Origin: an uncultured Planctomycetota bacterium
GTDB lineage: Bacteria; Planctomycetota; PLA2; JAEUHO01
Reading direction: 5' to 3'
DNA length: 64,000 nucleotides
Assembly: GCA_963752285.1 (NCBI GenBank)
Contig: CAVVXN010000005.1
Location: 1,760,001-1,824,000 of the forward strand
Shown: piece after piece, positions 1-64,000 of the stretch
Layout: each line of letters starts with the position of its first letter
How positions within the stretch are numbered: position 1 is the stretch's first letter
Program-made: the position numbers and the translations under genes
The notes under the pieces: generated by a model
What the model saw: only the letters and a program-made list of their open reading frames with translations
Told to the model about the DNA's origin: nothing
Databases searched by the model: none

Positions 1-55
1 CAGCGGGGGAGCCGGGCGACGCGGCACGGGACGGCGCGCGTCCCCGGCGGGGCCT

Positions 56-1336
56 CTACCCCCCCGAGACGCGGCGGATACGCGCGCCGAGCCTCCCGAG
101 CTTCTCCTCGATCCGCTCGTAGCCGCGGTCGATGTGGTAGACGCGCTCGACGAGGGTCTTCCCGCGGGCCACGAGGCCCGCGACCACGAGCGCGGCGGAC
201 GCCCTCAGGTCCGAGGCCATGACCGGGCACCCGGAGAGGTGCTCCACCCCCTCGACGATCGCCGTCGGCCCCTCCTTTCGGATGCGCGCGCCCATGCGCT
301 GGAGCTCGGCGACGTGGATGAAGCGCTCGGGGTAGATCTTCTCGGTGACGAAGGAGTTGCCCGAGGCGACGGCGAGCAGCGCCATGAACTGCGCCTGGAG
401 GTCGGTGGGGAACCCCGGGTACGGAAGCGTCACGACGTCGGCGGGTCCGGGCCGCCCCGCGCCCGAGACCCGGAGCACGCCCGCGGGCAGGCGCTCCACC
501 GTGATCCCCATCCGGTCGAGGAGCGCGAGGGGCGCCGTGAGGTGTCCCGGCTCCGCGCCTCGGACGAGAACGTCCCCTCCCGTGATGACGGCCGCCGCGA
601 GGAGGGTGCCCGCCTCGATGCGGTCCGGGAGCACCCGCCACGTCGTGCCGCGAAGGCGCTCGACGCCCCGGATCTCGAGGGTCGGGCTCCCAATGCCCTC
701 GATCCGGGCCCCCATCGCGCAGAGGAAGCGCGCGAGGTCGGCCACCTCGGGCTCGCACGCCGCGCTCTGGATGACCGTCGTGCCGGGCACCAGCGTGGCG
801 GCGCACAGGACGTTGGCGGTTCCCGTGACGGTCGGCCCGAAGGGTCCGCCGAGGAAGATCTCGCGGTCCCGCTCGACCCCCATGCCGCGGCCCTCGGCGA
901 CGATGTACCCACCCTCGACCTCGAGGTCGGCGCCGAGCGCGGCGAGCCCGGCGATGTGGAGGTCCACCGGCCGCGGCCCGATCACGCACCCGCCGGGGAA
1001 CGAGACCTCGGCCCGGCGCCGGCGCCCGAGGAGGGGGCCGAGCACCGAGATCGAGGCCCGCATCGTCTTGACCAGCTCGTAGGGCGCCCGGGCGAGATCG
1101 GCGTCCCGGACCTCCGTCTCGATCGCCCCGTCCTCGGTCCGGTGCGCCTCCACGCCGAGGGTCGAGAGGATCTCGAGCATCGTGTGGACGTCCTTCAGCC
1201 GCGGGACCCCCTCCAGGCGGCAGGCGCCCTCGGCCATCAGGGTCGCGGCCAGGATCGGCAGGGCGGCGTTCTTGGCGCCGGCCACCTCGACCTCGCCGCG
1301 GAGCGGGACGCCGCCCTCGATCTCGAAGCGGTCCAT
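56..1336 (-). CDS. murA: UDP-N-acetylglucosamine 1-carboxyvinyltransferase
   Basis: [34 protein letters not shown] (catalytic Cys loop), [28 protein letters not shown] motifs. Confidence 0.97.
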
Positions 1337-1488
1337 GGGGGGTCTCTCCCGGACGTCCCCGACGTCTCGTGCGGATGCTACCCACGATCCCCGATGGGGC
1401 GTCTTGGCCCTCTGGATGCCCTGGAGGCCTCCCGCCGGCGGCGATATGCTCCGGGATTCCCCATCCGACCCCCACGCGGAGCCTGCCC

Positions 1489-2880
1489 ATGCCCCCGGCC
1501 GCGGCCACCGACCTCCCTTCGTTCCTCGACGCCCTGACGTTCGCGGCCGACGACCTGGACGAGGCCCACGTGGCCGCGCGCACGTCCCGCGCGGGCAACG
1601 AGGCCGCCAAGCGTGCGCTCCGCCAGATCCCGGTCGCGGCGGTGGGCCAGGACGCGCTGAAGCGCGCCGCCGCCGCGTACGTCCTCTCGCGCCCCGAGGA
1701 GGCGGCCCGCACCCTCCCCCAGGCCGGCGACTCGCCGCAGGCGGTCCTCCTGCGAGGCCGCGTCGCTCTCGAGCTCGGCGACCCGTCCGGGGCGACGAAC
1801 CACTTCGCGTCGCTCGTGGGCTCCTCGGTGGACGGCGCGTCGCTTCTGCTCGACCTCGCGACGGCCTCGGCGCTCGCCGGCGACAGCGCGATGGCCCACA
1901 AGGCCGCCTCGAAGCTGCCCGAGGGCGCCGACCAGTCGTACGCGGAGGGCATCGCGCTCGAGTCGGACGGCGAGTACGACGAGGCGCGCGCGAAGTACGA
2001 GGCCGCGCTTCGCAAGGAACCCGAGCACCCCCACGCCCTGTTCCGCCTCGCGCTCCGCCTCGACATGGAGGGGGAGGACGATCGGGCGATCGAGTGCTAC
2101 ACGCGGCTCTCCAAGCTCCAGCCCACGTACGTCAACGCGCTCCTCAACCTGGCGCTCCTCTACGAGGACCGCGGCCAGCTCTCCGACGCGGAATCGTGCT
2201 ACCGCCGCGTCCTCGCCGCCGACCCGCAGCACGTCCGCGCGAAGATCGGCCTGAAGGACGTCCTGTCGTCCCAGACGATGTACTTCGACGAGGACCACGA
2301 GCGTCGCGAGGACCGCCGCGCGCAGGTCCTGCGCACGCCGATCTCCGAGTTCGAGCTCTCGGTGCGGTCGCGCAACTGCCTGGCGAAGATGAACATCGAC
2401 ACGCTCGGCGACCTCGTGCGGAAGACCGAGGCGGAGCTCCTCGCGTACAAGAACTTCGGCGAGACCTCGTTGCAGGAGATCAAGGACATCCTCGCGCAGA
2501 AGGGCCTGCGCCTGGGCATGACGACCGAGGACGAAGCCCCCCTCTACTCCACCTCGCGCGCCGAGGCCGAGGCCCAGCTCGACGCCCTCTTCGGCCAGCT
2601 GGGCGCGCCCGCCGGCACGGAGGGTGACGTCGATGCCGACGACGACATCGGTCTCGACGACGCGGACCAGATGGACGACCCGCGCTCCATCCCCATCGAC
2701 GCCCTCGACCTCTCGATCCGCGCCCGCCGGTGCCTCGACAGCCTCGACATCTCCACGGTCGGGGACCTCCTCGACCGGAGCGAGGCCGACCTGCTCTCGT
2801 CGAAGAACTTCGGCGACACGTCGCTGAACGAGATCCGCCGCAAGCTCGAGCGTTTCGGTCTGTCGCTGAAGAAGGGCTGA
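1489..2880 (+). CDS. TPR-repeat protein with two RNA polymerase alpha C-terminal-like domains
   Basis: TPR-like helices followed by two alpha-CTD-like repeats ([15 protein letters not shown]...[15 protein letters not shown] and [15 protein letters not shown]...[15 protein letters not shown]); start moved to ATG 1489. Confidence 0.88.
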
Positions 2881-2914
2881 AGCCGCCGGGCGCGCGGCCG
2901 GGCCGGCGCTCCCC

Positions 2915-3499
2915 TCAGCCGCGGAGCGCCGCGCGCACGAGGTCGGAGACCGCGGCGTCGGGCGTCTTCCCGAGCGCCGACGCGACCCGTCGGTGCGCGT
3001 CGCCGGGGTCCATCCCGAGCACCACGAGCGCCGCGACGGCGTCCCCGGCCGGGCCCTCGGGCAACGGGACGCCCCCCACGCCCGGGCCGGTCCCGCCCTT
3101 CGCGAGCACGTCGCGGAGCTCGACGACGATGCGCTCCGCGGTCTTCTTTCCGACGCCCTTGACGCGGGTGAGCGCGCGGACGTCGCCCGACGTCACCGCG
3201 TCCTTGAGCTCCCTCGGCTCGAGGCCCGACAGGAGCCCGAGTGCGATCATCGGGCCCACGCCCGTGACCTTGAGCAGTGCGCGGAACACGTCCCGCTCCC
3301 CCTCGGTCGCGAACCCGAAGAGGCGCCACTCGTCCTCGCGAACGATCAGGTGCACGAGCAGGTCCACGGCCTCGCCCGGCGCCGGCAGACGTTCGAAGGT
3401 CGAAAGCGACACGGAGAGCGCGTAGCCGAGCCCCCCCACGTCCACCACGATGCGCGTGGGATCCCGGTGGCGCATCGTCCCGTGGAGCGAGTCGAACAC
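2915..3499 (-). CDS. ruvA: Holliday junction branch migration protein RuvA
   Basis: VVDVGGLGY, LIVREDEWRLFGF, LLKVTGVGP, GVGKKTAERIVVELRD; GTG start at 3499. Confidence 0.95.
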   Translation of the reverse strand: MFDSLHGTMRHRDPTRIVVDVGGLGYALSVSLSTFERLPAPGEAVDLLVHLIVREDEWRLFGFATEGERDVFRALLKVTGVGPMIALGLLSGLEPRELKDAVTSGDVRALTRVKGVGKKTAERIVVELRDVLAKGGTGPGVGGVPLPEGPAGDAVAALVVLGMDPGDAHRRVASALGKTPDAAVSDLVRAALRG

Positions 3500-3505
3500 G
3501 CGCGA

Positions 3506-3513
3506 AGTATACT
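3506..3513. promoter_or_regulatory. Palindromic AGTATACT, candidate bidirectional -10 box between ruvA and asnS
   Basis: Reads TATACT on both strands in a GC-rich divergent spacer; 6 nt upstream of the ruvA GTG. Confidence 0.5.
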
Positions 3514-3574
3514 CCGCGGCTTCCCGCCTCCCGCCGGGGCACCGCGTCCCGCGCGCCGACCGGACCACGTTCCC

Positions 3575-4873
3575 ATGCGCGACCGCACTTGGATCCACGA
3601 CCTTCGAAGGCACGTCGGCGAAGAGGTGACGGTCTACGGGTGGGTGCGCCACCGTCGCACGGCGGGCCGCCTCTCCTTCCTCGAGGTGCGTGACGGCTCC
3701 GGCGACGTCCAGGTCGTCGTGCGCGCGGGCGCCGCGAGTCCCGCGGCCTCAGAGGCGGCGGCGAAGGTCGCCCTGGAGAGCAGCGTACGCGTGCACGGCG
3801 TAGCCCAGGCGCACCCGAAGCGACCGGACGAGTGCGAGATCGACGCCCGGGACGTCGAGGTGGTCGGTCCCACGACCCTGGAGTGGCCGCTCGGAAAGAA
3901 GGACCACGGCACGGGGTTTCTCTTCGAGAACCGGCACCTCTGGCTCCGGGGGTCGAAGCCGGCCGCGGTGCTCCGCCTCCGCGCCCAGGTCATCCGCGCG
4001 CTGGTGGAGCACCTCGACGCGCTCGGGTTCGTCCGCGTGGACGCCCCGATCTTCCAGTCGGCGGCGGCCGAGGGAACCGCGACGCTCTTCCCGGTGGAGT
4101 ACTTCGACCAGAAGGTGTACCTCTCGCAGACCGGCCAGCTCCACATGGAAGCGGCCGCCCAGGCGCTCGGCCGCGTGTACTGCTTCGGGCCGACCTTTCG
4201 CGCCGAGAAGTCGAAGACCCGCCGCCATCTCACCGAGTTCTGGATGCTCGAGCCCGAGATCTCGTTCGCGAGCCTCGACGAGGTGATGGACCTCATGGAG
4301 AGCCTCGTCGGTCACGTCGTCGAGCGCGTCCTCGAGCGATCGCGGGCCGAGCTCGCCACCCTGGGCCGCGACCCGGCGCGCCTCGAGGCCGCACGCCCGC
4401 CCTTCGCCCGGATCTCCTACGACGAGGCCCTCGCCCTCCTCGAGGGGACCCCCGAGTCGATCCCGTGGGGCGAAGACTTCGGCGCGCCCCAGGAGGACGC
4501 GATCTCGAAGCGGTTCGACAAGCCGGTCCTCGTCCACCGCTTCCCGGCTCGGGTGAAGGCCTTCTACATGCGCCCCGACCCCGAACGGCCCGACGTCGCG
4601 CTCGGCTGCGACCTGATCGCCCCCGACGGCTACGGCGAGATCATCGGAGGCGGCGAGCGGAGCTCGGACCTCGCGTTCCTCGAGCGACGGATCGCCGAGG
4701 AGGGTCTGCCCCCGGAAGCGTACGCGTGGTACCTCGACCTTCGCCGCTATGGCGCCGCGCCGAGCGCCGGGTTCGGGCTGGGCCTGGAGCGGGTGGTCGC
4801 CTGGCTTGGCGGCCTCGATCACGTTCGCGAGGCCGCCCCCTTCCCCCGCACCCTCCACCGGACGGCGCCCTGA
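3575..4873 (+). CDS. asnS: Asparagine--tRNA ligase
   Basis: OB-fold start (VTVYGWVRHRR...FLEVRDGSG), YLSQTGQL, FRAEKSKTRRHLTEFWMLEPE, GEIIGGGER, GFGLGLER. Confidence 0.95.
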   Translation: MRDRTWIHDLRRHVGEEVTVYGWVRHRRTAGRLSFLEVRDGSGDVQVVVRAGAASPAASEAAAKVALESSVRVHGVAQAHPKRPDECEIDARDVEVVGPTTLEWPLGKKDHGTGFLFENRHLWLRGSKPAAVLRLRAQVIRALVEHLDALGFVRVDAPIFQSAAAEGTATLFPVEYFDQKVYLSQTGQLHMEAAAQALGRVYCFGPTFRAEKSKTRRHLTEFWMLEPEISFASLDEVMDLMESLVGHVVERVLERSRAELATLGRDPARLEAARPPFARISYDEALALLEGTPESIPWGEDFGAPQEDAISKRFDKPVLVHRFPARVKAFYMRPDPERPDVALGCDLIAPDGYGEIIGGGERSSDLAFLERRIAEEGLPPEAYAWYLDLRRYGAAPSAGFGLGLERVVAWLGGLDHVREAAPFPRTLHRTAP

Positions 4874-4962
4874 GGGCCCCGTTCGCGGCCCTTCCTCCTC
4901 CTTGCGTGCGTTCGCACGCGGCGTCGTCGTCATGGCCACTCCTTGGGGCCCTCAGGGCGCCG
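4863..4962. repeat. ~100-bp structured repeat element A (single copy), 18-bp terminal inverted repeat
   Basis: CGGCGCCCTGAGGGCCCC / GGGGCCCTCAGGGCGCCG arms; core CTTCCTCCTCCTTGCGTGCRTTCGCACGCGGCGTCGTCGTCATG shared with three copies at 11.5-12.0 kb. Confidence 0.9.
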
Positions 4963-4987
4963 CTGGCGTACGGACGGGCTCGCGTGC

Positions 4988-5435
4988 GGGCTCGCGGGCC
5001 CGCCTTTGGCGGGGCCGCATCGCGCGGGGCGGGGCGGGGGGGCGGGCTCGCGGGCCCGCCTTTGGCGGGGCCGCATCGCGCGGGGCGGGGCGGGGGGGCG
5101 GGCTCGCGGGCCCGCCTTTGGCGGGGCCGCGTCGCGCCGGGCGGGGCGGGGGGCGGGCTCGCGGGCCCGCCTTTGGCGGGGCCGCGTCGCGGCGGGGCGG
5201 GGCGGGGGGCGGGCTCGCGGGCCCGCCTTTGGCGGGGCCGCATCGCGCCGGGCGGGGCGGGGGGGCGGGCTCGCGGGCCCGCCTTTGGCGGGGCCGCATC
5301 GCGCGGGGCGGGGCGGGGGGCGGGCTCGCGGGCCCGCCTTTGGCGGGGCCGCTTCGCGGGGGGGCGGGGCGGGGGGCGCGCTCGCGGGCCCGCCTTTGGC
5401 GGGGCCGCTTCGCGGGGGGCGGCGGGGGGGGCGGG
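4988..5435. repeat. G-rich tandem array, 8 copies of a ~55-56-bp unit
   Basis: Unit GGGCTCGCGGGCCCGCCTTTGGCGGGGCCGC plus G-run linker; starts near 4988, 5044, 5100, 5155, 5211, 5267, 5322, 5378. Confidence 0.95.
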
Positions 5436-5463
5436 TAGAGTCGGGTGGGCGGTGGAGGCGTGG

Positions 5464-6486
5464 ATGAGCTCGAACGATTCGTCCCATCCCGAGGCGGCCG
5501 GGCGGATTCGTGCGCTCGAGGAGGCGGTGGCCTCGACGGTGCTCGGGCAGGACTCGGCGGTCCGGGAGGCCGTGGCCTGCCTCCTGGCGGGCGGGCACGG
5601 ACTCCTCGAGGGCGCGCCGGGGATGGGCAAGACGCTGCTCGTCCGCTCCCTCGCCGCGGCCACCGGACTCCGGTTCACCCGGATCCAGTTCACGCCGGAC
5701 CTGCTCCCCGCCGACATCACGGGGACCGAGGTGCTCGACAGCGAGGGGGTGGGTCGCACCTTCGCGTTCCGGCCCGGCCCGCTCTTCGGGCAGGTCGTGC
5801 TGGCCGACGAGGTGAACCGCGCGACGCCGCGCACCCAGTCGGCTCTGATCGAGGCGATGGCCGAGCGGGGCGTCTCGGTGGGGAACGAACGCCACCCCCT
5901 GCCCGAGCCGTTCTGCGTCCTGGCGACCCAGAACCCGATCGAGATGGAGGGCACGTTTCCGCTGCCCGAGGCGCAGCTCGACCGGTTCCTCCTGAAGATC
6001 CTGGTCCCCGCGCCGTCGGAGGCCGCCCTCGTCTCGATCCTGGAGCGGACGGACCAGCCGGAGCCCAGGCTCCCGGAACCGGCCACCACGCCCGACGACC
6101 TTCGCGCGCTGATCGAGGAGGTCCGCGCCGTGGTGGTCCCCGGCCCGCTGTACCGCCAGGTCGCCCGCTGGGTGAAGGCCACGGCCCCCTTCGGCCTCGA
6201 GGCCACCGCCGCGGCGCGCCGGGCGCTCCGGCTCGGCTCGAGCGTGCGCGGCGGCGAGGCGATCTGTCGCGTGGCGCGCGTGGCCGCCCTGCGCGAGGGG
6301 CGCGGCTACGTCACGAGCCAGGACCTCGCGTCCGCGCTGCTCCCCGCGCTTCGACACCGTCTCCTCCCCTCCTTCGAGGCCGAGGCGCGCGGACTCGTGG
6401 GAGACGCCCTCGTCTCGGACGTGCTCCACGACGTGGCGGAGCTCCCCCCCGAGGTCGAGCGCGTCCTGGCCGCCATCGAGCGCTGA
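5464..6486 (+). CDS. MoxR-family AAA+ ATPase
   Basis: LLEGAPGMGKT (Walker A), RIQFTPDLLPADITG, LADEVNRATPRTQSAL, ATQNPIEMEGTFPLPEAQLDRF; start ATG 5464. Confidence 0.93.
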   Translation: MSSNDSSHPEAAGRIRALEEAVASTVLGQDSAVREAVACLLAGGHGLLEGAPGMGKTLLVRSLAAATGLRFTRIQFTPDLLPADITGTEVLDSEGVGRTFAFRPGPLFGQVVLADEVNRATPRTQSALIEAMAERGVSVGNERHPLPEPFCVLATQNPIEMEGTFPLPEAQLDRFLLKILVPAPSEAALVSILERTDQPEPRLPEPATTPDDLRALIEEVRAVVVPGPLYRQVARWVKATAPFGLEATAAARRALRLGSSVRGGEAICRVARVAALREGRGYVTSQDLASALLPALRHRLLPSFEAEARGLVGDALVSDVLHDVAELPPEVERVLAAIER

Positions 6487-6545
6487 GCGCGGCCTCGCCG
6501 GTTGGCGGACCGGCGGCGGACTCGACGCCGCGAACGACCCGGGCC

Positions 6546-6581
6546 AAGGAAAGGGGCCGCGACCCGGCGGGTCGCGGCCCC
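6546..6581 (-). terminator. Intrinsic terminator for the minus-strand lipoprotein gene
   Basis: 13-bp perfect stem GGGGCCGCGACCC/GGGTCGCGGCCCC followed by TTTCCTT on the minus strand; second hairpin at about 6593-6624. Confidence 0.7.
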
Positions 6582-6635
6582 AGAGATGGGGAGCGGAGGG
6601 GGGCGGTCGCGCCGCCCCTCCGCCGCCAGCGGAGG

Positions 6636-9053
6636 TCACTGCGTGCTGCAGGTCGCGAGGAAGCGCACGCCCGGGATCGAGATCGGGCTGTAGAAGTCCC
6701 GCGCTCCCGTGATCATGTTGACCGCGGTGATGAGACCCGAGCCGCGCGCGCAGATGTAGAGCTTCTGCGCGGTTGCGAGGCTCCCGTCCTGCGCCTGGAG
6801 CTGCTGCTCCGTGCCGTTGAACCAGCACTTGGGGTTCGTGCTGCACAACCAAGGCGCCCCGACGAAGTCGATGCACGGCCCCACCCACGCGGCGGGGTGC
6901 GCGATCGAGACGGGGTTCGCCCCGACGTTCCCGAACGTGTTGATGATGCGGGGCGTGTTGAAGGCGCCGACCTCGAGGCCCAGCGTCCGGACCCGGTCCG
7001 CCGCCGCGCCCGACTCGGCGAGCGCGAACCACGCGCCGTTGCCCATGGGCAGGATCTCGTCGAGACCCGCCGGGCCGTCGAAGCCCGTCAGATCGCCGAC
7101 GATGCTGTCCGCCGCGATGCCCTGGCTCGCGCCGGTGTCGCAGGACGGACCCGAGATGTAGTACGCCACCTTGCCCTCGCCGGGCAGCCCGCCCTGGGAG
7201 ATGGCCGCCAGGAAGAGCGGCGGGTTGTTGCCCGTGAGGCAGGGCGACATCACGACGTCGTTCGGCGCCGAGTTCGGCCCGAGGTTGAACTGCTTGACCG
7301 GGCCGTCCAGGTTCATGCGCGTCGTGTTGACGACGCCGTCCGTGTAGTCGTTGTACATGAGGATCGGCTGCGGAGGTCCGGGGTAGCCCGGGTCACGGTT
7401 CCACGAACCGGTCGGCGAGAGCGACATCGAGACCGCGCGCGGCGTGTTCCCGGTCTGCTGGACGTGCTGGACGAAGATCGGGCCGTTCAGGTACGAGATG
7501 CCCGTCGTCAGGTAGCCCACGTCGTAGAACGTCAGGGTATTCGCCGACGTGTTCGTCACGACGACGATGTTCGCCGCCTGGCCGAACCCGGTCTGGTTCG
7601 AGATCCCGCCGGGACGCGGCGTGTTGACGATCGCGACCGGCAGGCTCCACCGGGAGTCGATGATCACGAGCTGACCGCTGTTCGACGACATGGCGTACAC
7701 GAACGTGTTGCAGGTCGCGCCGTTGGTCCGGTTGTCGATGCTCAGCTCGAGGGGCTCGAAGCCCGGGATCGTGGTGCTGTTGGCGACCGTGTTCGTGTAC
7801 TTCGGGAGCACGTTCTTCGGGACGCCGGTGGGGAACACCACCGCGCCGGTGAACTGGTCGGCCAGGCCGACCTGGTTGATCGTGTCGAGCGCGCCCACGG
7901 CGTTCGAGGTCGCCCACCAGACCGCGTACTCGGGGAAGGGGTTCTGCGGGAGATCCGGAGGCGCGATCGTCTGGAACGAGAACTTGAAGGAGACGAGGAG
8001 CGGATTCCCGGAGAGGTCGGCGATCGGCGCCGCGTTGTCCGGGCTCTGGAGGTCCGGGTCGGCGTCGGCGGCGGCCTGCGTGTTGTAGGCGCCGACGACC
8101 GTGCCCTCCACGATCGTCCCGAAGGGGAAGCCGGGGTTCGCATACGTGTCGGGCCGCCAGATGACCTCGTGGCCGTTCGAGGGGAGCGTGGCGCCGTCGT
8201 AGGTGCTCTTCAGCTCGGGGAAGTTGGCGGCCGGCGGGATGAGCGGAGGTGCGCCGGCGGCCGGCGGGAAGCCCGCGTCGATGAAGGTGATGTTGCCCAC
8301 GGTCACGCGGGAGGCGTCGATCGCCTCGTTGAACGTGATGAGCACGTCGGGGGACGTGGGGCCGAAGATGTTCGTGCGCACGTCCGCGACGTTCGTCGCG
8401 CCCAGCGGCTGCGGAGGGGGCGCGCCCGCGCCGACGCCGACCGCGTTGTCGATCGGCTGCGTGGTGACCACCTCGGGAGAGATCGAGTCGTTCGCGCCGA
8501 CCGTGAACGACATGTGGACAGGGCCGTCCTGCAGGCCCTTGCCCTCGACGTTCTTCACGTTGTCGAGGACGCTGATCTCGTACTGGCCGTCCGCCAGCGG
8601 CAGCACGGCCGGCGTGCAGACGATCCGGTCCGACTGCACCTCGACCTGCGACAACGGGAGCTCGACGTTGCCGCTGCCGGGGATGTACTGGAGGACCTGG
8701 AGCGCGGAGAGGTCGAGACCCAGGCCGGGGTCGCCGCCCACGAAGATCGACTTCGGGTCGAGCGTGGTCTCGGACTGGAAGAAGATGACGATCTTCCCCG
8801 GGTACCTCGAGTCCGTGGACACGGTCAGGTTGCCGTCGGTGAAGGTCGGGCTCTGCTGGTTCGTGTTGAAGTCGATCGGGCTCATGAAGGGCGAGAAGCC
8901 CCGGACGAGCGGCGACTGCACGTGGTGGTTCGTCGGGCCGCCACCGCCGCAGGACGCGGCGAGGAGACCGAACGCGACGAGCAGTGCGCCGGCCAGGCGA
9001 CCTCGCGCCACCGAACGCACCTTGCTGTGACTGGCCATGTGGTGATTGACCAT
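6636..9053 (-). CDS. Large secreted lipoprotein with Ig-like and probable beta-propeller regions
   Basis: Lipobox LLAASC, Asn/Thr/Gly/Pro-rich beta composition, Ig-like PEVVTTQP...ITFNEAID, YVTN-like VVVTNTSANTLTFYD; SD GAAGGAGAGG upstream. Confidence 0.75.
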   Translation of the reverse strand: MVNHHMASHSKVRSVARGRLAGALLVAFGLLAASCGGGGPTNHHVQSPLVRGFSPFMSPIDFNTNQQSPTFTDGNLTVSTDSRYPGKIVIFFQSETTLDPKSIFVGGDPGLGLDLSALQVLQYIPGSGNVELPLSQVEVQSDRIVCTPAVLPLADGQYEISVLDNVKNVEGKGLQDGPVHMSFTVGANDSISPEVVTTQPIDNAVGVGAGAPPPQPLGATNVADVRTNIFGPTSPDVLITFNEAIDASRVTVGNITFIDAGFPPAAGAPPLIPPAANFPELKSTYDGATLPSNGHEVIWRPDTYANPGFPFGTIVEGTVVGAYNTQAAADADPDLQSPDNAAPIADLSGNPLLVSFKFSFQTIAPPDLPQNPFPEYAVWWATSNAVGALDTINQVGLADQFTGAVVFPTGVPKNVLPKYTNTVANSTTIPGFEPLELSIDNRTNGATCNTFVYAMSSNSGQLVIIDSRWSLPVAIVNTPRPGGISNQTGFGQAANIVVVTNTSANTLTFYDVGYLTTGISYLNGPIFVQHVQQTGNTPRAVSMSLSPTGSWNRDPGYPGPPQPILMYNDYTDGVVNTTRMNLDGPVKQFNLGPNSAPNDVVMSPCLTGNNPPLFLAAISQGGLPGEGKVAYYISGPSCDTGASQGIAADSIVGDLTGFDGPAGLDEILPMGNGAWFALAESGAAADRVRTLGLEVGAFNTPRIINTFGNVGANPVSIAHPAAWVGPCIDFVGAPWLCSTNPKCWFNGTEQQLQAQDGSLATAQKLYICARGSGLITAVNMITGARDFYSPISIPGVRFLATCSTQ

Positions 9054-9523
9054 CTCGGTCGGTCCTCTCCTTCACAGGTCCGGGCTCGGTTCCGCCGCTC
9101 CGGATCTCGGGAATGCCTCGCGCGTGATCGACGTGAACCACGTCGCCCGGGGTGCCCGGTCCCGGCACCGCCCCCACCCGTCGTCCGAGGCCCAGACGTT
9201 CAAACGCACGAGGTCCGCTTCCGGCATCCTCGAATCGCGTCCGGCGCCCGCGTCTCGCCCCCGACGATCCCGCGGGAGAGCGCCCAGGCGGGCGTCCTCG
9301 CGGTCCTCGGGATGGCGCACGCGTTCCATCGACGGTGGTCCTTCCGGCCCTGGCCCGAGCCCAAGGCGATCCAACGATCCCAGCGTCCAGCGGCCCGGAA
9401 TTCTAGGGTCCCGGGCCTCGGACGGGGAGCCCCGATCGGGCCCCGCGTCCGCCCGGAGTCGTCCTCGTCCAGGCGAGGCGCCCATGCAGCGCACCGGGCA
9501 CACGCTGCCGCGGCCAGTCGAGC

Positions 9524-9538
9524 GCAACCGCCGTGCCA
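9524..9538 (-). promoter_or_regulatory. sigma54 (RpoN) -24/-12 promoter
   Basis: Minus strand reads TGGCAC-GGCGG-TTGC, matching the TGGCAC-N5-TTGC consensus, oriented toward the 805-aa lipoprotein gene. Confidence 0.7.
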
Positions 9539-9762
9539 CGGTCCTGCGTTTGCGACGAGGCATAAGTAGCCAATGGACAAAGGGTTATGTCTATGATCGG
9601 CGCCGCGGGGGGCACGGCGCGGCGATGCGACGTGCGATCCTGCACGCCGGCAGACCGCCCCGACCCGGCGACGGGCCCGCGCCCGGAGCCTCCCCCTTCC
9701 GGAGCCCCGTCCGGGTCCAGAAGGGCGGATCCGGTCCGATTAGGCTGGGCACGGAGGCATCG

Positions 9763-10272
9763 ATGATCCGAGCCGTGACCCTTCCCGCGGGGCTCCTCCT
9801 GGTCCTCGTGGCCCTCGCGCGCGCCGAACCGGAGTCAAGGGCGGCGTTCCTGCTCCCCGGCGGCGTCCGCGTCGCGGGAGCGCCGGTCGCGGGCCCCGGC
9901 CCCTTCGTCCGCGTGGCGGTGGGGCGCTTCGTGTACGAGCTCGAGCCCGAGAACATCGTCCGCGAGGGATCCGGCACGAGCGCGCCCGCGAGCGAAGAGG
10001 TCTCCCGCCTCGTGGAAGACCTCGTCCCACGCCTGGCGTCCACGGACCCCGACGTGGCCCGCGCCGCGCGTGCGGCGCTTCTCGTCCTCGGGACCCGAGC
10101 GATCGAGGATCTCGACGCCGCCCGCCGCGAGGCGGGAGCGGGTCCCCTCGGCGACGCGCTCGACGAGGTGAGGTCGGAGATCCGCGCCACGGGCGCGACG
10201 GCGCGAGGTCCCGCTCCCACCGTCCCGAGCCGGCCCGTCCCGAAGGGAACGTCCCCCGGAGCCGGACGATGA
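9763..10272 (+). CDS. Hypothetical secreted protein
   Basis: SD GGAGG, signal-peptide-like MIRAVTLPAGLLLVLVALARA, HEAT-like LASTDPDVARAARAALL; ATGA overlap with next gene. Confidence 0.6.
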   Translation: MIRAVTLPAGLLLVLVALARAEPESRAAFLLPGGVRVAGAPVAGPGPFVRVAVGRFVYELEPENIVREGSGTSAPASEEVSRLVEDLVPRLASTDPDVARAARAALLVLGTRAIEDLDAARREAGAGPLGDALDEVRSEIRATGATARGPAPTVPSRPVPKGTSPGAGR

Positions 10273-11549
10273 CGCCCCGCCGTCGACTCGTCCTGGCGCT
10301 CTCGCCCATCGTGTTCCTGGGGCTCGCGGCGGCGGGCGTCCTTCCCGACGCGCACGCGGACGAGACCACCTTCCAGAACCTCATGGACCGCGCCCGACAG
10401 ACGCTCCGGGAGGCGGAGCGTCTCTGGAACGCGGGCGACCCCGGCGCGCGTCCGCTCGCCGATCGTGTCGACCTGCTCCTGGAACAGGCCGACTCCCAGC
10501 GATCCGGCGAGCCCGCGGTCGCGCTGGTGGGCGTCGAGACGGCCGTGATCGCCGGCGACCCCGCGCGGGCCCGACGGTGGCTCGACCGCTACGCCAAGCG
10601 CTCCCCGTACGGCGAGGACGACCCGGACCTCTACTACGCCCGAGCGTTGATCGCGTACTACCTGGACGAGGTGCCGGGAAGGGCGGTCGCCCTCCTGCGC
10701 CGCATGAACGAGCTGAGCCCGAAGGCCGGGGGGCAGGCGCGAAACCTCCTCTACTACCGGTCCCTCATGGCGGAAGGCGCGCGGCTCGTACAGGGGAGCG
10801 CCTTCGGGGACGCCGTCCCCCTCTTCCAGGAGGCCGCGCGACGAGCGATCGCTCTCGGCGACCACAAGAAGGAGCTGGCCGCACGGGGCAACGCCGGGAT
10901 CTCGCTCGACGCGGCGGGCCGGCACGACGACGCGGAGGTCGTGTTCCACCACCTGGCCGACGAGGACCCGAGGAACCCGACGTGGGCGTGGTACCGCGCG
11001 GAGAGCCTCGCGGGCGCCGGGAAGCTCGCCGAGGCCCTCCCGGTGTACGAGCGCGTTCTCGCGCTCCTCCCCGAGTCCCACCTCCCGTCGCCCGACCTCG
11101 CGCGCATGCAGCTCGCATGGCTGCGCCTCGGGAACGTGCACCGCGGCCTCGCCGCGCACGAGACGGACCCCGCGAAGCGCCGCGCGGAGCTCGCGGAGGC
11201 GGAGAAGGACTTCCGCCGGATGGTCGAGCTCGAGCCGGACCTCGCGCTCGGACACTACTGGCTGGGCGTCGTCCTCTACGAGGACCTGAAGCGGCCGTAC
11301 GAGGCCGTCGAGGAGCTCGAACGCGCGCGGACGCTCGACCCGGTGAGCGACGCCGCGCTCGAGTTCCTCATCCGGATCGGGACGCAGAACGGCCCGCCCC
11401 CGACCGACGACCCCGCGGCGGCCGCGAAGGCGCACGAGGCGTGGGCCGAACGCCTGGCCGCGTGGCGGAAGGACTACGAGGATCACAAGGCCGAGCGTGC
11501 CGACCAGAGACGCACCCGCCCCCCCTTCCCCTTCCGGCCGGGGCGCTGA
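10269..11549 (+). CDS. Secreted tetratricopeptide repeat protein
   Basis: Signal peptide and several TPR-like repeats (AEKDFRRMVELEPDLALGHYWLG). Confidence 0.8.
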   Translation: MTPRRRLVLALSPIVFLGLAAAGVLPDAHADETTFQNLMDRARQTLREAERLWNAGDPGARPLADRVDLLLEQADSQRSGEPAVALVGVETAVIAGDPARARRWLDRYAKRSPYGEDDPDLYYARALIAYYLDEVPGRAVALLRRMNELSPKAGGQARNLLYYRSLMAEGARLVQGSAFGDAVPLFQEAARRAIALGDHKKELAARGNAGISLDAAGRHDDAEVVFHHLADEDPRNPTWAWYRAESLAGAGKLAEALPVYERVLALLPESHLPSPDLARMQLAWLRLGNVHRGLAAHETDPAKRRAELAEAEKDFRRMVELEPDLALGHYWLGVVLYEDLKRPYEAVEELERARTLDPVSDAALEFLIRIGTQNGPPPTDDPAAAAKAHEAWAERLAAWRKDYEDHKAERADQRRTRPPFPFRPGR

Positions 11550-12165
11550 GGGCCGAGTTCGGGCCCCTTCCTCCTCCTTGCGTGCATTCGCACGCGGCGT
11601 CGTCGTCATGAGCCCTCCTTTCGTCCCTCAGCGCCCCGGCTCGAGGGGCGGGTCGGACTGGGGACGGACGCGGGGACCGTGCGCGTCGCGCACTTCGCGC
11701 GCTCGCAGCGGACGGGCCTTGCGGGGCGCTGAGGGCCGAGTTCGGGCCCCTTCCTCCTCCTTGCGTGCATTCGCACGCGGCGTCGTCGTCATGAGCCCTC
11801 CTTTCGGCCCTCAGCGCCCCGGCTCGAGGGACGGGCGGACTGGGGACGGACGCGGGGACCGTGCGCGTCGCGCGCTTCGCGCGCTCGCAGCGGACGGGCC
11901 TTGCGGGGCGCTGAGGGCCGGGTTCGGGCCCCTTCCTCCTCCTTGCGTGCATTCGCACGCGGCGTCGTCGTCATGAGCCCTCCTTTCGTCCCTCAGCGCC
12001 CCGGCTCGAGGGACGGGTCGGACTGGGGACGGACGCGGGGACCGTGCGCGTCGCGCGCTTCGCGCGCTCGCGGCGGACGGGCCTGGCGGGACCGGGCGGA
12101 GCGGATGGCGGGGCCCGGACGCGTCGCGCGCTTCGCGCGCTTGCGGCGGACGGGCCTGGCGGGGC
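11537..12165. repeat. Mosaic tandem repeat: 3 copies of a 182-183-bp unit (element A + element B) plus an extra partial element B
   Basis: Units begin at 11541, 11724 and 11906; A = GGGCGCTGAGGG...CCCTCAGCGCCC; B contains hairpin GCGCGC-TTC-GCGCGC followed by GCGGACGGGCC. Confidence 0.95.
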
Positions 12166-12270
12166 GGGTCGGAGCGGACGGCGGGGCCCTGGCGCGTCCG
12201 CGCGCGCGTGGGGGTCGGACCCCGGGGGGAGGATGTCGGGTCGCTCGTCGGGACGCGTTGCGAGGAACCG

Positions 12271-14070
12271 ATGCCGGGACTGCCGTTTCGCCCGTTCGAC
12301 CTCGAGGCCACACCCGAGGTGGACGGCGAGGTCGGCGCGTGGGTGCGGCGGCTCGACGACGCGCTCGGCCGGGAAGGAGACGCGGGCGCCGACGACGCCC
12401 GGGAGGCGATCGAGCGGCTTCGCGCGCTCTGGCGCGCACGCCCGGCGGCGTTCGACGAGGCCCTCGTCTCGCGCCTGAAGGAGGTCGGCCGTCGCCTGGA
12501 GCGCCCGGCCCGGACTTCCGCGCCACCGGCCGACGCGCTCCTGGTCCTGAGGACCGTGTTCGGGTACCCGTCTTTCCGCCCCGGCCAGGAGGAGCTGGTC
12601 AACGCCGTCCTCGCGCGCCGCGACGCGGTCGGCATCCTCCCCACGGGCGCGGGGAAGTCCATCGCGTTCCAGCTCCCCGCGCGGCTCCTCGACAAGCCCA
12701 CGCTCGTCGTATCTCCCCTGATCTCCCTCATGAAGGACCAGGTGGACGCCCTCGAGCAGACCGGTATCGCCGCCACGTTCCTGAACTCGACGGTCGAACC
12801 CGTCGAGCGGGCGCGGCGCGTCGCGGGCCTCGAGCGCGGCGCGTACGAGATCGTCTACGTGGCGCCGGAGGGCCTCCGGACCCATCTGCTCGCGGAGCTC
12901 GGCCGCGTGGAGATGGGCCTGGTCGCCGTGGACGAGGCGCACTGCATCAGCCACTGGGGACACGACTTCCGGCCCGCGTACCGCGAGCTCGTGGGCTTGC
13001 GGCGCCGGTTCGCGGGCGTGCCGTTCCTCGCGCTCACCGCGACAGCCACGCGTCGCGTCGAGGCGGACGTGATCGAGCAGCTCGGCATGCGAGACCCACT
13101 GGTCGTCCGCGGCTCGTTCTTCCGCCCGAACCTCCACCTCCACGCGTACCGCAAGGCGGCGCGGATCGACGGCGAGCGCGCGGTGCCCCCGGTGCGCGAG
13201 GCGGTACTCCGTCTGGTCCGCCACCGCGCGGGGCAGAGCGGCATCGTGTACTGCCTGTCTCGCCGGGCGACCGAGTCCACCGCCGCGTACTTGGAGCGGG
13301 GCGGCGTCCGGGCGGCCGCATACCACGCGGGGCTCGAGGCCGGGGAGCGCGCCCGCGTGCAGGAGGCGTTCCAGGCGGACGACGTGGAGGTCGTGGTGGC
13401 GACGATCGCGTTCGGGATGGGCATCGACAAGTCGGACGTCCGGTACGTGATCCACCGGGACATGCCGCGCTCGGTGGAGGGGTACTCGCAGGAGGTGGGA
13501 CGCGCGGGACGTGACGGCCTCCCGAGCGACTGCGTGCTCTTCTACTCGTGGTCCGAGGTGACCCAGTACGACCGGTTCGCCGCCGGCGCGCCCCCCGAGG
13601 TCGCCGAGAGGGTCTGTGCGCAGGCGCGCGAGATGTTCGCGTTCGCCGACGCGCCCGCCTGCCGACACCAGGCCCTCGCTCGACACTTCGACGAGACGAT
13701 CGAACCCTGCGGCGCCTCGTGCGACGCGTGCACGATGGCCGACGTGCTGGCCGAGGCCCCGTCGGCGAAGCGCGCGCCGCGGGCGAAGGTGTCCCGTGCG
13801 ACGGTCACCGACGACCCGGTGGAGGCGGAGGCGTTCGAGCGATTGCGCCGCTTCCGACGCGAGGTCGCGACCGCCGCGGGTGTGCCGGCCTACGTCGTGT
13901 TCCACGACGCGACGCTCCTCGCGATGGTCCGGGGCCGTCCCACGACCCTCGCCGAGCTCGCCGAGGTCCCCGGCGTGGGCTCGCGGAAGCTCGAGCGGTA
14001 CGGCGCGCGGTTCCTCGCGTGCCTCCTCGGGGAACCCGATCCCGGTTCCGGTCTCGCCGAGACCGTCTGA
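12271..14070 (+). CDS. recQ: RecQ-family ATP-dependent DNA helicase with HRDC domain
   Basis: FGYPSFRPGQ, PTGAGKS, DEAHCISHWGHDFRP, ATIAFGMGIDK, QEVGRAGRDG, Zn-binding CR...CGASCDAC, HRDC VPAYVVFHDATL; start uncertain. Confidence 0.92.
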   Translation: MPGLPFRPFDLEATPEVDGEVGAWVRRLDDALGREGDAGADDAREAIERLRALWRARPAAFDEALVSRLKEVGRRLERPARTSAPPADALLVLRTVFGYPSFRPGQEELVNAVLARRDAVGILPTGAGKSIAFQLPARLLDKPTLVVSPLISLMKDQVDALEQTGIAATFLNSTVEPVERARRVAGLERGAYEIVYVAPEGLRTHLLAELGRVEMGLVAVDEAHCISHWGHDFRPAYRELVGLRRRFAGVPFLALTATATRRVEADVIEQLGMRDPLVVRGSFFRPNLHLHAYRKAARIDGERAVPPVREAVLRLVRHRAGQSGIVYCLSRRATESTAAYLERGGVRAAAYHAGLEAGERARVQEAFQADDVEVVVATIAFGMGIDKSDVRYVIHRDMPRSVEGYSQEVGRAGRDGLPSDCVLFYSWSEVTQYDRFAAGAPPEVAERVCAQAREMFAFADAPACRHQALARHFDETIEPCGASCDACTMADVLAEAPSAKRAPRAKVSRATVTDDPVEAEAFERLRRFRREVATAAGVPAYVVFHDATLLAMVRGRPTTLAELAEVPGVGSRKLERYGARFLACLLGEPDPGSGLAETV

Positions 14071-14128
14071 ACCGTACCCTTCGTGCGCCGCGGGGCCCGG
14101 CCGACACGGGGTGCCGCCCCGCGGTCGT

Positions 14129-15754
14129 TCAGCGAGACACGATCCACTCGCCGGAGGCGGGTACGTCCGACGTGTGGACGTCCTCCCGGCCGTCGGGCCA
14201 GCGGATCCTGACCTCGGCCGGCGTGGATGCCGCGAGGCCGAACGTGAGCGCGAGATCGGAGCCCGAGCCGAGGCTCGCACCGAGAACGACCCGATCCGTC
14301 ATCACGAGTCCGTCCGCGCGCGTGACGGTCACCACGCTGCCCACCGCATCCCGGTTCACCCCGTCGCCGCCCCGGAGGCGGACCGTGAGCGAGCGACGCA
14401 CGTTCCCGTTCGACGCGCCGCGGTTGTGGAGAAGGTGGTACGCCCCGTCGGGAACCGCGATCACGAGGTCGGGCCATCCGTCGCGGTCGTAGTCCGCCAT
14501 CGCGACGCCGGCCGCCCGGCCGGGGTCCGACGCGCCGCTCGCGGCCGAGACGTCGGTGAACGTGGTCCCGCCGTCTCCGAGCCAGAGCCGGTTCCCCTGG
14601 GCGTCCAGCGCGAGGTAGAGGTCCGGGTGGCCGTCCAGGTCGAAGTCGCCGAAGACCGTGCCCCACGAGCTCCCGGAGACGTCCAGCCCGAAGTCCGCGG
14701 CGCGGCTCTGGAACGTCCCGTCCCCGTGATTCACGAGGAGCACGGCCGGCCCTTCGTTCGACGCGAAGAGGTCCGGGTCTCCGTCGTGGTCGAAGTCGCC
14801 GATCGCGAGCCCCATCCCCTCCATGCGCGCGTCCGCGCCGGCCGCGACCGCCACCTCGGTGAAGGTCCACCCGGACGGTCCGATCCCGTCATTGCGCCAG
14901 AGGACGTTCCGATTGAACGGCGCGCTCGTGGGGGGCGGGCCCGAGTAGCCCTTGTCGTTGACGAGGTAGATGTCCACGTCTCCGTCGCCGTCGAGGTCGA
15001 CGAAGCTCGCCACGAAGCCGAGCCCGGTCGTCTCGGCGTCTCCGAGGAGGCTCGTGACGTCGGTGAAGGTGCCGTTGCCCTCGTTGTGGTAGAGCCGGTC
15101 GCGGGACGCGTAGGGGTCCTCCAGCGTGGTGGCGTGCGCGTAGCCCCAGTTCGTGACGTACAGGTCGAGGTGCCCGTCCCTGTCGTAGTCGCCGAAGCTC
15201 GCCGTCATGCCGCGGCCGTCGTCGCCGACGCCCGCCGCCTGGGTCACGTCCGAGAATCCCTGCCCCTGTTCGTTTCGGAACAGGACGTTCGCGCCCCACT
15301 GGACGACGTACAGGTCCTCCCACCCGTCGTCGTCGTAGTCCACGAACACGGCGCCGCCGCTCATCCCCGTCGGGAGTGCGACCTCGCTCGACACGGGGGA
15401 GACCTCGAACGTCCCGTCCCCGCGGTTCCGGTAGAGGACGTTCGGACCGTCCTGCCTCGTCACGTAGAGGTCGAGCCATCCGTCCCCGTCGTAGTCGCCC
15501 CACGCCTGGCCCGAGGTCTCGTAGCCGAACGGCCACGGGCTCGGCGCGGCGATGCCCGCCGCGTCGGTGACGTCCTCGAAGAGCGGGAACGCCGGTCCGG
15601 AGGGGGGCGGCGTCACCGGCGGAACGACCGGCGGGTCGGTGGCGGGCGCGCCCGAGCCGCCGCCGCACGCGACGAGGACCAGGAGGACGACGGAGAAGAG
15701 GCGCCGCGCCGCGGAGCCGAAGACGACGGCCGGCACACACCGCGCGTCGCGCAT
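14129..15754 (-). CDS. CRTAC1/ASPIC-UnbV family FG-GAP repeat lipoprotein
   Basis: Lipobox LVAC; repeated GDYDGDGWLDLYV motifs; C-terminal NRDAVGS...FGL...IRWPDG. Confidence 0.88.
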   Translation of the reverse strand: MRDARCVPAVVFGSAARRLFSVVLLVLVACGGGSGAPATDPPVVPPVTPPPSGPAFPLFEDVTDAAGIAAPSPWPFGYETSGQAWGDYDGDGWLDLYVTRQDGPNVLYRNRGDGTFEVSPVSSEVALPTGMSGGAVFVDYDDDGWEDLYVVQWGANVLFRNEQGQGFSDVTQAAGVGDDGRGMTASFGDYDRDGHLDLYVTNWGYAHATTLEDPYASRDRLYHNEGNGTFTDVTSLLGDAETTGLGFVASFVDLDGDGDVDIYLVNDKGYSGPPPTSAPFNRNVLWRNDGIGPSGWTFTEVAVAAGADARMEGMGLAIGDFDHDGDPDLFASNEGPAVLLVNHGDGTFQSRAADFGLDVSGSSWGTVFGDFDLDGHPDLYLALDAQGNRLWLGDGGTTFTDVSAASGASDPGRAAGVAMADYDRDGWPDLVIAVPDGAYHLLHNRGASNGNVRRSLTVRLRGGDGVNRDAVGSVVTVTRADGLVMTDRVVLGASLGSGSDLALTFGLAASTPAEVRIRWPDGREDVHTSDVPASGEWIVSR

Positions 15755-15856
15755 ACGTCCTCCGGCGCCCGCCCGCGGGCGACGAGGAGAGCATACCCCC
15801 CGTCGCGGTCCAGGTGGCGCCGGCCCGCGCCCGGTCGCCGCGGGCCTGCACCCGCC

Positions 15857-17314
15857 TCAGCCGCGGTCGGGACGAGGGAGCGCCGCGAGGAACGAGCGCG
15901 CCCAGTCGTGGACCGTGTGGCGGCGAACCGTCCGGCGGAGCGCGCGCATGCGACGGGCCGCCTCGGCGGGACGCATGTAGAGCGCGGCGTTCATCGCTTC
16001 GGCGAGGCCGTCCACGTCGTGGGGGTTCACGAGGAGCGCGCTCTTGAGCTCCCGCGCCGCACCCGCGAACTCGCTCAGGACGAGCACGCCGTCGTCCTCC
16101 GCGCGCGAGGCGACGAACTCCTTCGCGACGAGGTTCATGCCGTCCGCGAACGGGGTCACGAGCATCACGTCGGCCGCGCGGTAGAGCGCCACGAGCTCCC
16201 GGAAGGGCATCGTGCGCCGGAGGTACTGCACGGGGACGACGCCCACCGACCCGAACTGTCCGTTGATCTGCCCGACCTTCTCGTCTACCGCGCGGCGCAG
16301 GATCCGGTACTCCCCGAGCCGCTCCCGGCTCGGGACCGCCACCTGGACGAAGATGGCCCGCGGGTCGCCCATCGGCCAGCCGCGAAGCAGGTCCATGAAC
16401 GCCTCGAGGCGGCGCTCGATCCCCTTCGTGTAGTCGAGGCGGTCCACCCCGAGGATCAGCTTGCGCCCGCTGCCGAGCCGCCGGCGAAGCTCCTCGGCGC
16501 GGCGCGCGACCGCCGGGTCCTTCGCGGCTTCGGCGAAGCGCGCGACGTCGATCGAGATGGGAAAGGCATCGACACGCACCGAGCGGCCCTCGAACCGAAG
16601 GCCCTCGGACGTGCGGGTCGCGGGCCCGTACCGGCGCGCGGCGACGGCGAAGTGCTGGCGGTCGCCGTGCGTCTGGAAGCCCACCACGTCCGCACCGAGG
16701 AGACCGCGCACGAGGGCGCGTCGCCAGGGGAGCCGCCGGAAGAGCGAGTCGGGCGGGAACGGGATGTGGAGGAAGAACCCGATCGCGAGGTCGGGACGCC
16801 GTCGCCGAAGGAGCTCGGGCACGAGCTGAAGCTGGTAGTCCTGGACCCACACGACCGCGCCGCGCGCCGCCGCGCTCGCCGCGGCGTCGGCGAACCGCTC
16901 GTTCGCCGCGACGTAGCTCGCCCACCACTCGCGACGGTACGTCGGCTGCCGGACGGCGTCGTGGTAGAGGGGCCAGAGCGTCGTGTTGCACATGCCCTCG
17001 TAGAAGCCCCGCTCCTCCTCCGGGCTCAAAGGCACGGGCGCGTTCGTGATCCCCGAGTGCACGAACGGACGCGGGACGGGACCGCTCTTCCCGCTCCAGC
17101 CGATCCACGCGCCCCCGTGCTCGCGAGCGATCGGGGCGAGGGCGGAGACGAGCCCGCCGGGCGACAGGGTCCACGGCCCGCCGTCGCCTCCCCGTGAGCG
17201 CCGCACGGGCAGTGTGTGCGAGACCACGAGGAACGGCCAGGTCCTCCTGTCCGGGCGCGCCACCGGCCGTGGCCGCGCGGCCGGACGGCTCTCGGGCGCG
17301 ACGTGCGGCAGCAA
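15857..17314 (-). CDS. otsA: Trehalose-6-phosphate synthase (GT20)
   Basis: [56 protein letters not shown]; start uncertain. Confidence 0.93.
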
Positions 17315-17467
17315 GATGACGATCTCCTCGGCGCGGGAACGCTCAAGAGCCTACGCCACGCGGCGGCGATCCGGGCCGATCCGGGGCCGACGATCGGAAA
17401 TGCGGGACCGCGGCCTCGCGCGGGGGCGTCCGCCCGTCCCGTGCGATCGCCCGCGCTACAATCCCGC

Positions 17468-18277
17468 GTGATCGTGCCCGACGTCCCGCTCTCGGTCCTC
17501 TCCGACACGTCGCTCGAACGCGTCTCGCCGCGCCGGCCCGCGGAGTGGGCGCTGTTCCTCGACGTGGACGGAACGCTCCTCGACCTCGCGCCCGCACCCG
17601 ATCGCGTCCTCGTGCCGGCGGGTCTCGTCGCGCTCCTCGAGGACCTCGCGCGCGGGCTCGGGGGCGCGCTCGCGCTCGTCAGCGGTCGCGCGGTCGGCGA
17701 CGTCCTCGGGATCTTCGCGCCGCTTCGCGTTCCGGTCGCGGGGCTCCACGGGCTCGAGCTCGCACGTGGCGACGGCCTCGTGGAGTCTCTGGAGGTCGAT
17801 CCCGCGGCGCTCGAGGGCGCGCGCGAACCGCTCCGGACGTTCGTCGCACGACACCCGGGCGCGCTGCTCGAGGACAAGCGCCTCGCCCTCGCGCTCCACA
17901 CGCGCCAGGCGCCCGAGGCCTTCGAGGAGGCCCGCGCGCTCGTCCACGCGCTCGCGCGGACGTCGCCCCGCCTGACCGTGCAGGAGGGGAAGGCCGTCGT
18001 CGAGCTGAGGCCCGCGGGCGGGGGGAAGGACGTCGCGATCGAACGGTTCCTCGCCGCGGCGCCGTTCCGAGGCCGCTGGCCCGTGTTCGCGGGAGACGAC
18101 CGGACCGACGAGGACGGGTTCGCGGCCGTGAACCGTCACGCGGGTCTCTCGATCCTCGTCGGGCCAAGACGTCCGACACGTGCGACGGCGCACGTCGAGA
18201 CGCCCACTGCGTTTCGGACGTGGCTCGCCGAGGTCCACCGCCACCTCCGCGACGGGACGCCGACCCCGAACACGTGA
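17468..18277 (+). CDS. otsB: Trehalose-6-phosphate phosphatase (HAD family)
   Basis: FLDVDGTL, VSGR, GLHGLE, GKAVVELRP, GDDRTDEDGF; GTG 5 nt after TACAAT. Confidence 0.93.
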   Translation: MIVPDVPLSVLSDTSLERVSPRRPAEWALFLDVDGTLLDLAPAPDRVLVPAGLVALLEDLARGLGGALALVSGRAVGDVLGIFAPLRVPVAGLHGLELARGDGLVESLEVDPAALEGAREPLRTFVARHPGALLEDKRLALALHTRQAPEAFEEARALVHALARTSPRLTVQEGKAVVELRPAGGGKDVAIERFLAAAPFRGRWPVFAGDDRTDEDGFAAVNRHAGLSILVGPRRPTRATAHVETPTAFRTWLAEVHRHLRDGTPTPNT

Positions 18278-18284
18278 CGCGCGC

Positions 18285-19283
18285 TCAGTTCGTGACGACC
18301 GTGCCCATCTCGACCACCTCGAACGAGCCGAGGCGGACCTGCTTCAGGGTGTTCAGGTCGTCGTCGTCCCATCGGGAATCGGGGGTCCCCGACACGTAGC
18401 CGTCGCTCCCGTTGTCGGCGAGGATCATGCCGTACCGCTTCAGCGCGACGAGCACCGCGCGCGCCTCGGGCGGGAAGCCGGTCACGTCGAACGACGCCGC
18501 GAGCCGGATCCGCATGCCCATGGGCGGGAGTCCGGGATCGGTATTCGAGCTCGCGTAGTGGCGCGCGGGCGCGACGTACGCGCGCCGCGTCCGGGCCGCG
18601 GTGAACCGGAGCGCGTGGCGGACCTCCCCCGCCTCGGCGACCTCGTCGTACCGCGCGAGTCCCGGAAGGATCGGGAGGCCGGCGGCGTCCGCGGACGTCC
18701 AGCCGGCAGGCCGCGGCATGTCGAGGTCGAGGTCGAAGACCGCGCCGGACCCCGCCTCCCAGCCCCCGCCCACGGGCCAGGCGTCGAACAGCTCGTAGAG
18801 CCGGCGCGCGTCCCGGTCCAGCACGAGGACGTGCCGATCGCCGGTGGCCCCCGCCCCCCCCTCGACGGGCGCGTCGGACGGGATCGGGTACGGCCCGGGA
18901 TCGCTCTCGTCGGCGTAGCTGAACGTCACCGGGACGCGTGCCTGGCCCGCCCCCACCACGACGTACGGGATGCCGAACGGCTCCCCGTTCCAGTCGGCGC
19001 CGAAGTCGGGGTGGAGCGTCGTGCCCACGCCCATCGAGGCGATCAACACGTCGCTCTGGGAATCGACCGGCTCCTGGTCCACGCGCCGGTTCCACGGGTC
19101 GTCGCTGGGAAACGGACGGTAGCCCTCGAAACTCGCGAGCGGCCCCAGGTCCGGCGTCCCCGCCGCGCCGGGGGACGGTCCCGGCGTCGCTACGGGTCCG
19201 GGGTCGGCGGTCGGGGCCCCGCCGCCGCCCCCGCACGCGAGGAGGAGGAGGGAGAGGACCAGCGGGGCGGCTCGCGCGGTCAT
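18285..19283 (-). CDS. Conserved hypothetical lipoprotein
   Basis: Lipobox LLLAC; globular region PFPSDDPWN...GDRHVLV...LYEL...SADAAGLPILPGL...ALKRYGMILADNG; start ATG 19283. Confidence 0.75.
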   Translation of the reverse strand: MTARAAPLVLSLLLLACGGGGGAPTADPGPVATPGPSPGAAGTPDLGPLASFEGYRPFPSDDPWNRRVDQEPVDSQSDVLIASMGVGTTLHPDFGADWNGEPFGIPYVVVGAGQARVPVTFSYADESDPGPYPIPSDAPVEGGAGATGDRHVLVLDRDARRLYELFDAWPVGGGWEAGSGAVFDLDLDMPRPAGWTSADAAGLPILPGLARYDEVAEAGEVRHALRFTAARTRRAYVAPARHYASSNTDPGLPPMGMRIRLAASFDVTGFPPEARAVLVALKRYGMILADNGSDGYVSGTPDSRWDDDDLNTLKQVRLGSFEVVEMGTVVTN

Positions 19284-19444
19284 GAACGCTCCCGGAGACG
19301 CGGCTCCGATCGAGCATCGACCTCCTCGGGGGTCGTGCCGCGCTCCCAGGGCCCGGGCCTGAACGAGTCCTTCAGGAGGCCCGGCTCCCGGGGCCGCGTC
19401 CGACCGCCCTCGGGGGCCCGGCACCCGGAACCCTCGGGCGACGC

Positions 19445-19849
19445 TCAGCCGACGAGCGTCTCCAGGGTCACGGAGGCGAACGTGCACGAGACGAGCTCCG
19501 AGACCTCGTCGAAGAGGCTACCGAGCCGGCACCGCGCGTCGTTCCGGGCGCAGGGCGCGCCGTCCCGTTCCTCGAGGAGGCAGCGCCCCGTCGGCCGCGG
19601 CGGATCCTGGACCGCGATCACGTCGAGCACCGTGATCGCGCGCGCGGGACGCGCGAGGACGTACCCGCCGCCGACGCCGCGCACGCCACGCGCGAGCCTC
19701 GACCGCACGAGCTGCTGAAAGACCTTGGCGAGGGCCGTCTTCGGGATCCGGTACCGCGCGGCGACCTCCGCCACGGTGACGGGCCGTTGGTTCGACGCCA
19801 TCTCCATCGCGGCGTAGAGCGCGTAGCGCGTGCTCTTCGAGTACTTCAA
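19445..19849 (-). CDS. Rrf2-family transcriptional regulator (BadM-like by context)
   Basis: KSTRYAL, LAKVFQQL, RGVGGGYVLARP, three Cys (C-x9-C-x6-C); overlaps the upstream GNAT stop. Confidence 0.88.
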   Translation of the reverse strand: MKYSKSTRYALYAAMEMASNQRPVTVAEVAARYRIPKTALAKVFQQLVRSRLARGVRGVGGGYVLARPARAITVLDVIAVQDPPRPTGRCLLEERDGAPCARNDARCRLGSLFDEVSELVSCTFASVTLETLVG

Positions 19850-20388
19850 GACGGCGACGTCTCCTCGCGGTGCCGCGCGGCCTCGAGGTCGAGGTCGAGC
19901 GCGATCCGCGGCGCCGGCAGGAAGCCGATGTGGTGGAAGAACGACAGGAGCTCCGGATCCTGCCAGCGAACCTCCGTCTCGAGTCGCGGGATGCCGAGGC
20001 CGAGGAGGTTGGTCCGGAGCTGGCGGAGCAGCGCGCGGCCCACGCCCCGCCCGGCGAGGTCCGGCTCGACGCCCAGCGTGTCGAGGATGGCGACCTTTTC
20101 GACGGCGCCGAACTCGCCGTAGAACACGCGGGCGAGGAGGAAGCCCGCGAACTGGCCGTCGATCTCCGCCGCCAGGGACACCTTGATCCCCGACTCCTGG
20201 AGCGCCTGCTGGAGCTTCATGCGGAAGTACTCCTCGCGGCGCCGTCCCGTGACGCGCTGGTCCACGCGCACGACCGCCTCCAGGTCGCGGGGGCGGAGCG
20301 ACCGAACGACGGCGGAGGCGTTCGCCGTCGGGGCGGCGCCCGCCGGGCTGTTCGAGTCCCGTTCCATGCCGATCCTTTCCGAGGCCAC
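19846..20388 (-). CDS. GNAT N-acetyltransferase (BadL-like by context)
   Basis: LGVEPDLAGRGVGRALL acetyl-CoA motif; FFHHIGF. Confidence 0.85.
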   Translation of the reverse strand: MASERIGMERDSNSPAGAAPTANASAVVRSLRPRDLEAVVRVDQRVTGRRREEYFRMKLQQALQESGIKVSLAAEIDGQFAGFLLARVFYGEFGAVEKVAILDTLGVEPDLAGRGVGRALLRQLRTNLLGLGIPRLETEVRWQDPELLSFFHHIGFLPAPRIALDLDLEAARHREETSPS

Positions 20389-20391
20389 GCC

Positions 20392-21141
20392 TCAGGCCAT
20401 GAGCTGGCCGCCGTCCACCCGGAGTACCTGTCCCGTGACGTGACGCGAGAGGTCCGAGACGAGGAACAGCACGGACCCCGCCACGTCCTCGGGCGCACCG
20501 ATCCGACCGAGCGCCGTCTCGCGTACCGCCGCCTCCTTGACCGGGTCCGGGAGGCCGGCGGTCATCGGCGTCTCGATCAGGCCCGGCGCGACGACGTTCA
20601 CGCGGATCCCGAATCGCCCGACCTCGCGTGCCAGGCTCCGCGCGAGCCCGATCAGACCGGCCTTGCTCGCCGCGTAGTTCGACTGGCCGAGCTTCCCCCG
20701 CTCACCGTTGATCGAGGAGACGAGGACGACGCGCCCGTCCCCTCTCGCCCGCATGCGGGGGACGGCCAGCCGGAGCAGGTGAAACGCCGAGTCGAGGTTC
20801 ACGCGAAGGACCTGCTCCCACGCCGCGCGGTCCATCTTCCAGAGAACCGCGTCCCGCGTCAGACCCGCAGAGTGCACCAGCACGTCCACGCCGCCCAGGG
20901 ACCGGTCGAGCGCGGGGCCGAGCGCCTCGATCGCGTCGGGGTCGCCCAGGTCGCAGGGGAGGTCCACGACGCCCTCGGGTCCGGGGTGCCCGTCCAGGTC
21001 CACGCTCGCGACCCGCGCGCCACAGAGGAGCAGGTCGCGGGCGATCGCGGAACCGATGCCGCCGCCCGCGCCGCTCACGACGGCCGCCTTGCCGGCGAGC
21101 GACAGGCGGGCCGCCGGCGAAGCGGGCGCCGCGGAGGTCAA
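20392..21141 (-). CDS. Short-chain dehydrogenase/reductase (3-oxoacyl/acetoacetyl-CoA reductase-like)
   Basis: SGAGGGIG, YAASK, VNVVAPG, VTGQVLRVDGG; TTG start overlapping the bcrD stop. Confidence 0.85.
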   Translation of the reverse strand: MTSAAPASPAARLSLAGKAAVVSGAGGGIGSAIARDLLLCGARVASVDLDGHPGPEGVVDLPCDLGDPDAIEALGPALDRSLGGVDVLVHSAGLTRDAVLWKMDRAAWEQVLRVNLDSAFHLLRLAVPRMRARGDGRVVLVSSINGERGKLGQSNYAASKAGLIGLARSLAREVGRFGIRVNVVAPGLIETPMTAGLPDPVKEAAVRETALGRIGAPEDVAGSVLFLVSDLSRHVTGQVLRVDGGQLMA

Positions 21142-21998
21142 GCGCTCCCCCCGAAGGCGAGCCCCTCGGCCAGCAGCTTTCGCGCGCGGAAGCCCCCCCA
21201 CAGCGCGGCGCCGAGGGCGCCCGCGAGCACGGAGCTCTCGTGCGCGCGGATCTCGATGCCGGCCCCCGACTCGGCGGCCACCTCGCGCATCGCCTGGAGC
21301 AGCCCGACGTCCATCGCGAGACCGCCCGTCACGAGCACCGGGCCCTCGGCCTTCGCGGAGGTCAGGAGGCGCACGTAGCGACCCGCCATGGAGAGGTGGA
21401 TCCCCTTGAGGATGTTCGGGATCGAGACGCCGCGCGACACCATGTTGATCACGTCGGTCTCGGCGAGCACGGCGCAGATCGAGGAGCACTTCTCCGGGTC
21501 GTCGGACTGGAGCGACAGGGGCCCGATCTCCGCGATCGTGACGCCGAGGTAGCGACAGATGTTCTCGAGGAACTGCCCGGACCCGCTCGCGCACTGGCTC
21601 GTCATGCGGTATCCGAGCACCTTCGCGCGGCTGTCCACGATGACGGCGCGCGCGTGCAGGGCGCCGACGTCCACGAGCGCGCGCACGTCGGGGTCGAGGT
21701 AGAGCGCCCCGCGCGCGTGGGTGGTCATGCCGTAGAAGTGACCGGTGCGGAACGTGACGACCTCGCCTTCGCCCGTCGTCGCCACGTAGTCGAGCTCGTC
21801 GCGGCGTACGCCGGCAGCCGAGAGCGCCGCCTCGAGGGCGGCCTCGGTCACGGGCAGGGGGTCGCGCCGCCGCAGCCGCTCGCCGTGGCCGGCGAGGAGC
21901 ACCTCGCGCCCCGAGGCATCGCTCCGTACGATCGCCACCTTGATGGCCGAGGAGCCGACGTCGATCCCGGCGGAGAGGGTCTCTTCCTTCGTGTTCAT
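21138..21998 (-). CDS. bcrD: Class I benzoyl-CoA reductase subunit D (BcrD/BadG)
   Basis: GIDVGS, ATTGEGE, GHFYGMTTHARGA, MTSQCASGSGQFLENI, CSSICAVLAETDVINMVSRG. Confidence 0.9.
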   Translation of the reverse strand: MNTKEETLSAGIDVGSSAIKVAIVRSDASGREVLLAGHGERLRRRDPLPVTEAALEAALSAAGVRRDELDYVATTGEGEVVTFRTGHFYGMTTHARGALYLDPDVRALVDVGALHARAVIVDSRAKVLGYRMTSQCASGSGQFLENICRYLGVTIAEIGPLSLQSDDPEKCSSICAVLAETDVINMVSRGVSIPNILKGIHLSMAGRYVRLLTSAKAEGPVLVTGGLAMDVGLLQAMREVAAESGAGIEIRAHESSVLAGALGAALWGGFRARKLLAEGLAFGGSA

Positions 21999-23311
21999 GC
22001 CGCCACCTCCTCGGCGTCGGGTCGCGTGACGCCGCGCACCGCGAAGAGCGCGGCGCCGAGGGCGCCCGTGTAGATCGAGTCGGGCGAGATGTTGATCGTG
22101 CGTGCGCCGTAGTTTTCGCCCACGAGCTCCGTGAGCGCCTTCACGGCCTCGGTGTTCTTCGCCACGCCGCCGGTGAACGTGAACTCCTCGCTCACGCCCC
22201 CGGAGCGGGCCAGCAGCGACATGGCCCGCAGCACGATCGCGCGGTGCAGCCCCGACAGGATGTCCTCGCGCCGCTCGCCGAGCGAGAGTCGGTCACGAAG
22301 CTCCGCGCCGGCGAAGACGGTGCACGTCGAGTTGATTCGGACGCGCCGCGTGGCCTGCCCGGCGAGCGGGCCGAGCTCGTGGAGCCCGAGGTTCATCTCG
22401 TCGGCGATGTAGCCGAGGTACCGGCCGCACCCGGCCGCGCACCGGTCGTTCATCTGGAACGAGGTCACGATGCCGTGGTCGTCCACCTGGATGGCCTTCG
22501 TGTCCTGGCCTCCGATGTCGAGGACCGTTCGCGTGCCGGGGAAGAGCTGGTGGGCGCCGAGGCCGTGGCAGAGGATCTCCGAACGGATGCGCGCCTCGGG
22601 GAAGGGAAGCCGCGCGCGGCCGTAGCCCGTGCCGACGCTCCCCACCTGCTCGAGGTGGACGGCGAGTGCGCGCTCGATCGCCGGCGCGAGCTCGGGGGCC
22701 GGCTCGTCGAGCGCGGCCACGGCGGCCCCGGCGTGGTCGGAGAACGAGCCGACGGCCTCGGGGGAGTTCTCGACCTCGAGGATCGCCTTGTCGTAGAGGC
22801 CGGTGAGCTCGTCGAAGGAGCCGTCGCCCGCGCGCGCGACCTCCTCCGCGAGGGCGAGGTACCGGCTCCCGGCGAGGTCGCGGAAGAAGTCGCTCTTGCG
22901 GCTCGCTCCCGGCGCGAAGAGCGCGCGGGTCTCGTCGCGCATCGTCCCCGCGATCCGATCGAGGGCGGCGCGGGTCCGGTCTCGCGAAGCCAGCGCCCCC
23001 GCGTGGGACGACAACCGCGTCTCGAGGCTGTCGAGCTGCCGCCGGTACTGCTGCTCGCGGAAGCGGAGCTCGTACCGGCGCAGCAGGTCGTTGGCCCGCG
23101 TTCGCTCCACGCCCGCGCGGTCCAGCGTCTCCGCGAGGAGGGCGAACCGCGCGTGGATCAACGCCTCGCCCAGGGCGACCTGGCAGGCGACGTCGTAGTT
23201 GCTCCGGCTGTTCGTGATGCCGCGGCCGAGGACGACGTCGCCCTCGCCGAGCACGACGGCCTTCGTGGTCGTGGACCCGAGGTCGATCCCCACCCAGTAC
23301 GGCGTGCTCAC
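21995..23311 (-). CDS. bcrA: Class I benzoyl-CoA reductase subunit A (BcrA/BadF)
   Basis: GIDLGSTTTK, GITNSRSNY, RSEILCHGLGA, DIGGQDTK, FQMNDRCAAGCGRYL, NSTCTVFAG; GTG start 23311. Confidence 0.92.
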   Translation of the reverse strand: MSTPYWVGIDLGSTTTKAVVLGEGDVVLGRGITNSRSNYDVACQVALGEALIHARFALLAETLDRAGVERTRANDLLRRYELRFREQQYRRQLDSLETRLSSHAGALASRDRTRAALDRIAGTMRDETRALFAPGASRKSDFFRDLAGSRYLALAEEVARAGDGSFDELTGLYDKAILEVENSPEAVGSFSDHAGAAVAALDEPAPELAPAIERALAVHLEQVGSVGTGYGRARLPFPEARIRSEILCHGLGAHQLFPGTRTVLDIGGQDTKAIQVDDHGIVTSFQMNDRCAAGCGRYLGYIADEMNLGLHELGPLAGQATRRVRINSTCTVFAGAELRDRLSLGERREDILSGLHRAIVLRAMSLLARSGGVSEEFTFTGGVAKNTEAVKALTELVGENYGARTINISPDSIYTGALGAALFAVRGVTRPDAEEVAA

Positions 23312-24600
23312 CGTTCCCCCCCTCCCGTCGACCGCTCGCGCTTCTGGTCGATCATCTGGAAGTACGACTCGAGACGGTTCTTGATGTTGGAGGCCGAGAA
23401 GTAGCGGGGGTCCACGAGGTCGCTCTCGACGAACCCGCCCGGCCGCTTCGTTCGCTCCTCGACCTGGCGCAGGATCATGAGCTGACCGGCGCTGAACGAG
23501 TTGCAGCTCTTGACCGAGTTGATGAGGAAGCCGTCGGCGTCGTACTCCTCGACGTAGCGAGAGATCAGGTCGACCCGCGACGGCAGGTTCAGGTTCGTGT
23601 AGCAGCCCATGCAGTAGTTCGCGAGCGTCTCGAGGGGATGGTCCGGGTCGTGGCGGAACCCCTGGTCGTAGACGCCGCCGACCTTCGTGTACGTGGACGC
23701 GACGACGACCGCCTTCTCGTCGGAGAACATCTTCCAGAACTGGCGGAACGAGGTCCAGTTCGGCGGGCCCTCGACCACGACGCGGTAGCGCTCCTCGTCG
23801 AGCTCGCCCTCGGGCGTCACGGGCCCCTTGCCGAGCCGGATCCGCTCCTCGACCTCCTGTCGGAGCTCGCGGTAGTAGAGGACGGCCTCCTCCGTGCCCC
23901 GGAACGCGGTGAAGATCGGTCCGATGTAGTAGACGCCGCCGAAGTACGCGTCGATCGGGGACGGCCGGTGCTTCGCGGACTCGAGGACCCACACGAGGTC
24001 GTCCTCGGCTCGCGCGGACCGCCGGAGGAGCTCCTTCAGACGGTCCTCGTCGTAGGCCTGCCCGCTGATGCGCTCGAGGGCCGGAATCACCTTCTTCTCG
24101 AGCTGGTCCACCACGTACCGGCGCATCGCGTCGGTCACGCGGCCCTCCCCCTGGTACGGAACGTGGAGCATCACGACCGGGCAGTCGTACTCCTGGCCCA
24201 GGATCTCGAACCACTTCATGAAGGTGAAGCAGCCCGTGTACGAGAGCAGGAGCAGGTTCGGGTCGGGAAGCCTCTGGCCCGTCGGGCCGACGTTGCCGCT
24301 CTTGAGCATCCCGAGGTCGCACTTCACGTACGTGCAGACGTCCTCGGAGTGGCCGAGGCGCTCGGCGAGCGCGATGTAGTCGCGCGACTTGCCGCGCATG
24401 CCCGACTGCAACGCGTTGATCTCGGGCAGGACGGGCAGGACGTCGAACGAGAGCAGGAGCTCGGTGAGGTTTCCGGGGACGAACGTGTACGCACACGGCC
24501 GCCCCTCGTCGGGCGCGCGGGCGAGACGGTCGAAGTGACCGGCGATCATCCGCTTCTGGCGTTCCTGGCTCTGGTCCTTGAGGGCGCCGGTCTGGCTCAT
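23308..24600 (-). CDS. bcrB: Class I benzoyl-CoA reductase subunit B (BcrB/BadE)
   Basis: TFVPGNLTEL, GHSEDVCTYVK, SYTGCFTFMKWFE, NSVKSCNSFSAGQ, ESDLVDPRYFS; ATG 24600. Confidence 0.92.
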   Translation of the reverse strand: MSQTGALKDQSQERQKRMIAGHFDRLARAPDEGRPCAYTFVPGNLTELLLSFDVLPVLPEINALQSGMRGKSRDYIALAERLGHSEDVCTYVKCDLGMLKSGNVGPTGQRLPDPNLLLLSYTGCFTFMKWFEILGQEYDCPVVMLHVPYQGEGRVTDAMRRYVVDQLEKKVIPALERISGQAYDEDRLKELLRRSARAEDDLVWVLESAKHRPSPIDAYFGGVYYIGPIFTAFRGTEEAVLYYRELRQEVEERIRLGKGPVTPEGELDEERYRVVVEGPPNWTSFRQFWKMFSDEKAVVVASTYTKVGGVYDQGFRHDPDHPLETLANYCMGCYTNLNLPSRVDLISRYVEEYDADGFLINSVKSCNSFSAGQLMILRQVEERTKRPGGFVESDLVDPRYFSASNIKNRLESYFQMIDQKRERSTGGGER

Positions 24601-25805
24601 GCGGGGACCTCCGCTCGGGCCGCCTGGTCCGAGCCGTCCGTGCTCCACAGCTTGATCGAGTCGGCGAAGGTGCCGGCCTGCTCGCGGATGACCTGGAACT
24701 GGCCCGAGTTCTCGCTGTACTTGAACGCGGTCCACGGGATCCCGGCCCGCTCGACCGCCTTCACGCACATCGGCTGGTCGAGCAGCGCCGGGTCACAGAA
24801 GGACGGGGCGCAGAAGAGCACGCCCTCAGCGCGCGACGCGGCGACGCGCTCCAGCAGGTCGCGCCCCTTCTCGTCCTGGTCGATGTAGCGGATCGGGCTC
24901 GCGACCCCGTCCTCGAGGAAGGCGCGGACCAGGGCGTCGAGCGGGTCCCCCTGGGTCGAGACCTCGCGACGGATCCACCGGTGCACCGAGACGAAGTCGT
25001 CGTCGACGATGTAGCACCCGGCGCGTTCGAGCGTCTTGATGAGACCGAGCGGGGGCTGCTCGCAGAACGAGCCCGTCAGCAGAACCCGCGCCTGGTCCAT
25101 CGGACGGCGCGTGTCGTCCGCCTCGACCGCGTCTCGGTACGCGCGAAGCATCTCGGTGTGCTCCTCGGGTGGGAGCAGGGTCCCCGCGCGCGCGAGGAGG
25201 TAGAGCTCGTGCGTCGGCACCTTCCACGGCGCGTCCCGGCGGAGCGCGTAGAGGTCCCGGACGGTCCGACGGTTCTCGTCGTAGACGACGATCGCGCGGC
25301 GGAGCGCCTCGGGCTCGTAGGGGCGCGCGCCCCGCGCGGCGAGCTCCTCGGCCAACGAGAGCAGCTCGTGCCGGTAGAAGGTGCCGCCGACGGCCGGGTC
25401 GAAGTCCTGCGGGACGTCGAGGTACCGGACGAGCTTCTGCGGGAAGAGCATCGTCCACATCCCGGAGAGGTTCCGGATCACGTCGCACGTGGCCGGGAAC
25501 AGCATCCCGTCGAGGACGTCGAGGCTCCCGTTCAGCCCGAGCTCGATCGTGCTGCGTGGGATGTGGCAGATGTACGACTGGTAGTACGCGTCCCCGCGGA
25601 TGATCTCGAGGTCCTCGCCCGCGCCGAGGACGCCGACCGGGAGCACGCCCTGTGCGTAGAGGAGCTCGCGGGGCACGTAGACCGGCATGTAGCCGATCGC
25701 GAGCCCGCCGGTCCGCTCCTTCCACGCGCGAACGGCGCCGAGCCGGTGGTCCTGGACCAGCGCCTCGGCCCGCTCCACGATCGAGACGTGTCCGGCCTCG
25801 CTCAT
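24597..25805 (-). CDS. bcrC: Class I benzoyl-CoA reductase subunit C (BcrC/BadD)
   Basis: GDAYYQSYICHIPRSTIELG, CDVIRNLSG, GSFCEQPPL, PSFCDPALLD, QFQVIREQAGTFADSIKLW. Confidence 0.92.
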   Translation of the reverse strand: MSEAGHVSIVERAEALVQDHRLGAVRAWKERTGGLAIGYMPVYVPRELLYAQGVLPVGVLGAGEDLEIIRGDAYYQSYICHIPRSTIELGLNGSLDVLDGMLFPATCDVIRNLSGMWTMLFPQKLVRYLDVPQDFDPAVGGTFYRHELLSLAEELAARGARPYEPEALRRAIVVYDENRRTVRDLYALRRDAPWKVPTHELYLLARAGTLLPPEEHTEMLRAYRDAVEADDTRRPMDQARVLLTGSFCEQPPLGLIKTLERAGCYIVDDDFVSVHRWIRREVSTQGDPLDALVRAFLEDGVASPIRYIDQDEKGRDLLERVAASRAEGVLFCAPSFCDPALLDQPMCVKAVERAGIPWTAFKYSENSGQFQVIREQAGTFADSIKLWSTDGSDQAARAEVPA

Positions 25806-25821
25806 CGATCCCTCCCCGCGC

Positions 25822-26595
25822 TCACCGGTTCGTCCAGACCGGCGGGCGCTTGTCGAGGAAGGCCTGGATGCCCTCCTTCGCGTCGTTCGTGGCCATCAGG
25901 TCCTCGAGGTAGAGGCGCTCGATCGCCGGGAGGTCCTCCCGGAGCCGCCGGTCGAGCGACCAGCGGACTGCCCGGACGGCGCGTCGGAGCGCCGCCGCGG
26001 AGAGCGGGACGAGATGCTCCCGGATCCAGAGGACCGCCGCGGCCGTCGGGTCGTCGGCGACCTGGTCCACGAGGGCGAGGTCCAGGGCGTCCTCGGCCGA
26101 GATCACGCGCCCGGTGAGGCAGAGGTCCTCGGCGGCCGGACGGCCGATCCGCTCGGGAAGGATCACCGAGGCGATCGGGGCGAGCACGCCGAGGCGGATC
26201 TCCGGCTGGCCCAGACGGGCGTCGGGCGACGCCACGACACGGTGCGCGAACGCCGCCAGCTCGAGACCGCCCCCGAGGCACTGTCCCCGCACCACCGCGA
26301 CGATCGGGACCGACGCCTCGGCCATCGTCAGGAACAGCGCGTGGAACGAGGCGAGCATCTCCCCCACCCGGTCGGGGAGGTGCTCGGCGACGGAGGCCCC
26401 GAACGAGAAGTTCGGCCCCTCGCCCTCGAGGAGCACCGCCTTCACCGCGCTCGCGCGCGCGGGCCCGCGGAAGGCCCGGTCGAGCGCGGCGACGGTCGCC
26501 GCGTCGATCACGTTCGCCTTGGGTGTCGCGAGCACGAGATGGACGACGGCGCCGTCCAGGAGCGACCCGACCCGTACCGGCTCGCCGGTCGTCAT
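25822..26595 (-). CDS. dch: Cyclohexa-1,5-dienecarbonyl-CoA hydratase (crotonase family)
   Basis: PKANVID, FSFGASVAEH, CLGGGLEL, GQPEIRLGV; position in the bcr cluster. Confidence 0.85.
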   Translation of the reverse strand: MTTGEPVRVGSLLDGAVVHLVLATPKANVIDAATVAALDRAFRGPARASAVKAVLLEGEGPNFSFGASVAEHLPDRVGEMLASFHALFLTMAEASVPIVAVVRGQCLGGGLELAAFAHRVVASPDARLGQPEIRLGVLAPIASVILPERIGRPAAEDLCLTGRVISAEDALDLALVDQVADDPTAAAVLWIREHLVPLSAAALRRAVRAVRWSLDRRLREDLPAIERLYLEDLMATNDAKEGIQAFLDKRPPVWTNR

Positions 26596-27059
26596 GACCC
26601 CTCCACGATGTCACGCTCGAGCTGAACGTAGGGCCCGCCCACGAAGCGCTGCGAGCGAAAGAAGGAGAGCACGGGCACGTCGCCCCGCCGGACCATGGTC
26701 CGGACGCGGGTCATGCCGAGCTCCCGGAAGCGGCGTGTCGCCGCCTCGAGCAGCGCGGAGGCGTGACCCCGACGGCGCGACGCGTCGTCGATGCCCACGG
26801 CGAACACCCAGCCGCAGGGCTCGGATCCGAACTCGAACGCGCGCACCTCGGCGAAGAGGAACCCGGCCAGACCGCCGGCCCCGTCGTCGATGCCGAAACC
26901 GAAGGTCTTCGCACGCCCGGTCTCGCCGAGGAACGAGGAGAAGACGCCCTCCCAGTAGGCCGGCTTCGGCGCGCCGGTCTGGTCTGCGTCGATCCGGACG
27001 ACCTCCGCGAGGTCGGTCGCCTCGAGCGCGCGCGGGACGAGGGCGGTCTGGCCCGACAT
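26592..27059 (-). CDS. GNAT N-acetyltransferase (second BadL-like paralog)
   Basis: GFLFAEVRAFEFGSEPCGWVFAVG, RRRGHASALL, VRTMV, LSFFRSQ. Confidence 0.85.
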   Translation of the reverse strand: MSGQTALVPRALEATDLAEVVRIDADQTGAPKPAYWEGVFSSFLGETGRAKTFGFGIDDGAGGLAGFLFAEVRAFEFGSEPCGWVFAVGIDDASRRRGHASALLEAATRRFRELGMTRVRTMVRRGDVPVLSFFRSQRFVGGPYVQLERDIVEGS

Positions 27060-27062
27060 GGA

Positions 27063-28178
27063 TCAGGCCTTTCCGTGCGCCTTCCCGAGCACCTCCTCGG
27101 TCAGCGCGTCGCTCCACGCCGCGCCGTCGGCGAGCCGCTGGCGCAGCAGGAGGAAGTCGGGCTCGCGACAGGCCTTCGAGCCCTCGTGGAACGCCCGGAA
27201 TCCCGCGCGGCCCTCGGTCATCATGTTCAGACCGAGCCACGCGCGGTTCGTCTCGCAGTTCCGGTCCCAGTGGAGGAGCTTGTGCTTGCGCACGCTCTCC
27301 ACCGTCTTCGCGAGGCAGCCCGGCATGGTGAGCGCGAGCGACGTCACGAGCTCGTCCACGGCCTGGTCGAGGGGGCCGAGGTCCACGGACCCCCGGCGGA
27401 GCAGGGCCTTCGCCTCGTCGCGCGCCGGCCCCTGCTTGACCTCGCCGTACACGATCCGCCCGCTGTCGTCGATCCAGCGGTCCGTCACGGCCATCGGGTT
27501 CGAGACGAGCTCGCCGTCCACCCGCAGGGCGGGGACGATCTTCGTCACGAGGCCGAGGCGGTACGCCTTGTGCGCGGTCCACGTCTCGCAGAGGGTGCAC
27601 GACTCCATGGCGCGCTCGACGCCGACGAAGAGCGGGAGGAAGTCGGTGGAGCCGCCGTCCGGCGCCGAGCCGTGCTTCGGGCCCGCTTGTCCGAAGAGCG
27701 CCAGGTCCTGCGCGACCGTGAAGTCGCACGCCATCCCGATCTCCTGGCCGCCCGCGATGCGCATCCCGTTGACCCGACAGATCACCGGCTTGTCCACGTG
27801 GAGGATCGACGAGACCATGTCGTTGAAGAGCCGCATGTACTGGCGGTACTCTTCGGGACGCCCTGCGTAGTAGGTGGCGTACTCCGCGGTGTTGCCGCCG
27901 GTGCAGAACGCGCGGTCGCCGGTCCCCGTGAAGACGACCGCGACGCTCCTGCGGTCGTTCGAGGCGTGCCGCATGGCGAGGATCACGCCCTTTACCATCT
28001 CCGTGGTGTAGGAGTTCAGCTGGCCCGGGTTGTCGAGCGCGATCCGGGTCGCGTGGAGTCCCTCGACCACGGCGCCCGCGGCGTCGTGGACCGGCAATGC
28101 GTCCACGCGGACGCCGGGCACGGCGGGCAGGTCCACGAGGTCGTGGTTCTTGAACTCGAACGCGGTCCGGGTCGTCAT
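27063..28178 (-). CDS. oah: 6-oxocyclohex-1-ene-1-carbonyl-CoA hydrolase
   Basis: LDNPGQLNSYTT, AFCTGGNTAEYATYYAG, YRQYMRLFNDMV, GQAGPKHGSAPDGGSTDFL, NRAWLGLNM. Confidence 0.92.
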   Translation of the reverse strand: MTTRTAFEFKNHDLVDLPAVPGVRVDALPVHDAAGAVVEGLHATRIALDNPGQLNSYTTEMVKGVILAMRHASNDRRSVAVVFTGTGDRAFCTGGNTAEYATYYAGRPEEYRQYMRLFNDMVSSILHVDKPVICRVNGMRIAGGQEIGMACDFTVAQDLALFGQAGPKHGSAPDGGSTDFLPLFVGVERAMESCTLCETWTAHKAYRLGLVTKIVPALRVDGELVSNPMAVTDRWIDDSGRIVYGEVKQGPARDEAKALLRRGSVDLGPLDQAVDELVTSLALTMPGCLAKTVESVRKHKLLHWDRNCETNRAWLGLNMMTEGRAGFRAFHEGSKACREPDFLLLRQRLADGAAWSDALTEEVLGKAHGKA

Positions 28179-28179
28179 C

Positions 28180-29250
28180 TCAAGCCTCCGGCGTGAGGAT
28201 CACGCGCTTCGCCACTCGGTGCGCCCGCAGGTCCTCGAACGTCTCGTTGATCGTCGAGAGCGGACGGTGCTCGACGAACGGAAGGAGGGCGATCCGTCCG
28301 GCGAGACAGTGCTCCAGCACCGCCGGGTAGTGCTCGGGCAGGCAGCCCCAGTTGCCCTCGACCGTGGCGTCGAAGGCCATCAGGTTGGAGAGCCGGACCG
28401 TGACCTTGTCCGGCGTGAACCCGACGATGGAGAGATATCCGCCGTGTTCGAGGAGGCCGAACGCCGTCGTCTGTCCCGCGGCGGTCCCCGACGTCTCGAA
28501 GATGCGGCGCCTCCACGTGGGGACGCCCTTCGCCTTCGCGAACCCCTGGACCTCCTTCCGGATCGACTTGAAGTCCAGGTCGGCGCGCAGCGTGAGCCCG
28601 GCTCCGTGCCGCGAGAGCAGCGCCAGGCGCTCGTCGTCCACGTCGAGCGCCACCACGTGCGCGCCGAGGGCGGCCGCGGCCTGGACGCCGAACCCGCCGA
28701 CGCCGCCGGCGCCGACGAACACCGCGAGGTCGCCCGCCGCGAGTCCGCTCTTCACGATCGCCTGCCACGCCGTAGTGACCGCGTCCGCGAGGACCGAGAG
28801 GACGGAGAGCGAGAGGCAGTTCGGGTTCGCGGTCCGGTCCTCGAGGTCGGGCACGGGACAGAGACCGTGGGCGGGCACGACCACGTGGCTCGCGAACCCG
28901 CCGTGCACGTCGTTCCCCGGAAAGATCTGCTTCGCGCAGATCTGGCCGCGCCCCGCCAGGCACGCGGCGCAGCGCCCGCACGGGATGACCGCTGGCACGA
29001 TGACGGCTCGTCCGAGCCACGCCTCGGCGCCCGGCCCGGCCGACACGACACGCCCGCTCACCTCGTGGCCGAGCGTCAGGGGGAAGGCGTGTCGGGTCGG
29101 GACGCCGTCGTAGAAGAAGCCGAGGTCGGTGTGACACACCCCGCAGCCGGCGACCTCGACCACCACCTCGCCCGCGCCGGCCTCGACCTCGCGGTGGGCC
29201 TCCTCCATCCGGCGGCCCGGCGCATCTGCGATCCACGCCGTGATCTCCAT
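28180..29250 (-). CDS. had: 6-hydroxycyclohex-1-ene-1-carbonyl-CoA dehydrogenase (Zn-dependent)
   Basis: GCGVCHTDLG, LGHEVSG, PCGRCAAC, GAGGVGG, RLSNLMAFDA..GNWGC; ATG 29250. Confidence 0.9.
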   Translation of the reverse strand: MEITAWIADAPGRRMEEAHREVEAGAGEVVVEVAGCGVCHTDLGFFYDGVPTRHAFPLTLGHEVSGRVVSAGPGAEAWLGRAVIVPAVIPCGRCAACLAGRGQICAKQIFPGNDVHGGFASHVVVPAHGLCPVPDLEDRTANPNCLSLSVLSVLADAVTTAWQAIVKSGLAAGDLAVFVGAGGVGGFGVQAAAALGAHVVALDVDDERLALLSRHGAGLTLRADLDFKSIRKEVQGFAKAKGVPTWRRRIFETSGTAAGQTTAFGLLEHGGYLSIVGFTPDKVTVRLSNLMAFDATVEGNWGCLPEHYPAVLEHCLAGRIALLPFVEHRPLSTINETFEDLRAHRVAKRVILTPEA

Positions 29251-29278
29251 GTCCGCTCCCGCTCCCGCGTGACCCGGA

Positions 29279-29310
29279 AAAGAGGAAAACAGGAGTGTAT
29301 TTACCTCTTT
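29279..29310. promoter_or_regulatory. AT-rich inverted repeat upstream of had, candidate operator
   Basis: AAAGAGG-aaaacaggagtgtattta-CCTCTTT about 30 nt upstream of the first gene of the benzoyl-CoA operon. Confidence 0.6.
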
Positions 29311-29428
29311 CGGCCCGGCCGGCAAGGCCGTGCCGGGACGGAGCGGCGCGCCGGGGCGTGACAAGGGCCTTTCGGCCCAGAACAGGGACCGGGGAGGACG
29401 CGGGCGTCCGGGTCCGGTGCGGCGTCCC

Positions 29429-30742
29429 CTACGTCGGGGCGGGCGTGGCCCGGCGGACGATCTCCTGGATCTCGCTCGCGGCGAGCACCCGCTCCGACGA
29501 CTTCGCCGCGGCGAGCACCGCCTCGACCACCTCCGGAACGTCCGGGAGGCCGTGGACCTGGAGGTAGTGGTGCACGTTCGACGCCCCGGACATGTGTCCG
29601 ATCTCGATCTCCTGCCGGCGGCCGATCCAGGAGGCGGGCACGCCGGAGTAGACCCGGTCCGCGAGCCACGCGTCGCCCTTCCGCAGCGCCTTCACGACCG
29701 CCGCGGCGTGCACGCCGGTCGCGGTGCGGAACGCGTCCTTCCCAACGATCGGCGTGTTCACGGGAATCGGGACGCCCGTCGCCTCGGCGACGGTCTCGAC
29801 GTACTCCTGCAGGCACGAAAGGTCGTCGTCGCGCACGCCGAGCAGCCGCAGGTTGACCAGCAGCTGCTCCATCGGCGTGTTCCCGACTCGTTCGCCGACG
29901 CCCAGCGCGGTCCCGTGGACGCGCGTCGCGCCCGCCTCGAGGGCGGCGAGCGTGTTGGGGAGGCCGAGCCCGCGGTCGCGGTGGCCGTGCCAGTCGATGC
30001 CGACGCGGTCCTCGACGCCGAGTTCGTGCAAGAGCGAGGCGACCCACCCGACGAGGTTCATGACGCCCGCGGGCGTCGCGGCGCCCACGGTGTCGCAGAG
30101 GCAGAGCCGCTTCGCACCCGCGTCCACCGCCGCCGAGAGCAGCACCCGCAGGTGCTCCGGCGCGGAGCGGATCGTGTCCTCCGTCACGTACATGACGTCG
30201 AGGCCTTCCTTCACGGCGAAGAGCACGGCCTCCTTCGTCAGTCGCAGGATCCGGTCGAGGTCCCACTCCTCCGCGTACTGCCGGATGGGGCTGCTCCCGA
30301 TGAACAGACAGGCCTCGATCGGGACCCCCGTGCGGTTCGTCACGTCGGCCATGGGCTGGATGTCGGCGAGCAACGTACGGCCCGCGCAGTTGGCGCGGAT
30401 GCGGAGCCGATCGCGCGCGATCTCGCGGCACAAGGTCTCCGTGGCCTCGCGCTGGCGCGGTCCGGCGCCGGGCAGCCCGATGTTCGCCGTCTCGATGCCG
30501 AGGCGGTTCATCAGCTGGAGGATCCGGACCTTCACCTCGACCTCGGGGTCGCGGACCGACGGGCTCTGGAGGCCGTCCCGGAGCGTCTCGTCGTCGAGCA
30601 TCGCGACGGTGGGCGGATGGAACCGGTGCGGCCCCTCTGCCGCCCAGTCGTAGACGAGCGCGCCCTCCCCGAGGGGCGAAGGGGCGCCCTCGGAGCCCGC
30701 CGCAGGCTCCTTGCCGACGGAGGAGGGAGAGGGCCCGGCCAC
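29429..30742 (-). CDS. LeuA-family (DRE-TIM) acetyl-CoA condensing enzyme without the C-terminal regulatory domain
   Basis: DETLRDGLQ, LCDTVG, WHGHRDRGL, GVGERVGNT, TGVHAAA. Confidence 0.85.
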   Translation of the reverse strand: MAGPSPSSVGKEPAAGSEGAPSPLGEGALVYDWAAEGPHRFHPPTVAMLDDETLRDGLQSPSVRDPEVEVKVRILQLMNRLGIETANIGLPGAGPRQREATETLCREIARDRLRIRANCAGRTLLADIQPMADVTNRTGVPIEACLFIGSSPIRQYAEEWDLDRILRLTKEAVLFAVKEGLDVMYVTEDTIRSAPEHLRVLLSAAVDAGAKRLCLCDTVGAATPAGVMNLVGWVASLLHELGVEDRVGIDWHGHRDRGLGLPNTLAALEAGATRVHGTALGVGERVGNTPMEQLLVNLRLLGVRDDDLSCLQEYVETVAEATGVPIPVNTPIVGKDAFRTATGVHAAAVVKALRKGDAWLADRVYSGVPASWIGRRQEIEIGHMSGASNVHHYLQVHGLPDVPEVVEAVLAAAKSSERVLAASEIQEIVRRATPAPT

Positions 30743-30743
30743 C

Positions 30744-31448
30744 TCAGGAGACCTTCGCGTGGCCGAACTGCCGCGCCCGATCGAGCAGCGCCCGCGCCGC
30801 CTCCTCGTCGCCGGCTTCCCTCTCGATCGTCGCGAGGTGGTACAGACTGCTCGCCTCGCCGACGCCCTCGTCGATGCTCTGCTGGAACTCCCGCTTCGCG
30901 TCGGCGAGGCGCCCGAGGCGCTCGTGGATCACCCCGATGTGGTAACGCGCCATCAGGTACTCCGGCGTCAGCGTCGTGCACTGCTCGAAGTGACGGAGGG
31001 CCTCGTCGAGCTCCCCCGCGTGGAAGTGCGCGATCGCGAGCCGGTAGTGCGCCGCGTTGTAGTGCGGGTCGATCTCGAGGCAGTGCTCGAACGCGCGGAC
31101 CGCCGCGGGCATGTTCCCCCGGTGGTACCACGCCACGCCGAGGTCGTACGCGCAGAGCACGAACTGGGGCGCGCCGTCGAGCGCCGCCTGGTAGCGCTCG
31201 ATCGCGAGGTCGAGCGTGCCCTGGTGGAAGTACATCGTGCCCAGGAGGTGGTTGGCGAGGACGTTCTGGGGCTCCACGTCGAGCAGCCGCTCGAGCTCGC
31301 GCCGCGCGTCCTTGTGATTGCCGTCCCGCTCCGAGACCAGGGCGAGCAGCAGCCGTTGGTCCAGGTGCGCGTCGCGGAGGAACATCCCGCACTCCGCGCA
31401 GAACTTGTCGGACTCCTTGGACTCGCGACCACAGCGGGTGCACCTCAC
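30744..31448 (-). CDS. Zinc-ribbon plus TPR-repeat protein
   Basis: N-terminal CTRC...FCAECG followed by regular TPR repeats. Confidence 0.85.
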   Translation of the reverse strand: MRCTRCGRESKESDKFCAECGMFLRDAHLDQRLLLALVSERDGNHKDARRELERLLDVEPQNVLANHLLGTMYFHQGTLDLAIERYQAALDGAPQFVLCAYDLGVAWYHRGNMPAAVRAFEHCLEIDPHYNAAHYRLAIAHFHAGELDEALRHFEQCTTLTPEYLMARYHIGVIHERLGRLADAKREFQQSIDEGVGEASSLYHLATIEREAGDEEAARALLDRARQFGHAKVS

Positions 31449-31573
31449 TGGTCGTCTCCTCGATGAATCCGTCCCTTCGGGGCCCGCGCGCGACCCATTC
31501 GCACCGGGCGACCGAGCCGCCTCACTCTAGCGCGGGCGGGGCCGTCCGGACACCCCGGCGCCCGCGACGGGGG

Positions 31574-32296
31574 TCACGTCGGGCGGCGCTCGTCCCGCTG
31601 GAGCTCGTTCATCAGGTCGATCTGGATCTCCTGGATCTCCAGCAGCCGCTCCCACTGCCGCTGGACGAGGTAGTCGAGCTTCTCGCCGAGCTGCCGGATC
31701 TCGAGCTCCGCCTTCAGGTTCACGCGGTAGTCGTTCTGGGCGCGAAGGCGGTCGCGCGCCTCCTGGCGGTTCTGGCTCATCATGATGACGGGCGCCTGGA
31801 GCGCCGCGATGCACGAGAGGACCAGGTTCAGGAGGATGAAGGGGAACGGATCGAAGGGACGGGTGACCAGGAGGATGCCGTTCACCAGCATCCACACGAC
31901 CAGGAACCCGAGGAACACGAGGATGAACGGCCAGGACCCGCCGAGGTCCGCGACCCGGTCGGCGACCCGCTCCCCGAAGGAGAGTCCGCCCTGGAACTCC
32001 TTGTCCACGTCCTTCGCGAGCGTCTCGTACTGCGCCATGCTCTCGATCACCGACCGATCGATCGTGGAGATCTCACCGCGCTCCTCCGCCACGAGCGCCT
32101 CGATGTGGCGACGCCGGTAGCGGGCGAGGTCGTCGCGACAGACGTAGCCGGCCGCCGACCAGTCCGGATGCTCGCGCGCGATGTGCTCGGCGACGGAGGG
32201 CCGCACGAGGGCGGCGTACTCGAGGTCCCGCCTCGGGAGGGTGCGCCCGCAGACCTGACACCTGAGAGCGGGGCGGGGGCGATCGGCGTTCGGCAT
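31574..32296 (-). CDS. DUF1003-like membrane protein
   Basis: GERVADRVADLGGSW, FDPFPFILLNLVLS, QAPVIMMSQNRQ, DYRVNLKAELEI. Confidence 0.88.
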   Translation of the reverse strand: MPNADRPRPALRCQVCGRTLPRRDLEYAALVRPSVAEHIAREHPDWSAAGYVCRDDLARYRRRHIEALVAEERGEISTIDRSVIESMAQYETLAKDVDKEFQGGLSFGERVADRVADLGGSWPFILVFLGFLVVWMLVNGILLVTRPFDPFPFILLNLVLSCIAALQAPVIMMSQNRQEARDRLRAQNDYRVNLKAELEIRQLGEKLDYLVQRQWERLLEIQEIQIDLMNELQRDERRPT

Positions 32297-32341
32297 GGCG
32301 AGGCTCCGTCCGGGGCGCACCGAGCCGCGCCGGCGGGACCC

Positions 32342-33652
32342 TCAACCTACCCGCGCGCCGGTCGTCACCACCGCGGCCGAGACCTCGCCGTGGCGCCCGG
32401 AGGAGAGGACGAGCGCGGCCTTCCCGCGCGGCTCGAACGGAGCGAGCGCGACGCGCGCGCGTACGGAGAGCGGCTCCCGGCACCCGACGGTACCGGGGAC
32501 CGCGCCGCGACGGAGCGCAGCGAGCGCGACCACGACCTCGGCCAGCCCGTCGGCGAGCGCGAGGCGCCCGAGCGCGCCGCTCCACGACACGACGGGCGCC
32601 CCCGAGACGGCCGGCAGGGACGCGAGCGCCTCGAGCACGTCCCGGTCGGCGTCGGGAACGCCGAGGGACGGCGCCACGACGAACGCGAGGTCCTCCGGCC
32701 CGACACGTGCGGACGCCAGGGCCTCCGCGGCGGCGCGGCGCGCGGTTTCGCCCCGCGGCGCGGGAAGGTCGTCGCGGGGCGCGCCCGAGGCCTCGACCGC
32801 GGCGAGGAGGAGGTCCGCCCCCGTTCGGCCGTCCGGACGTCCGAGGCACAGGGCGGCCGCGGCCTCGCCTGGGGCGAGGCCCACGCCCCGCGCGTCGAAC
32901 GGACCGGGGAGCGGCGTGGGCCCCGCGCGCCGCAGACCGAGGAGCGCCTCGTCGTTTCGCGCGACGGCCGAGGCCGCCCGCCCCGCGCCGACGACGAGCG
33001 CGCGGTCCAGGTCGTCCCGGAGGAGCGCGCGCGCGGCGAGGTCCAGGAGCACGACGGAGGGCCCGGCGTAGCCCGAGACGCTCGTGTTCGGGCCGCGGAG
33101 GTCGAACAGGTTCGCGAGAAAGGAGAACGCGTTGTTCTTGAGGCTCTCGAGCAGGAAGAACGGCTTCACGTACCGCGCCGCGGCGCGGTTCAGCGCCTCC
33201 GCCTCGAGCGGCTTCGCGAAGCCCTCCGTCGCGAGGGCGAACGCGGGGCGCATCTCGACGCACGACCAGTCGAAGGCGTCCATCTGCGCGAGCCAGAGCC
33301 CTTGCCGGCCGCCGTCCGACGCGGCAGAGCTCCACCCCGCGCGGCCCCATGCCTCGAGCGCAGCCTCCACCGCGAGCGCGCCGGCGCCGTTCAGGAACTT
33401 GAGCTGCGCGTCGAGCTCGGGCGGGACGCCGCGACGGATGTAGGGCGGCTCGACCGGCGCGGCGAGCCCGCGCGCCGCGTCACCGGCGGCGTCCTCCGTC
33501 TCGCGCACGCCCGAGCGCCCCGCGAGCAGCGCGTCGAGGACCGGCGCCGTGCCGAAGCCGAGCGCGGTCACGAGCCCCGTGGCCACGACGGAGACCGCGT
33601 GGGGCCCGCGCTCGGAGCCCGCCGCACGGTCGGGAGAGGCCGCCGCCGTCAC
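32342..33652 (-). CDS. Ketosynthase-like protein lacking catalytic residues (chain-length-factor-like)
   Basis: KS fold motifs (ATGLVTALG, PFDARGVGLAPGEAAA) but GPNTSVSGYAGPS has no Cys and both His motifs are lost; GTG 33652. Confidence 0.8.
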   Translation of the reverse strand: MTAAASPDRAAGSERGPHAVSVVATGLVTALGFGTAPVLDALLAGRSGVRETEDAAGDAARGLAAPVEPPYIRRGVPPELDAQLKFLNGAGALAVEAALEAWGRAGWSSAASDGGRQGLWLAQMDAFDWSCVEMRPAFALATEGFAKPLEAEALNRAAARYVKPFFLLESLKNNAFSFLANLFDLRGPNTSVSGYAGPSVVLLDLAARALLRDDLDRALVVGAGRAASAVARNDEALLGLRRAGPTPLPGPFDARGVGLAPGEAAAALCLGRPDGRTGADLLLAAVEASGAPRDDLPAPRGETARRAAAEALASARVGPEDLAFVVAPSLGVPDADRDVLEALASLPAVSGAPVVSWSGALGRLALADGLAEVVVALAALRRGAVPGTVGCREPLSVRARVALAPFEPRGKAALVLSSGRHGEVSAAVVTTGARVG

Positions 33653-34128
33653 CGTCCCGATCCCTCTGGACGCTCCGAGGCGTCCGCCCCGCCGCCAAAG
33701 AGCGCGGAGAACGTCCGCCGCGCGGTGGCCTCGGCCTCGAGGTCCGCCAGGGGCACGACGAGTCCCTCGAACTCGACGACGGCGCCTCGCGTTCCCGCCA
33801 CCCGGCTCTCGCCGCGCCAGACGCGGCGGTCGCCCTCGGCGGCCGTCCGCTCGAGACGGAGCTCGATCCGGTCGCCGGGGCCCGCGAAGTCGTAGTAGCG
33901 CGCCGTCCGGACCCCGTCGAGCAGGAACCAGCGGCGGAACTCCGACGTCCGCGCCTCGTGCCATCCCGCGAGCTGCGCGAACGCCTCGAGGATCAGCATG
34001 CCCGGCACGATCGGGCGCTCCGGGAAGTGCCACTCGAAGTAGTCCTCGGAGAGCGCAGCGTTCTTGAAGCCGCTGATCCCGCCCTCCGGGTCGCACGAGG
34101 AGATGCGGTCGACGAGCAGGAACCTCAT
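33649..34128 (-). CDS. FabZ/FabA-type hydroxyacyl-ACP dehydratase
   Basis: MRFLLVDRI, WHFPERPIVPGMLILEA. Confidence 0.88.
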   Translation of the reverse strand: MRFLLVDRISSCDPEGGISGFKNAALSEDYFEWHFPERPIVPGMLILEAFAQLAGWHEARTSEFRRWFLLDGVRTARYYDFAGPGDRIELRLERTAAEGDRRVWRGESRVAGTRGAVVEFEGLVVPLADLEAEATARRTFSALFGGGADASERPEGSGR

Positions 34129-34565
34129 ACGTTCTCCTCCGGGCCCTCCGGCGGGTCCTCCGCGCCCGTGGCGAGCATGACGACGGACGCGATCGCGTGG
34201 GCGTCGGTGTGGCTGAGCGAGAGCGCGACGTCCACGACGCCCAGCCTGTCGGCGACCGCCCGCGGCTTCCCCCGGAGCGCCAGGCGCGGCGCGGTCCCCA
34301 CGCGGACGACCTCCAGGTCCTGGAGCGCGCGCACGACCCCGATCGCCGAGAGGCCGAGACCGAGGGCCTTGAGCCCGGCCTCCTTCGCCGCGAAGCGCGC
34401 GGCGAAGTGGATCGCCGGGTCGGCTTGGCTCCGACAGTACGCGCGCTCGGACTCCGTGAAGACGCGGTCCTCGAAGCCCGGGGTGCGGTCCAGGGCCCGA
34501 CGGAGACGCTCCACGTCGACCAGGTCGACGCCATGGCGCAGCGCGAGGCGGGGCGCGGCGCTCAT
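34125..34565 (-). CDS. acpS: Holo-ACP synthase (phosphopantetheinyl transferase)
   Basis: GVDLV, RVFTESE, FAARFAAKEA, LSLSH; ATG 34565. Confidence 0.9.
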   Translation of the reverse strand: MSAAPRLALRHGVDLVDVERLRRALDRTPGFEDRVFTESERAYCRSQADPAIHFAARFAAKEAGLKALGLGLSAIGVVRALQDLEVVRVGTAPRLALRGKPRAVADRLGVVDVALSLSHTDAHAIASVVMLATGAEDPPEGPEENV

Positions 34566-35317
34566 GCGATCGAAAGCCCCCCGTCCACCACGAACGTCTG
34601 CCCCGTCACGTAGTCGGCGTCCTTCGAGCAGAGGAAGAGGACGACGCCCGCCACGTCCTCGGGGCGACCGAAACGACCGAGCGGCACGTGCCGGAGGATC
34701 TCGGGGCCGGCGCGGCGCCGGATGATCGCCGTCATGTCGGTCTCCACGAACCCCGGGAGCACCGCGTTCACTCGAATCCCGTGCGCGGCGACCTCCAGCG
34801 CGGTGGCCCGGGTGAGCGCGAGCACGCCCGCCTTCGCCGCGGCGTAGCCGGCCTGGCCCCGGCCCCCGCGCAGGGCCTGGATCGAGGCGAGGTTCACGAT
34901 CGACCCGGTGCGCGCGGGGAGCATCGTGCGGAGCGCGCGGCGCGTGCACGCGAACGCGCCGCCGAGGTTCACGTCCAGGGCGCGGCGCCAGTCGACGTCG
35001 CGCGTCGCCGCGAGCGGCGCGTCGCGGTTCCAGCCGGCGTTGTTGACGAGTATGTCGAGGCGCCCGCGGACCTCGACGACCGCGTCTACGAGCGCCTCGG
35101 CCGCCGCGACGTCGCCGACGTCCGCCGCGCGGACGTCGGCCTGGCCGCCGTCCTGCTCGATCGACAGCGCGACGGCGCGCGCCGCGGGCTCGTCCGAACG
35201 GTACGCCACCGTCACGTGCGCGCCGGCTCGCGCGAGACGCTTCGCGATCGCGGCGCCGATCCCGCGCGAGGCGCCGGTGACGAGCGCGACCCGTCCCTCG
35301 AGCTCCGGGTCGTTCAC
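34562..35317 (-). CDS. 3-oxoacyl-ACP reductase (FabG-like)
   Basis: TGASRGIG, LVNNAG, YAAAK, VTGQTFVVDGG; GTG 35317. Confidence 0.88.
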   Translation of the reverse strand: MNDPELEGRVALVTGASRGIGAAIAKRLARAGAHVTVAYRSDEPAARAVALSIEQDGGQADVRAADVGDVAAAEALVDAVVEVRGRLDILVNNAGWNRDAPLAATRDVDWRRALDVNLGGAFACTRRALRTMLPARTGSIVNLASIQALRGGRGQAGYAAAKAGVLALTRATALEVAAHGIRVNAVLPGFVETDMTAIIRRRAGPEILRHVPLGRFGRPEDVAGVVLFLCSKDADYVTGQTFVVDGGLSIA

Positions 35318-36588
35318 GAGCCCTCCTCGAAGCGCCGGAGCACGACGCACGCGTTCTGGCCGCCGAACGCGAAGGAGTTCGTGAGCGCGATCCGCATCGG
35401 ACGAGGGCGCCCGCGGCCCGTCACGAAGTCGAGGTCGAGGCCGCGATCGGGCTCGGCGAGGTTCGCGGTGGGCGGCGCGACCCCCTCGGCCACCGCGCGG
35501 ACGGAGCAGGCGAACGCGACCCCCGCGGCGCCGGCGAGCAGGTGACCGAGCGCGCCCTTGCCCGAGGTGACCGCGGCCTCGCCCGCGTGCGCGCCGAGCA
35601 CGGAGCGGATCGCGAGGACCTCGGCCGGGTCGTTCCGCTTCGTGGCGGTGCCGTGCGCGTTCACCAGGTCCACCTCGTCGGGCGCGGCCCCGGCGTCCTC
35701 GAGCGCCGCGGCCATCGCCTCGGCGGCGCCGCGGCCATCGGGGCACGGCGCCGTGATCCGGTACGCATCCATCGAAGCACCGTACCCGGCCACCTCGGCC
35801 CAGATCCTCGCTCCGCGCCCCCGCGCATGCTCGAGCGACTCGAGGACGGCCACGCCGGCGCCCTCCCCCATCACGAGCCCCGCGCGGCGCCGGTCGAAGG
35901 GCCGGCACGCGGCGGCGGGGTCGGCCCCGCCCGGCGCGGCGGCGCCGAGGAGCACGAAGAACACGAGGCCGAGCGGGTTGTTCTGCGAGTCCGTACCCCC
36001 GGCGAGCACGAGGTCGGCCTCGCCGCGGCGGATCCAGCGGAGCGCGAGCCCGATCGCCTGGTTCGACGCCGAGCACGCGCTCGTCACCGCGTGGACCGGC
36101 CCCCCGAGGCCGAGTCGGGAGGCCAGTCGCGCGGCGGGTCGCTCGGCGCCTGCCGCGAGGATCGAGCCGCGGTGGACCCGAGGGAGGTCGTTGGCGAGGG
36201 CCGACGCGAGCAGCCGTCCATCGCCGTCGAGCCAGCGGTCCACGTCTTCGGGCCGGTGCGTGCCGGGGCCGACCCCGAGCGCGACGCCGCCGCGCGGACG
36301 GTCGCCCGTGGCAAGGCCCGCGTCCTCGAACGCGCGTACGCCGGCCGCGAGGGCGAAGAGCGTCCGCAGGTCGGCCGCGTCCGCGGCCTCGGGGAACGCG
36401 CGCTCGAGCGCGGCCCGCTCGTCGGCCGGGACCTCCCCGAGCGCGGTGGTCGGCGGGTGCGCGGCGCCGTAGCGTCGGGGCGCGTCGATCCCGACCTCGC
36501 CCCGCAGCAGCCGGCCCCACACGGCGTTCACGTCCGATCCCAGCGGCGTGACGAGGCCGAGCCCGGTGACGACGACGCGCGGTCTCAC
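35314..36588 (-). CDS. Beta-ketoacyl-ACP synthase (FabF-like, catalytic Cys-His-His intact)
   Basis: VVVTGLG, TSACSAS, VNAHGTAT, KGALGHL, NSFAFGGQN; GTG 36588. Confidence 0.9.
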   Translation of the reverse strand: MRPRVVVTGLGLVTPLGSDVNAVWGRLLRGEVGIDAPRRYGAAHPPTTALGEVPADERAALERAFPEAADAADLRTLFALAAGVRAFEDAGLATGDRPRGGVALGVGPGTHRPEDVDRWLDGDGRLLASALANDLPRVHRGSILAAGAERPAARLASRLGLGGPVHAVTSACSASNQAIGLALRWIRRGEADLVLAGGTDSQNNPLGLVFFVLLGAAAPGGADPAAACRPFDRRRAGLVMGEGAGVAVLESLEHARGRGARIWAEVAGYGASMDAYRITAPCPDGRGAAEAMAAALEDAGAAPDEVDLVNAHGTATKRNDPAEVLAIRSVLGAHAGEAAVTSGKGALGHLLAGAAGVAFACSVRAVAEGVAPPTANLAEPDRGLDLDFVTGRGRPRPMRIALTNSFAFGGQNACVVLRRFEEGS

Positions 36589-37022
36589 GGCAGTCCCTTC
36601 GCCGCGGCGAGACGGCACCGCAGCGCCTCGGGATCGGGCGCGGGGACGTGCGCGAAGAGAACGCGTCCGATCGAGGCGATCCGCTCATCGCCGACCAGGG
36701 CCCACGCGGCGCCGACGGAGCCCTTCGGGTTCGTGCCGCGAAGCTCGCCGAAGAGGTCGAGGCGGGTTCCGGGGGGCAGGTCCGGCGGGACCCGGACGTC
36801 CTCCAGGACGGAGAGCACGGCGAGGAATCGGTACTCGTGGCGGACGACGGCGCAGAGGCCCGTCAACTGAAGGAGAGACTCGATCACGAGGGTGGACGGG
36901 AACAGGGGTCGTCTCGCGAAGTGCCCGCGGAGCGCCTCGTCCGCGAGCGAAACGTTCTTCACGCCTTCGATGCGGCGGCCGGGCTCGATCTTCGTCACGG
37001 CGTCGACGAGGAGGAACCTCAC
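36585..37022 (-). CDS. FabZ-like dehydratase (divergent)
   Basis: RFLLVDAV, GVKNVS, GHFARRPLFPSTLVIES; GTG 37022. Confidence 0.8.
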   Translation of the reverse strand: MRFLLVDAVTKIEPGRRIEGVKNVSLADEALRGHFARRPLFPSTLVIESLLQLTGLCAVVRHEYRFLAVLSVLEDVRVPPDLPPGTRLDLFGELRGTNPKGSVGAAWALVGDERIASIGRVLFAHVPAPDPEALRCRLAAAKGLP

Positions 37023-38185
37023 CGCGCGCCCTCCAGCACGAGGGCCCCCGCCGCCCCCTCGCTCGAGAGCGCGAGCACGATCGCACGCCCGGGCCGGACA
37101 CGCGCGGCCGTCGGGTCGCCGGGCGCCGGTCCGGCGTCGAGGCGCGCGCCGGCCAGGAAGCGTGCGGCGAGGGCGGTCGCGAGCACGGGCGACGCCGGTC
37201 CGAGGTGCCCGGTGCGCGACGCGAACGCGAACGTCGTCGCGTCCTCCCCGAGCGTGGCGGCGACGGCCTGGCGCTCGTCCTCGGCCTCCCGGGCGCCGCC
37301 ACCCCCGTCGAGGAGGACCGTCCACGGCCCGACGGCGCGGGTCTGTGTGCCCGCGTCGTGGCACGCCGCGTCGATCGCACGCTCGATCGTGTGCCGGGAG
37401 GGGCCGGAGCGCCCGTCCGCGGGTCCGAACGTGGTCGCACCTCCGAGGAGCCGCAGCAGGGGCGCCTCGGCGTCCGCCTCGCGACGGAGGCGACACGCCG
37501 CGGCCCCCTCCCCCGGCGCGGCGCCGTCGCCGAGGGCGATCGAGATCCCGCGGAGACGACGGCGGGCGAGCGAGGCCGGCGAGACCCGCTCGGAGGCGGC
37601 CGCCACGAGCGCCGTGTCCGTCGCGCCCTCGAGGAGGGCACCCCGCGCCTCGAGGAGCGCGCGGACGCCCGCGTCGGCCTGCGACGCGAGTACCACGTTG
37701 TCGCCGCGTAGGTCGAGGTCGATGGCGAGCTGACCCACGGCGACGTTGCCGAGCATCGAGAGCGGCCACAGGGGGTGGATCGCGCGGTACCCGCCCCCGA
37801 AGAACCGGGCGAGGTCGAAGCGCGCCGCGCCGTCGCGCGAGGCGAGGATGGACGGTGCGAGGTCCTCGACGGGGGAGTCCACCATCCCGAGCGCAACGTA
37901 GAGGCCGAGCCGGTCCCGAGCGACCGCGCGTGGAGCGAGGGACGAGAGCACGCTCTCGAGCCACTGCCCGTGGGGCCCCAGGATCCGGAGGGTCGGGTCG
38001 TCCTCGGGCCCCGCGGCGTCGTCCGGCAGCTCGGCGGCGTCGGCGGCGCCGAACGCGGACGCGTCGAAGCCTCGGACCGGCGAGACGGCCGTCTCGCCCG
38101 ACGCGAGCGCCGCGCACGTCGCGTCGAGGTCCGCGCCCAGCGCGGTCCGCGCGGCGACGGCCTCGATCGCGATGGCGACGCTCAT
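37019..38185 (-). CDS. Ketosynthase-like protein lacking the catalytic Cys (chain-length-factor-like)
   Basis: HPLWPLSMLGNV, GDNVVLASQADAG where active KS has SACAAG; no HGT motif; ATG 38185. Confidence 0.8.
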   Translation of the reverse strand: MSVAIAIEAVAARTALGADLDATCAALASGETAVSPVRGFDASAFGAADAAELPDDAAGPEDDPTLRILGPHGQWLESVLSSLAPRAVARDRLGLYVALGMVDSPVEDLAPSILASRDGAARFDLARFFGGGYRAIHPLWPLSMLGNVAVGQLAIDLDLRGDNVVLASQADAGVRALLEARGALLEGATDTALVAAASERVSPASLARRRLRGISIALGDGAAPGEGAAACRLRREADAEAPLLRLLGGATTFGPADGRSGPSRHTIERAIDAACHDAGTQTRAVGPWTVLLDGGGGAREAEDERQAVAATLGEDATTFAFASRTGHLGPASPVLATALAARFLAGARLDAGPAPGDPTAARVRPGRAIVLALSSEGAAGALVLEGAR

Positions 38186-39498
38186 CCGACGGCCCCGGCC
38201 GCGCCCAGGCAGAGGCAGCCGTTCTGACCGCCGAACCCGAACGAGCTGGACAGCGCCGTCTGGTGCTCGAGGGCGCGGGCCTCGTTCGGGACCACGTCGA
38301 GGTCGCACCTCGGGTCCGGCGCCTCCTGGTTGATCGTGGGGAGCAGAACGCCCTCGCGCATGCCGATCAGGGTCGCGATGGCCTCGATCGCGCCGGCGGC
38401 TCCGATGGTGTGCCCGATCATCGACTTGTTCGACGAGACGGGGACGTTCGGCGCACGGTCCTCGAAGAGACGCCGGAGGGCGGTCGTCTCTACCGGGTCG
38501 TTCGTCGGCGTGGAGGTGCCGTGCGCATTCACGTACTGGACGTCGTCCGGCGACATCCCCGCGTCCGAGAGCGCGCGGCGCATCGCCGCGAGCGCGCCGT
38601 CGCCGCGCGGGTGGACGTCGGTGATGCGGTACGCGTCGGAGGAGTCGCCGTAGCCGAGGATCTCGCCGAGGACGGGTCGTCCTCGGGCACGCGCGCCCTC
38701 GAGCGTCTCGAGGACGAGCGCGCCCGCACCCTCCGCGATCACGAACCCGCCGCGGCGGCGGTCGAAGGGGCGCGACGCCTTCTCGGGCGTCGGGTAGCGG
38801 CGGACGAGAGCTCCGAGGAGCGCGAATCCGAGGAAGTAGCTGTACGTGAGGAGCGGCTCGACGCCGCCCGTCACGACGAGGTCGGCCCGACCGTCCCGGA
38901 GGAGCCGAGTCCCCTCGCCCACGGCCTGCGTGCCCGCGGCACACGCCGAGACGATCGGGATCGTGGGACCGCCGGCCCCCACGAGGCGCGCGACGAGGGC
39001 GGGAACGGTGTCGGGCAGGCGGATGCTGGCCTGGCTCGGCTCGTACGCGCGGTCGCGGGCGAGCCCCGCGAGGTCCACGGCGCCGTCCTCGGACGTGTGA
39101 CGGAGGACGACGAGCGCCTGCTCGGCGGTCGGGGTGTAGCCGTGGCCGCCCAGGAAGACGGCGACGCGTCCCGGGTCGAGCCCCTCGGGCACCCGGCCCG
39201 ACGGCAGCGCCTCTCGGAGCGCGGTCCGGTAGAGACGGAACGCCGTCCCCCCGTCGGCGTCGAGCGGATGCGGCTCGGCGAGCTCGGACGTGTCGACCTC
39301 GCCCGCGATGTCACACGGCAGGCCGGTGGGGTCGAAGCGCGTGATGCGCCGGATCCCCGACCGGCCCGCGCGCATCGCCCCAAACGTCGTCTCGGCGTCG
39401 GCGCCCAGGCACGTGACCGCGCCCATGCCGGTCACGACGACGCGCAGGGCGGGGTCGCGCTCCCGCGCGGGCCGTCGGCGTCCGCTCGCGCTACTCAC
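38182..39498 (-). CDS. Beta-ketoacyl-ACP synthase (FabF-like, catalytic Cys-His-His intact)
   Basis: VVVTGMG, VSACAAG, VNAHGTST, KSMIGH, SSFGFGGQN. Confidence 0.92.
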   Translation of the reverse strand: MSSASGRRRPARERDPALRVVVTGMGAVTCLGADAETTFGAMRAGRSGIRRITRFDPTGLPCDIAGEVDTSELAEPHPLDADGGTAFRLYRTALREALPSGRVPEGLDPGRVAVFLGGHGYTPTAEQALVVLRHTSEDGAVDLAGLARDRAYEPSQASIRLPDTVPALVARLVGAGGPTIPIVSACAAGTQAVGEGTRLLRDGRADLVVTGGVEPLLTYSYFLGFALLGALVRRYPTPEKASRPFDRRRGGFVIAEGAGALVLETLEGARARGRPVLGEILGYGDSSDAYRITDVHPRGDGALAAMRRALSDAGMSPDDVQYVNAHGTSTPTNDPVETTALRRLFEDRAPNVPVSSNKSMIGHTIGAAGAIEAIATLIGMREGVLLPTINQEAPDPRCDLDVVPNEARALEHQTALSSSFGFGGQNGCLCLGAAGAVG

Positions 39499-40060
39499 CG
39501 GCGAAGAAGTGATGCTCGTCCTCGACCTGGTGGATCCAGCGGCGCGTCAGCTCATCGCCCTCGGGGTAGGCGGCGGGCTTTCCGCACGCGCCGCACTGGA
39601 CCTTCAACCCGTCGGGCGAGGTCCACGCCGCCTCCTGGCAGTAGGTGCAGGCCGTCGGGAGCTCGGCCGTGATCCCCTGGACGCTCTGGACGAGGACCAT
39701 GGGGGTCACGAGCGTCGGCACCTCGTCCGCGTACATACCCGCCTCGAGGCCCGGGCGGTCGCCGAGGTACAGACGGAGCAGCCGGGCCGCGCCCTCCGTG
39801 ATCTGGTTGTTTCGATCGACGGCCTTGCCTTCGCCCAGCTCTTCCTCGACGTGGTCGAGGAGGAGCTGCGTGGCGAGGCGGATCCCGAACGCGCTCTCCA
39901 GCCGGAAGTTGATGTCGAGGAAGTCGATGGAGGTCGCGCCGAGGTCGTTCATGATCGACCGGTCGAGGCCGATCCCGCCCTCTTCGCGGCGCAACGTGAG
40001 GGCGAGGGCCTTCCTGACCTCGGTCTCGATCCGCTCCCGCGTGATGAAGGGGTTCGCCAT
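39491..40060 (-). CDS. Enlarged acyl carrier protein with C-terminal CxxC...CxxC extension
   Basis: DLGATSIDFLDINFRLE phosphopantetheine site, long insertion, then CTYC-x13-CGAC; ATG 40060, 189 aa. Confidence 0.85.
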   Translation of the reverse strand: MANPFITRERIETEVRKALALTLRREEGGIGLDRSIMNDLGATSIDFLDINFRLESAFGIRLATQLLLDHVEEELGEGKAVDRNNQITEGAARLLRLYLGDRPGLEAGMYADEVPTLVTPMVLVQSVQGITAELPTACTYCQEAAWTSPDGLKVQCGACGKPAAYPEGDELTRRWIHQVEDEHHFFAGE

Positions 40061-40123
40061 GCCCGCTTGGTGCCTCCCGACGCCGGTCGCGCCCCCCCCG
40101 ATGGCTCTCCGACCGGGGGAGTA

Positions 40124-40160
40124 GGGGGTGTACACCCCCCCCGGACCCTGGCAAGGTCCG
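40124..40160 (-). promoter_or_regulatory. Candidate internal promoter/operator upstream of the ACP gene
   Basis: Minus strand TTGCCA-N16-TACACC; perfect 16-bp palindrome GGGGGTGTACACCCCC over the -10 and CGGACC/GGTCCG flanking the -35. Confidence 0.45.
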
Positions 40161-40179
40161 TGGACGCCGCGGGCCGTGC

Positions 40180-40974
40180 CTACGCTCGCGGCGCGTCGGG
40201 GGCGCGCAGGAGCCGGTTCGAGAGCCCTCGATCCACGACGATCGTCTGTCCCGTGATCCCGGCGGCGTCCGGGTGGGTGAGGAGGGCCACGGCGCCTGCG
40301 ATCTCTTCCGGTCGGACGAAGAGCTCGTCCGGGAGCTCGTCGAGCCCGCGCCACAGACGCCGGAGCGTCTTGAACGCGTCCGTCTTCGCGAGGCCCGCGC
40401 AGACCGCGTTCGCCCGCACCCGCTTGTCGCGCAGCTCCTCGCCCCACTGCCGGATCATCGCCTCCATCGCCGCCTTCAGGGGGCCCAGGGGGTACTGCGG
40501 GTTCATGAAGCGGGAGCCGAGGCTCGAGACGAAGACGACGTCGCCCCCGCGGCGTTCGAGCAGGGGAAGCGCCCGTTGAAGACAGAAGACGGGGCCGTAG
40601 AGGTTCGTCTCCACGAGCTGAACCAGGTCGCGCTCGAAGAGCCGCCAGGTCTCCTTGAAGGGCGCGCGGGCCGCGTTCAGGACCAGCACGTCGAGGCGGC
40701 CGAACGTTGCATCGATCTCGCCGACCACCCGCCCCACGGCCTCCTTGTCGGCGACGTCGGCGTAGAGGCACGTCGCGCGGCGGCCCAGGCCTTCGATCTC
40801 CCGGACGAGGGCCTCCGCCGACGCTGCGCCGGGCCCGCCCGGACGGCGACCGTGGACGACGACGTCGGCGCCCGCGCGGGCGAGCCGCGCAGCGATCGCG
40901 TGGCCGACGCCGCGCGTGCTGCCTGTGACCCAGGCGACCTTGCCCGAGAGAAAGGCCTCCGGCGCCTCGTTCAC
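40180..40974 (-). CDS. SDR-type enoyl-ACP reductase (FabL-like)
   Basis: TGSTRGVG, VSSLGSRF..PQY..GPLKAAMEA, ITGQTIVVD; first gene of the FAS-like cluster. Confidence 0.75.
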   Translation of the reverse strand: MNEAPEAFLSGKVAWVTGSTRGVGHAIAARLARAGADVVVHGRRPGGPGAASAEALVREIEGLGRRATCLYADVADKEAVGRVVGEIDATFGRLDVLVLNAARAPFKETWRLFERDLVQLVETNLYGPVFCLQRALPLLERRGGDVVFVSSLGSRFMNPQYPLGPLKAAMEAMIRQWGEELRDKRVRANAVCAGLAKTDAFKTLRRLWRGLDELPDELFVRPEEIAGAVALLTHPDAAGITGQTIVVDRGLSNRLLRAPDAPRA

Positions 40975-41120
40975 GGGGCGACGCTCAGGGGGCAGGGCCG
41001 TTCGGGCGGCGAAGCGACGTTCGCGGGCATGGTGCGGGTTGTAGCACGGCCGACGCCCGGCCCCCGTGACGGCGGCGCGCCCCTTCGGCCCGGGGAGGAG
41101 GAGCCGTAGGATCCGTCGTC

Positions 41121-42095
41121 ATGCGCCGCCGCTCCCTCCTCCCCGAGAGCGTCGTCGGCGGCCTCGTGCTCCTGGGCCTCCGCTCGCTCACGAGAATCCT
41201 CCGCGCCCTTCCGGCGCGCTGGGTCCTCGCGGGGGCGGACGTGGTCGGCCTGCTCCTGTACGCGGTGGACCGCCGGGGCCGGCGCGTCGCGCGCGACAAC
41301 CTGCGCGTGGTCTTCGGCGACCAGCTGTCGCACGCGGAGCGGCTCCGGATCCAGCGCGAGGCCCAGCAGGGTGTGGTGCGCGCGCTCGCCGTGACCCTCC
41401 ACGCCTCGCCCCTCACGGCCGAGCGCGTGCGGCGCTGGGTCGTGGTCCCGCCCGAGACGGAGGGGGTGCTGCGGGGGGCGGCGCGTCACGCGAAGGGCGC
41501 GGTGGTGGTCTCGGCGCACGTCGGGAACTGGGAGATGCTGCTCGGCCTGGCTTCGGTGTTTCGCGACATCGCCACGACGACGTTCCTCTTCGAACCCAAC
41601 CCCACGCCCGGCCTCGACCGGTTCCTCGACTGGCTGCGCGGGACCTCGGGCGGGCGCTCGGCGTCTCGGAAGGGCGGCGCGCGGTCGCTGATGACGCACG
41701 TGCGGAACGGGGGCATCGCGGGCCTCCTCGTGGACCGGAACGTCCGGCGGAGCCAAGGTGGCATCTGGGCCCCCTTCTTCGGGCTGCAGGCGTGCACGTC
41801 TCCGCTGCCCGCTCTCCTCGCGCTGAGGAACCGCACGCAGATCGCGCCGCTCTTCCTCCTGCCCCTCACGGACGGACGCTACCTCGTGGAGCTCGGGCCC
41901 GAGCTCACGCAGGGCGTGGCGACGGGCGATCCCCGGCAAGACATTCTCGAGATCACGGCGCGCCTGAACCGGGTGCTCGAGGCCGTGATCCGGACGTACC
42001 CCGAGGCGTGGAACTGGACCCTCAAGCGCTTCAAGAGCCGCCCGCGGCGCGAGCGCGGGCCCTACCCGTCCTACAGCCTCTGGGATCCCGAGTGA
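41121..42095 (+). CDS. LpxL/HtrB-family lipid acyltransferase
   Basis: ARDNL, SAHVGNWE, LLVDRN, PFFG, IRTYPEAWNWTLKRFK. Confidence 0.85.
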   Translation: MRRRSLLPESVVGGLVLLGLRSLTRILRALPARWVLAGADVVGLLLYAVDRRGRRVARDNLRVVFGDQLSHAERLRIQREAQQGVVRALAVTLHASPLTAERVRRWVVVPPETEGVLRGAARHAKGAVVVSAHVGNWEMLLGLASVFRDIATTTFLFEPNPTPGLDRFLDWLRGTSGGRSASRKGGARSLMTHVRNGGIAGLLVDRNVRRSQGGIWAPFFGLQACTSPLPALLALRNRTQIAPLFLLPLTDGRYLVELGPELTQGVATGDPRQDILEITARLNRVLEAVIRTYPEAWNWTLKRFKSRPRRERGPYPSYSLWDPE

Positions 42096-42140
42096 CCGGA
42101 GACGTGGCTCGGCGCCGGAGATCCGGCGCGGTCACCGCCG

Positions 42141-43673
42141 TCAGCTCCCCTTCTTCCCCTCCTCGAGCGCGCGCTTCACCTCGCCCTCGAGCCAGACGTT
42201 GTCGGGGTCGAGCTCGAGCGCCAGCCCGAGGAGGCGCACGGCCTCGCCGTGGTCCTTCGAGAGCAAGGCACGGCCCTTGCCGGCGTAGAACTCGCTCTCG
42301 AGGGGACCCAGCTCGATGGCCTTGTCGTAGTTGGAGACGGCCTCGTCGGTCTTTCCGTCGCGCTCGAGGAGCTCGCCGTAGGCGTAGTAGGTCATGGGGT
42401 TCGTCGTCCCCCTCTGGATCGCCTCCGAGTAGAGCCTCTTCGCCCGAATGGGCCGGTCCGTGTACTCGGCGGCCTGCGCGGCCTTTTCGAACCCCGCGGC
42501 CGTGACGAACTTCAAGGTGTCCTTCACGTAGGCGTGCCACTCGTTCTCGAAGGCCGTGAACTCCTCCTCCTTCTTGAGCCCCAGAGCCCCGCGGAAGTGG
42601 GCATAGATCTCGTCGCCGTGCACCGTAGCCATGCCGTTCGCGCCGTCGTGCTCCTGCTGGACGCCCTTGCCGGTCGTCAGGTCGCGGACGAAGGCCTCGA
42701 ACCGCTTCCGGTAGCGCTTGTCGCTCATCAAGAAGTGCACGAGCGACCATCCCCACGTGTAGTGCTCGTACATCTCGTCGGTCTTGAGGAGCTTCTCCAG
42801 GCTCATCTCGTTGCCGGCGTCGATGTCGGTCTTGACCTCCGCCAGGCGTCCCTCCAGCACGAGTCCCGTCTCGAACTTCCTCGTCTGGGTGTCGTAGTGA
42901 CTGGCCCCGTAGTACTCGGCGAGCGACTCGCCGGGGAAGTGGGGCATCGAGAAGCTCGTGTTGAGGAGACTCTGCAGGTAGTGGTTCGTCTCGTGGAACA
43001 TCACGTGCTCGGTCAGGTCCGGCTCGAGACGGTCGTAGTAGAAGTCGAGCTCGAGAGGGGCGACGTATCGGAAGTAGCCGAGGACTCCGCCATGGGCGTT
43101 CGCGATCTGGGCAAACTTGTCGCGGTCGGAGTAGAAGCAGACGGGGAGCTTCCCGGGGTCCTTCGGCTGCCGCACCTTCCACGTCTTCGAGAAGTCGTCG
43201 AAGTACGCTTCCATCATGTCGCGATAGTGCTCGAAGACGAACGGTGCGACCGTGTACTGGAACGTGAAGTGCCGCGACTCGTCCTTGTAGGCGAAGCGCC
43301 AGAGCTGGTGCTTCCGAAGCTCTTCCACGGCCTCGCGCCGCGCGGCGATGCGCTTCTGGATCTCCTCGTCGCGCTTGTCCTTCTTGACCCAACGGCCCTG
43401 GTAGCGGACCAGACCCTTCTCGGCCATCAGGCGTTCTTCGTCCGTCTTGGGCGGAGCGTTCGCGTCGGCCTCGAGGATCGCGTCCTCGATCTGGCCGGCG
43501 GGCACGAGCACTTCCCCGTGCTCGAAGACCACCTTCACCCCCGCCTCGACGCGCTCCATCTTCGGCCGCTCGAGGATTCGCCCGTCCTGCAGGATCAACA
43601 CGTCGGCCCGTGCCGGGGCGGCCAGAACCAGGAGCAGCCAGAGGGCCCCAGCTCCGACGGTGACTCGTCGCAT
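42141..43673 (-). CDS. Secreted zinc-peptidase-like protein (DUF1570-like) with C-terminal TPR
   Basis: Signal peptide, SHD-like ADVLILQDG, FHETNH (HExxH) plus ESLAEYY, C-terminal TPRs. Confidence 0.7.
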   Translation of the reverse strand: MRRVTVGAGALWLLLVLAAPARADVLILQDGRILERPKMERVEAGVKVVFEHGEVLVPAGQIEDAILEADANAPPKTDEERLMAEKGLVRYQGRWVKKDKRDEEIQKRIAARREAVEELRKHQLWRFAYKDESRHFTFQYTVAPFVFEHYRDMMEAYFDDFSKTWKVRQPKDPGKLPVCFYSDRDKFAQIANAHGGVLGYFRYVAPLELDFYYDRLEPDLTEHVMFHETNHYLQSLLNTSFSMPHFPGESLAEYYGASHYDTQTRKFETGLVLEGRLAEVKTDIDAGNEMSLEKLLKTDEMYEHYTWGWSLVHFLMSDKRYRKRFEAFVRDLTTGKGVQQEHDGANGMATVHGDEIYAHFRGALGLKKEEEFTAFENEWHAYVKDTLKFVTAAGFEKAAQAAEYTDRPIRAKRLYSEAIQRGTTNPMTYYAYGELLERDGKTDEAVSNYDKAIELGPLESEFYAGKGRALLSKDHGEAVRLLGLALELDPDNVWLEGEVKRALEEGKKGS

Positions 43674-43728
43674 CGTCGCTCTCCTCCTCGGACCCGGCGG
43701 CCGCGTCGTCTCGCGGGCGCGGGCCGCG

Positions 43729-45360
43729 TCAGATGCTCTTCTCGTACTCGTCGGCGAGTCGCTTCCAGTCCTTGTCGGACCAGTCCTTGAACGTGCGCTC
43801 GAAGACGGCCTCGAGGAAGTGCTTCTCCTTCTCCTCGAAGGCCTTGCTTCGGTTCTTGAAGCGCTCCTCTTCCTCTTCCTCGGTCGCCGGCGGCTTTTCG
43901 GTCTCGGGTTTCGTGGCCTTCTCGGCGGCCAGCTCCTCGTCCAGGACGGCGCGGAGGTTCACGAGGTAGGTCTTGAGAAAGTCCTTCGTACGCTTGCTCC
44001 GGGAAGACAGGAGGAGGCGGATGAACGCGGCGGACTGCTTCACGCGGTTCGGGTTCTCGTAGAACTTCTCCTGCCCCAGGAGGACGAGCTCCTTCGGAGG
44101 GGTCAGCCCGTCCGTCCGGACGGACTCGCGCAGCCCGTCCCGCTCCCAGTCGTCGGGCTTCAACTCGAGAGTCGATCCCTTGGCGCGGGCCGTGCCCAGC
44201 ACCTGTTCCAGCCCGCGCTTGAGCCACCGCGGCATCGCGGAGTAGAGATCCGCGTCGCGATAGGACCACCAGATGTCGAGGAGACGGGAGTTCACGCGCT
44301 CGAACTCGTAGCTCATCGCACCGTTCTGGGCGTCCTTGTGGGTCACGATCTCGAGGTTGAGGCCCCAGCTCGTACCCGACCAGAACGCGTTCTCCTCGTC
44401 CTGGTCCTTGCAGATGCGGATCACGGGACGGGGGACGTACTCGCCGGCGCCGACGAAGTCGAACTCGTCGTCCAGCCATTTCCACACCGCCTCGGCGTGG
44501 GCGACGACCTGCTTCGCGTACTTGTCGTCCGCGTGGTTCAGGACGAGAAAGCGCCCCATCTCCTTCGTCGTCCAGTCGCTCGGCACCGAGGCGGCGAGCT
44601 TCTTGTGCGTCCGCTCCTCGACCTCCTGTCGGTGCTCCTTCCGCTTCTCGGGGGTGAGCTTGCTCTCGTCCACGATCTTCACGGGGTCGCCGGTGATGGC
44701 GGGCGTCAGGCCGCCGTGGGTGCGCTGGATCTTGCGGAACGATCGAAGGCACGCGAGGACGTCGGCCTGGAGCTTCGGCCAGGCGCCTTCGAGCACCTCG
44801 AACTCCACCGCCACCTTCACGTCCGGAAGCTCGTACACCCAGGTGACGATGTGCTTGGGTCCGTTCTGGGTGAGCTTCTCGACCTTGATCTCGTACTGGG
44901 TGACGTTCACGCCATCGATCGTGTCGTGCGCTTCGGCGGAGACGTACCAGCCTCCCCCCGAATAGGTCTTGCGCAGATAGTCCTGGTAGTCCTTGTAGGG
45001 GTTGTTGATCTCGACGAAGAGATCGCCCTCCTCGGTGGTCTTCGCATCGACACCGCGCTTCTTCACGACCTCGTCGATGAACGCGATCACGGTCATGACC
45101 GGCTTGTGGTCGGAGGTCCAGTGGTCGTTGGGGTCCGTGTACGTGAACGCGCGCTCCGAGAGGAACTTCGCGACGATCCACTTCTCGTCGGCGCTCATCG
45201 GGACGAGCGTCCAGTCCCGCGGGACGCGGATCTTGTATCCGATGCGGTCGTCCTCGTGATAGGCGCCCGTCGCCGCGATAGCCGCCGCGGCGAACGCGAG
45301 GGCCACCGCGGCGCCTGCCAGGAACGCGTACCGGCCCCGCCTGCTGCCCTGGGTTCCCAT
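43729..45360 (-). CDS. Secreted hypothetical protein, possibly a degenerate DUF1570-like fold
   Basis: Signal peptide; MPRWLKRGLEQ resembles PxWxxEGxAE but there is no HExxH; ATG 45360. Confidence 0.65.
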   Translation of the reverse strand: MGTQGSRRGRYAFLAGAAVALAFAAAAIAATGAYHEDDRIGYKIRVPRDWTLVPMSADEKWIVAKFLSERAFTYTDPNDHWTSDHKPVMTVIAFIDEVVKKRGVDAKTTEEGDLFVEINNPYKDYQDYLRKTYSGGGWYVSAEAHDTIDGVNVTQYEIKVEKLTQNGPKHIVTWVYELPDVKVAVEFEVLEGAWPKLQADVLACLRSFRKIQRTHGGLTPAITGDPVKIVDESKLTPEKRKEHRQEVEERTHKKLAASVPSDWTTKEMGRFLVLNHADDKYAKQVVAHAEAVWKWLDDEFDFVGAGEYVPRPVIRICKDQDEENAFWSGTSWGLNLEIVTHKDAQNGAMSYEFERVNSRLLDIWWSYRDADLYSAMPRWLKRGLEQVLGTARAKGSTLELKPDDWERDGLRESVRTDGLTPPKELVLLGQEKFYENPNRVKQSAAFIRLLLSSRSKRTKDFLKTYLVNLRAVLDEELAAEKATKPETEKPPATEEEEEERFKNRSKAFEEKEKHFLEAVFERTFKDWSDKDWKRLADEYEKSI

Positions 45361-45531
45361 GGTGCTCTCCCGATCTGGTCCTTTCGATTCTAGTGTGGGA
45401 CCGCCCGTCGCGTCACCGTGAATGGGCGTGCAGGCACGGATCGCCGCCCGGGCGGGTGGCAGGAATGGCGAGGTGCGGGGGGTAGACTCGGCCTTCCGAC
45501 GTGTTCGAGGAGTACGAGCGTGCGCGCGAGC

Positions 45532-48500
45532 ATGGCTGGGCTGGGGTGTCTCTTCCTCGTGGCGGGCCTCGCGGCGGGTCCCACCGGGGCGGGACCCGAT
45601 CCGAAGGCGGACGTGGCGTCTGCCCATCACGACCTGGCGGTGCGCATCGAGCCCGCGGGGCACCAGATCGAGGCGACGGACCGATTCACGTGGCGCGGCG
45701 CCCGGCCGTCCGACGGGTCGCCGCTGTCGCTGGTGCTGAACGCGGACCTGCGCCTCGAGGCCGGGGAAGCGGGCTGGACGGTGGTGGCGTCCGGGAACGA
45801 ATCCCCGGGCGCCGTTCCCCGCCGCGCGTGGTCCGTCGCGCCGGCGGACGGGAAGTGGCCGTCGGAGGTGGTGGTTCCGCTCCGGTGGTCGGGGCGGATC
45901 CACCGCCCGCCCGCGTCGTCCGGCGAGGAGTACGCGCGTTCCTTCGCGACGAGCCCCGGCACCATCGGAGAGGAGGGCGTCGCGCTGACCGGGGCCTCGG
46001 CGTGGGTCCCGCGCGTCGGGGACGAGTTCCTGACCTTCCGACTGGACGTGGATCTGCCGGCGGGTTGGGACGCCGTGAGCCAGGGCCGCCGAGAGGAAGT
46101 CGATGCAGGGGCAGGCCGACATCGGGTGGCCTGGAACTCCGTGCACCCGATGGAGGAGATCTATCTCGTCGCAAACCGCTTCACGCGCTACACGCGCACG
46201 GCTGGCGCGGTCGTGGCCGAGGCGTACCTCCTCGGGCCCGACGCCGGACTCGCGGGGAAGTACCTGGATGCGACCGCGTCGTATCTCGACATGTACCGGC
46301 GCCTCATCGGGCCGTACCCCTTCGCCAAGTTCGCATTGGTGGAGAACTTCTGGGAGACGGGGTACGGGATGCCCTCGTTCACGCTCCTGGGTCCCCAGGT
46401 GATCCGCCTTCCGTTCATCCTCACCTCGAGCTATCCGCACGAAATTCTGCACAACTGGTGGGGGAACTCGGTCTATGTGGACGCCGCGACCGGGAACTGG
46501 TGCGAGGGTCTGACCGCCTACGAGGCGGACCACCTGATCCGCGAGGGCCAGGGGCGCGGCGCCGAGTACCGGCGCGACACCCTGAAGAAGTACCGGAATT
46601 ACGTGCACGGCGCGCGGGACTTCCCGCTCTCGGAGTTCCTGTCCCGTCACTCGGGGGCCACGGAGGCGATCGGCTACGGCAAGAGCCTCATGGTGTTCCA
46701 CATGATGCGTCGTCGGTTGGGCGACGCGCGGTTCACGAACGCGTTGCAGGCGTTCTACCGGGATCGGATCTGGCACGAAGCGTCGTGGGACGACCTGGCC
46801 CACGCGTTCTCGGCCGCCGCGGGGGAGGACCTCTCGGCGTGGGTCGCGGCCTGGGTGCGACGCGCCGGCGCGCCCGTGCTCTCGGTCGAGGCGCATCCGC
46901 GCGATCGTGGGGTTCGAATCGTGGTCCGACAGACGCAGGCGGAGGAGCCCTGGCCACTCTCGGTGCCCGTCGCGGTGACCGTCGAGGGGCGGGCGGACGC
47001 GGTCGTCTCCGAGGTCTCGATGACCGGTCGCGAGGCGTCGGTGGACCTCGAGCTACCGGGCCGCGCGGTCCGCGTCGACCTCGATCCGGAGTTCGACGTG
47101 TTCCGTCGGCTGGACCTGGCGGAGACGCCAGCGACCCTCTCCGAGCTCTTCGGGGCGGAGAAGGTGTCGATCGTCCTGCCCGCCGAGGGCAAGGATCCGC
47201 TCGCCGCGGCATGGCGGCCGTTCGCGAAGACGTGGGCCACCGGCGCCGGCGGGCAGGTCGAGGTGGTCGTCGAGGACGCCATCCAGGCGCTCCCGGCGGA
47301 TCGGGCCGTGTGGGTCCTCGGCGCGACGAACCGCTGGCGCGAGGCGCTCGCCGACCCGGTGGCGCGCCACGGCGGCTCGTGGACGGACGAGAGGATGGAC
47401 TTCTCGGAGACGCAGGTGGAGCGCGGGCGCCATGCGACGGTGCTCTGCGTCCGGCGACCACAGCACCCCGAGCTGGCCATCGGGTGGGTGTCGGCGGACG
47501 ACCCGGCGGCGCTTCCGGGCCTCGCACGAAAGCTCCCCCACTACGGCAAGTATTCCTGGCTTGCCTTCACCGGCAGCGAGCCAGAGAACGTCGCGAAGGG
47601 CGAGTGGTCGGCGTCTTCCTCACCGATGGTGGTCGCGCTCGAGAAGGACGCCGGTGGGCACGTCCCGGCGCGCGGAGCCCTGCCGGAGAGAGCGCCGCTG
47701 GCGCGGGTGGCGCCCGTCTTCGATGGGGAGACACTGCTCGCGAGCGTGCGTGCCCTCGCGGACCCGACGATGGAGGGACGCGGGGTCGGGACGTCTGGGC
47801 TCGCCAAGGCCGAAGCCTGGGTCGCACACGCTTTCGCCGAGGCCGGGCTCTCACCCGGAGGCGGGGACGGAACCTTCCTTCAAGAATTCGTGGTACCGGA
47901 CGGACCGGACGGGGTGCCCGTGAAGCTCGCGAATGTCGTGGGCGTGATCCCGGGGACCGACCCAGCGCTCCGAGCCGCGCCGGTCGTGCTGGGAGCGCAC
48001 TACGACCATCTGGGCCGGGGGTGGCCCGACGTCCACGGGGGAGACCAGGGGAAGATCCACCCGGGCGCGGACGACAACGCGTCCGGTGTGGCCGTGGTGA
48101 TCGCCGTGGCCCGTTCGCTGGTGAAAGAGGGCCCGCTCCGACGACCCGTGGTGTGCGTAGCGTTCAGCGGTGAGGAGTGGGGCCTCAAAGGTTCGCGCTA
48201 CCTGGTCGCGCATCCGGGCACGCTGGACGTGGACCGCGCGCTCGCGATGGTGAACCTCGACACGGTGGGCCGGCTCGGAGATGCGAAGCTGCTCGTGCTC
48301 GGCACCTCGAGCGCGACGGAGTGGCGCCATGTCGCCATGGGGATCGGGTACACGACCGGCGTCGAGTCGACGTGCGTGCCAGACGATCCGCAGGGGAGTG
48401 ACCAGGTCGCGTTCGCCGAAAATGGGATCCCCGCGGTCCAGCTCTTCACGGGGGCCCACGCCGACTACCACCGGCCGACGGACACCATCGACAAGATCGA

Positions 48501-48897
48501 CGCGGCGGGGCTCGCCAAGGTCGCCACCTGGACGAAGGAGGCCGTGTCGTATCTCGCCAACCGAGACCAACCGCTCACCTCGGCAGGGCCCCGGGCGACC
48601 CCACAGCCCACCGAGCCCCGGACTCCGCGCCGGGCCAGTCTCGGCATCGTGCCCGCCTACGGGGGCGAGGCCCAGGGACCGGGCGTGGCGGTGGAGGATG
48701 TCCTGGCCGGGTCCGCCGCCGCCGAGGCGGGAATCCTCGCCGGAGACGTGCTGCTGGCGCTCGACGGCCAGTCGATCCCAGACCTGAAGGCGCTGAGCGA
48801 CGCACTGAGGCGTCACGCACCGGGCGATCGCGTCCGCGTGACGCTCGCGCGGAAGGGCGAGGAGATCGAGCTCGCCGCGACCCTCAAGGCGAGATGA
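45532..48897 (+). CDS. Secreted multidomain peptidase: M1-like + M28 + PDZ
   Basis: HEILHNWWG...WCEG (M1), GAHYDHLG, GADDNASG, GEEWGL, NLDTVG, DYHRPTD (M28), C-terminal PDZ (GILAGDVLL). Confidence 0.88.
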   Translation: MAGLGCLFLVAGLAAGPTGAGPDPKADVASAHHDLAVRIEPAGHQIEATDRFTWRGARPSDGSPLSLVLNADLRLEAGEAGWTVVASGNESPGAVPRRAWSVAPADGKWPSEVVVPLRWSGRIHRPPASSGEEYARSFATSPGTIGEEGVALTGASAWVPRVGDEFLTFRLDVDLPAGWDAVSQGRREEVDAGAGRHRVAWNSVHPMEEIYLVANRFTRYTRTAGAVVAEAYLLGPDAGLAGKYLDATASYLDMYRRLIGPYPFAKFALVENFWETGYGMPSFTLLGPQVIRLPFILTSSYPHEILHNWWGNSVYVDAATGNWCEGLTAYEADHLIREGQGRGAEYRRDTLKKYRNYVHGARDFPLSEFLSRHSGATEAIGYGKSLMVFHMMRRRLGDARFTNALQAFYRDRIWHEASWDDLAHAFSAAAGEDLSAWVAAWVRRAGAPVLSVEAHPRDRGVRIVVRQTQAEEPWPLSVPVAVTVEGRADAVVSEVSMTGREASVDLELPGRAVRVDLDPEFDVFRRLDLAETPATLSELFGAEKVSIVLPAEGKDPLAAAWRPFAKTWATGAGGQVEVVVEDAIQALPADRAVWVLGATNRWREALADPVARHGGSWTDERMDFSETQVERGRHATVLCVRRPQHPELAIGWVSADDPAALPGLARKLPHYGKYSWLAFTGSEPENVAKGEWSASSSPMVVALEKDAGGHVPARGALPERAPLARVAPVFDGETLLASVRALADPTMEGRGVGTSGLAKAEAWVAHAFAEAGLSPGGGDGTFLQEFVVPDGPDGVPVKLANVVGVIPGTDPALRAAPVVLGAHYDHLGRGWPDVHGGDQGKIHPGADDNASGVAVVIAVARSLVKEGPLRRPVVCVAFSGEEWGLKGSRYLVAHPGTLDVDRALAMVNLDTVGRLGDAKLLVLGTSSATEWRHVAMGIGYTTGVESTCVPDDPQGSDQVAFAENGIPAVQLFTGAHADYHRPTDTIDKIDAAGLAKVATWTKEAVSYLANRDQPLTSAGPRATPQPTEPRTPRRASLGIVPAYGGEAQGPGVAVEDVLAGSAAAEAGILAGDVLLALDGQSIPDLKALSDALRRHAPGDRVRVTLARKGEEIELAATLKAR

Positions 48898-48909
48898 CAC
48901 GCACGTCCA

Positions 48910-49713
48910 TCACGTGTGCGGAGCAAGGCTCTCGAGGATTCGAGGCACGGCCTCACCGAAGATCGACCGCAACTCGGCCTCGTGGACGGCACCGGCCGCG
49001 GGGCCCTCGTCCCTCAGCCGGCGCCCGAGGACGAACGCAGGCGTGAGCGGCCCGCCCCGGCCGATCTCACGAGCGAGGGCCTTCCCCTTCGGCAGGATCA
49101 GGCCGTCCCGCCAGTAGGCGAGTGACCGCGCCGCCCAGTGGAGCATCCCGGCCATCCAGACGGAGGACGGGCGCGCCGAGAGCTCCAACCGGTCGAGATC
49201 GTGACGGAGCTGTGCGCGCAGAGCTCGATCGGAAGGAGGGGCCACGGTGAGCCGCGGACCGAGGATGCGGATCCCGTGGAGCGCGAGGAGAAGCCGGTCG
49301 AACGGCTCGAGGCCCGCGTCTGCCACCTCCACGACGCCCATCGCCCCCAGCTGCCAGCCGCGCCCGCGCCCGTCGGCGCCACGGAGCAGGTCGGCGCTGA
49401 CACACATCCCCTCGACGAGCTGCGGAGACGACCACCCGGACTCGTGGTGGACGACGAACCGCTCGTAGAGCTCCACTTGCGCCAGCGCGAGGGCCTCGAC
49501 CTCCGCGGGCACGAGTCCACGGGTGAGCGCCACGCCGACGTCCACGTCACTCCAGCGGGGCGCGAACTCGCCGAGCGCAACGCCGCCGTAGAGGCGCACG
49601 CCGTACAGCGCGTCGCCCACGACTTCGCGGAGACGATCCACCCACGCCCGCAGGACGGCGCCCACGCTCGGCGGGAGGCTGGGATCTGCCATCTCTCCGA
49701 CGGGATCGTTCAT
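48910..49713 (-). CDS. Nucleotidyltransferase-fold protein (aminoglycoside adenylyltransferase-like)
   Basis: LYGGVALGEFAPRWSDVD motif; ATG 49713 overlaps the HNH gene stop. Confidence 0.7.
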   Translation of the reverse strand: MNDPVGEMADPSLPPSVGAVLRAWVDRLREVVGDALYGVRLYGGVALGEFAPRWSDVDVGVALTRGLVPAEVEALALAQVELYERFVVHHESGWSSPQLVEGMCVSADLLRGADGRGRGWQLGAMGVVEVADAGLEPFDRLLLALHGIRILGPRLTVAPPSDRALRAQLRHDLDRLELSARPSSVWMAGMLHWAARSLAYWRDGLILPKGKALAREIGRGGPLTPAFVLGRRLRDEGPAAGAVHEAELRSIFGEAVPRILESLAPHT

Positions 49714-50930
49714 GGGACCCGCGACGCCCGGGCCCGACGCGCATCCGGGCGACGTCCCCCGAACGCGTGCGCACGCGCGCGGTCGCGAACGAGTCCCGTG
49801 CCGCGGATCTCGTCGTGCCGGGCCGCATCCGGGTCGTCCACGGGCTCGCACTTCGAGCCGATGGGGCCCACGGAACGATCCGAGAGCGCCTGCCCGCCCG
49901 CCGGCGCGGGCGCCTCGGGGCGGGTCTGCGCGGGAAGCGGAAGCCAGCTCGCGGGCGCATCGGGGTGAAGGACTTCTCCGCGATCCGTCTGGTAGACGAG
50001 ACGACCCTCCGGGGTCCTTCCGATCACCGAGAGCTTGCCGGCGTCCTGGAGCACGTGGTGAGGGAAGCAGGGCTGTCCGAGGTTCTCGACCTCCTGCGAC
50101 CCGCCCTCGCGGAATGGCACGGTGTGCGCGATCTGCAGCCAGATCCCGTTCGTGCACCCCGGGACGCTGCAGCGATCACCGTAGAGCCCCCGGATCTCAC
50201 GCCGCGTCGCGGCCGAGACCGTCCGGTTCGGCGGCCACCGCTCGAACACGGGCAGCCGACGGGTCCCCGTTCCTTGCTTCGAGCGCAGAGGGTCTTTCTC
50301 GGCCAGATAGAGGGTGAGCACCGCCTCCAACGTGGCTTCACGCGAGAGCATCATTCGCGCCCGCCGAGAGGCGACGACCTGCGCCCGCTCGAACGAGTAC
50401 ACGAGCTCGGGCCGCAGGTAGAAGGTCATTCCTCGCAGGGCTGGAGTCCGCTGCTCGATCTCTGCCACCCGCTCGCGTGCCTCGTCCTCGAGGCGAGTCG
50501 GCGGGGCCTTCACCGCCCGCTCCACCCAGTCGGTCTTCGCGTCGGCACCGTTCATCCGGAGGAACACCCGCCCCGACGTGGCGGCGCCCTCGAACGTCAG
50601 CTTCCCCCCACGGAGAAGCGGCTCGACACGCTCGTCCACCGCGAGGGCCACGCCCACGTGGAGGAGGGCGCGGGCGCGACGGCGGTCCAGACCGAGCCGC
50701 CGCCCGTACTCCTCCAGGGTCACGCAGCTCTCCGCCGTGTAGGCGCGCTTCCGCCACAGGTCGAGGAACCGGCGCGCGAGACGGATCTCACAATCGAGCA
50801 GGTTCGCGGCCTCCTGCCGCGCGGCCGCGAGGCCGGGCCCATCCTCCGTCATCCGCACGACCCGACGGTCCGCGCGGATCTCTCGCGGCGGCGCGGGCGG
50901 CAGGTCCGGCGGGAGCGTGCGATCGATCAT
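49710..50930 (-). CDS. HNH endonuclease-domain protein (DUF222-like architecture)
   Basis: C-terminal DRCSVPGC...QIAHTVP...GG...NL...CFPHH after a helical N-terminal region; start uncertain. Confidence 0.75.
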   Translation of the reverse strand: MIDRTLPPDLPPAPPREIRADRRVVRMTEDGPGLAAARQEAANLLDCEIRLARRFLDLWRKRAYTAESCVTLEEYGRRLGLDRRRARALLHVGVALAVDERVEPLLRGGKLTFEGAATSGRVFLRMNGADAKTDWVERAVKAPPTRLEDEARERVAEIEQRTPALRGMTFYLRPELVYSFERAQVVASRRARMMLSREATLEAVLTLYLAEKDPLRSKQGTGTRRLPVFERWPPNRTVSAATRREIRGLYGDRCSVPGCTNGIWLQIAHTVPFREGGSQEVENLGQPCFPHHVLQDAGKLSVIGRTPEGRLVYQTDRGEVLHPDAPASWLPLPAQTRPEAPAPAGGQALSDRSVGPIGSKCEPVDDPDAARHDEIRGTGLVRDRARAHAFGGRRPDARRARASRVP

Positions 50931-51030
50931 CTCGAACTACAAGCTAACCACCCCCACCGACACCCTCCCGGCTCCCCTGCTGCCCGCGCCCCGCCCGTTG
51001 TGGGACCAAAGCCCCTCAACTGCCGTGCCC

Positions 51031-51954
51031 TCAGCGCCCTCCGAGCAGGGTGACGAGCACGGCCTTCTGCACGTGGAGGCGGTTCTCCGCCTCGTCGAGC
51101 ACCACGGACCGCGGCCCGTCGAGCACCTCGTCGGTCACCTCCTCGCCCCGGTGCGCGGGGAGGCAGTGCATCACGATCGCGTCCGATCGCGCCCCGCGCA
51201 GCAGCGACTCGTTCACCTGGAAGCCCGCGAACGCGGCGCGGCGCGCCCGAGCCTCCTCCTCCTGTCCCATGCTCGTCCACGTGTCCGTGACGACGACGTT
51301 CGCGCCCTCGACCGCGGCTCGCGGATCGGCGCACGTCTCGATCGAGGCCCCGCTCGCACGCGCGTCCTCGCGCGCCGCCGCGAGCACCGCGCCGTCCGGC
51401 TCGTAGCCGGGCGGGGTCGCCACGCGCATCTGCCCGCCGAGCTTCGCGAGGAGGTAGAGCAGCGAGTGACACACGTTGTTCCCGTCGCCGACCCAGGCCA
51501 CGGTGAGCGCGGAGGGTCGGCCGAAACGGTCGAGCATCGTCAGCCCGTCGGCCAGCGCCTGACATGGATGCAGGAGGTCCGTGAGGCCGTTGACCACCGG
51601 TACGGTGCCCGCCGACGCGAGCTCCAGCACCGTGTCGTGCGCGAACGTACGCGCCATGATCCCATTCACGTACCGAGACAGTACGCGCGCCGTGTCGCCC
51701 ACGGTCTCGCCGCGCCCGAGTTGCATGTCGTTCCGGTTGAGGACCACGGCACGACCGCCGAGCTGCCCCATCCCGGTCTCGAACGAGACGCGCGTCCGCG
51801 TGGACGGCTTCTCGAAGATCATCGCCAGGGTCTTCCCCTCGAGCACACGGTGCGCCTCGCCGGCGCGAAGTCGGGACCGCAAGTCGCGCGCCAGATCGAA
51901 GACCGACTCGATCTCCTCCCGCGCCAGGTCGTGAACCGAGATCAAGTGCTCCAT
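51031..51954 (-). CDS. argF: Ornithine carbamoyltransferase
   Basis: FEKPSTRTRVSF, HPCQALAD, GDGNNV, DTWTSMG, MHCLPAHRG, AENRLH. Confidence 0.96.
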   Translation of the reverse strand: MEHLISVHDLAREEIESVFDLARDLRSRLRAGEAHRVLEGKTLAMIFEKPSTRTRVSFETGMGQLGGRAVVLNRNDMQLGRGETVGDTARVLSRYVNGIMARTFAHDTVLELASAGTVPVVNGLTDLLHPCQALADGLTMLDRFGRPSALTVAWVGDGNNVCHSLLYLLAKLGGQMRVATPPGYEPDGAVLAAAREDARASGASIETCADPRAAVEGANVVVTDTWTSMGQEEEARARRAAFAGFQVNESLLRGARSDAIVMHCLPAHRGEEVTDEVLDGPRSVVLDEAENRLHVQKAVLVTLLGGR

Positions 51955-52014
51955 GTCGCATGCCCTCCGTGGACCGCGCGCCCGTCGTTCACAGCGCCGC
52001 GATCGAGGCGCCCG

Positions 52015-52998
52015 TCAGAGCTTGCCGACGAAGTGCGTCCCGGCCCGTCCCTCCATGGCGTCCGGCAGATGCGCAGGGCTGGTGATCAGCCCCCGCTTGC
52101 CTCCGGCGCGCAGGAAGCGGCGGATCGCATCCACCTTCGGCCCCATGCTGCCCGGGGGGAAGTGGCCCTCGCCGACGTACGTCTCGATCTCCTCCAGGGT
52201 GACGGCGTTCAACGCGCGTTGCCGCGCGGTCCCGTAGTGCAGGTACACGTTCGGGACGTCGGACAGGATGATCAGGAACTCCGCGCCGATCTCGCTGCCC
52301 AGCAGGCTCGCCGTGAGATCCTTGTCGAGCACGGCCTCGACGCCCACGTAGTCTCCGGCGGCGTCCTTCACGATCGGGACGCCCCCGCCGCCGCCCGCGA
52401 TCACGATGTGCCCCTGCCGGGCGGCGTCCCGGATCATCCAGCGCTGCACGACCCTCTTCGGGTCGGGCGAGGGCACGACGCGACGCCAGCCCCGCCCCTT
52501 CTGCTCGCGCACGATCCAACCGAGGTCCCGGGCCCGCTGCTCCGCAGTCTCCAGGGACAGGAACGGACCGATCGGCTTCGTCGGCTTCTGGAACGCCGGG
52601 TCCGCGGGGTCCACCAACACCTGCGTCACGACCGTGACCACGTAGCGCTGGATGCGCTGGGTCCTCAGCCGATTGAGCAGGGCCTGCTGCAGGATGTACC
52701 CGAGGCTCCCCTCGGTCTCCGCGACGAGCACGTCCATCGGCCAGGCCGGGACCTCTCCCTCGGCCAGCTCGTTCTTGATGAGCTGGTTTCCCACCTGCGG
52801 CCCGTTGCCGTGCGTGATGACGAGGTTGTACCCGCGGCCCACGAGCACCATCAGGTGCTCGCAGATCTCGGCGGCGTTCCGATGGTGCTGGGCGACGTCA
52901 CCGACCTCGCCCGGCTTCATGAACGCGTGCCCCCCCATCGCGACGATCGCGATCGGCCGCTTCTTCGCCTGCGCCTGCGCTTCGCGCGTGGGCTCCAT
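52015..52998 (-). CDS. arcC: Carbamate kinase
   Basis: AMGGHA, THGNGPQVG, PTKPIGPF, WRRVVPSP, GGGGVP, EAVLDKD, GSMGPKV; ATG 52998. Confidence 0.93.
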   Translation of the reverse strand: MEPTREAQAQAKKRPIAIVAMGGHAFMKPGEVGDVAQHHRNAAEICEHLMVLVGRGYNLVITHGNGPQVGNQLIKNELAEGEVPAWPMDVLVAETEGSLGYILQQALLNRLRTQRIQRYVVTVVTQVLVDPADPAFQKPTKPIGPFLSLETAEQRARDLGWIVREQKGRGWRRVVPSPDPKRVVQRWMIRDAARQGHIVIAGGGGGVPIVKDAAGDYVGVEAVLDKDLTASLLGSEIGAEFLIILSDVPNVYLHYGTARQRALNAVTLEEIETYVGEGHFPPGSMGPKVDAIRRFLRAGGKRGLITSPAHLPDAMEGRAGTHFVGKL

Positions 52999-53102
52999 CG
53001 GCCTCCGCTTCTCCTCCGCCCCAGGCGGAGGGAGAGGGGGCATTCTCGGCGCCCGCGCGGCGCCCGCCAGAGAACACCCCGGCGCGTCCGACCGCGCCCC
53101 CG

Positions 53103-54773
53103 CTACCGTTTCTCGAGCCGGCGGTCGACCACCTCGAGGAGGGCCGCCTCGCGGCGGAGGGCCTCCCGCCGGAGCACCGCGGCGCGCTCGAGGAAACCGT
53201 CGCGCGCCGCCACGTCCTTCAGGCCCTGCGCGTTGATGCGCACGTTGAGCTCCGCCCCGAGGACGGCCGTCCGGGCCGCCAGGCCCCCCACCCCCACGTC
53301 GGAGATCGACGCGCCGAGGCCCCGCTCGGCCACGAGGTCCAGCACGTCGAACGAGGCGACCGCCACCTCCATCACCCGAAGCGGCACCTCGATCGCTCGC
53401 GTCGTCGCGCGCTGGATCGCGGCGGACCGTTCCTCGGCGGGCGCCTTCCATGCCGCGACGATGCCTTCGAACGCGCGGGTGTCCTCGTCCACCAGGTCCA
53501 CGAGCTCCGCCCAGCAGGCCTTCCCGCGCTCCGCGAGGTCGGAGAACTCCCGCCAGCGGTCGTCCCAGCCGCGCCTGTGGGCGGACAGGTTCGCGACCAT
53601 CGCCCCCAGCGCGGCGCCGAGCGCGCCCACGGCGGCGCTCACCGACCCGCCGCCGGGCGCCGGCGCCTCCGAGGCGGTCGTCTCGACGAAGTCCCCGAGC
53701 GTCAGGTCCGCGAGCCGTCGGGCGCCCCGGTCTCGGATCGCGTACTCGACGATACGCTGTTCCGCTTCGAACGGTTCGAGCTCGCCGAGCCCCATGCTCC
53801 GGACGGCGATCCGCACGAGTTCCCGATCGGAGACGCCGATCGACCGGTGCTGCTTCTCCAGGAAGTAGCGACCCGCGTCGAGCATCGCGCGCAGCGGGAC
53901 GAGGCCCACCAGCTCCGCACCGGTCACGCGGACGCCCCGCGCCTCGGCCCGACGGCACACCTCCTCGAAGGCCACGTGCACGGGGGTGATCGAGAGATCG
54001 GTCAGGTTCATCGAGATCTGGCAGATCCCGTACTCCTCGATGTACCAGCCGATCGCCTTCACGGCCCGCAGCGACCCCGGCTCCCACACGGGTTGCCCCT
54101 TCGCGTCCTTCACCACCGCGCCCGTGAGCGGCGGGTCCCGCTTCACGCGCCCGCGCTCGCGCACGTCGAACGCGATCGCGTTCGCCCGGCGCGTGGACGT
54201 GGTGTTCAGGTTCGCGTTGAAGGCGACGAGGAAGTCCCGGGCGCCCACCGCGGTCGCGCCGGTCCGCGCGGAGAAGGCCCGGGGCCCGTAGTCGGGCGCC
54301 CACGCCGGGTCGGCGAGGCGCTTCTCGAGCCCCTCGTACTCGCCCGCGCGCACGTCGGCGAGGCTCCTGCGCTCGGGACGCGTCGCCGCACGCTCGTAGC
54401 AGAACACCGTCAGCCCCACCTCCTCGCCGAGGCGCCGGGCGAGGCGGTGGGCCCACGCGATGGTCTCCTCCATCGTGATGCCCGACACCGGGACCAGTGG
54501 ACACACGTCGAGGCCCCCGAACCGGGGGTGCTCTCCCTGGTGTCGCCGCATGTCGATCCGCTCCGCGGCCACGCGCGCGGTACGGACCGCGGCCTCGACG
54601 ACGGCCTCGGGCGCCCCGACGAACGTGACCACGGTGCGGTTCGTCGCCCGGCCCGCGTCGACGCCGAGGAGGTGGACGCCCTCCACCGACTGGACCGCCC
54701 GCCGGATCCCGTCGAGGGTCTCCTCGTCCCGTCCCTCGCTGAAGTTGGGGACGCACTCCAAGAGCGGGGTCAT
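53103..54773 (-). CDS. ftcd: Glutamate formimidoyltransferase-cyclodeaminase
   Basis: ECVPNFSEG, IDMRRHQGEHPR, RAGEYEGL, QISMNL, APAPGGGSVSA; ATG 54773. Confidence 0.93.
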   Translation of the reverse strand: MTPLLECVPNFSEGRDEETLDGIRRAVQSVEGVHLLGVDAGRATNRTVVTFVGAPEAVVEAAVRTARVAAERIDMRRHQGEHPRFGGLDVCPLVPVSGITMEETIAWAHRLARRLGEEVGLTVFCYERAATRPERRSLADVRAGEYEGLEKRLADPAWAPDYGPRAFSARTGATAVGARDFLVAFNANLNTTSTRRANAIAFDVRERGRVKRDPPLTGAVVKDAKGQPVWEPGSLRAVKAIGWYIEEYGICQISMNLTDLSITPVHVAFEEVCRRAEARGVRVTGAELVGLVPLRAMLDAGRYFLEKQHRSIGVSDRELVRIAVRSMGLGELEPFEAEQRIVEYAIRDRGARRLADLTLGDFVETTASEAPAPGGGSVSAAVGALGAALGAMVANLSAHRRGWDDRWREFSDLAERGKACWAELVDLVDEDTRAFEGIVAAWKAPAEERSAAIQRATTRAIEVPLRVMEVAVASFDVLDLVAERGLGASISDVGVGGLAARTAVLGAELNVRINAQGLKDVAARDGFLERAAVLRREALRREAALLEVVDRRLEKR

Positions 54774-54923
54774 CGCGCCTCCTCCCGACCGCCGAGGGCC
54801 CCTTCGGGAGCGCCCGCACGTCGGGCCCACGCTACGGGACGCCAGGGCGCCGCGAAGCCCCGGCCAGGGCGGACCGGCGCTCCGACGCCCCGGACCGGCC
54901 GGTCTTCCCGAGACAGGGCCCGC

Positions 54924-54948
54924 ATATCGGACTAAACTCGTCTTGATT
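54924..54948. promoter_or_regulatory. AT-rich imperfect inverted repeat, candidate Rrf2 operator of the suf operon
   Basis: ATATCGGAC-TAAACTC-GTCTTGATT immediately upstream of the Rrf2 ATG. Confidence 0.5.
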
Positions 54949-54960
54949 CGCGAGGTCCCC

Positions 54961-55434
54961 ATGATCCGCATCACGCGCCTCACCGACTACGGCATCGTCC
55001 TGCTCTCGCGCTTCGTCGGCGAGGCGGACGACGCGGTCCTGTCCGCGCGCGAGCTCGCGGCCCAGAGCGGCATCCCGCTTCCGACGGTCTCCAAGATCCT
55101 GAAGACCCTGACGCGCGAGGGGCTGCTCGTCTCGCAGCGCGGGACGCAGGGGGGGTATCGCCTCGCGAAGGAACCCGTGGACATCACGGTCGCCGACATC
55201 ATCGCCGCGCTCGAGGGACCGATCGCCCTGACCGAGTGCGCGGACGCCGGCGGCGGCCTCTGCGAGATCGAGCTGACGTGCCCGATGCGAAGCAACTGGC
55301 AGCGCATCACCGACGCGATTCGAAGCGCCCTCGAGGCGATTCCCCTCCAGGACATGACGTTCCGGTTCCCGATCCAGGGATCGAAGCCCGAGATCGAGGC
55401 GATGTCCGACCTGGCCCCACCGCCCCGGGGCTGA
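54961..55434 (+). CDS. Rrf2-family SUF Fe-S assembly regulator
   Basis: [38 protein letters not shown]...C...C; first gene of the suf operon. Confidence 0.92.
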
Positions 55435-55459
55435 GGGCCGAAGATCGAAGGACGTGGTC

Positions 55460-56911
<1,452 letters not shown>

Positions 56912-57037
56912 CCCGGCGCCCCGGTCGGGACCGGGCCCCGCCCGACTCCGGGACGCGGCCGGGACGCAGAGCGACGACGGCAGGACCGACGGCGAGCGCA
57001 CCACCCGAGAGCCCCCCATCCGGCGGACGAGGAACCG

Positions 57038-57850
57038 ATGACGACCCCCCCCGACGCGGCGAAGCCGAACGCGCCCTTCCTGCTCGAGATCCACGACCTC
57101 CACGCCGCCATCGGTGAGAAGCCGATCCTGCGCGGCATCGACCTGGAGGTCCGACCGGGCGAGGTCCACGCGATCATGGGCCCCAACGGGTCGGGCAAGA
57201 GCACGTTCGCGAAGGTGCTCGCGGGGAACGAGCAGGTCCGGGTGACCTCCGGCCTCTTGCGATATCGCGGCGAGGAGCTCCTCCCGCTCCCGGCCGAGGA
57301 GCGGGCGCGCCGGGGGATCTTCCTCGCGTTCCAGTACCCGGTGGAGATCCCGGGCGTCAGCAACGCCTACTTCCTCCGGGCGGGGCTCAACGCGATCCGG
57401 AAGCACCGCGGCGAGGAGGCGCTCGACGCGATGGACTTCCTCTCCCTGGTCCGGGAGCGCATGAAGCGGCTCCACATGGACCCCGCGCTCCTGGAGCGCG
57501 CCGTGAACGACGGCTTCAGCGGCGGCGAGAAGAAGCGCAACGAGGTCCTCCAGATGGCGATCCTCGAGCCGACCCTGGCCGTCCTCGACGAGACGGACTC
57601 CGGCCTCGACATCGACGCGCTGAAGATCGTGGCGCAGGGGGTGAACGACCTGCGGAGCCCCGATCGCGCCTTCGTGGTCGTGACGCACTACCAGCGCCTG
57701 CTCGACTACATCGTCCCCGACCAGGTCCACGTGCTCCACGCGGGCCGGATCGTCAAGACCGGCTGCGCCGAGCTGGCCCAGCGCCTCGAGGCGCAGGGGT
57801 ACGCCTGGCTCGAGGACGAGGTGAGCGCGGGCCACGCGGAGGTCTCGTGA
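57038..57850 (+). CDS. sufC: Fe-S cluster assembly ATPase SufC
   Basis: GPNGSGKST, FQYPVEIPGV, FSGGEKKRNE, LDETDSGLDIDAL, THYQRLL. Confidence 0.97.
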   Translation: MTTPPDAAKPNAPFLLEIHDLHAAIGEKPILRGIDLEVRPGEVHAIMGPNGSGKSTFAKVLAGNEQVRVTSGLLRYRGEELLPLPAEERARRGIFLAFQYPVEIPGVSNAYFLRAGLNAIRKHRGEEALDAMDFLSLVRERMKRLHMDPALLERAVNDGFSGGEKKRNEVLQMAILEPTLAVLDETDSGLDIDALKIVAQGVNDLRSPDRAFVVVTHYQRLLDYIVPDQVHVLHAGRIVKTGCAELAQRLEAQGYAWLEDEVSAGHAEVS

Positions 57851-59175
57851 CGACGGCGAACGCCCTCGCCGGCTGGCAGGCGGCCGCCGCGGTGCGCGCC
57901 GCGAGCCCCCAGCCCGAGTGGCTCGCGCGCGACCGGCGCGCGGCGCTCGACGCGTTCCTGAAGCAGGGACTTCCGACCCCGCGCGTCGAGGCGTGGCGCA
58001 CGACGAACCTCGCGGAGGTGGCGCGCACGCCCTGGACCGACGCGCCGCCGCCCGACGCCGGGACGCTCGATCGCGCGCGCCGTCTGCTCGATACCCTCCC
58101 CCTGCCGCCGGCCCGGACCGCGCGCCTCGTGCTCGTGAACGGACACGTCGCCCGCTCGCTCTCCGTCGCACCCCCGCACCCCGGCTTCCGCGTCGGGAGC
58201 CTCGCGCGCCGGGCGCCCACGCTCGAGGGACGGCTCGGCCGGCTTCTCTCGGTGTCGGACCACCCGTTCCAGGCACTGAACGCCGCGCTGTGGGCCGACG
58301 GCCTCCTCCTCGGGTTCGAGCCGGAGGCGCGGCCCGGGGCGCCCGTCCACGTGGTGTCCGTCGCGATCGGCGGGACGGACGCGCGCGCGGTCCATCCGCG
58401 TCTGCTCGTCCATGTCGACGACGGCGCCGAGGCGGGAATCCTCCTCACCTGGCTCGCCGAGTCCGACGGCCCCCTCCTCGTGAACGGGATGGCCGAGGTC
58501 TTCGTCGACGCGGGAGGGCGCCTCGACCTCCTCGAGATCGAGGCCCAGTCCCCGACGACCGCGCACGTGTGGAACGTCTCCGCGCGGCTCGGACGCGATG
58601 CCCGCCTCGCGCACACGCGCGTGGTCGGCGGCCTCGGCACCGGCCTCGGCGCGGGCCTCGCGCGTGCGGAGCTCGACGTACGGCTCGACGACGAGGGCGC
58701 CGAGGCGACGCTCGACGGGCTCCTGCTCGCCGATGGGACGCGGCACGTGGACGTCCAGACGCACATGGACCACGCCAAGCCGAACGGGACGAGCCGTCAG
58801 CTCTACAAGTGCATCCTCGCCGACCGCGCGACCACGGCGTTCGGCGGGCAGGTCCAGGTCCGCGCGGGCGCGCAGAAGACGAACGCGCGGCAGTCGAACC
58901 ACAACCTGCTGCTCTCCGACACGGCGGTCGCGGACGCAAAGCCGGAGCTCGAGATCCTGGCGGACGACGTGAAATGCGCCCACGGCGCGACCGTCGGCCA
59001 GCTCGACGAGGACGCGCTCTTCTACCTCCGGTCGCGCGGCATCGCGCCGGACGAGGCCCGCGCGATGCTCGTCCGGGCCTTCGCAGGCGAGGTGGCCGAC
59101 CGGGTCGGCCCCGAGGCGCTCCGGGAGCACGCCCGCGCGGTGGTCCGCGCGGCGCTCGCCGTGGGGGCGTGGTGA
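57847..59175 (+). CDS. sufD: Fe-S cluster assembly protein SufD
   Basis: EAWRTTNL, GAQKTNARQSNHNLLL, KPELEILADDVKCAHGATVGQLD..ALFYLRSRGI. Confidence 0.95.
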   Translation: MTTANALAGWQAAAAVRAASPQPEWLARDRRAALDAFLKQGLPTPRVEAWRTTNLAEVARTPWTDAPPPDAGTLDRARRLLDTLPLPPARTARLVLVNGHVARSLSVAPPHPGFRVGSLARRAPTLEGRLGRLLSVSDHPFQALNAALWADGLLLGFEPEARPGAPVHVVSVAIGGTDARAVHPRLLVHVDDGAEAGILLTWLAESDGPLLVNGMAEVFVDAGGRLDLLEIEAQSPTTAHVWNVSARLGRDARLAHTRVVGGLGTGLGAGLARAELDVRLDDEGAEATLDGLLLADGTRHVDVQTHMDHAKPNGTSRQLYKCILADRATTAFGGQVQVRAGAQKTNARQSNHNLLLSDTAVADAKPELEILADDVKCAHGATVGQLDEDALFYLRSRGIAPDEARAMLVRAFAGEVADRVGPEALREHARAVVRAALAVGAW

Positions 59176-60440
59176 CCGCCGTGCCGTCCCCCGCGGCGTC
59201 CTCGTCCCCGTCGTCCACGACCTTCGACGCGGCGGCCGCGGCCGAGGCGTTCCCGATCCTCGCGCGCACGATCCGCGGGCGCCGGCTCGTCTATCTCGAC
59301 AACGCCGCGACCACACAGAAGCCCCGCGCGGTGATCGACGCGCTCCTCAGCTACTACGAGACCCACAACTCGAACGTCCACCGCGGCGTCCACCTCCTGA
59401 GCCAGGAGGCGACGGAGGGCTACGAGGGCGCGCGAGAGACGGTCCGGCGCTTCCTCGGCGCGGCCTCGACCCGCGAGATCGTCTTCACGCGCGGCACGAC
59501 CGAGTCGATCAACCTGGTGGCGCAGGCGTGGGGGCGAGCGAACGTCCGCGCCGGCGACTCGGTGCTCGTCACCGAGATGGAGCACCACAGCGACATCGTG
59601 CCGTGGCAGATGCTCTGCCAGGCGACCGGCGCGCGCCTCGACGTCCTTCCGATCGACGACGCGGGCGCGCTGCGCATGGACCTCCTCGACGCGCACCTCG
59701 GCCCGAGGACCCGGCTCGTGGGCGTCGTGCACGTGAGCAACGCCCTCGGCACGAGGAACCCCGTCGAGGAGGTCGTCCGGCGCGCCCACGCCGCGGGGGC
59801 CCTCGTCCTCGTGGACGGCGCGCAGGCGGTGCCTCACCTGCCGGTGGACGTCCGCGCGATCGACGCGGACTTCTACGCGTTCTCGGGCCACAAGGTCTAC
59901 GGCCCCACCGGCATCGGCGTGCTGTACGGCAAGGAGGCGCTCCTCGACGCGATGCCGCCGTGGCAGGGTGGCGGAGACATGATCAAGATGGTCACGTTCG
60001 AGCACACGACCTGGAACGACCTGCCGTACAAGTTCGAGGCCGGCACGCCCCACGTCGCGGGCGCGATCGGGCTCGGTGTCGCGCTCGAGTACGTGGAGTC
60101 GCTCGGCCGCGACCGGCTCCGCGCCCACGAGCAGGACCTCCTCCGGTACGGGACGGACCGGCTCCTCGCGGTCGAGGGCCTCCGGCTGATCGGGACCGCG
60201 CCCGAGAAGAGCGCCGTCCTCTCGTTCGTGCTGGACGGCGTCCACCCGCACGACGCGGGGACCATCCTCGACCACGAGGGCGTCGCGGTCCGGACCGGCC
60301 ACCACTGCGCGTACCCCGTCATGCAGCGCTTCGGGGTGCCCGCGACGACCCGCGCCTCGCTCGCGCTCTACAACACGCGGGACGACGTCGACGCGCTCGT
60401 TGCGGCTCTCGCCGAGGTTCGGAAGGTGTTCCCCCGATGA
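59172..60440 (+). CDS. sufS: Cysteine desulfurase SufS
   Basis: YLDNAATTQKP, NVHRGVH, MEHHS, FSGHK, VRTGHHCA; GTG 59172. Confidence 0.96.
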   Translation: MTAVPSPAASSSPSSTTFDAAAAAEAFPILARTIRGRRLVYLDNAATTQKPRAVIDALLSYYETHNSNVHRGVHLLSQEATEGYEGARETVRRFLGAASTREIVFTRGTTESINLVAQAWGRANVRAGDSVLVTEMEHHSDIVPWQMLCQATGARLDVLPIDDAGALRMDLLDAHLGPRTRLVGVVHVSNALGTRNPVEEVVRRAHAAGALVLVDGAQAVPHLPVDVRAIDADFYAFSGHKVYGPTGIGVLYGKEALLDAMPPWQGGGDMIKMVTFEHTTWNDLPYKFEAGTPHVAGAIGLGVALEYVESLGRDRLRAHEQDLLRYGTDRLLAVEGLRLIGTAPEKSAVLSFVLDGVHPHDAGTILDHEGVAVRTGHHCAYPVMQRFGVPATTRASLALYNTRDDVDALVAALAEVRKVFPR

Positions 60441-60886
60441 GCGATCTCCGGTCCCTCTACCAGGAGGTCGTGCTCGACCACGGCCGGAGCCCGCGGAACC
60501 GGCGACGGATCGAGGGGGCCCGCGAGGCGAAGGGAGAGAACCCGCTCTGCGGCGACGAGGTGACCGTGTACGTGCGGATCGAGGACGGCGTGATCCGGGA
60601 CGCCTCGTTCGAGGGATCGGGCTGCGCGATCTCGACGGCGTCCGCCTCGATCATGACCCAGGTCCTCCCGGGAAAGACCCCCGCGGAGGCGCTCCGCCTC
60701 TTCGAGCGGTACCACGACGTCGTGACGGGTCGCGCCGACCCCGCCGGGGGGACGGAGGACCTGGGCAAGCTCGCGGCCTTCGCCGGCGTCTCCGAGTTCC
60801 CCGTCCGGGTGAAGTGCGCGACGCTCGCCTGGCACACGCTGAAGGCCGCCCTCGAGCAGCAGCCCGAGATCGTCACGACCGAATGA
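60437..60886 (+). CDS. sufU: SUF system NifU-family protein SufU
   Basis: LYQEVVLDH, NPLCGD, GCAISTASAS, PVRVKCATLAWH; ATG 60437. Confidence 0.93.
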   Translation: MSDLRSLYQEVVLDHGRSPRNRRRIEGAREAKGENPLCGDEVTVYVRIEDGVIRDASFEGSGCAISTASASIMTQVLPGKTPAEALRLFERYHDVVTGRADPAGGTEDLGKLAAFAGVSEFPVRVKCATLAWHTLKAALEQQPEIVTTE

Positions 60887-60917
60887 AGCCCCGCGCCGCC
60901 GCGAACGGGAGTCCCCG

Positions 60918-61280
60918 ATGACCGAAGCCCCCGATCCCCAACCCGCCGCGGAAGAGCCCCTCGCCCCGGAGGCGCTCGGCCGGATCCGGGAGGACGTCGT
61001 GGAGATGCTGCGAACCGTCTACGACCCCGAGATCCCCGTCAACGTGTACGAGCTCGGGCTCGTGTACGACGTGGACGTGAAGGCCGACGGCTTCGTCGTG
61101 GTCCGGATGACGCTGACCTCCCCCTCCTGCCCGGTGGCCGAGAGCCTCCCCGGCGAGGTCGAAGTCCGGGTGAACGGCGTCGAGGGGGTCCGCGGCTGCG
61201 AGGTGGACCTCACGTGGGACCCGCCCTGGGACCCCTCGAAGATGAGCGAGGCGGCCCGCCTCCAGCTCGGGTTCATGTAG
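60918..61280 (+). CDS. sufT: SufT/DUF59 Fe-S assembly protein
   Basis: VYDPEIPVNVYELGL, MTLTSPSCP, WDPPW..MSEAARLQLG. Confidence 0.9.
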   Translation: MTEAPDPQPAAEEPLAPEALGRIREDVVEMLRTVYDPEIPVNVYELGLVYDVDVKADGFVVVRMTLTSPSCPVAESLPGEVEVRVNGVEGVRGCEVDLTWDPPWDPSKMSEAARLQLGFM

Positions 61281-61393
61281 GGGCCGAGACGCCGCGGCCG
61301 CGCCCGCGCGGGGCCCCCACCGGTGTATGTTGAGCCCACCCCGAGGCCGGTCCGGACGCCTCGGCGTCGGCCTCGTGCCGAGGAGGGAACACC

Positions 61394-62392
61394 ATGCGGA
61401 CCACCGCGCTCCTGACCGCAGCGCTTCTCGGTGTCTCGTTCGGCGTCGCGAACCCGGCGCTCTCTGCGCCCGGCGTCGGCGACGCCGCGCCGGCGTTCGA
61501 CGGGAAGGGCTATCACAACACCCCGCCGATCTCGATGTCGGACCTGAAGGGGCGCGTGATCCTCCTCGAGATCTTTCGAACCTGGTGAGGCCCCTGCAAG
61601 GGTCAGGTCGGGCACCTGAACGAGCTTCACGAGCGCTACGCAGAGAAGGGCCTCACGGTCCTCGCGATCTCCAACGAGGACGAGGAGAAGGTGGACGAGT
61701 TCGTCTCGAGCCTCTCTCCCGCCTACCCGATCGTCGTCGAGTCCTCCGACAGCCAGACGCTCTACGGCGTGAACGGATTCCCGTCGTCGGTCCTGATCGG
61801 CCCCGACGGGAAGATCGCCTGGTCGGGCCACCCGGCCAAGGTCTCCGAGGACCAGATCGAGGAGCTCCTCCGCGACGTCGAGCTGTTCCCCGACCTCCCC
61901 TCGAAGCTCGTCCCGATCCGGCGGTCGATCGAGAAGGGCCGGTACGAGGAGGCCCGGGTCGCGCTCGAGAAGGCGCGTGACGCGGCCGCGTCGGACGAGA
62001 CCGAGTCCAAGTGGGTCGAGAAGCTCGGCGCCTGGCTCGCGTGGTACCGGACGTCGGCGGTGGACCGCGCCACGAAGGCGACGGACCGCGGCGACTTCTA
62101 CGTGGCTTGGAAGACGTGGCTCGACGTCGAGAAGTCCTGGAAGGGCTCGGACCTCGAGAAGGAGGCCGAGGAGAAGGTGAAGGACCTTCTCGGCGACAAG
62201 GACCACAAGAACGAGATCGAGGCGGGGAAGAAGCTCGCCGAGATCAAGGACCGCATCCGAGGCGAGAGCCCGAAGAAGGCGATCAAGCAGCTCGAGCGGA
62301 TGTCGAGCAAGCGGTACGACGGGACGCTCGCCGCGAAGCAGGCGCAGGAGCTGATCGAGACGTACCAGAAGGAGATCGAGGCGCTGAAGTAG
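61394..62392 (+). CDS. Predicted selenoprotein: signal peptide + TlpA/redoxin domain with UxxC motif + helical C-terminal domain (332 aa with UGA read as Sec)
   Basis: ORFs 61394-61588 and 61691-62392 are in one frame separated only by TGA 61586-61588; read-through gives LKGRVILLEIFRTW-U-GPCKGQVGHLNELHERY and the cis-Pro region YGVNGFPSSVLIGPDG. Confidence 0.88.
61598..61627 (+). promoter_or_regulatory. Candidate bacterial SECIS hairpin
   Basis: TCAGGT-CGGGC-ACCTGA (61603-61619) perfect 6-bp stem with G-rich loop starting 15 nt after the UGA; lower AAG/CTT pairing. Confidence 0.7.
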
Positions 62393-62404
62393 CGCCCAGA
62401 TCCC

Positions 62405-64000
62405 TCAGACCCGTCGTCCCGCGCGCTCCGGGGCCTCTTTCACGTGGAGGTCCAGCTGCGGGAACGGGATCGAGATCCCGTGCCGGCGGAGCGTCTCGAA
62501 GATCGCGTACCTCAGGTCCGACGCCACCGCGAAGCGGGAGGTCAGGCGCGGGGTGTAGCACAGCAGCGTGAAGTCGATCGACGACGCGCCGAAGTTCATG
62601 AACCACACGGTGGGCTCGGGATCCGCCAGGACATCGGAGTGCTGGGTCGCGACCTCCAGGAGCAGATCACGCACGCGCCGCGGGTCCTCGCCGTAGTCCA
62701 CACCCACCTCGATCTTCAGGCGCGTGTGGCCCATGCCGTACGAGAGGTTCGTGACGCGCTCGCCGAGCATCTGGCGGTTCGGGATCGTTACGCTCGTGTT
62801 CTCGTACGTGCGGATCACGGTTCCCCGCATACGGATGTCCTCGACCCGCCCCGTCGTCTCCCCCACCTGGACCGTGTCGCCGACGCGGATCGGACGCTCG
62901 ACCAGCATGATCAGACCGCTGAAGAAGTTGCCGATCACGTCCTGCAGACCGAGTCCGATGCCGACGCCGGCCGCGCCGAAGAACCAGCCGAGCGACCCGG
63001 TCTCGATGCCCACCGCTCCCAGCGCGAGCACGAACGCCAGAGCGATCACGGTGTAGCGGAGCACGGCGAGGATCGCGTACCGCGCCCCGATCTCGAGCCG
63101 AGTCCGCGGGAACACGAAGAACGTCAGGGTCTGACGCACCAGCCAGCCGGCCGCGAGCGCGAGCACGACCTGCAGGATCCCCCCCCCACGCGTCCCCAGG
63201 TCGGCCAGCCGGAGATCCCGAAGAGCGGGGTCGAGAGCGCGTGCGCCACGTCCGAGGGGCCGATCTCCCAGCCCGCCAGGACCCAGGCGACCGCCCCGAG
63301 TACCACGAGGATCCGAAGCGCCACCTCGAGGATTCGCTCCAGCCCGAGCAGCACCGGGTCGGGTTGGAGCTCGCCGCCCGCGGCCGCGCTCGCCACGCCG
63401 GCGGGCGCCTCGTCGCCGCGCAGGTACCCGATCGAGTTGACGAGCGCGGCGCGGAGGTAGTGGTACGCGATCACGGCGACCACCAGCTGTACGCCCGTGG
63501 CCACCAGGTTCGACGCGACGAAGTGGGCGAGCGGCACGTAGCCGAGCCCCTCCACCACGACGAGGAGCAGCCCCGCCAGGATCAGGAGCGGCACGAGGAG
63601 CCGCCCCGCGAACCGGCCGATGAGGCCCCAGAAGCGGTGTCCCTGCCGGTTCCTGAGCCACGCGAAGAGACCGGTGGAGGCGACGAGCGCGGCGATCCCG
63701 ATCACGAAGAGGGCGCTCTCGAGGACCCCGAGGGCGGCGACGACCGACGGTCGCCACGCGTTCTCCGTGACGAGCCAGCGGCCGATCTCGCTCACGAAGA
63801 GGAGGAAGAGGAACAACCGGAGCCCGGCCGCGAGGGAGCGTGCCTTCGCGTCACGGAGCGGGAGGATCCGGAGCGCCGGACGCGTCGGAGACAGCACCTC
63901 CATCAGGAGGCTCCGCGCGAGGCCGTACGCCAGGAACGCGAGGCCCGCGACGAGCGCCTGCCGGCGGATCCCCTCGGTCGCGCCGAGCAGGCGAGGGATC
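62405..64000 (-). CDS. Large MscS-family mechanosensitive channel, 5'-truncated by the window and frameshifted at a G9 run
   Basis: C-terminal MscS motifs (GVGIGLGLQD, ERPIRVGD, IPNRQ, GISIPFPQLDLH) in one frame; upstream TM helices in another frame open to the window end; switch at 63179-63187. Confidence 0.8.

Follow-up and report, generated by a model that had tools for sequence, protein, structure and literature searches.

The protein encoded by gene I of the window, which is the whole stretch of 64,000 nucleotides of DNA of an uncultured Planctomycetota bacterium that was analysed, is a real and conserved acyl carrier protein (ACP) of 189 residues, about twice the usual size. Few small proteins have been studied as thoroughly as ACPs, whose four-helix design of about 80 residues is treated as nearly universal. 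The family described here is widespread and breaks this design, with a fold that is split by an insert, a cap that is predicted to be pinned by a metal ion, and a ten-gene synthase of its own. The protein is predicted to be a specialised type II carrier, in which Ser44 should bear the 4'-phosphopantetheine arm. With moderate confidence, we read it as a carrier with an integral second lobe, which is served by a dedicated synthase and would probably pass its acyl chain to an LpxL-type acyltransferase. The features discussed below are listed in Table 1.

The reading frame of gene I runs from an ATG at position 40060 to a TAG at positions 39493-39491, and its 3' end overlaps the GTG start of gene H by 8 nt; a scan for promoters and terminators between positions 31000 and 42300 found no sites of either kind. 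Among the sequencing runs listed for positions 38200-41000 there is no RNA run, and seven DNA runs contain small parts of this region. This confirms the frame of the earlier note, made from the sequence alone, in which a protein of more than twice the normal ACP length was described, and this length is kept among the relatives. At E<=1e-3, the database search yields 165 proteins, and a length of 186-191 residues is shared by nearly all of the best 120, which places gene I beyond chance or sequencing error. The Pfam PP-binding profile (PF00550) matches the protein with 28.7 bits (cut-off 20.8), covering only residues 14-70 and profile positions 2-57 of 67, and the ACP models of NCBIfam give matches below their cut-offs (for example, TIGR00517 with 21.3 versus 70.45). 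The predicted attachment site is found in the sequence DLGATSIDFLDINFRLE, which corresponds to residues 39-55. Ser44 is invariant in the alignments of the close family and of the divergent members, and is present in 100% of the 58 non-redundant long forms.

Table 1. Coordinates (positions in the window), strand and basis of assignment of the ACP gene, its predicted parts and the neighbouring genes.
Feature	Position	Strand	Basis
Gene K, LpxL-family (lipid A late) acyltransferase, HX4E intact	41121..42095	+	Pfam Lip_A_acyltrans 5.7e-38
Gene J, SDR; best NCBIfam match FabL enoyl-ACP reductase, 168.6 bits versus cut-off of 328	40180..40974	-	NCBIfam
Gene I, enlarged acyl carrier protein, 189 aa	39491..40060 (stop included)	-	ORF, Pfam, homologues, AlphaFold2
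Gene I, Ser44 codon, predicted 4'-phosphopantetheine attachment site (motif LGATSIDFLD)	39929..39931	-	conservation, start of helix II
Gene I, predicted helical insert, residues ~59-110, between helices II and III, conserved G76 and T88	39731..39886	-	secondary structure, ACP alignment, relatives
Gene I, predicted Cys4 ribbon, residues ~136-166 (C138, C141, C156, C159, W146)	39563..39655	-	sequence, conservation, predicted strands
Gene I, predicted C-terminal helix, residues 168-183, opening with conserved G168-D169 and containing W175	39512..39559	-	AlphaFold2, conservation
Gene H, FabF-like ketosynthase KS1, Cys-His-His intact	38182..39498	-	profiles, catalytic residues
Gene G, chain-length-factor-like KS, Gln at the active-site Cys	37019..38185	-	profile, catalytic residues
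Gene F, FabZ/FabA-like dehydratase, start approximate	36585..37037	-	frame analysis; Pfam FabA 1.7e-11; NCBIfam FabZ 63.8 bits, below cut-off
Gene E, second FabF-like ketosynthase KS3, Cys-His-His intact	35314..36618	-	profiles, catalytic residues
Gene D, FabG-type 3-oxoacyl-ACP reductase, start approximate	34562..35314	-	TIGR01830, NF009466
Gene C, AcpS-type 4'-phosphopantetheinyl transferase	34125..34568	-	Pfam ACPS 1e-14; TIGR00516 63.7 bits versus cut-off of 59.8
Gene B, second FabZ/FabA-like dehydratase	33649..34128	-	profiles
Gene A, KS fold without catalytic triad (Cys to Tyr, both His lost), start approximate	32342..33652	-	frame analysis, profiles, catalytic residues

The AlphaFold2 model of the whole chain, a structure prediction that the earlier note had proposed as a check, is a single compact body of high confidence (pLDDT 94.2, pTM 0.88), with predicted helices at residues 8-23, 44-58, 67-75, 89-99, 111-117, 120-131 and 168-183 and with short predicted strands within residues 146-162 (146-147, 155-156 and 162). 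When this model is compared with the PDB representatives using VIA-align, the solved ACP chains of about 80 residues span residues 4-136, and the four-helix ACP bundle is recognised, interrupted by the insert. It follows from this alignment that the insert is located between helices II and III, in agreement with its earlier placement after helix II, and that the ribbon and the final helix (residues 168-183, also anticipated after the cysteine pairs) come after helix IV. Thirty PDB chains have Z>=8 against the model, and the chains listed at this level are carrier proteins or carrier domains; beyond model residues 1-137 nothing aligned to the PDB representatives. Foldseek gave no match in the PDB at E<=0.001, and its best rows are ordinary ACPs with about 60 residues covered and TMq values of about 0.3. 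A protein atlas search with residues 132-189 returned no usable match, the clusters listed for the whole protein, of 187-216 residues, are either unnamed or labelled 'carrier domain', and for the C-terminal lobe alone Pfam gave nothing above chance-level rows.

The additional regions contain conserved residues. In the insert, G76 and T88 are kept in 95% and 93%, respectively, of the 58 non-redundant long forms, and G168, D169 and W175 of the C-terminal helix are present in each of the 79 full-length family members examined. The covariation analysis (effective sequence number 154) gives 14 pairs above the largest column-shuffled maximum; in four of these, one partner is in the C-terminal module and the other in helix I, loop I, the insert or helix IV. 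This covariation is weak, as most of the top 60 pairs are within the column-shuffled range, and the shuffle ignores relatedness. The best reading of the model is that the insert and the C-terminal hairpin and helix form an integral second lobe, which packs onto the ACP core.

The C-terminal module contains the two cysteine pairs of the earlier note, CTYC (residues 138-141) and CGAC (residues 156-159), but these are separated by 14 residues and not by the 13 given there; the spacing is 17 residues in Nocardia. The homologue search bears out the conservation of the cysteines. All four are found in each of the best 120 of the 165 homologues (119 by pattern and the 153-aa fragment P0117 by its tail), they are invariant in 35 relatives at 54-80% identity, each is conserved to 93-98% among the 58 non-redundant long forms, and they are also present in the Nocardia and Rokubacteria homologues at 31-43% identity. 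By regular expression, 16 of the 72 library representatives of at least 170 residues lack the pattern. Two CxxC knuckles about 10-20 residues apart, with predicted strands in place, have the arrangement of a zinc ribbon, such that a metal knuckle is the sensible reading of this site; most likely, the four cysteines would hold one structural zinc ion. In Pfam, no curated zinc-ribbon profile matches (Zn_ribbon_4: E 0.49, 10.8 bits versus the cut-off of 30.3; YyzF: E 0.11). Short zinc ribbons are often missed by profiles, and therefore this failure makes assignment to a named family less likely but leaves the ribbon reading as it is. In the ACP literature that was searched, this cassette is not described and no ACP is reported to bear a Cys4 or zinc module, which agrees with the earlier statement that no ACP with a metal-binding CxxC pair was known.

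The cysteines have been lost in part of the family. Among the 80 members examined, 46 have four cysteines, 33 have one, and one is cut by a contig end. The 33 one-cysteine members retain the lobe, the length, the residues W146, G168, D169 and W175, and the operon. In a tree that was built without the ribbon columns, a single clade unites the Cys-less rows (ultrafast bootstrap/SH-aLRT 100/98) and is nested in a clade of 34 rows (99/92) containing 27 Cys4 rows, and a constraint uniting all Cys4 rows is rejected (p-AU 0.0023). The model of the Cys-less clade has the same layout (pLDDT 80.2, pTM 0.76), including a predicted hairpin at residues 145-148/152-155. Because this derived clade of 33 members has lost the cysteines but retained the lobe and the operon, the predicted metal is, on the evidence of the alignments, a dispensable structural staple and not a redox centre, and the lobe rather than the putative metal is the conserved functional unit, as judged from these relatives. 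The redox chemistry on the tethered chain that had been suggested earlier is thus unsupported, since a whole clade would not lose a metal that was essential for redox chemistry or catalysis.

Gene I is part of a cassette with the gene order J-I-H-G-F-E-D-C-B-A, which is kept in the loci that are long enough to show it; outside Nocardia, the gene immediately upstream of the ACP gene is J, and genes G and H are joined by an ATGA overlap. The catalytic residues fit two predicted ketosynthase (KS) pairs, H/G and E/A. The triads of H and E are intact, and the KS-fold partners G (Gln) and A (Tyr) both also lack the first histidine; gene A is the probable partner of KS3. Gene D matches TIGR01830 with 270.1 bits (cut-off 297.75) and the subfamily model NF009466 with 239 bits (cut-off 222). 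Gene J is only FabL-like, being below the family cut-off, and may provide for full reduction of the chain. In the genome, which is 89% complete, PF01648 has two matches, gene C and a match inside a frame of 2920 residues; gene C may be the only stand-alone AcpS of the organism and is hence not clearly dedicated to the cassette. No cyclase, aromatase or adenylation genes were found at the locus of the window, and its operon has neither a radical SAM gene nor a PDH-like gene. The Nocardia cassette adds an aminotransferase, a radical SAM enzyme, flavin oxidoreductases, a methyltransferase and an amine-oxidase/PDH-like flavoprotein. The genes downstream of the cassette, at positions 21138-31526 (encoding a 2-hydroxyacyl-CoA dehydratase, an enoyl-CoA hydratase, an HMGL-like protein and others), were considered as part of the system and rejected, being near the ACP gene in 0 of 79 loci (from the best 80 of 185 matches).

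Gene K is divergent from the cassette operon, and H133 and E138 of its HX4E motif are invariant in 23 homologues. It follows the operon in all 26 Nitrospinota-type loci that reach that far. Among the 11 fully covered Planctomycetota loci, it is near the operon in five and absent within 10 kb in six, and it is also absent within 10 kb in both Rokubacteria loci and in all 16 Nocardia loci. Its absence from many loci means that a link to lipid A is not universal to the family. The genome of the window also encodes LpxC, LpxB and a second LpxL-family protein. Nocardia is not expected to make lipid A, and this, together with the different neighbouring genes, suggests a different end product there. 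Very-long-chain hydroxy fatty acids are known from planctomycetes.

It is proposed that the acyl chain would be built on the arm of Ser44 by the co-operonic enzymes, the synthase comprising two KS pairs, in which an active KS stands beside either a Gln-type chain-length factor (CLF) or a dead KS, together with two FabZ-like dehydratases, one FabG-type reductase and a FabL-like SDR. In this organism, the Cys4 zinc would pin the C-terminal hairpin. Most likely, the lobe would enlarge or cap the acyl-holding cavity, making room for a chain that is long or bulky. In addition, the lobe probably limits the carrier to the enzymes of its own pathway. The product of the cassette is probably a long acyl chain, which would be handed to the neighbouring acyltransferase K and from there to lipid A or a related lipid.

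The comparison with canonical AcpP (PF00550; PDB entries: 1x3o and 6lvt) shows that the sequence of helices I and II, the serine of the xSxD motif at the start of helix II and the four-helix core are common to both. The entry 1x3o is matched by the family profile at E 8.5e-7, and canonical ACPs superimpose on the model with Z values of 9-10 over about 75-85 residues. Canonical AcpP has about 78 residues instead of 189, it lacks the insert of about 50 residues between helices II and III, the Cys4 hairpin and the extra helix, and the residue before its serine is Asp, whereas it is Thr in the present protein. The AcpXL type (RPA2022 of Rhodopseudomonas palustris, PDB entries: 2kw2 and 3lmo) is likewise an oversized, predicted dedicated ACP. 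The entry 2kw2 is the top sequence match of the close-family profile (E 3.2e-7, aligned to position 82), although its lead over 1x3o is marginal, and with the ribbon-less profile it ranks third, behind canonical ACPs. It also gives the longest structural alignment to the model (96 residues, Z 9.0). AcpXL has only about 100 residues, the titles of its PDB entries name no zinc site, and the hallmark of its system is a very long (omega-1)-hydroxy acyl chain on lipid A. In the consulted part of PMC5613085, the rhizobial cluster for lipid A with very-long-chain fatty acids is given as acpXL-fabZXL-fabF1XL-fabF2XL-(adhA2XL)-lpxXL. As in this cluster, FabZ-like, paired FabF-like and LpxL-family genes are found beside the ACP gene of the window, and putative functional counterparts of all the rhizobial genes are present, in a different order and within the larger cassette of ten genes. 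Unlike the rhizobial cluster, the present cassette has two KS pairs, FabG, AcpS and an SDR, and its acyltransferase gene, the counterpart of lpxXL, is missing from many loci.

Among the best structural matches of the core, 8xqx (Z 10.5) and the anammox carrier amxACP (PDB entry: 7auf; Z 10.3 with 79 residues superimposed at an rmsd of 1.4 A, in the model range 7-135) are tied. As far as described in the sections of the anammox reports consulted, 'Cluster I' comprises amxACP, amxFabZ, the amxFabF2/amxFabFmut heterodimer, a PDH-like enzyme as well as a B12 radical SAM enzyme; it shares with the present cassette a pathway-specific ACP, a FabZ variant and a KS/dead-KS pair that acts like a KS/CLF. 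The Nocardia cassette has a radical SAM enzyme and an amine-oxidase/PDH-like flavoprotein as well. No anammox genome is among the 79 loci (from the best 80 of 185 matches). The amxACP of 7AUF is a chain of 89 residues without the insert and the ribbon, and the special feature described for it in the same sections is a long 3-10 helix. The remark in the earlier note that an insertion-bearing ACP is known from anammox clusters is therefore loose; the word 'insertion' occurs 0 times in PMC10139942. An active KS with a Cys-less KS-fold partner, as predicted for H/G (Gln) and E/A (Tyr), is also the arrangement of KS/CLF systems, of which we take the actinorhodin KS/CLF, Iga11/Iga12 of ishigamide and ApeO/ApeC of aryl polyenes to be the relevant comparators among type II polyketide and highly reducing systems. 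The ACPs of such systems are of ordinary size, as seen for AntF (78-residue aligned chain) and ApeE/ApeF (82-86-residue aligned chains).

It is hardly conceivable that the extension is an artefact, whether because of mis-assembly, because of a frameshift, or because a normal ACP gene was fused by read-through to a small zinc-ribbon gene. Genomes of high G+C content do yield many spurious long reading frames, but the GC3 frame analysis favours one continuous frame for gene I, the architecture of 185-191 residues occurs on independent contigs of many assemblies and phyla, and the full-length form is present in 24 of the 24 related genomes of the family of the window. In addition, helices III and IV (residues 111-131), after the insert, complete the ACP fold, and the insert, which makes up about half of the extra length, hence does not derive from fusion with a downstream gene. 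A sequencing error, which the earlier note had named as a possible source of the extension, is ruled out, to the extent that sequences allow, by the length and the cysteines being kept across independent relatives. The Zn- or Fe-binding module proposed there is supported, as far as the Cys4 knuckle is concerned, by the conservation and the predicted strands, whereas the iron variant is disfavoured. According to the latter, the cysteines would bind iron as in rubredoxin, for electron transfer or redox chemistry on the tethered acyl chain. CxxCG-type knuckles are common to rubredoxins and zinc ribbons, and a sequence cannot name the metal. However, the spacing of 14 residues between the pairs is typical of short zinc ribbons, compared with roughly 29 in rubredoxins, which counts against this reading, as does the derived one-cysteine state of 33 of the 80 members. 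Furthermore, no rubredoxin family is found in Pfam (E<=0.01 for the whole protein and E<=10 for its C-terminal part), the JGI label of one homologue names, beside an ACP, the zinc-ribbon ribosomal protein S27AE, and the operon is without an obvious oxidoreductase that needs a one-electron carrier. A rubredoxin-like centre is therefore very improbable.

It is also possible, although we consider it rather doubtful as the main function, that the ribbon lobe is a docking or selectivity surface for an enzyme of the cluster, be it the KS/CLF pair, the dehydratase pair, SDR J or the acyltransferase, and that it would sterically insulate the pathway from the housekeeping fatty acid synthase (FAS) instead of holding the chain; such a role is compatible with the second-lobe reading favoured here. 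Pathway-specific ACPs do insulate: in the consulted text of PMC10139942, the anammox amxFabZ dehydrates substrates on amxACP and not on canonical ACP, and in the consulted text of a preprint, the anammox KS/CLF-like heterodimer prefers amxACP. The genome of the window has a separate canonical acpP-fabF pair elsewhere, and non-cysteine ribbon residues such as W146, D150, G151, V154, A163, Y165 and P166 are well conserved in the close family. Nevertheless, the ribbon residues other than the cysteines and GD...W vary in distant members, and no gene of the cluster co-occurs exclusively with the ribbon: the ribbon-bearing Rokubacteria loci lack G, E and C, gene C is missing from three Planctomycetota loci, and ribbon-less relatives also adjoin dehydratase genes and KS pairs. 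The high pTM and the pairs that covary with the core favour an intramolecular role. A more far-reaching reading, which we put forward only tentatively, is that the insert and the zinc-stapled lobe would form a closed chamber for a very long or bulky chain, that the cassette and the LpxL-type transferase would be an independent, non-rhizobial route by which lipid A receives a very-long-chain acyl group in Planctomycetota and Nitrospinota, and that the Nocardia version, with its radical SAM enzyme, PDH-like flavoprotein and aminotransferase, would employ such a chambered carrier for a chain that is chemically remodelled, resembling in this the gene set proposed for ladderane lipids. If this is true, then a whole class of KS/CLF-based lipid pathways that are still unexplored would be marked by the enlarged ACP.

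The cassette occurs in Planctomycetota, Nitrospinota-type metagenome-assembled genomes, Rokubacteria and Nocardia, and the enlarged carrier points to a new lipid product in these bacteria. If this product reaches lipid A, the second-lobe carrier is relevant to the outer-membrane biology of Planctomycetota, and for engineering, orthogonality of a carrier to the housekeeping FAS would be of value in its own right. In a sample of 151 genomes of the phylum, the ribbon form is found only in the window's own family (f1), in three of three genomes, and a ribbon-less long form is found in 30 of the 148 genomes outside this family; in the sister family it is present in 11 of 11 genomes. These ribbon-less long ACPs of other Planctomycetota (about 130-140 residues) resemble the present protein in the ACP core and in the insert, which is homologous and has the same G..LT..G and ..T motifs, but stop right after helix IV, without the Cys4 hairpin and the final helix. 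They are a sister form, which belongs to no described family. The ordinary ACP, the ribbon-less long ACP, the Cys4 ribbon form and the Cys-less ribbon form thereby provide a natural series for each of the additions. The ribbon-less ACPs, too, are encoded beside FabA/FabZ-like dehydratases and KS pairs, in small operons of a simpler composition (DH-ACP-DH(-KS-KS)) than the cassette of the window, and a dehydratase of such an operon has a weak ApeI-like match.

The product of gene I is, on the evidence of its sequence, a real and conserved protein. Its reading frame is backed by third-position G+C in a window of 72% G+C where spurious ORFs are abundant, and the Pfam PP-binding match (28.7 bits; cut-off 20.8) is confined to residues 14-70, corresponding to profile positions 2-57 of 67; the NCBIfam ACP models match under their cut-offs. 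Residues 39-55 read DLGATSIDFLDINFRLE, and the cysteine pairs are CTYC (138-141) and CGAC (156-159). The earlier note had described an ACP with a CTYC-x13-CGAC motif; the observation as a whole is confirmed by the ORF, the Pfam match and the homologues, and both pairs are present, but the translation gives a spacing of 14 residues, not thirteen.

A word-indexed search finds 165 proteins matching gene I at E<=1e-3. Among the 120 matches listed, nearly all have 186-191 aa and 54-80% identity to gene I; they are mostly from Planctomycetota and labelled 'acyl carrier protein' or 'phosphopantetheine-binding protein'. Conservation of the cysteines in homologues, proposed earlier as a check, is borne out: all four are kept in 120/120 of these listed proteins (119 by pattern, and the 153-aa fragment P0117 by its tail sequence), S44, C138, C141, C156 and C159 are invariant in an alignment of 35 close homologues, and a wider set of 46 full-length representatives (22-59% identity) has S44 and C138 in every sequence and each of C141, C156 and C159 in at least 90%. 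An exhaustive search of 50%-identity representatives gives 315 proteins at E<=1e-3, 57 of them at <=1e-10; when considering representatives of at least 170 aa, the Cys4 pattern is matched in 56 of 72 and unmatched in 16, of which only the homologue P0238 was inspected. A set of 58 long forms, with redundancy removed at 70% identity, shows conservation of 100% for S44, 98% for C156, 95% for G76, 93% for C138, C141, C159 and T88, and 90% for G168.

The AlphaFold2 model, calculated with a 35-sequence alignment (pLDDT 94.2, pTM 0.88), predicts helices at 8-23, 44-58, 67-75, 89-99, 111-117, 120-131 and 168-183 and short strands at 146-147, 155-156 and 162. In a structural search, solved carrier proteins of ~80 residues align over model residues 4-136, and therefore the order of the bundle is helix I, helix II, an insert of ~50 residues, helices III and IV, and then the Cys4 hairpin and an extra helix. 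The comparison gives Z 10.3 and rmsd 1.4 Å over 79 residues for the anammox ACP 7auf, and Z 9.0 over 96 residues for the AcpXL-type 2kw2. Foldseek with the model finds no match outside the ACP part, and the Pfam search finds no family over the insert or the ribbon. That these parts form one body is argued mainly by the high pTM. Covariation (effective number 154) gives 14 pairs exceeding the largest column-shuffled maximum, in a control that ignores relatedness; C141-C159 and C138-C159 are among them, and in four pairs the C-terminal module is connected with helix I, loop I, the insert or helix IV, which may lend weak support to the one-body carrier. The insert would probably join with the C-terminal module in an integral lobe. 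Every sequence and fold test that was run identifies the product as an ACP, yet its architecture is a variant one. The anammox amxACP type is rejected for gene I: amxACP has a chain of 89 residues and a long 3-10 helix.

A ribbon-less form of ~130-140 aa shares the core, carries a homologous insert and ends after helix IV. It is present in the sister family in 11 of 11 genomes; in the window's own family, 24 out of 24 relatives have the full form. Of 151 Planctomycetota genomes sampled evenly, 33 give a match at E<=1e-20. The three full-length forms among these belong exclusively to the window's family, and the other 30 matching genomes, from the 148 that lie outside it, have ribbon-less forms. 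The ribbon-less genes lie in DH-ACP-DH(-KS-KS) operons, in which one dehydratase has a weak ApeI-like match; this long ACP also appears to be unstudied. When the ribbon-less forms are taken as the outgroup, the C-terminal module is a later addition to a carrier that had been enlarged before.

The four cysteines could serve structure or, as the earlier note suggested, redox chemistry on the tethered chain. Among 80 family members (the window and 79 related loci, the best 80 of 185 matches to the close-family profile), 46 have all four (28 Planctomycetota, 2 Rokubacteria, 16 Nocardia), 33 (Nitrospinota, Tectomicrobia and further MAGs) have S, a gap, C, and T or S at these positions, and one is truncated where its contig stops. 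Length (185-192 aa), W146, G168, D169, W175 and the operon are retained in the 33. In a tree calculated without the ribbon columns the Cys-less rows form one clade (ultrafast bootstrap/SH-aLRT 100/98) nested in a clade of 34 rows (99/92), of which 27 are Cys4 rows, the window's included; constraining all Cys4 rows to one clade, a group chosen only after the tree was seen, is rejected (p-AU 0.0023). When the root is placed at the ribbon-less forms, the cysteines come out as lost, not gained. The model of the Cys-less clade has the same helices and a hairpin at 145-148/152-155 (pLDDT 80.2, pTM 0.76; the alignment, of 21 sequences, is shallow). The lobe is kept by this clade and thus outlives the metal site, which fits a structural staple and counts against redox chemistry. 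The earlier interpretation is therefore supported in part: the conserved Cys4 site stands, and the redox proposal is spoken against by the 33 of 80 members that keep lobe and operon without Cys4. In the window's organism the four cysteines would, with good probability, hold a structural zinc.

In the Nitrospinota-type loci L028-L063 of the Cys-less clade, the attachment motif (ACP residues ~41-45) reads DDLGVLSLDFLD; the residue before the serine is a hydrophobic Leu in this clade, Asp in ordinary ACPs and Thr in the window's protein.

Genes of the cassette, the neighbouring acyltransferase and related loci
Feature	Product	Location	Strand	Remarks
J	SDR		-	best match FabL, under cut-off
I	enlarged ACP, 189-codon ORF	window 39491-40060	-	ATG at 40060, TAG at 39493-39491; Pfam PP-binding
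H	KS1		-	Cys-His-His intact
G	KS-fold protein		-	Gln replaces active-site Cys
F	FabZ-like dehydratase		-	Pfam/NCBIfam
E	KS3		-	intact
D	FabG-type reductase		-	Pfam/NCBIfam
C	AcpS	PF01648 at G000:C5:1794245-1794532 (window ~34245-34532)	-	Pfam/NCBIfam
B	FabZ-like dehydratase		-	Pfam/NCBIfam
A	KS-fold protein		-	Tyr at Cys column, both His lost
K	LpxL-family acyltransferase	upstream of operon	divergent	Pfam
Ribbon-less long ACP operons	FabA-like / ACP / FabA-like (/ KS / KS)	L081 6945-10798; L080 9489-10919		Planctomycetota G028, G036
Nocardia cassette		L066 1-20540 (Nocardia suismassiliense); 15 further Nocardia loci in L064-L079		Pfam

The operon was resolved by frame analysis and Pfam/NCBIfam. 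Genes I and H overlap by 8 nt, and H and G by ATGA; a Gln in place of the active-site Cys is a hallmark of type II PKS chain-length factors. The order J-I-H-G-F-E-D-C-B-A is repeated in loci long enough to show it among the 79 loci (best 80 of 185 matches), which come from Planctomycetota, Nitrospinota, Tectomicrobia, Rokubacteria, further MAGs and 16 Nocardia genomes. The window's genome has a separate canonical acpP-fabF pair elsewhere and encodes LpxC, LpxB and a second LpxL-family gene. Its assembly, 89% complete, has two PF01648 matches, the operon AcpS and one (G000:C5:1011822-1012124) within a 2920-aa frame that adjoins a 2731-aa frame with KS domains; judged from sequence, the two frames are a PUFA- or PKS-type megasynthase. 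As only these two matches are found, one of them inside the 2920-aa frame, the operon AcpS may also be the housekeeping one, and in this 89% complete genome it may be the cell's only stand-alone AcpS.

The gene I product would very probably be pantetheinylated and serve the two KS pairs, the reductase(s) and the dehydratases of the operon as their carrier. We infer, at about even chances, that the lobe would, to suit a long or bulky chain, enlarge the acyl cavity or cap it, and that it would narrow the choice of partners as well. A precedent for such insulation is amxFabZ, which acts on amxACP-bound substrate and not on canonical-ACP-bound substrate (PMC10139942), and the anammox FabF pair is described in a preprint as a KS/CLF-like heterodimer preferring amxACP. 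Somewhat more doubtfully, the product would in the window's organism be handed to K, and then onto lipid A or a related lipid. In logic the gene I system resembles the rhizobial AcpXL system, with its dedicated large ACP, FabZ, paired FabF and LpxL-type transferase (cluster as given in PMC5613085); the AcpXL-type 2kw2 leads the PDB sequence matches of the close-family profile by a narrow margin and ranks third with the ribbon-less profile. In the literature searched, which lay outside subscription journals and bioRxiv supplements, no ACP with a Cys4 or zinc module and no description of the ten-gene cassette was found. Gene I encodes a genuine and widespread variant, undescribed in that literature, of a protein that is otherwise very well known.

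The ACYLTRANSFERASE link, that of K with the cassette, is partial. The HX4E motif of K is invariant in 23 homologues, and K follows gene A in 26 of the 26 Nitrospinota-type loci that extend to this point. Of the 11 Planctomycetota loci with coverage of both flanks, 5 have it near the cassette, and it is not found in 2/2 Rokubacteria and 16/16 Nocardia loci. The Nocardia ACP (CxxC-x17-CxxC, ~31% identical) lies beside genes for KS, KS-like, DH, a second KS, AcpS, KR, DH, another KS-like and SDR proteins. In place of K there are a class III aminotransferase, a radical SAM enzyme, a methyltransferase, a malonyl-transferase-like/acyltransferase-domain gene and flavin oxidoreductases (an amine-oxidase/PDH-like flavoprotein and two FAD monooxygenase-like). 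In gene content the Nocardia cassette is reminiscent of 'Cluster I', the anammox set put forward for ladderane lipids, with its ACP, FabZ, KS/dead KS, PDH-like and B12 radical SAM proteins.

Directly downstream of the window's cassette, on the same strand, the run at 21138-31526 (-) holds a BcrAD/BadFG-type activase ATPase, two 2-hydroxyacyl-CoA dehydratase D-component genes, two enoyl-CoA hydratases, GNAT, a Zn-dependent alcohol dehydrogenase, an HMGL-like gene and a TPR protein with a weak N-terminal zinc-ribbon match; DUF1003 adjoins. None of these genes is found near the ACP in the 79 related loci (best 80 of 185 matches), which makes the run look like an acyl-CoA pathway of its own. For an apparent soil planctomycete, the habitat being judged from relatives, a set of genes for an oxygen-sensitive radical dehydratase is unusual. 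At window 1072-2880 (+), a frame of ~600 aa combines TPR repeats with two copies of the RNA polymerase alpha-subunit C-terminal domain (PF03118, E 6e-45, two stretches), an odd architecture for a domain that contacts DNA and activators.

Follow-up and report, generated by a model that had tools for sequence, protein, structure and literature searches.

The interval 61394..62392 on the forward strand of the window, the whole 64,000-nucleotide stretch of DNA from an uncultured Planctomycetota bacterium that was analysed here, very probably constitutes one gene, which encodes an exported selenocysteine (Sec) redoxin with a disulfide-reducing role in the cell envelope and a helical client domain, and which belongs to a large family. 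The gene occupies a single frame that contains one in-frame TGA (61586-61588, codon 65) and, when this codon is read as Sec (U), is otherwise free of stops. It extends from an ATG at 61394 to a TAG at 62390-62392, giving a preprotein of 332 residues in which the Sec codon stands in the context R-T-W-TGA-G-P-C, and the resulting motif is W-U-G-P-C. Translation with table 11 yields two open reading frames instead, of 64 aa (61394..61588) and 233 aa (61691..62392). The public protein collection accordingly holds two separate entries, P0193 (64 aa) and P0002 (233 aa), and the closest database relatives of the protein are all fragments of 257-262 aa. The preliminary description of this DNA had proposed a hidden selenoprotein gene split in two by gene calling, with one TGA at the first Cys position of a WCxxC-type motif, a frame open to 62392 and a Shine-Dalgarno sequence GAGGAGG. 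All of these elements were found, both halves of the gene being on record, and the selenoprotein reading itself is supported by the Sec machinery, the U/C column and the conserved hairpin described below. The features of the locus are as follows:

61380..61386, forward strand: Shine-Dalgarno-like GAGGAGG, 7 nt before the ATG, read directly
61394..62392, forward strand: probable full selenoprotein gene, 332 codons plus TAG, Sec at codon 65 (translation with TGA as U; 41 homologues align end to end)
61394..61468, forward strand: putative N-terminal segment resembling a signal peptide, residues 1-19 or 1-25 approximately (from sequence, model and homologues)
61475..61873, forward strand: thioredoxin-fold catalytic domain (Redoxin / AhpC-TSA, ResA/DsbE-like), residues 28-160 (Pfam, Foldseek)
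61586..61588, forward strand: UGA Sec codon opening the U-G-P-C redox motif (U/C column in homologues)
61603..61619, forward strand: SECIS-like hairpin UCAGGU-CGGGC-ACCUGA, in the codons for G-Q-V-G-H-L-N (kept in 19 Sec forms)
61691..62392, forward strand: 233-aa fragment with a GTG start, recorded publicly in place of the real gene (P0002, 100% identical over 233 aa)
61889..62389, forward strand: predicted C-terminal 8-helix TPR-like domain without a named family, residues about 166-332 (AlphaFold2, profile search)

The genome to which the window belongs (4.64 Mb in 5 contigs) encodes the machinery for Sec insertion. Its tRNA-Sec scores 70 bits against a cut-off of 47 and is also found by ARAGORN, with anticodon TCA, and selA (507 bits), selB (317 bits) and selD (356 bits) all lie above their curated cut-offs. 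The selD gene also has an in-frame TGA, located in its G-A-G-G-U active-site motif. According to a crude count, TGA terminates about 67% of the open frames of at least 500 codons in this genome; since it ends most long frames, the codon is not reassigned. Across the 41 genomes searched (the window's own and 40 relatives), selB exceeds the cut-off in 39; G040, one of the two exceptions, has the protein in a Cys form. The 32 Sec forms are spread over 23 genomes, all of which have selB above the cut-off.

Homologues were collected by a six-frame search of these 41 genomes, which returned many full-length matches, most of them with exactly one TGA. The resulting alignment comprises 41 full-length open reading frames from 40 loci in 31 related genomes; a partial row (G004:C21, query 75-322) was excluded from this number, and lower rows matching the thioredoxin domain alone fall outside it. 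The homologues are 313-388 aa long and can be aligned over their full length. The column of the Sec codon holds U in 32 of the 41 sequences and C in the remaining 9, each Sec form has one TGA, and internal stops other than this TGA are absent from all 41. Judged from the alignment, the placement of TGA at this column is far beyond chance. One of the Sec forms is a second paralogue in the window's own genome, at C5:251418-252359. Genuine selenoproteins are usually recognised by exchange between Sec and Cys at a catalytic column, and the maximum-likelihood tree of the family needs four such changes, at least three of which are forced by starred branches. Five Cys forms with CPHC, the motif of DsbA, make up a deep sister clade, and three more Cys lineages are nested among the Sec forms.

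The TGA is also present in DNA assembled independently: a wetland metagenome contig from a different study, about 97% identical and covering 61499-61876 at a depth of 2.9, shows 11 differences from the window, none of them in the TGA or the hairpin, so that the codon was not found as TGC or TGT there. In runs X1 and X3, cover was confined to parts of the gene without the TGA, and a single RNA run showed no cover of the gene, a result that weighs neither for nor against expression. Together, these data bear on the possibility that the locus is a pseudogene, a sequencing error or a pair of genuine short genes (64 aa and 233 aa), in line with the two open reading frames of table 11 and the two database proteins. 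To this we assign almost no probability: 32 homologues, drawn from 23 genomes, share the TGA at this column and have an intact frame on either side of it, the independent contig keeps it, and a split at this point would divide the thioredoxin fold right inside its active site, whereas the joined sequence is modelled at a pLDDT of 92.

Related loci in named genome contigs were sought by means of patterns drawn from an 8-row alignment, as the 41-row alignment is too diverse to serve as a query; the single window protein used as a query against genome contigs gave no match. This pattern search returned 22 U and 2 C at the column, a tally that overlaps the set of 41 homologues and is biased, because the patterns derive from the peptide encoded by the hairpin. 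Within the limits set by these patterns, all 24 full-length loci from named genome records bear the titles of Planctomycetota, Planctomycetia or Planctomycetaceae MAGs, and the two-domain family appears to come mostly from Planctomycetota.

Insertion of Sec in bacteria depends on a UGA codon and, immediately downstream of it, a SECIS element with G in the apical loop. In the window, a hairpin of 6 bp starts 15 nt after the TGA, exactly where the preliminary description had placed TCAGGT-CGGGC-ACCTGA, with stem halves TCAGGT (61603-61608) and ACCTGA (61614-61619) enclosing an apical loop CGGGC (61609-61613) that contains G. Its folding energy is ordinary for sequence rich in G+C (z = 0.54; 140 of 200 shuffles fold equally well or better), so the support that it lends comes from conservation and not from stability. 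Rfam reports no family at gathering level over the whole window and none over 61560-61680 at E <= 10, and the curated SECIS models thus lend no support.

The conservation of the hairpin takes two registers. In group A, consisting of 19 Sec forms that include the window's own, the pattern (N)CAGGU(G)-loop-(C)ACCUG(N) is retained. In group B, six members of one paralogue clade, the stem lies 4 nt further upstream and reads GUGNCC-AGGUY-GGNCAC. Pairing in group A amounts to 92.5% of cells and drops to 20-38% once the partner columns are moved out of register, figures that are inflated because the groups were sorted by eye on the same sequences in which the feature was then counted. Five of the seven stem pairs of group A are invariant and therefore uninformative either way, and the outer pair is CG in 6, UA in 6, AU in 1 and unpaired in 6 of the 19. 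The middle pair of group B is CG in 3, GC in 2 and UA in 1, and an Ala/Gly/Val change is matched there by a synonymous change in the Gly codon three codons later. Codon usage shows a similar trend: the Leu of the stem is CTG in all 19 group A hairpins, compared with 37% of the Leu codons in the same genes, and GTT supplies the Val of the loop in 5 of the 6 members of group B, compared with 13% of the Val codons in group B genes. This choice of codons fits a constraint on the RNA, and genes for proteins that are just 30-42% identical contain the 17-mer of the window unchanged; part of the conservation could nonetheless be at the protein level, given that the hairpin codons encode a conserved peptide. 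Most Cys forms vary the Q-V-G-H-L segment (for instance, to Q-A-P-H-L or S-V-P-A-L) and lose the stem, with the exception of the Cys form L033, which keeps a similar hairpin. Seven Sec forms (six order-level relatives and L048) are in neither register, and in six of these a different hairpin, seen by eye only, lies about 36 nt after the UGA. As far as these comparisons go, the hairpin is kept in TGA forms, with some compensatory change.

A full-length protein could also be made without selenium, if the UGA were read as Cys or Trp, passed by near-cognate read-through or only partly recoded. In favour of such a product, Sec insertion here rests on sequence and the hairpin matches no curated SECIS model. 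It is nevertheless very unlikely in view of the complete Sec system of the genome, the confinement of the Sec forms examined to genomes with selB, the exchange of Sec and Cys at the catalytic column and the use of TGA as the stop of most long frames.

From the perspective of its fold, the catalytic part belongs to the thioredoxin superfamily. Residues 28-154 match the Pfam families AhpC-TSA (70.2 bits against a cut-off of 26; E 1.9e-19), Redoxin (59.9 against 26.6) and Thioredoxin_8 (39.7 against 27). In NCBIfam, all models stay below their cut-offs; ResA scores best (NF002854, 74.7 against 170), and the values for TlpA and DsbE are 39.1 against 230 (NF047696) and 38.8 against 123 (TIGR00385). 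AlphaFold2 models the full-length protein with the 41-row alignment at a pLDDT of 92.2 and a pTM of 0.83, as a disordered stretch of 20 N-terminal residues, a thioredoxin fold and eight helices at 170-331. In this model, the strand 55-60 is followed by U65-G-P-C68 and by helices 66-70 and 72-85. The nearest solved folds to the catalytic domain by Foldseek are DsbE (3gl3), ResA (1su9 and others) and the C-terminal domain of DipZ, with E about 1e-9 and a TM of 0.78-0.84 on the target for 3gl3 and 1su9. The proposal that the protein is TlpA-like thus holds at the level of the superfamily (AhpC-TSA, Redoxin and the DsbE/ResA fold), but not at the level of the curated families, since the scores for ResA, TlpA and DsbE all fall below their cut-offs.

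The N terminus has one Arg, a hydrophobic core and then GVA/LSA, with a pLDDT of about 50 over residues 1-20, and many of the 41 homologues share a hydrophobic N terminus with an Ala-x-Ala-type end. The signal-peptide-like segment noticed earlier is seen across the alignment, and the protein is probably exported by means of it. Compared with the ResA, DsbE(CcmG) and TlpA reductases, the protein has the same fold, a CxxC-type motif after beta-1 and a presumed extracytoplasmic location; it differs from them in having Sec for the first Cys, an extra helical domain of 165 residues and scores under the curated cut-offs, and in that its gene is not beside genes for cytochrome maturation or copper chaperones. 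The NCBIfam selenoprotein model NF041054, 'ResA-like WAxxUGC motif-containing protein' (354 positions), resembles it in length and in extending past the thioredoxin fold, but the match amounts to 46.6 bits where the cut-off is 300 and takes in the thioredoxin part only (profile 94-235), and the model has the motif WAxxUGC where the protein of the window has TWUGPC (U-G-P-C).

A different activity has to be weighed against disulfide reduction, namely that of a true selenoprotein working as a peroxidase ('Prx-like') or as an oxidase or isomerase. AhpC-TSA is, after all, the best Pfam match, UxxC relatives of peroxiredoxins are called 'Prx-like protein' in the available text of PMC1088965, and the sister clade of five Cys forms with CPHC would suit an oxidase or isomerase. 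A peroxiredoxin, however, would be expected to carry the signature PxxxTxxC/U, as quoted in the available part of PMC13188914, and this is absent: the residues leading to Sec are L-E-I-F-R-T-W-U, with no Pro and with Thr at -2, and the motif is W-U-G-P-C. In addition, among solved structures the nearest folds are those of the reductases ResA and DsbE and not of peroxiredoxins, and the best NCBIfam model is that of ResA, albeit under its cut-off. Altogether, these alternative activities are improbable, and a reductase is the preferred reading.

The C-terminal part, modelled alone with AlphaFold2, reaches a pLDDT of 96.6 and contains 8 helices in about 165 residues. An extra helical domain had been expected here and is present, although at this size and not at the roughly 150 aa first estimated. 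The domain matches no NCBIfam family, and its Pfam matches are at noise level; among members of the family, 3 of 40 show weak matches to TPR_14 or TPR_16 (E 0.0047-0.043). Against the PDB, Foldseek finds nothing at E <= 0.001 for this domain, the best matches being BamD and the TPR of YbgF at E 0.1-0.3, and VIA-align wide scores TPR-type proteins at Z <= 8.4, no more than the background level of helical models. Its neighbours in the ESM Atlas are unnamed Planctomycetota clusters and then TPR clusters, with scores of 0.75-0.87. The C-terminal part is read, from these models, as a private TPR-like helical-repeat domain, and its resemblance to TPR-like repeats suggests a role in binding clients.

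Such an arrangement has a counterpart in the 'chaperedoxins' CnoX/YbbN, in which a thioredoxin domain is joined to a TPR domain with holdase function; CnoX itself is cytoplasmic and is not known to contain Sec. By analogy, the protein of the window would likewise place a TPR-like helical domain that could hold clients after an N-terminal thioredoxin fold. No CnoX chain is among the structural matches listed, which thus give no sign of kinship with CnoX.

A scheme for the synthesis and action of the protein can be put forward on this basis. The UGA at codon 65 is the leading codon of a thioredoxin-type U-G-P-C motif, in a genome with tRNA-Sec, SelA, SelB and SelD. Following the standard bacterial mechanism, SelB and Sec-tRNA(Sec) would bind the hairpin and insert Sec to give the 332-aa preprotein, which the N-terminal signal peptide would route through the Sec translocon to the periplasm. 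The mature protein, as predicted by the model and the family matches, would combine a thioredoxin fold like that of ResA/DsbE/TlpA with the 8-helix TPR-like domain. Sec65 and Cys68 would alternate between selenol/thiol and selenylsulfide forms, reducing disulfides or other oxidised cysteines in envelope proteins, with the helical domain presumably holding or selecting the client. Electrons may be supplied by a membrane protein of the DsbD/CcdA type, and a DsbD_TM gene (158 bits) is indeed encoded elsewhere in the genome.

Selenoproteins of this general kind have been catalogued since 2005, when Zhang, Fomenko and Gladyshev described UxxC redoxins from the Sargasso Sea as 'Prx-like' and 'thiol-disulfide isomerase-like' (cd02966) proteins (PMC1088965, available text). 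Entries named 'Prx-like thiol:disulfide oxidoreductase' and 'thiol:disulfide interchange protein' are tabulated in the available part of PMC1794560, and a 'Redoxin family' of bacterial selenoproteins figures in that of a 2026 review (PMC13188914). As described in these texts, the known UxxC redoxins share with the protein of the window a thioredoxin fold, Sec as the first residue of UxxC, the existence of Cys homologues and the usual mis-annotation as truncated proteins. A fused C-terminal helical domain is not mentioned in the available text of any of the three sources, a comparison made by description; the term 'signal peptide' has no occurrence in that of PMC1088965, nor has Planctomycetota in that of PMC13188914. 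A further precedent is the planctomycete genome P1, with two selenoprotein candidates described as 'thiol-disulfide isomerase-like thioredoxin' (PMC4807772, Table S9). According to the available part of that source, both candidates resemble the present case in coming from a planctomycete, in being annotated as two genes each and in having a Cys homologue as the closest database match; bSECISearch found no SECIS in them, and Table S9 does not include their sequences or domain make-up. The UxxC redoxin selenoprotein is thus a known kind, and what appears to be new, as far as the published descriptions set it apart, is a two-domain family with the helical domain. The suggestion that the protein belongs to an unannotated family stands in so far as no NCBIfam model covers it and its C-terminal domain is family-less, but not for the general kind, which is already published.

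The size of the family was estimated with a profile of the C-terminal domain, which retrieved 3271 cluster representatives at E <= 0.001 among 1.84 billion, of which 1174 are at <= 1e-10 and 40 at <= 1e-30. Among the best 150 of the 3271, the active-site column is missing in 109: 58 start at residues 66-80 of the window protein, directly after the Sec codon, 24 at residues 81-110 and 27 beyond residue 110. A further 25 of these 150 are full length with CxxC, and 16 are full length with other residues at the motif columns or misaligned. All eight truncated database proteins that could be mapped to DNA lie just after a TGA, and all three mapped full-length ones are Cys forms; most top-scoring database entries are apparently cut at the UGA. 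This amounts to a systematic mis-annotation, by which public collections hold the family mostly as headless fragments without the catalytic residue, and for this reason any survey of how these bacteria use selenium, or of their envelope redox systems, would be wrong.

The protein adds a conserved, family-less domain to the known UxxC redoxin selenoproteins and suggests that uncultured Planctomycetota carry out selenium-dependent redox chemistry in their cell envelope. Its Sec/Cys pairs and two hairpin registers are material from which to build a curated model of the family and a SECIS model specific to the lineage. A broader reading, which we put forward tentatively and regard as possible but doubtful, sees in it the first example of a large family, still uncurated, of exported selenoproteins with two domains, a U-G-P-C thioredoxin fold and a private TPR-like domain for binding clients, acting as selenium-based envelope 'chaperedoxins' or as substrate-specific reductases, abundant in soil and wetland Planctomycetota with 2-3 paralogues per genome, and with the SECIS embedded in Q-V-G-H-L in a register that has shifted between paralogue clades. 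On that broader reading, protein databases would hardly show the family, since gene calling breaks it at the UGA, and, if it is true, the family would offer a natural case study of a SECIS moving within a coding sequence.

Regarding its genomic neighbourhood, the gene lies downstream of genes for SufD, SufS, SufU and a DUF59 (FeS_assembly_P) protein, and an MscS-type channel is encoded downstream of it on the other strand. Neither SufS, SufU and the DUF59 protein nor MscS is found beside the homologues in L022-L060, so the adjacency to suf looks incidental, and membership in a suf operon was dropped as an explanation, the suf genes not being beside the relatives. The sole recurrent neighbour is a ketoacyl-synthase-like gene, which is located upstream in 6 of 19 loci and suggests no function.

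The selD product of the window's genome is, like the protein encoded at 61394-62392, a selenoprotein, and the in-frame TGA of its gene falls in a G-A-G-G-U motif. The hairpin downstream of this TGA differs from that of the window selenoprotein gene. The selD gene is adjacent to selA, and the same genome (G000) also carries, outside the window, a second Sec-form paralogue:

G000:C1:734626-736999, selA and selD, adjacent (loci L009 and L018)
G000:C5:251418-252359, minus strand, second Sec-form paralogue (L041)

This paralogue is 38% identical to the window selenoprotein, presents the motif T-U-V-P-C and is represented in databases by a 260-aa fragment (P0045). In a related genome, two Sec-form copies lie in tandem on one strand (L040, G028:C180:22380-24366).

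Among the order-level relatives, the loop of the first hairpin is devoid of G in the Sec forms L039, L040, L051, L052 and L055, and these have in common, as judged by eye, an AGCUC-CGUGM-GAGCU hairpin located about 36 nt past the UGA. Five Cys forms (L050, L053, L054, L056 and L057) constitute a deep sister clade in which U-G-P-C is replaced by C-P-H-C, the DsbA-type motif, and their amino-acid composition is unlike that of the remaining sequences of the alignment.

From the perspective of the genomic context, the selenoprotein gene is flanked in the window by the following features:

57847-61280, plus strand, suf operon (SufD, SufS, SufU and a DUF59 protein), ending 113 nt before the selenoprotein gene
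62405-63757, minus strand, MscS-type channel gene, converging on the 3' end of the selenoprotein gene

A comparison of the neighbours of the homologues showed that adjacency to suf or MscS genes is not conserved in the relatives. In 6 of 19 loci (L022, L023, L025, L028, L035 and L037), the homologue is directly preceded by a co-oriented gene with a weak match to the beta-ketoacyl-synthase N-terminal domain.

The 41 homologous genes (L021-L060) end predominantly in TAG (32/41), followed by TGA (8/41) and TAA (1/41), and this TAG bias is present in both Sec forms (26/32) and Cys forms (6/9); by a crude count, TGA closes about 67% of the long open frames of the window's genome. Finally, the profile of the C-terminal domain matches five to nine separate stretches in each of four long proteins (P0060, P0109, P0151 and P0173; 458-1021 aa), and the module is therefore present in repeated form in other architectures as well.
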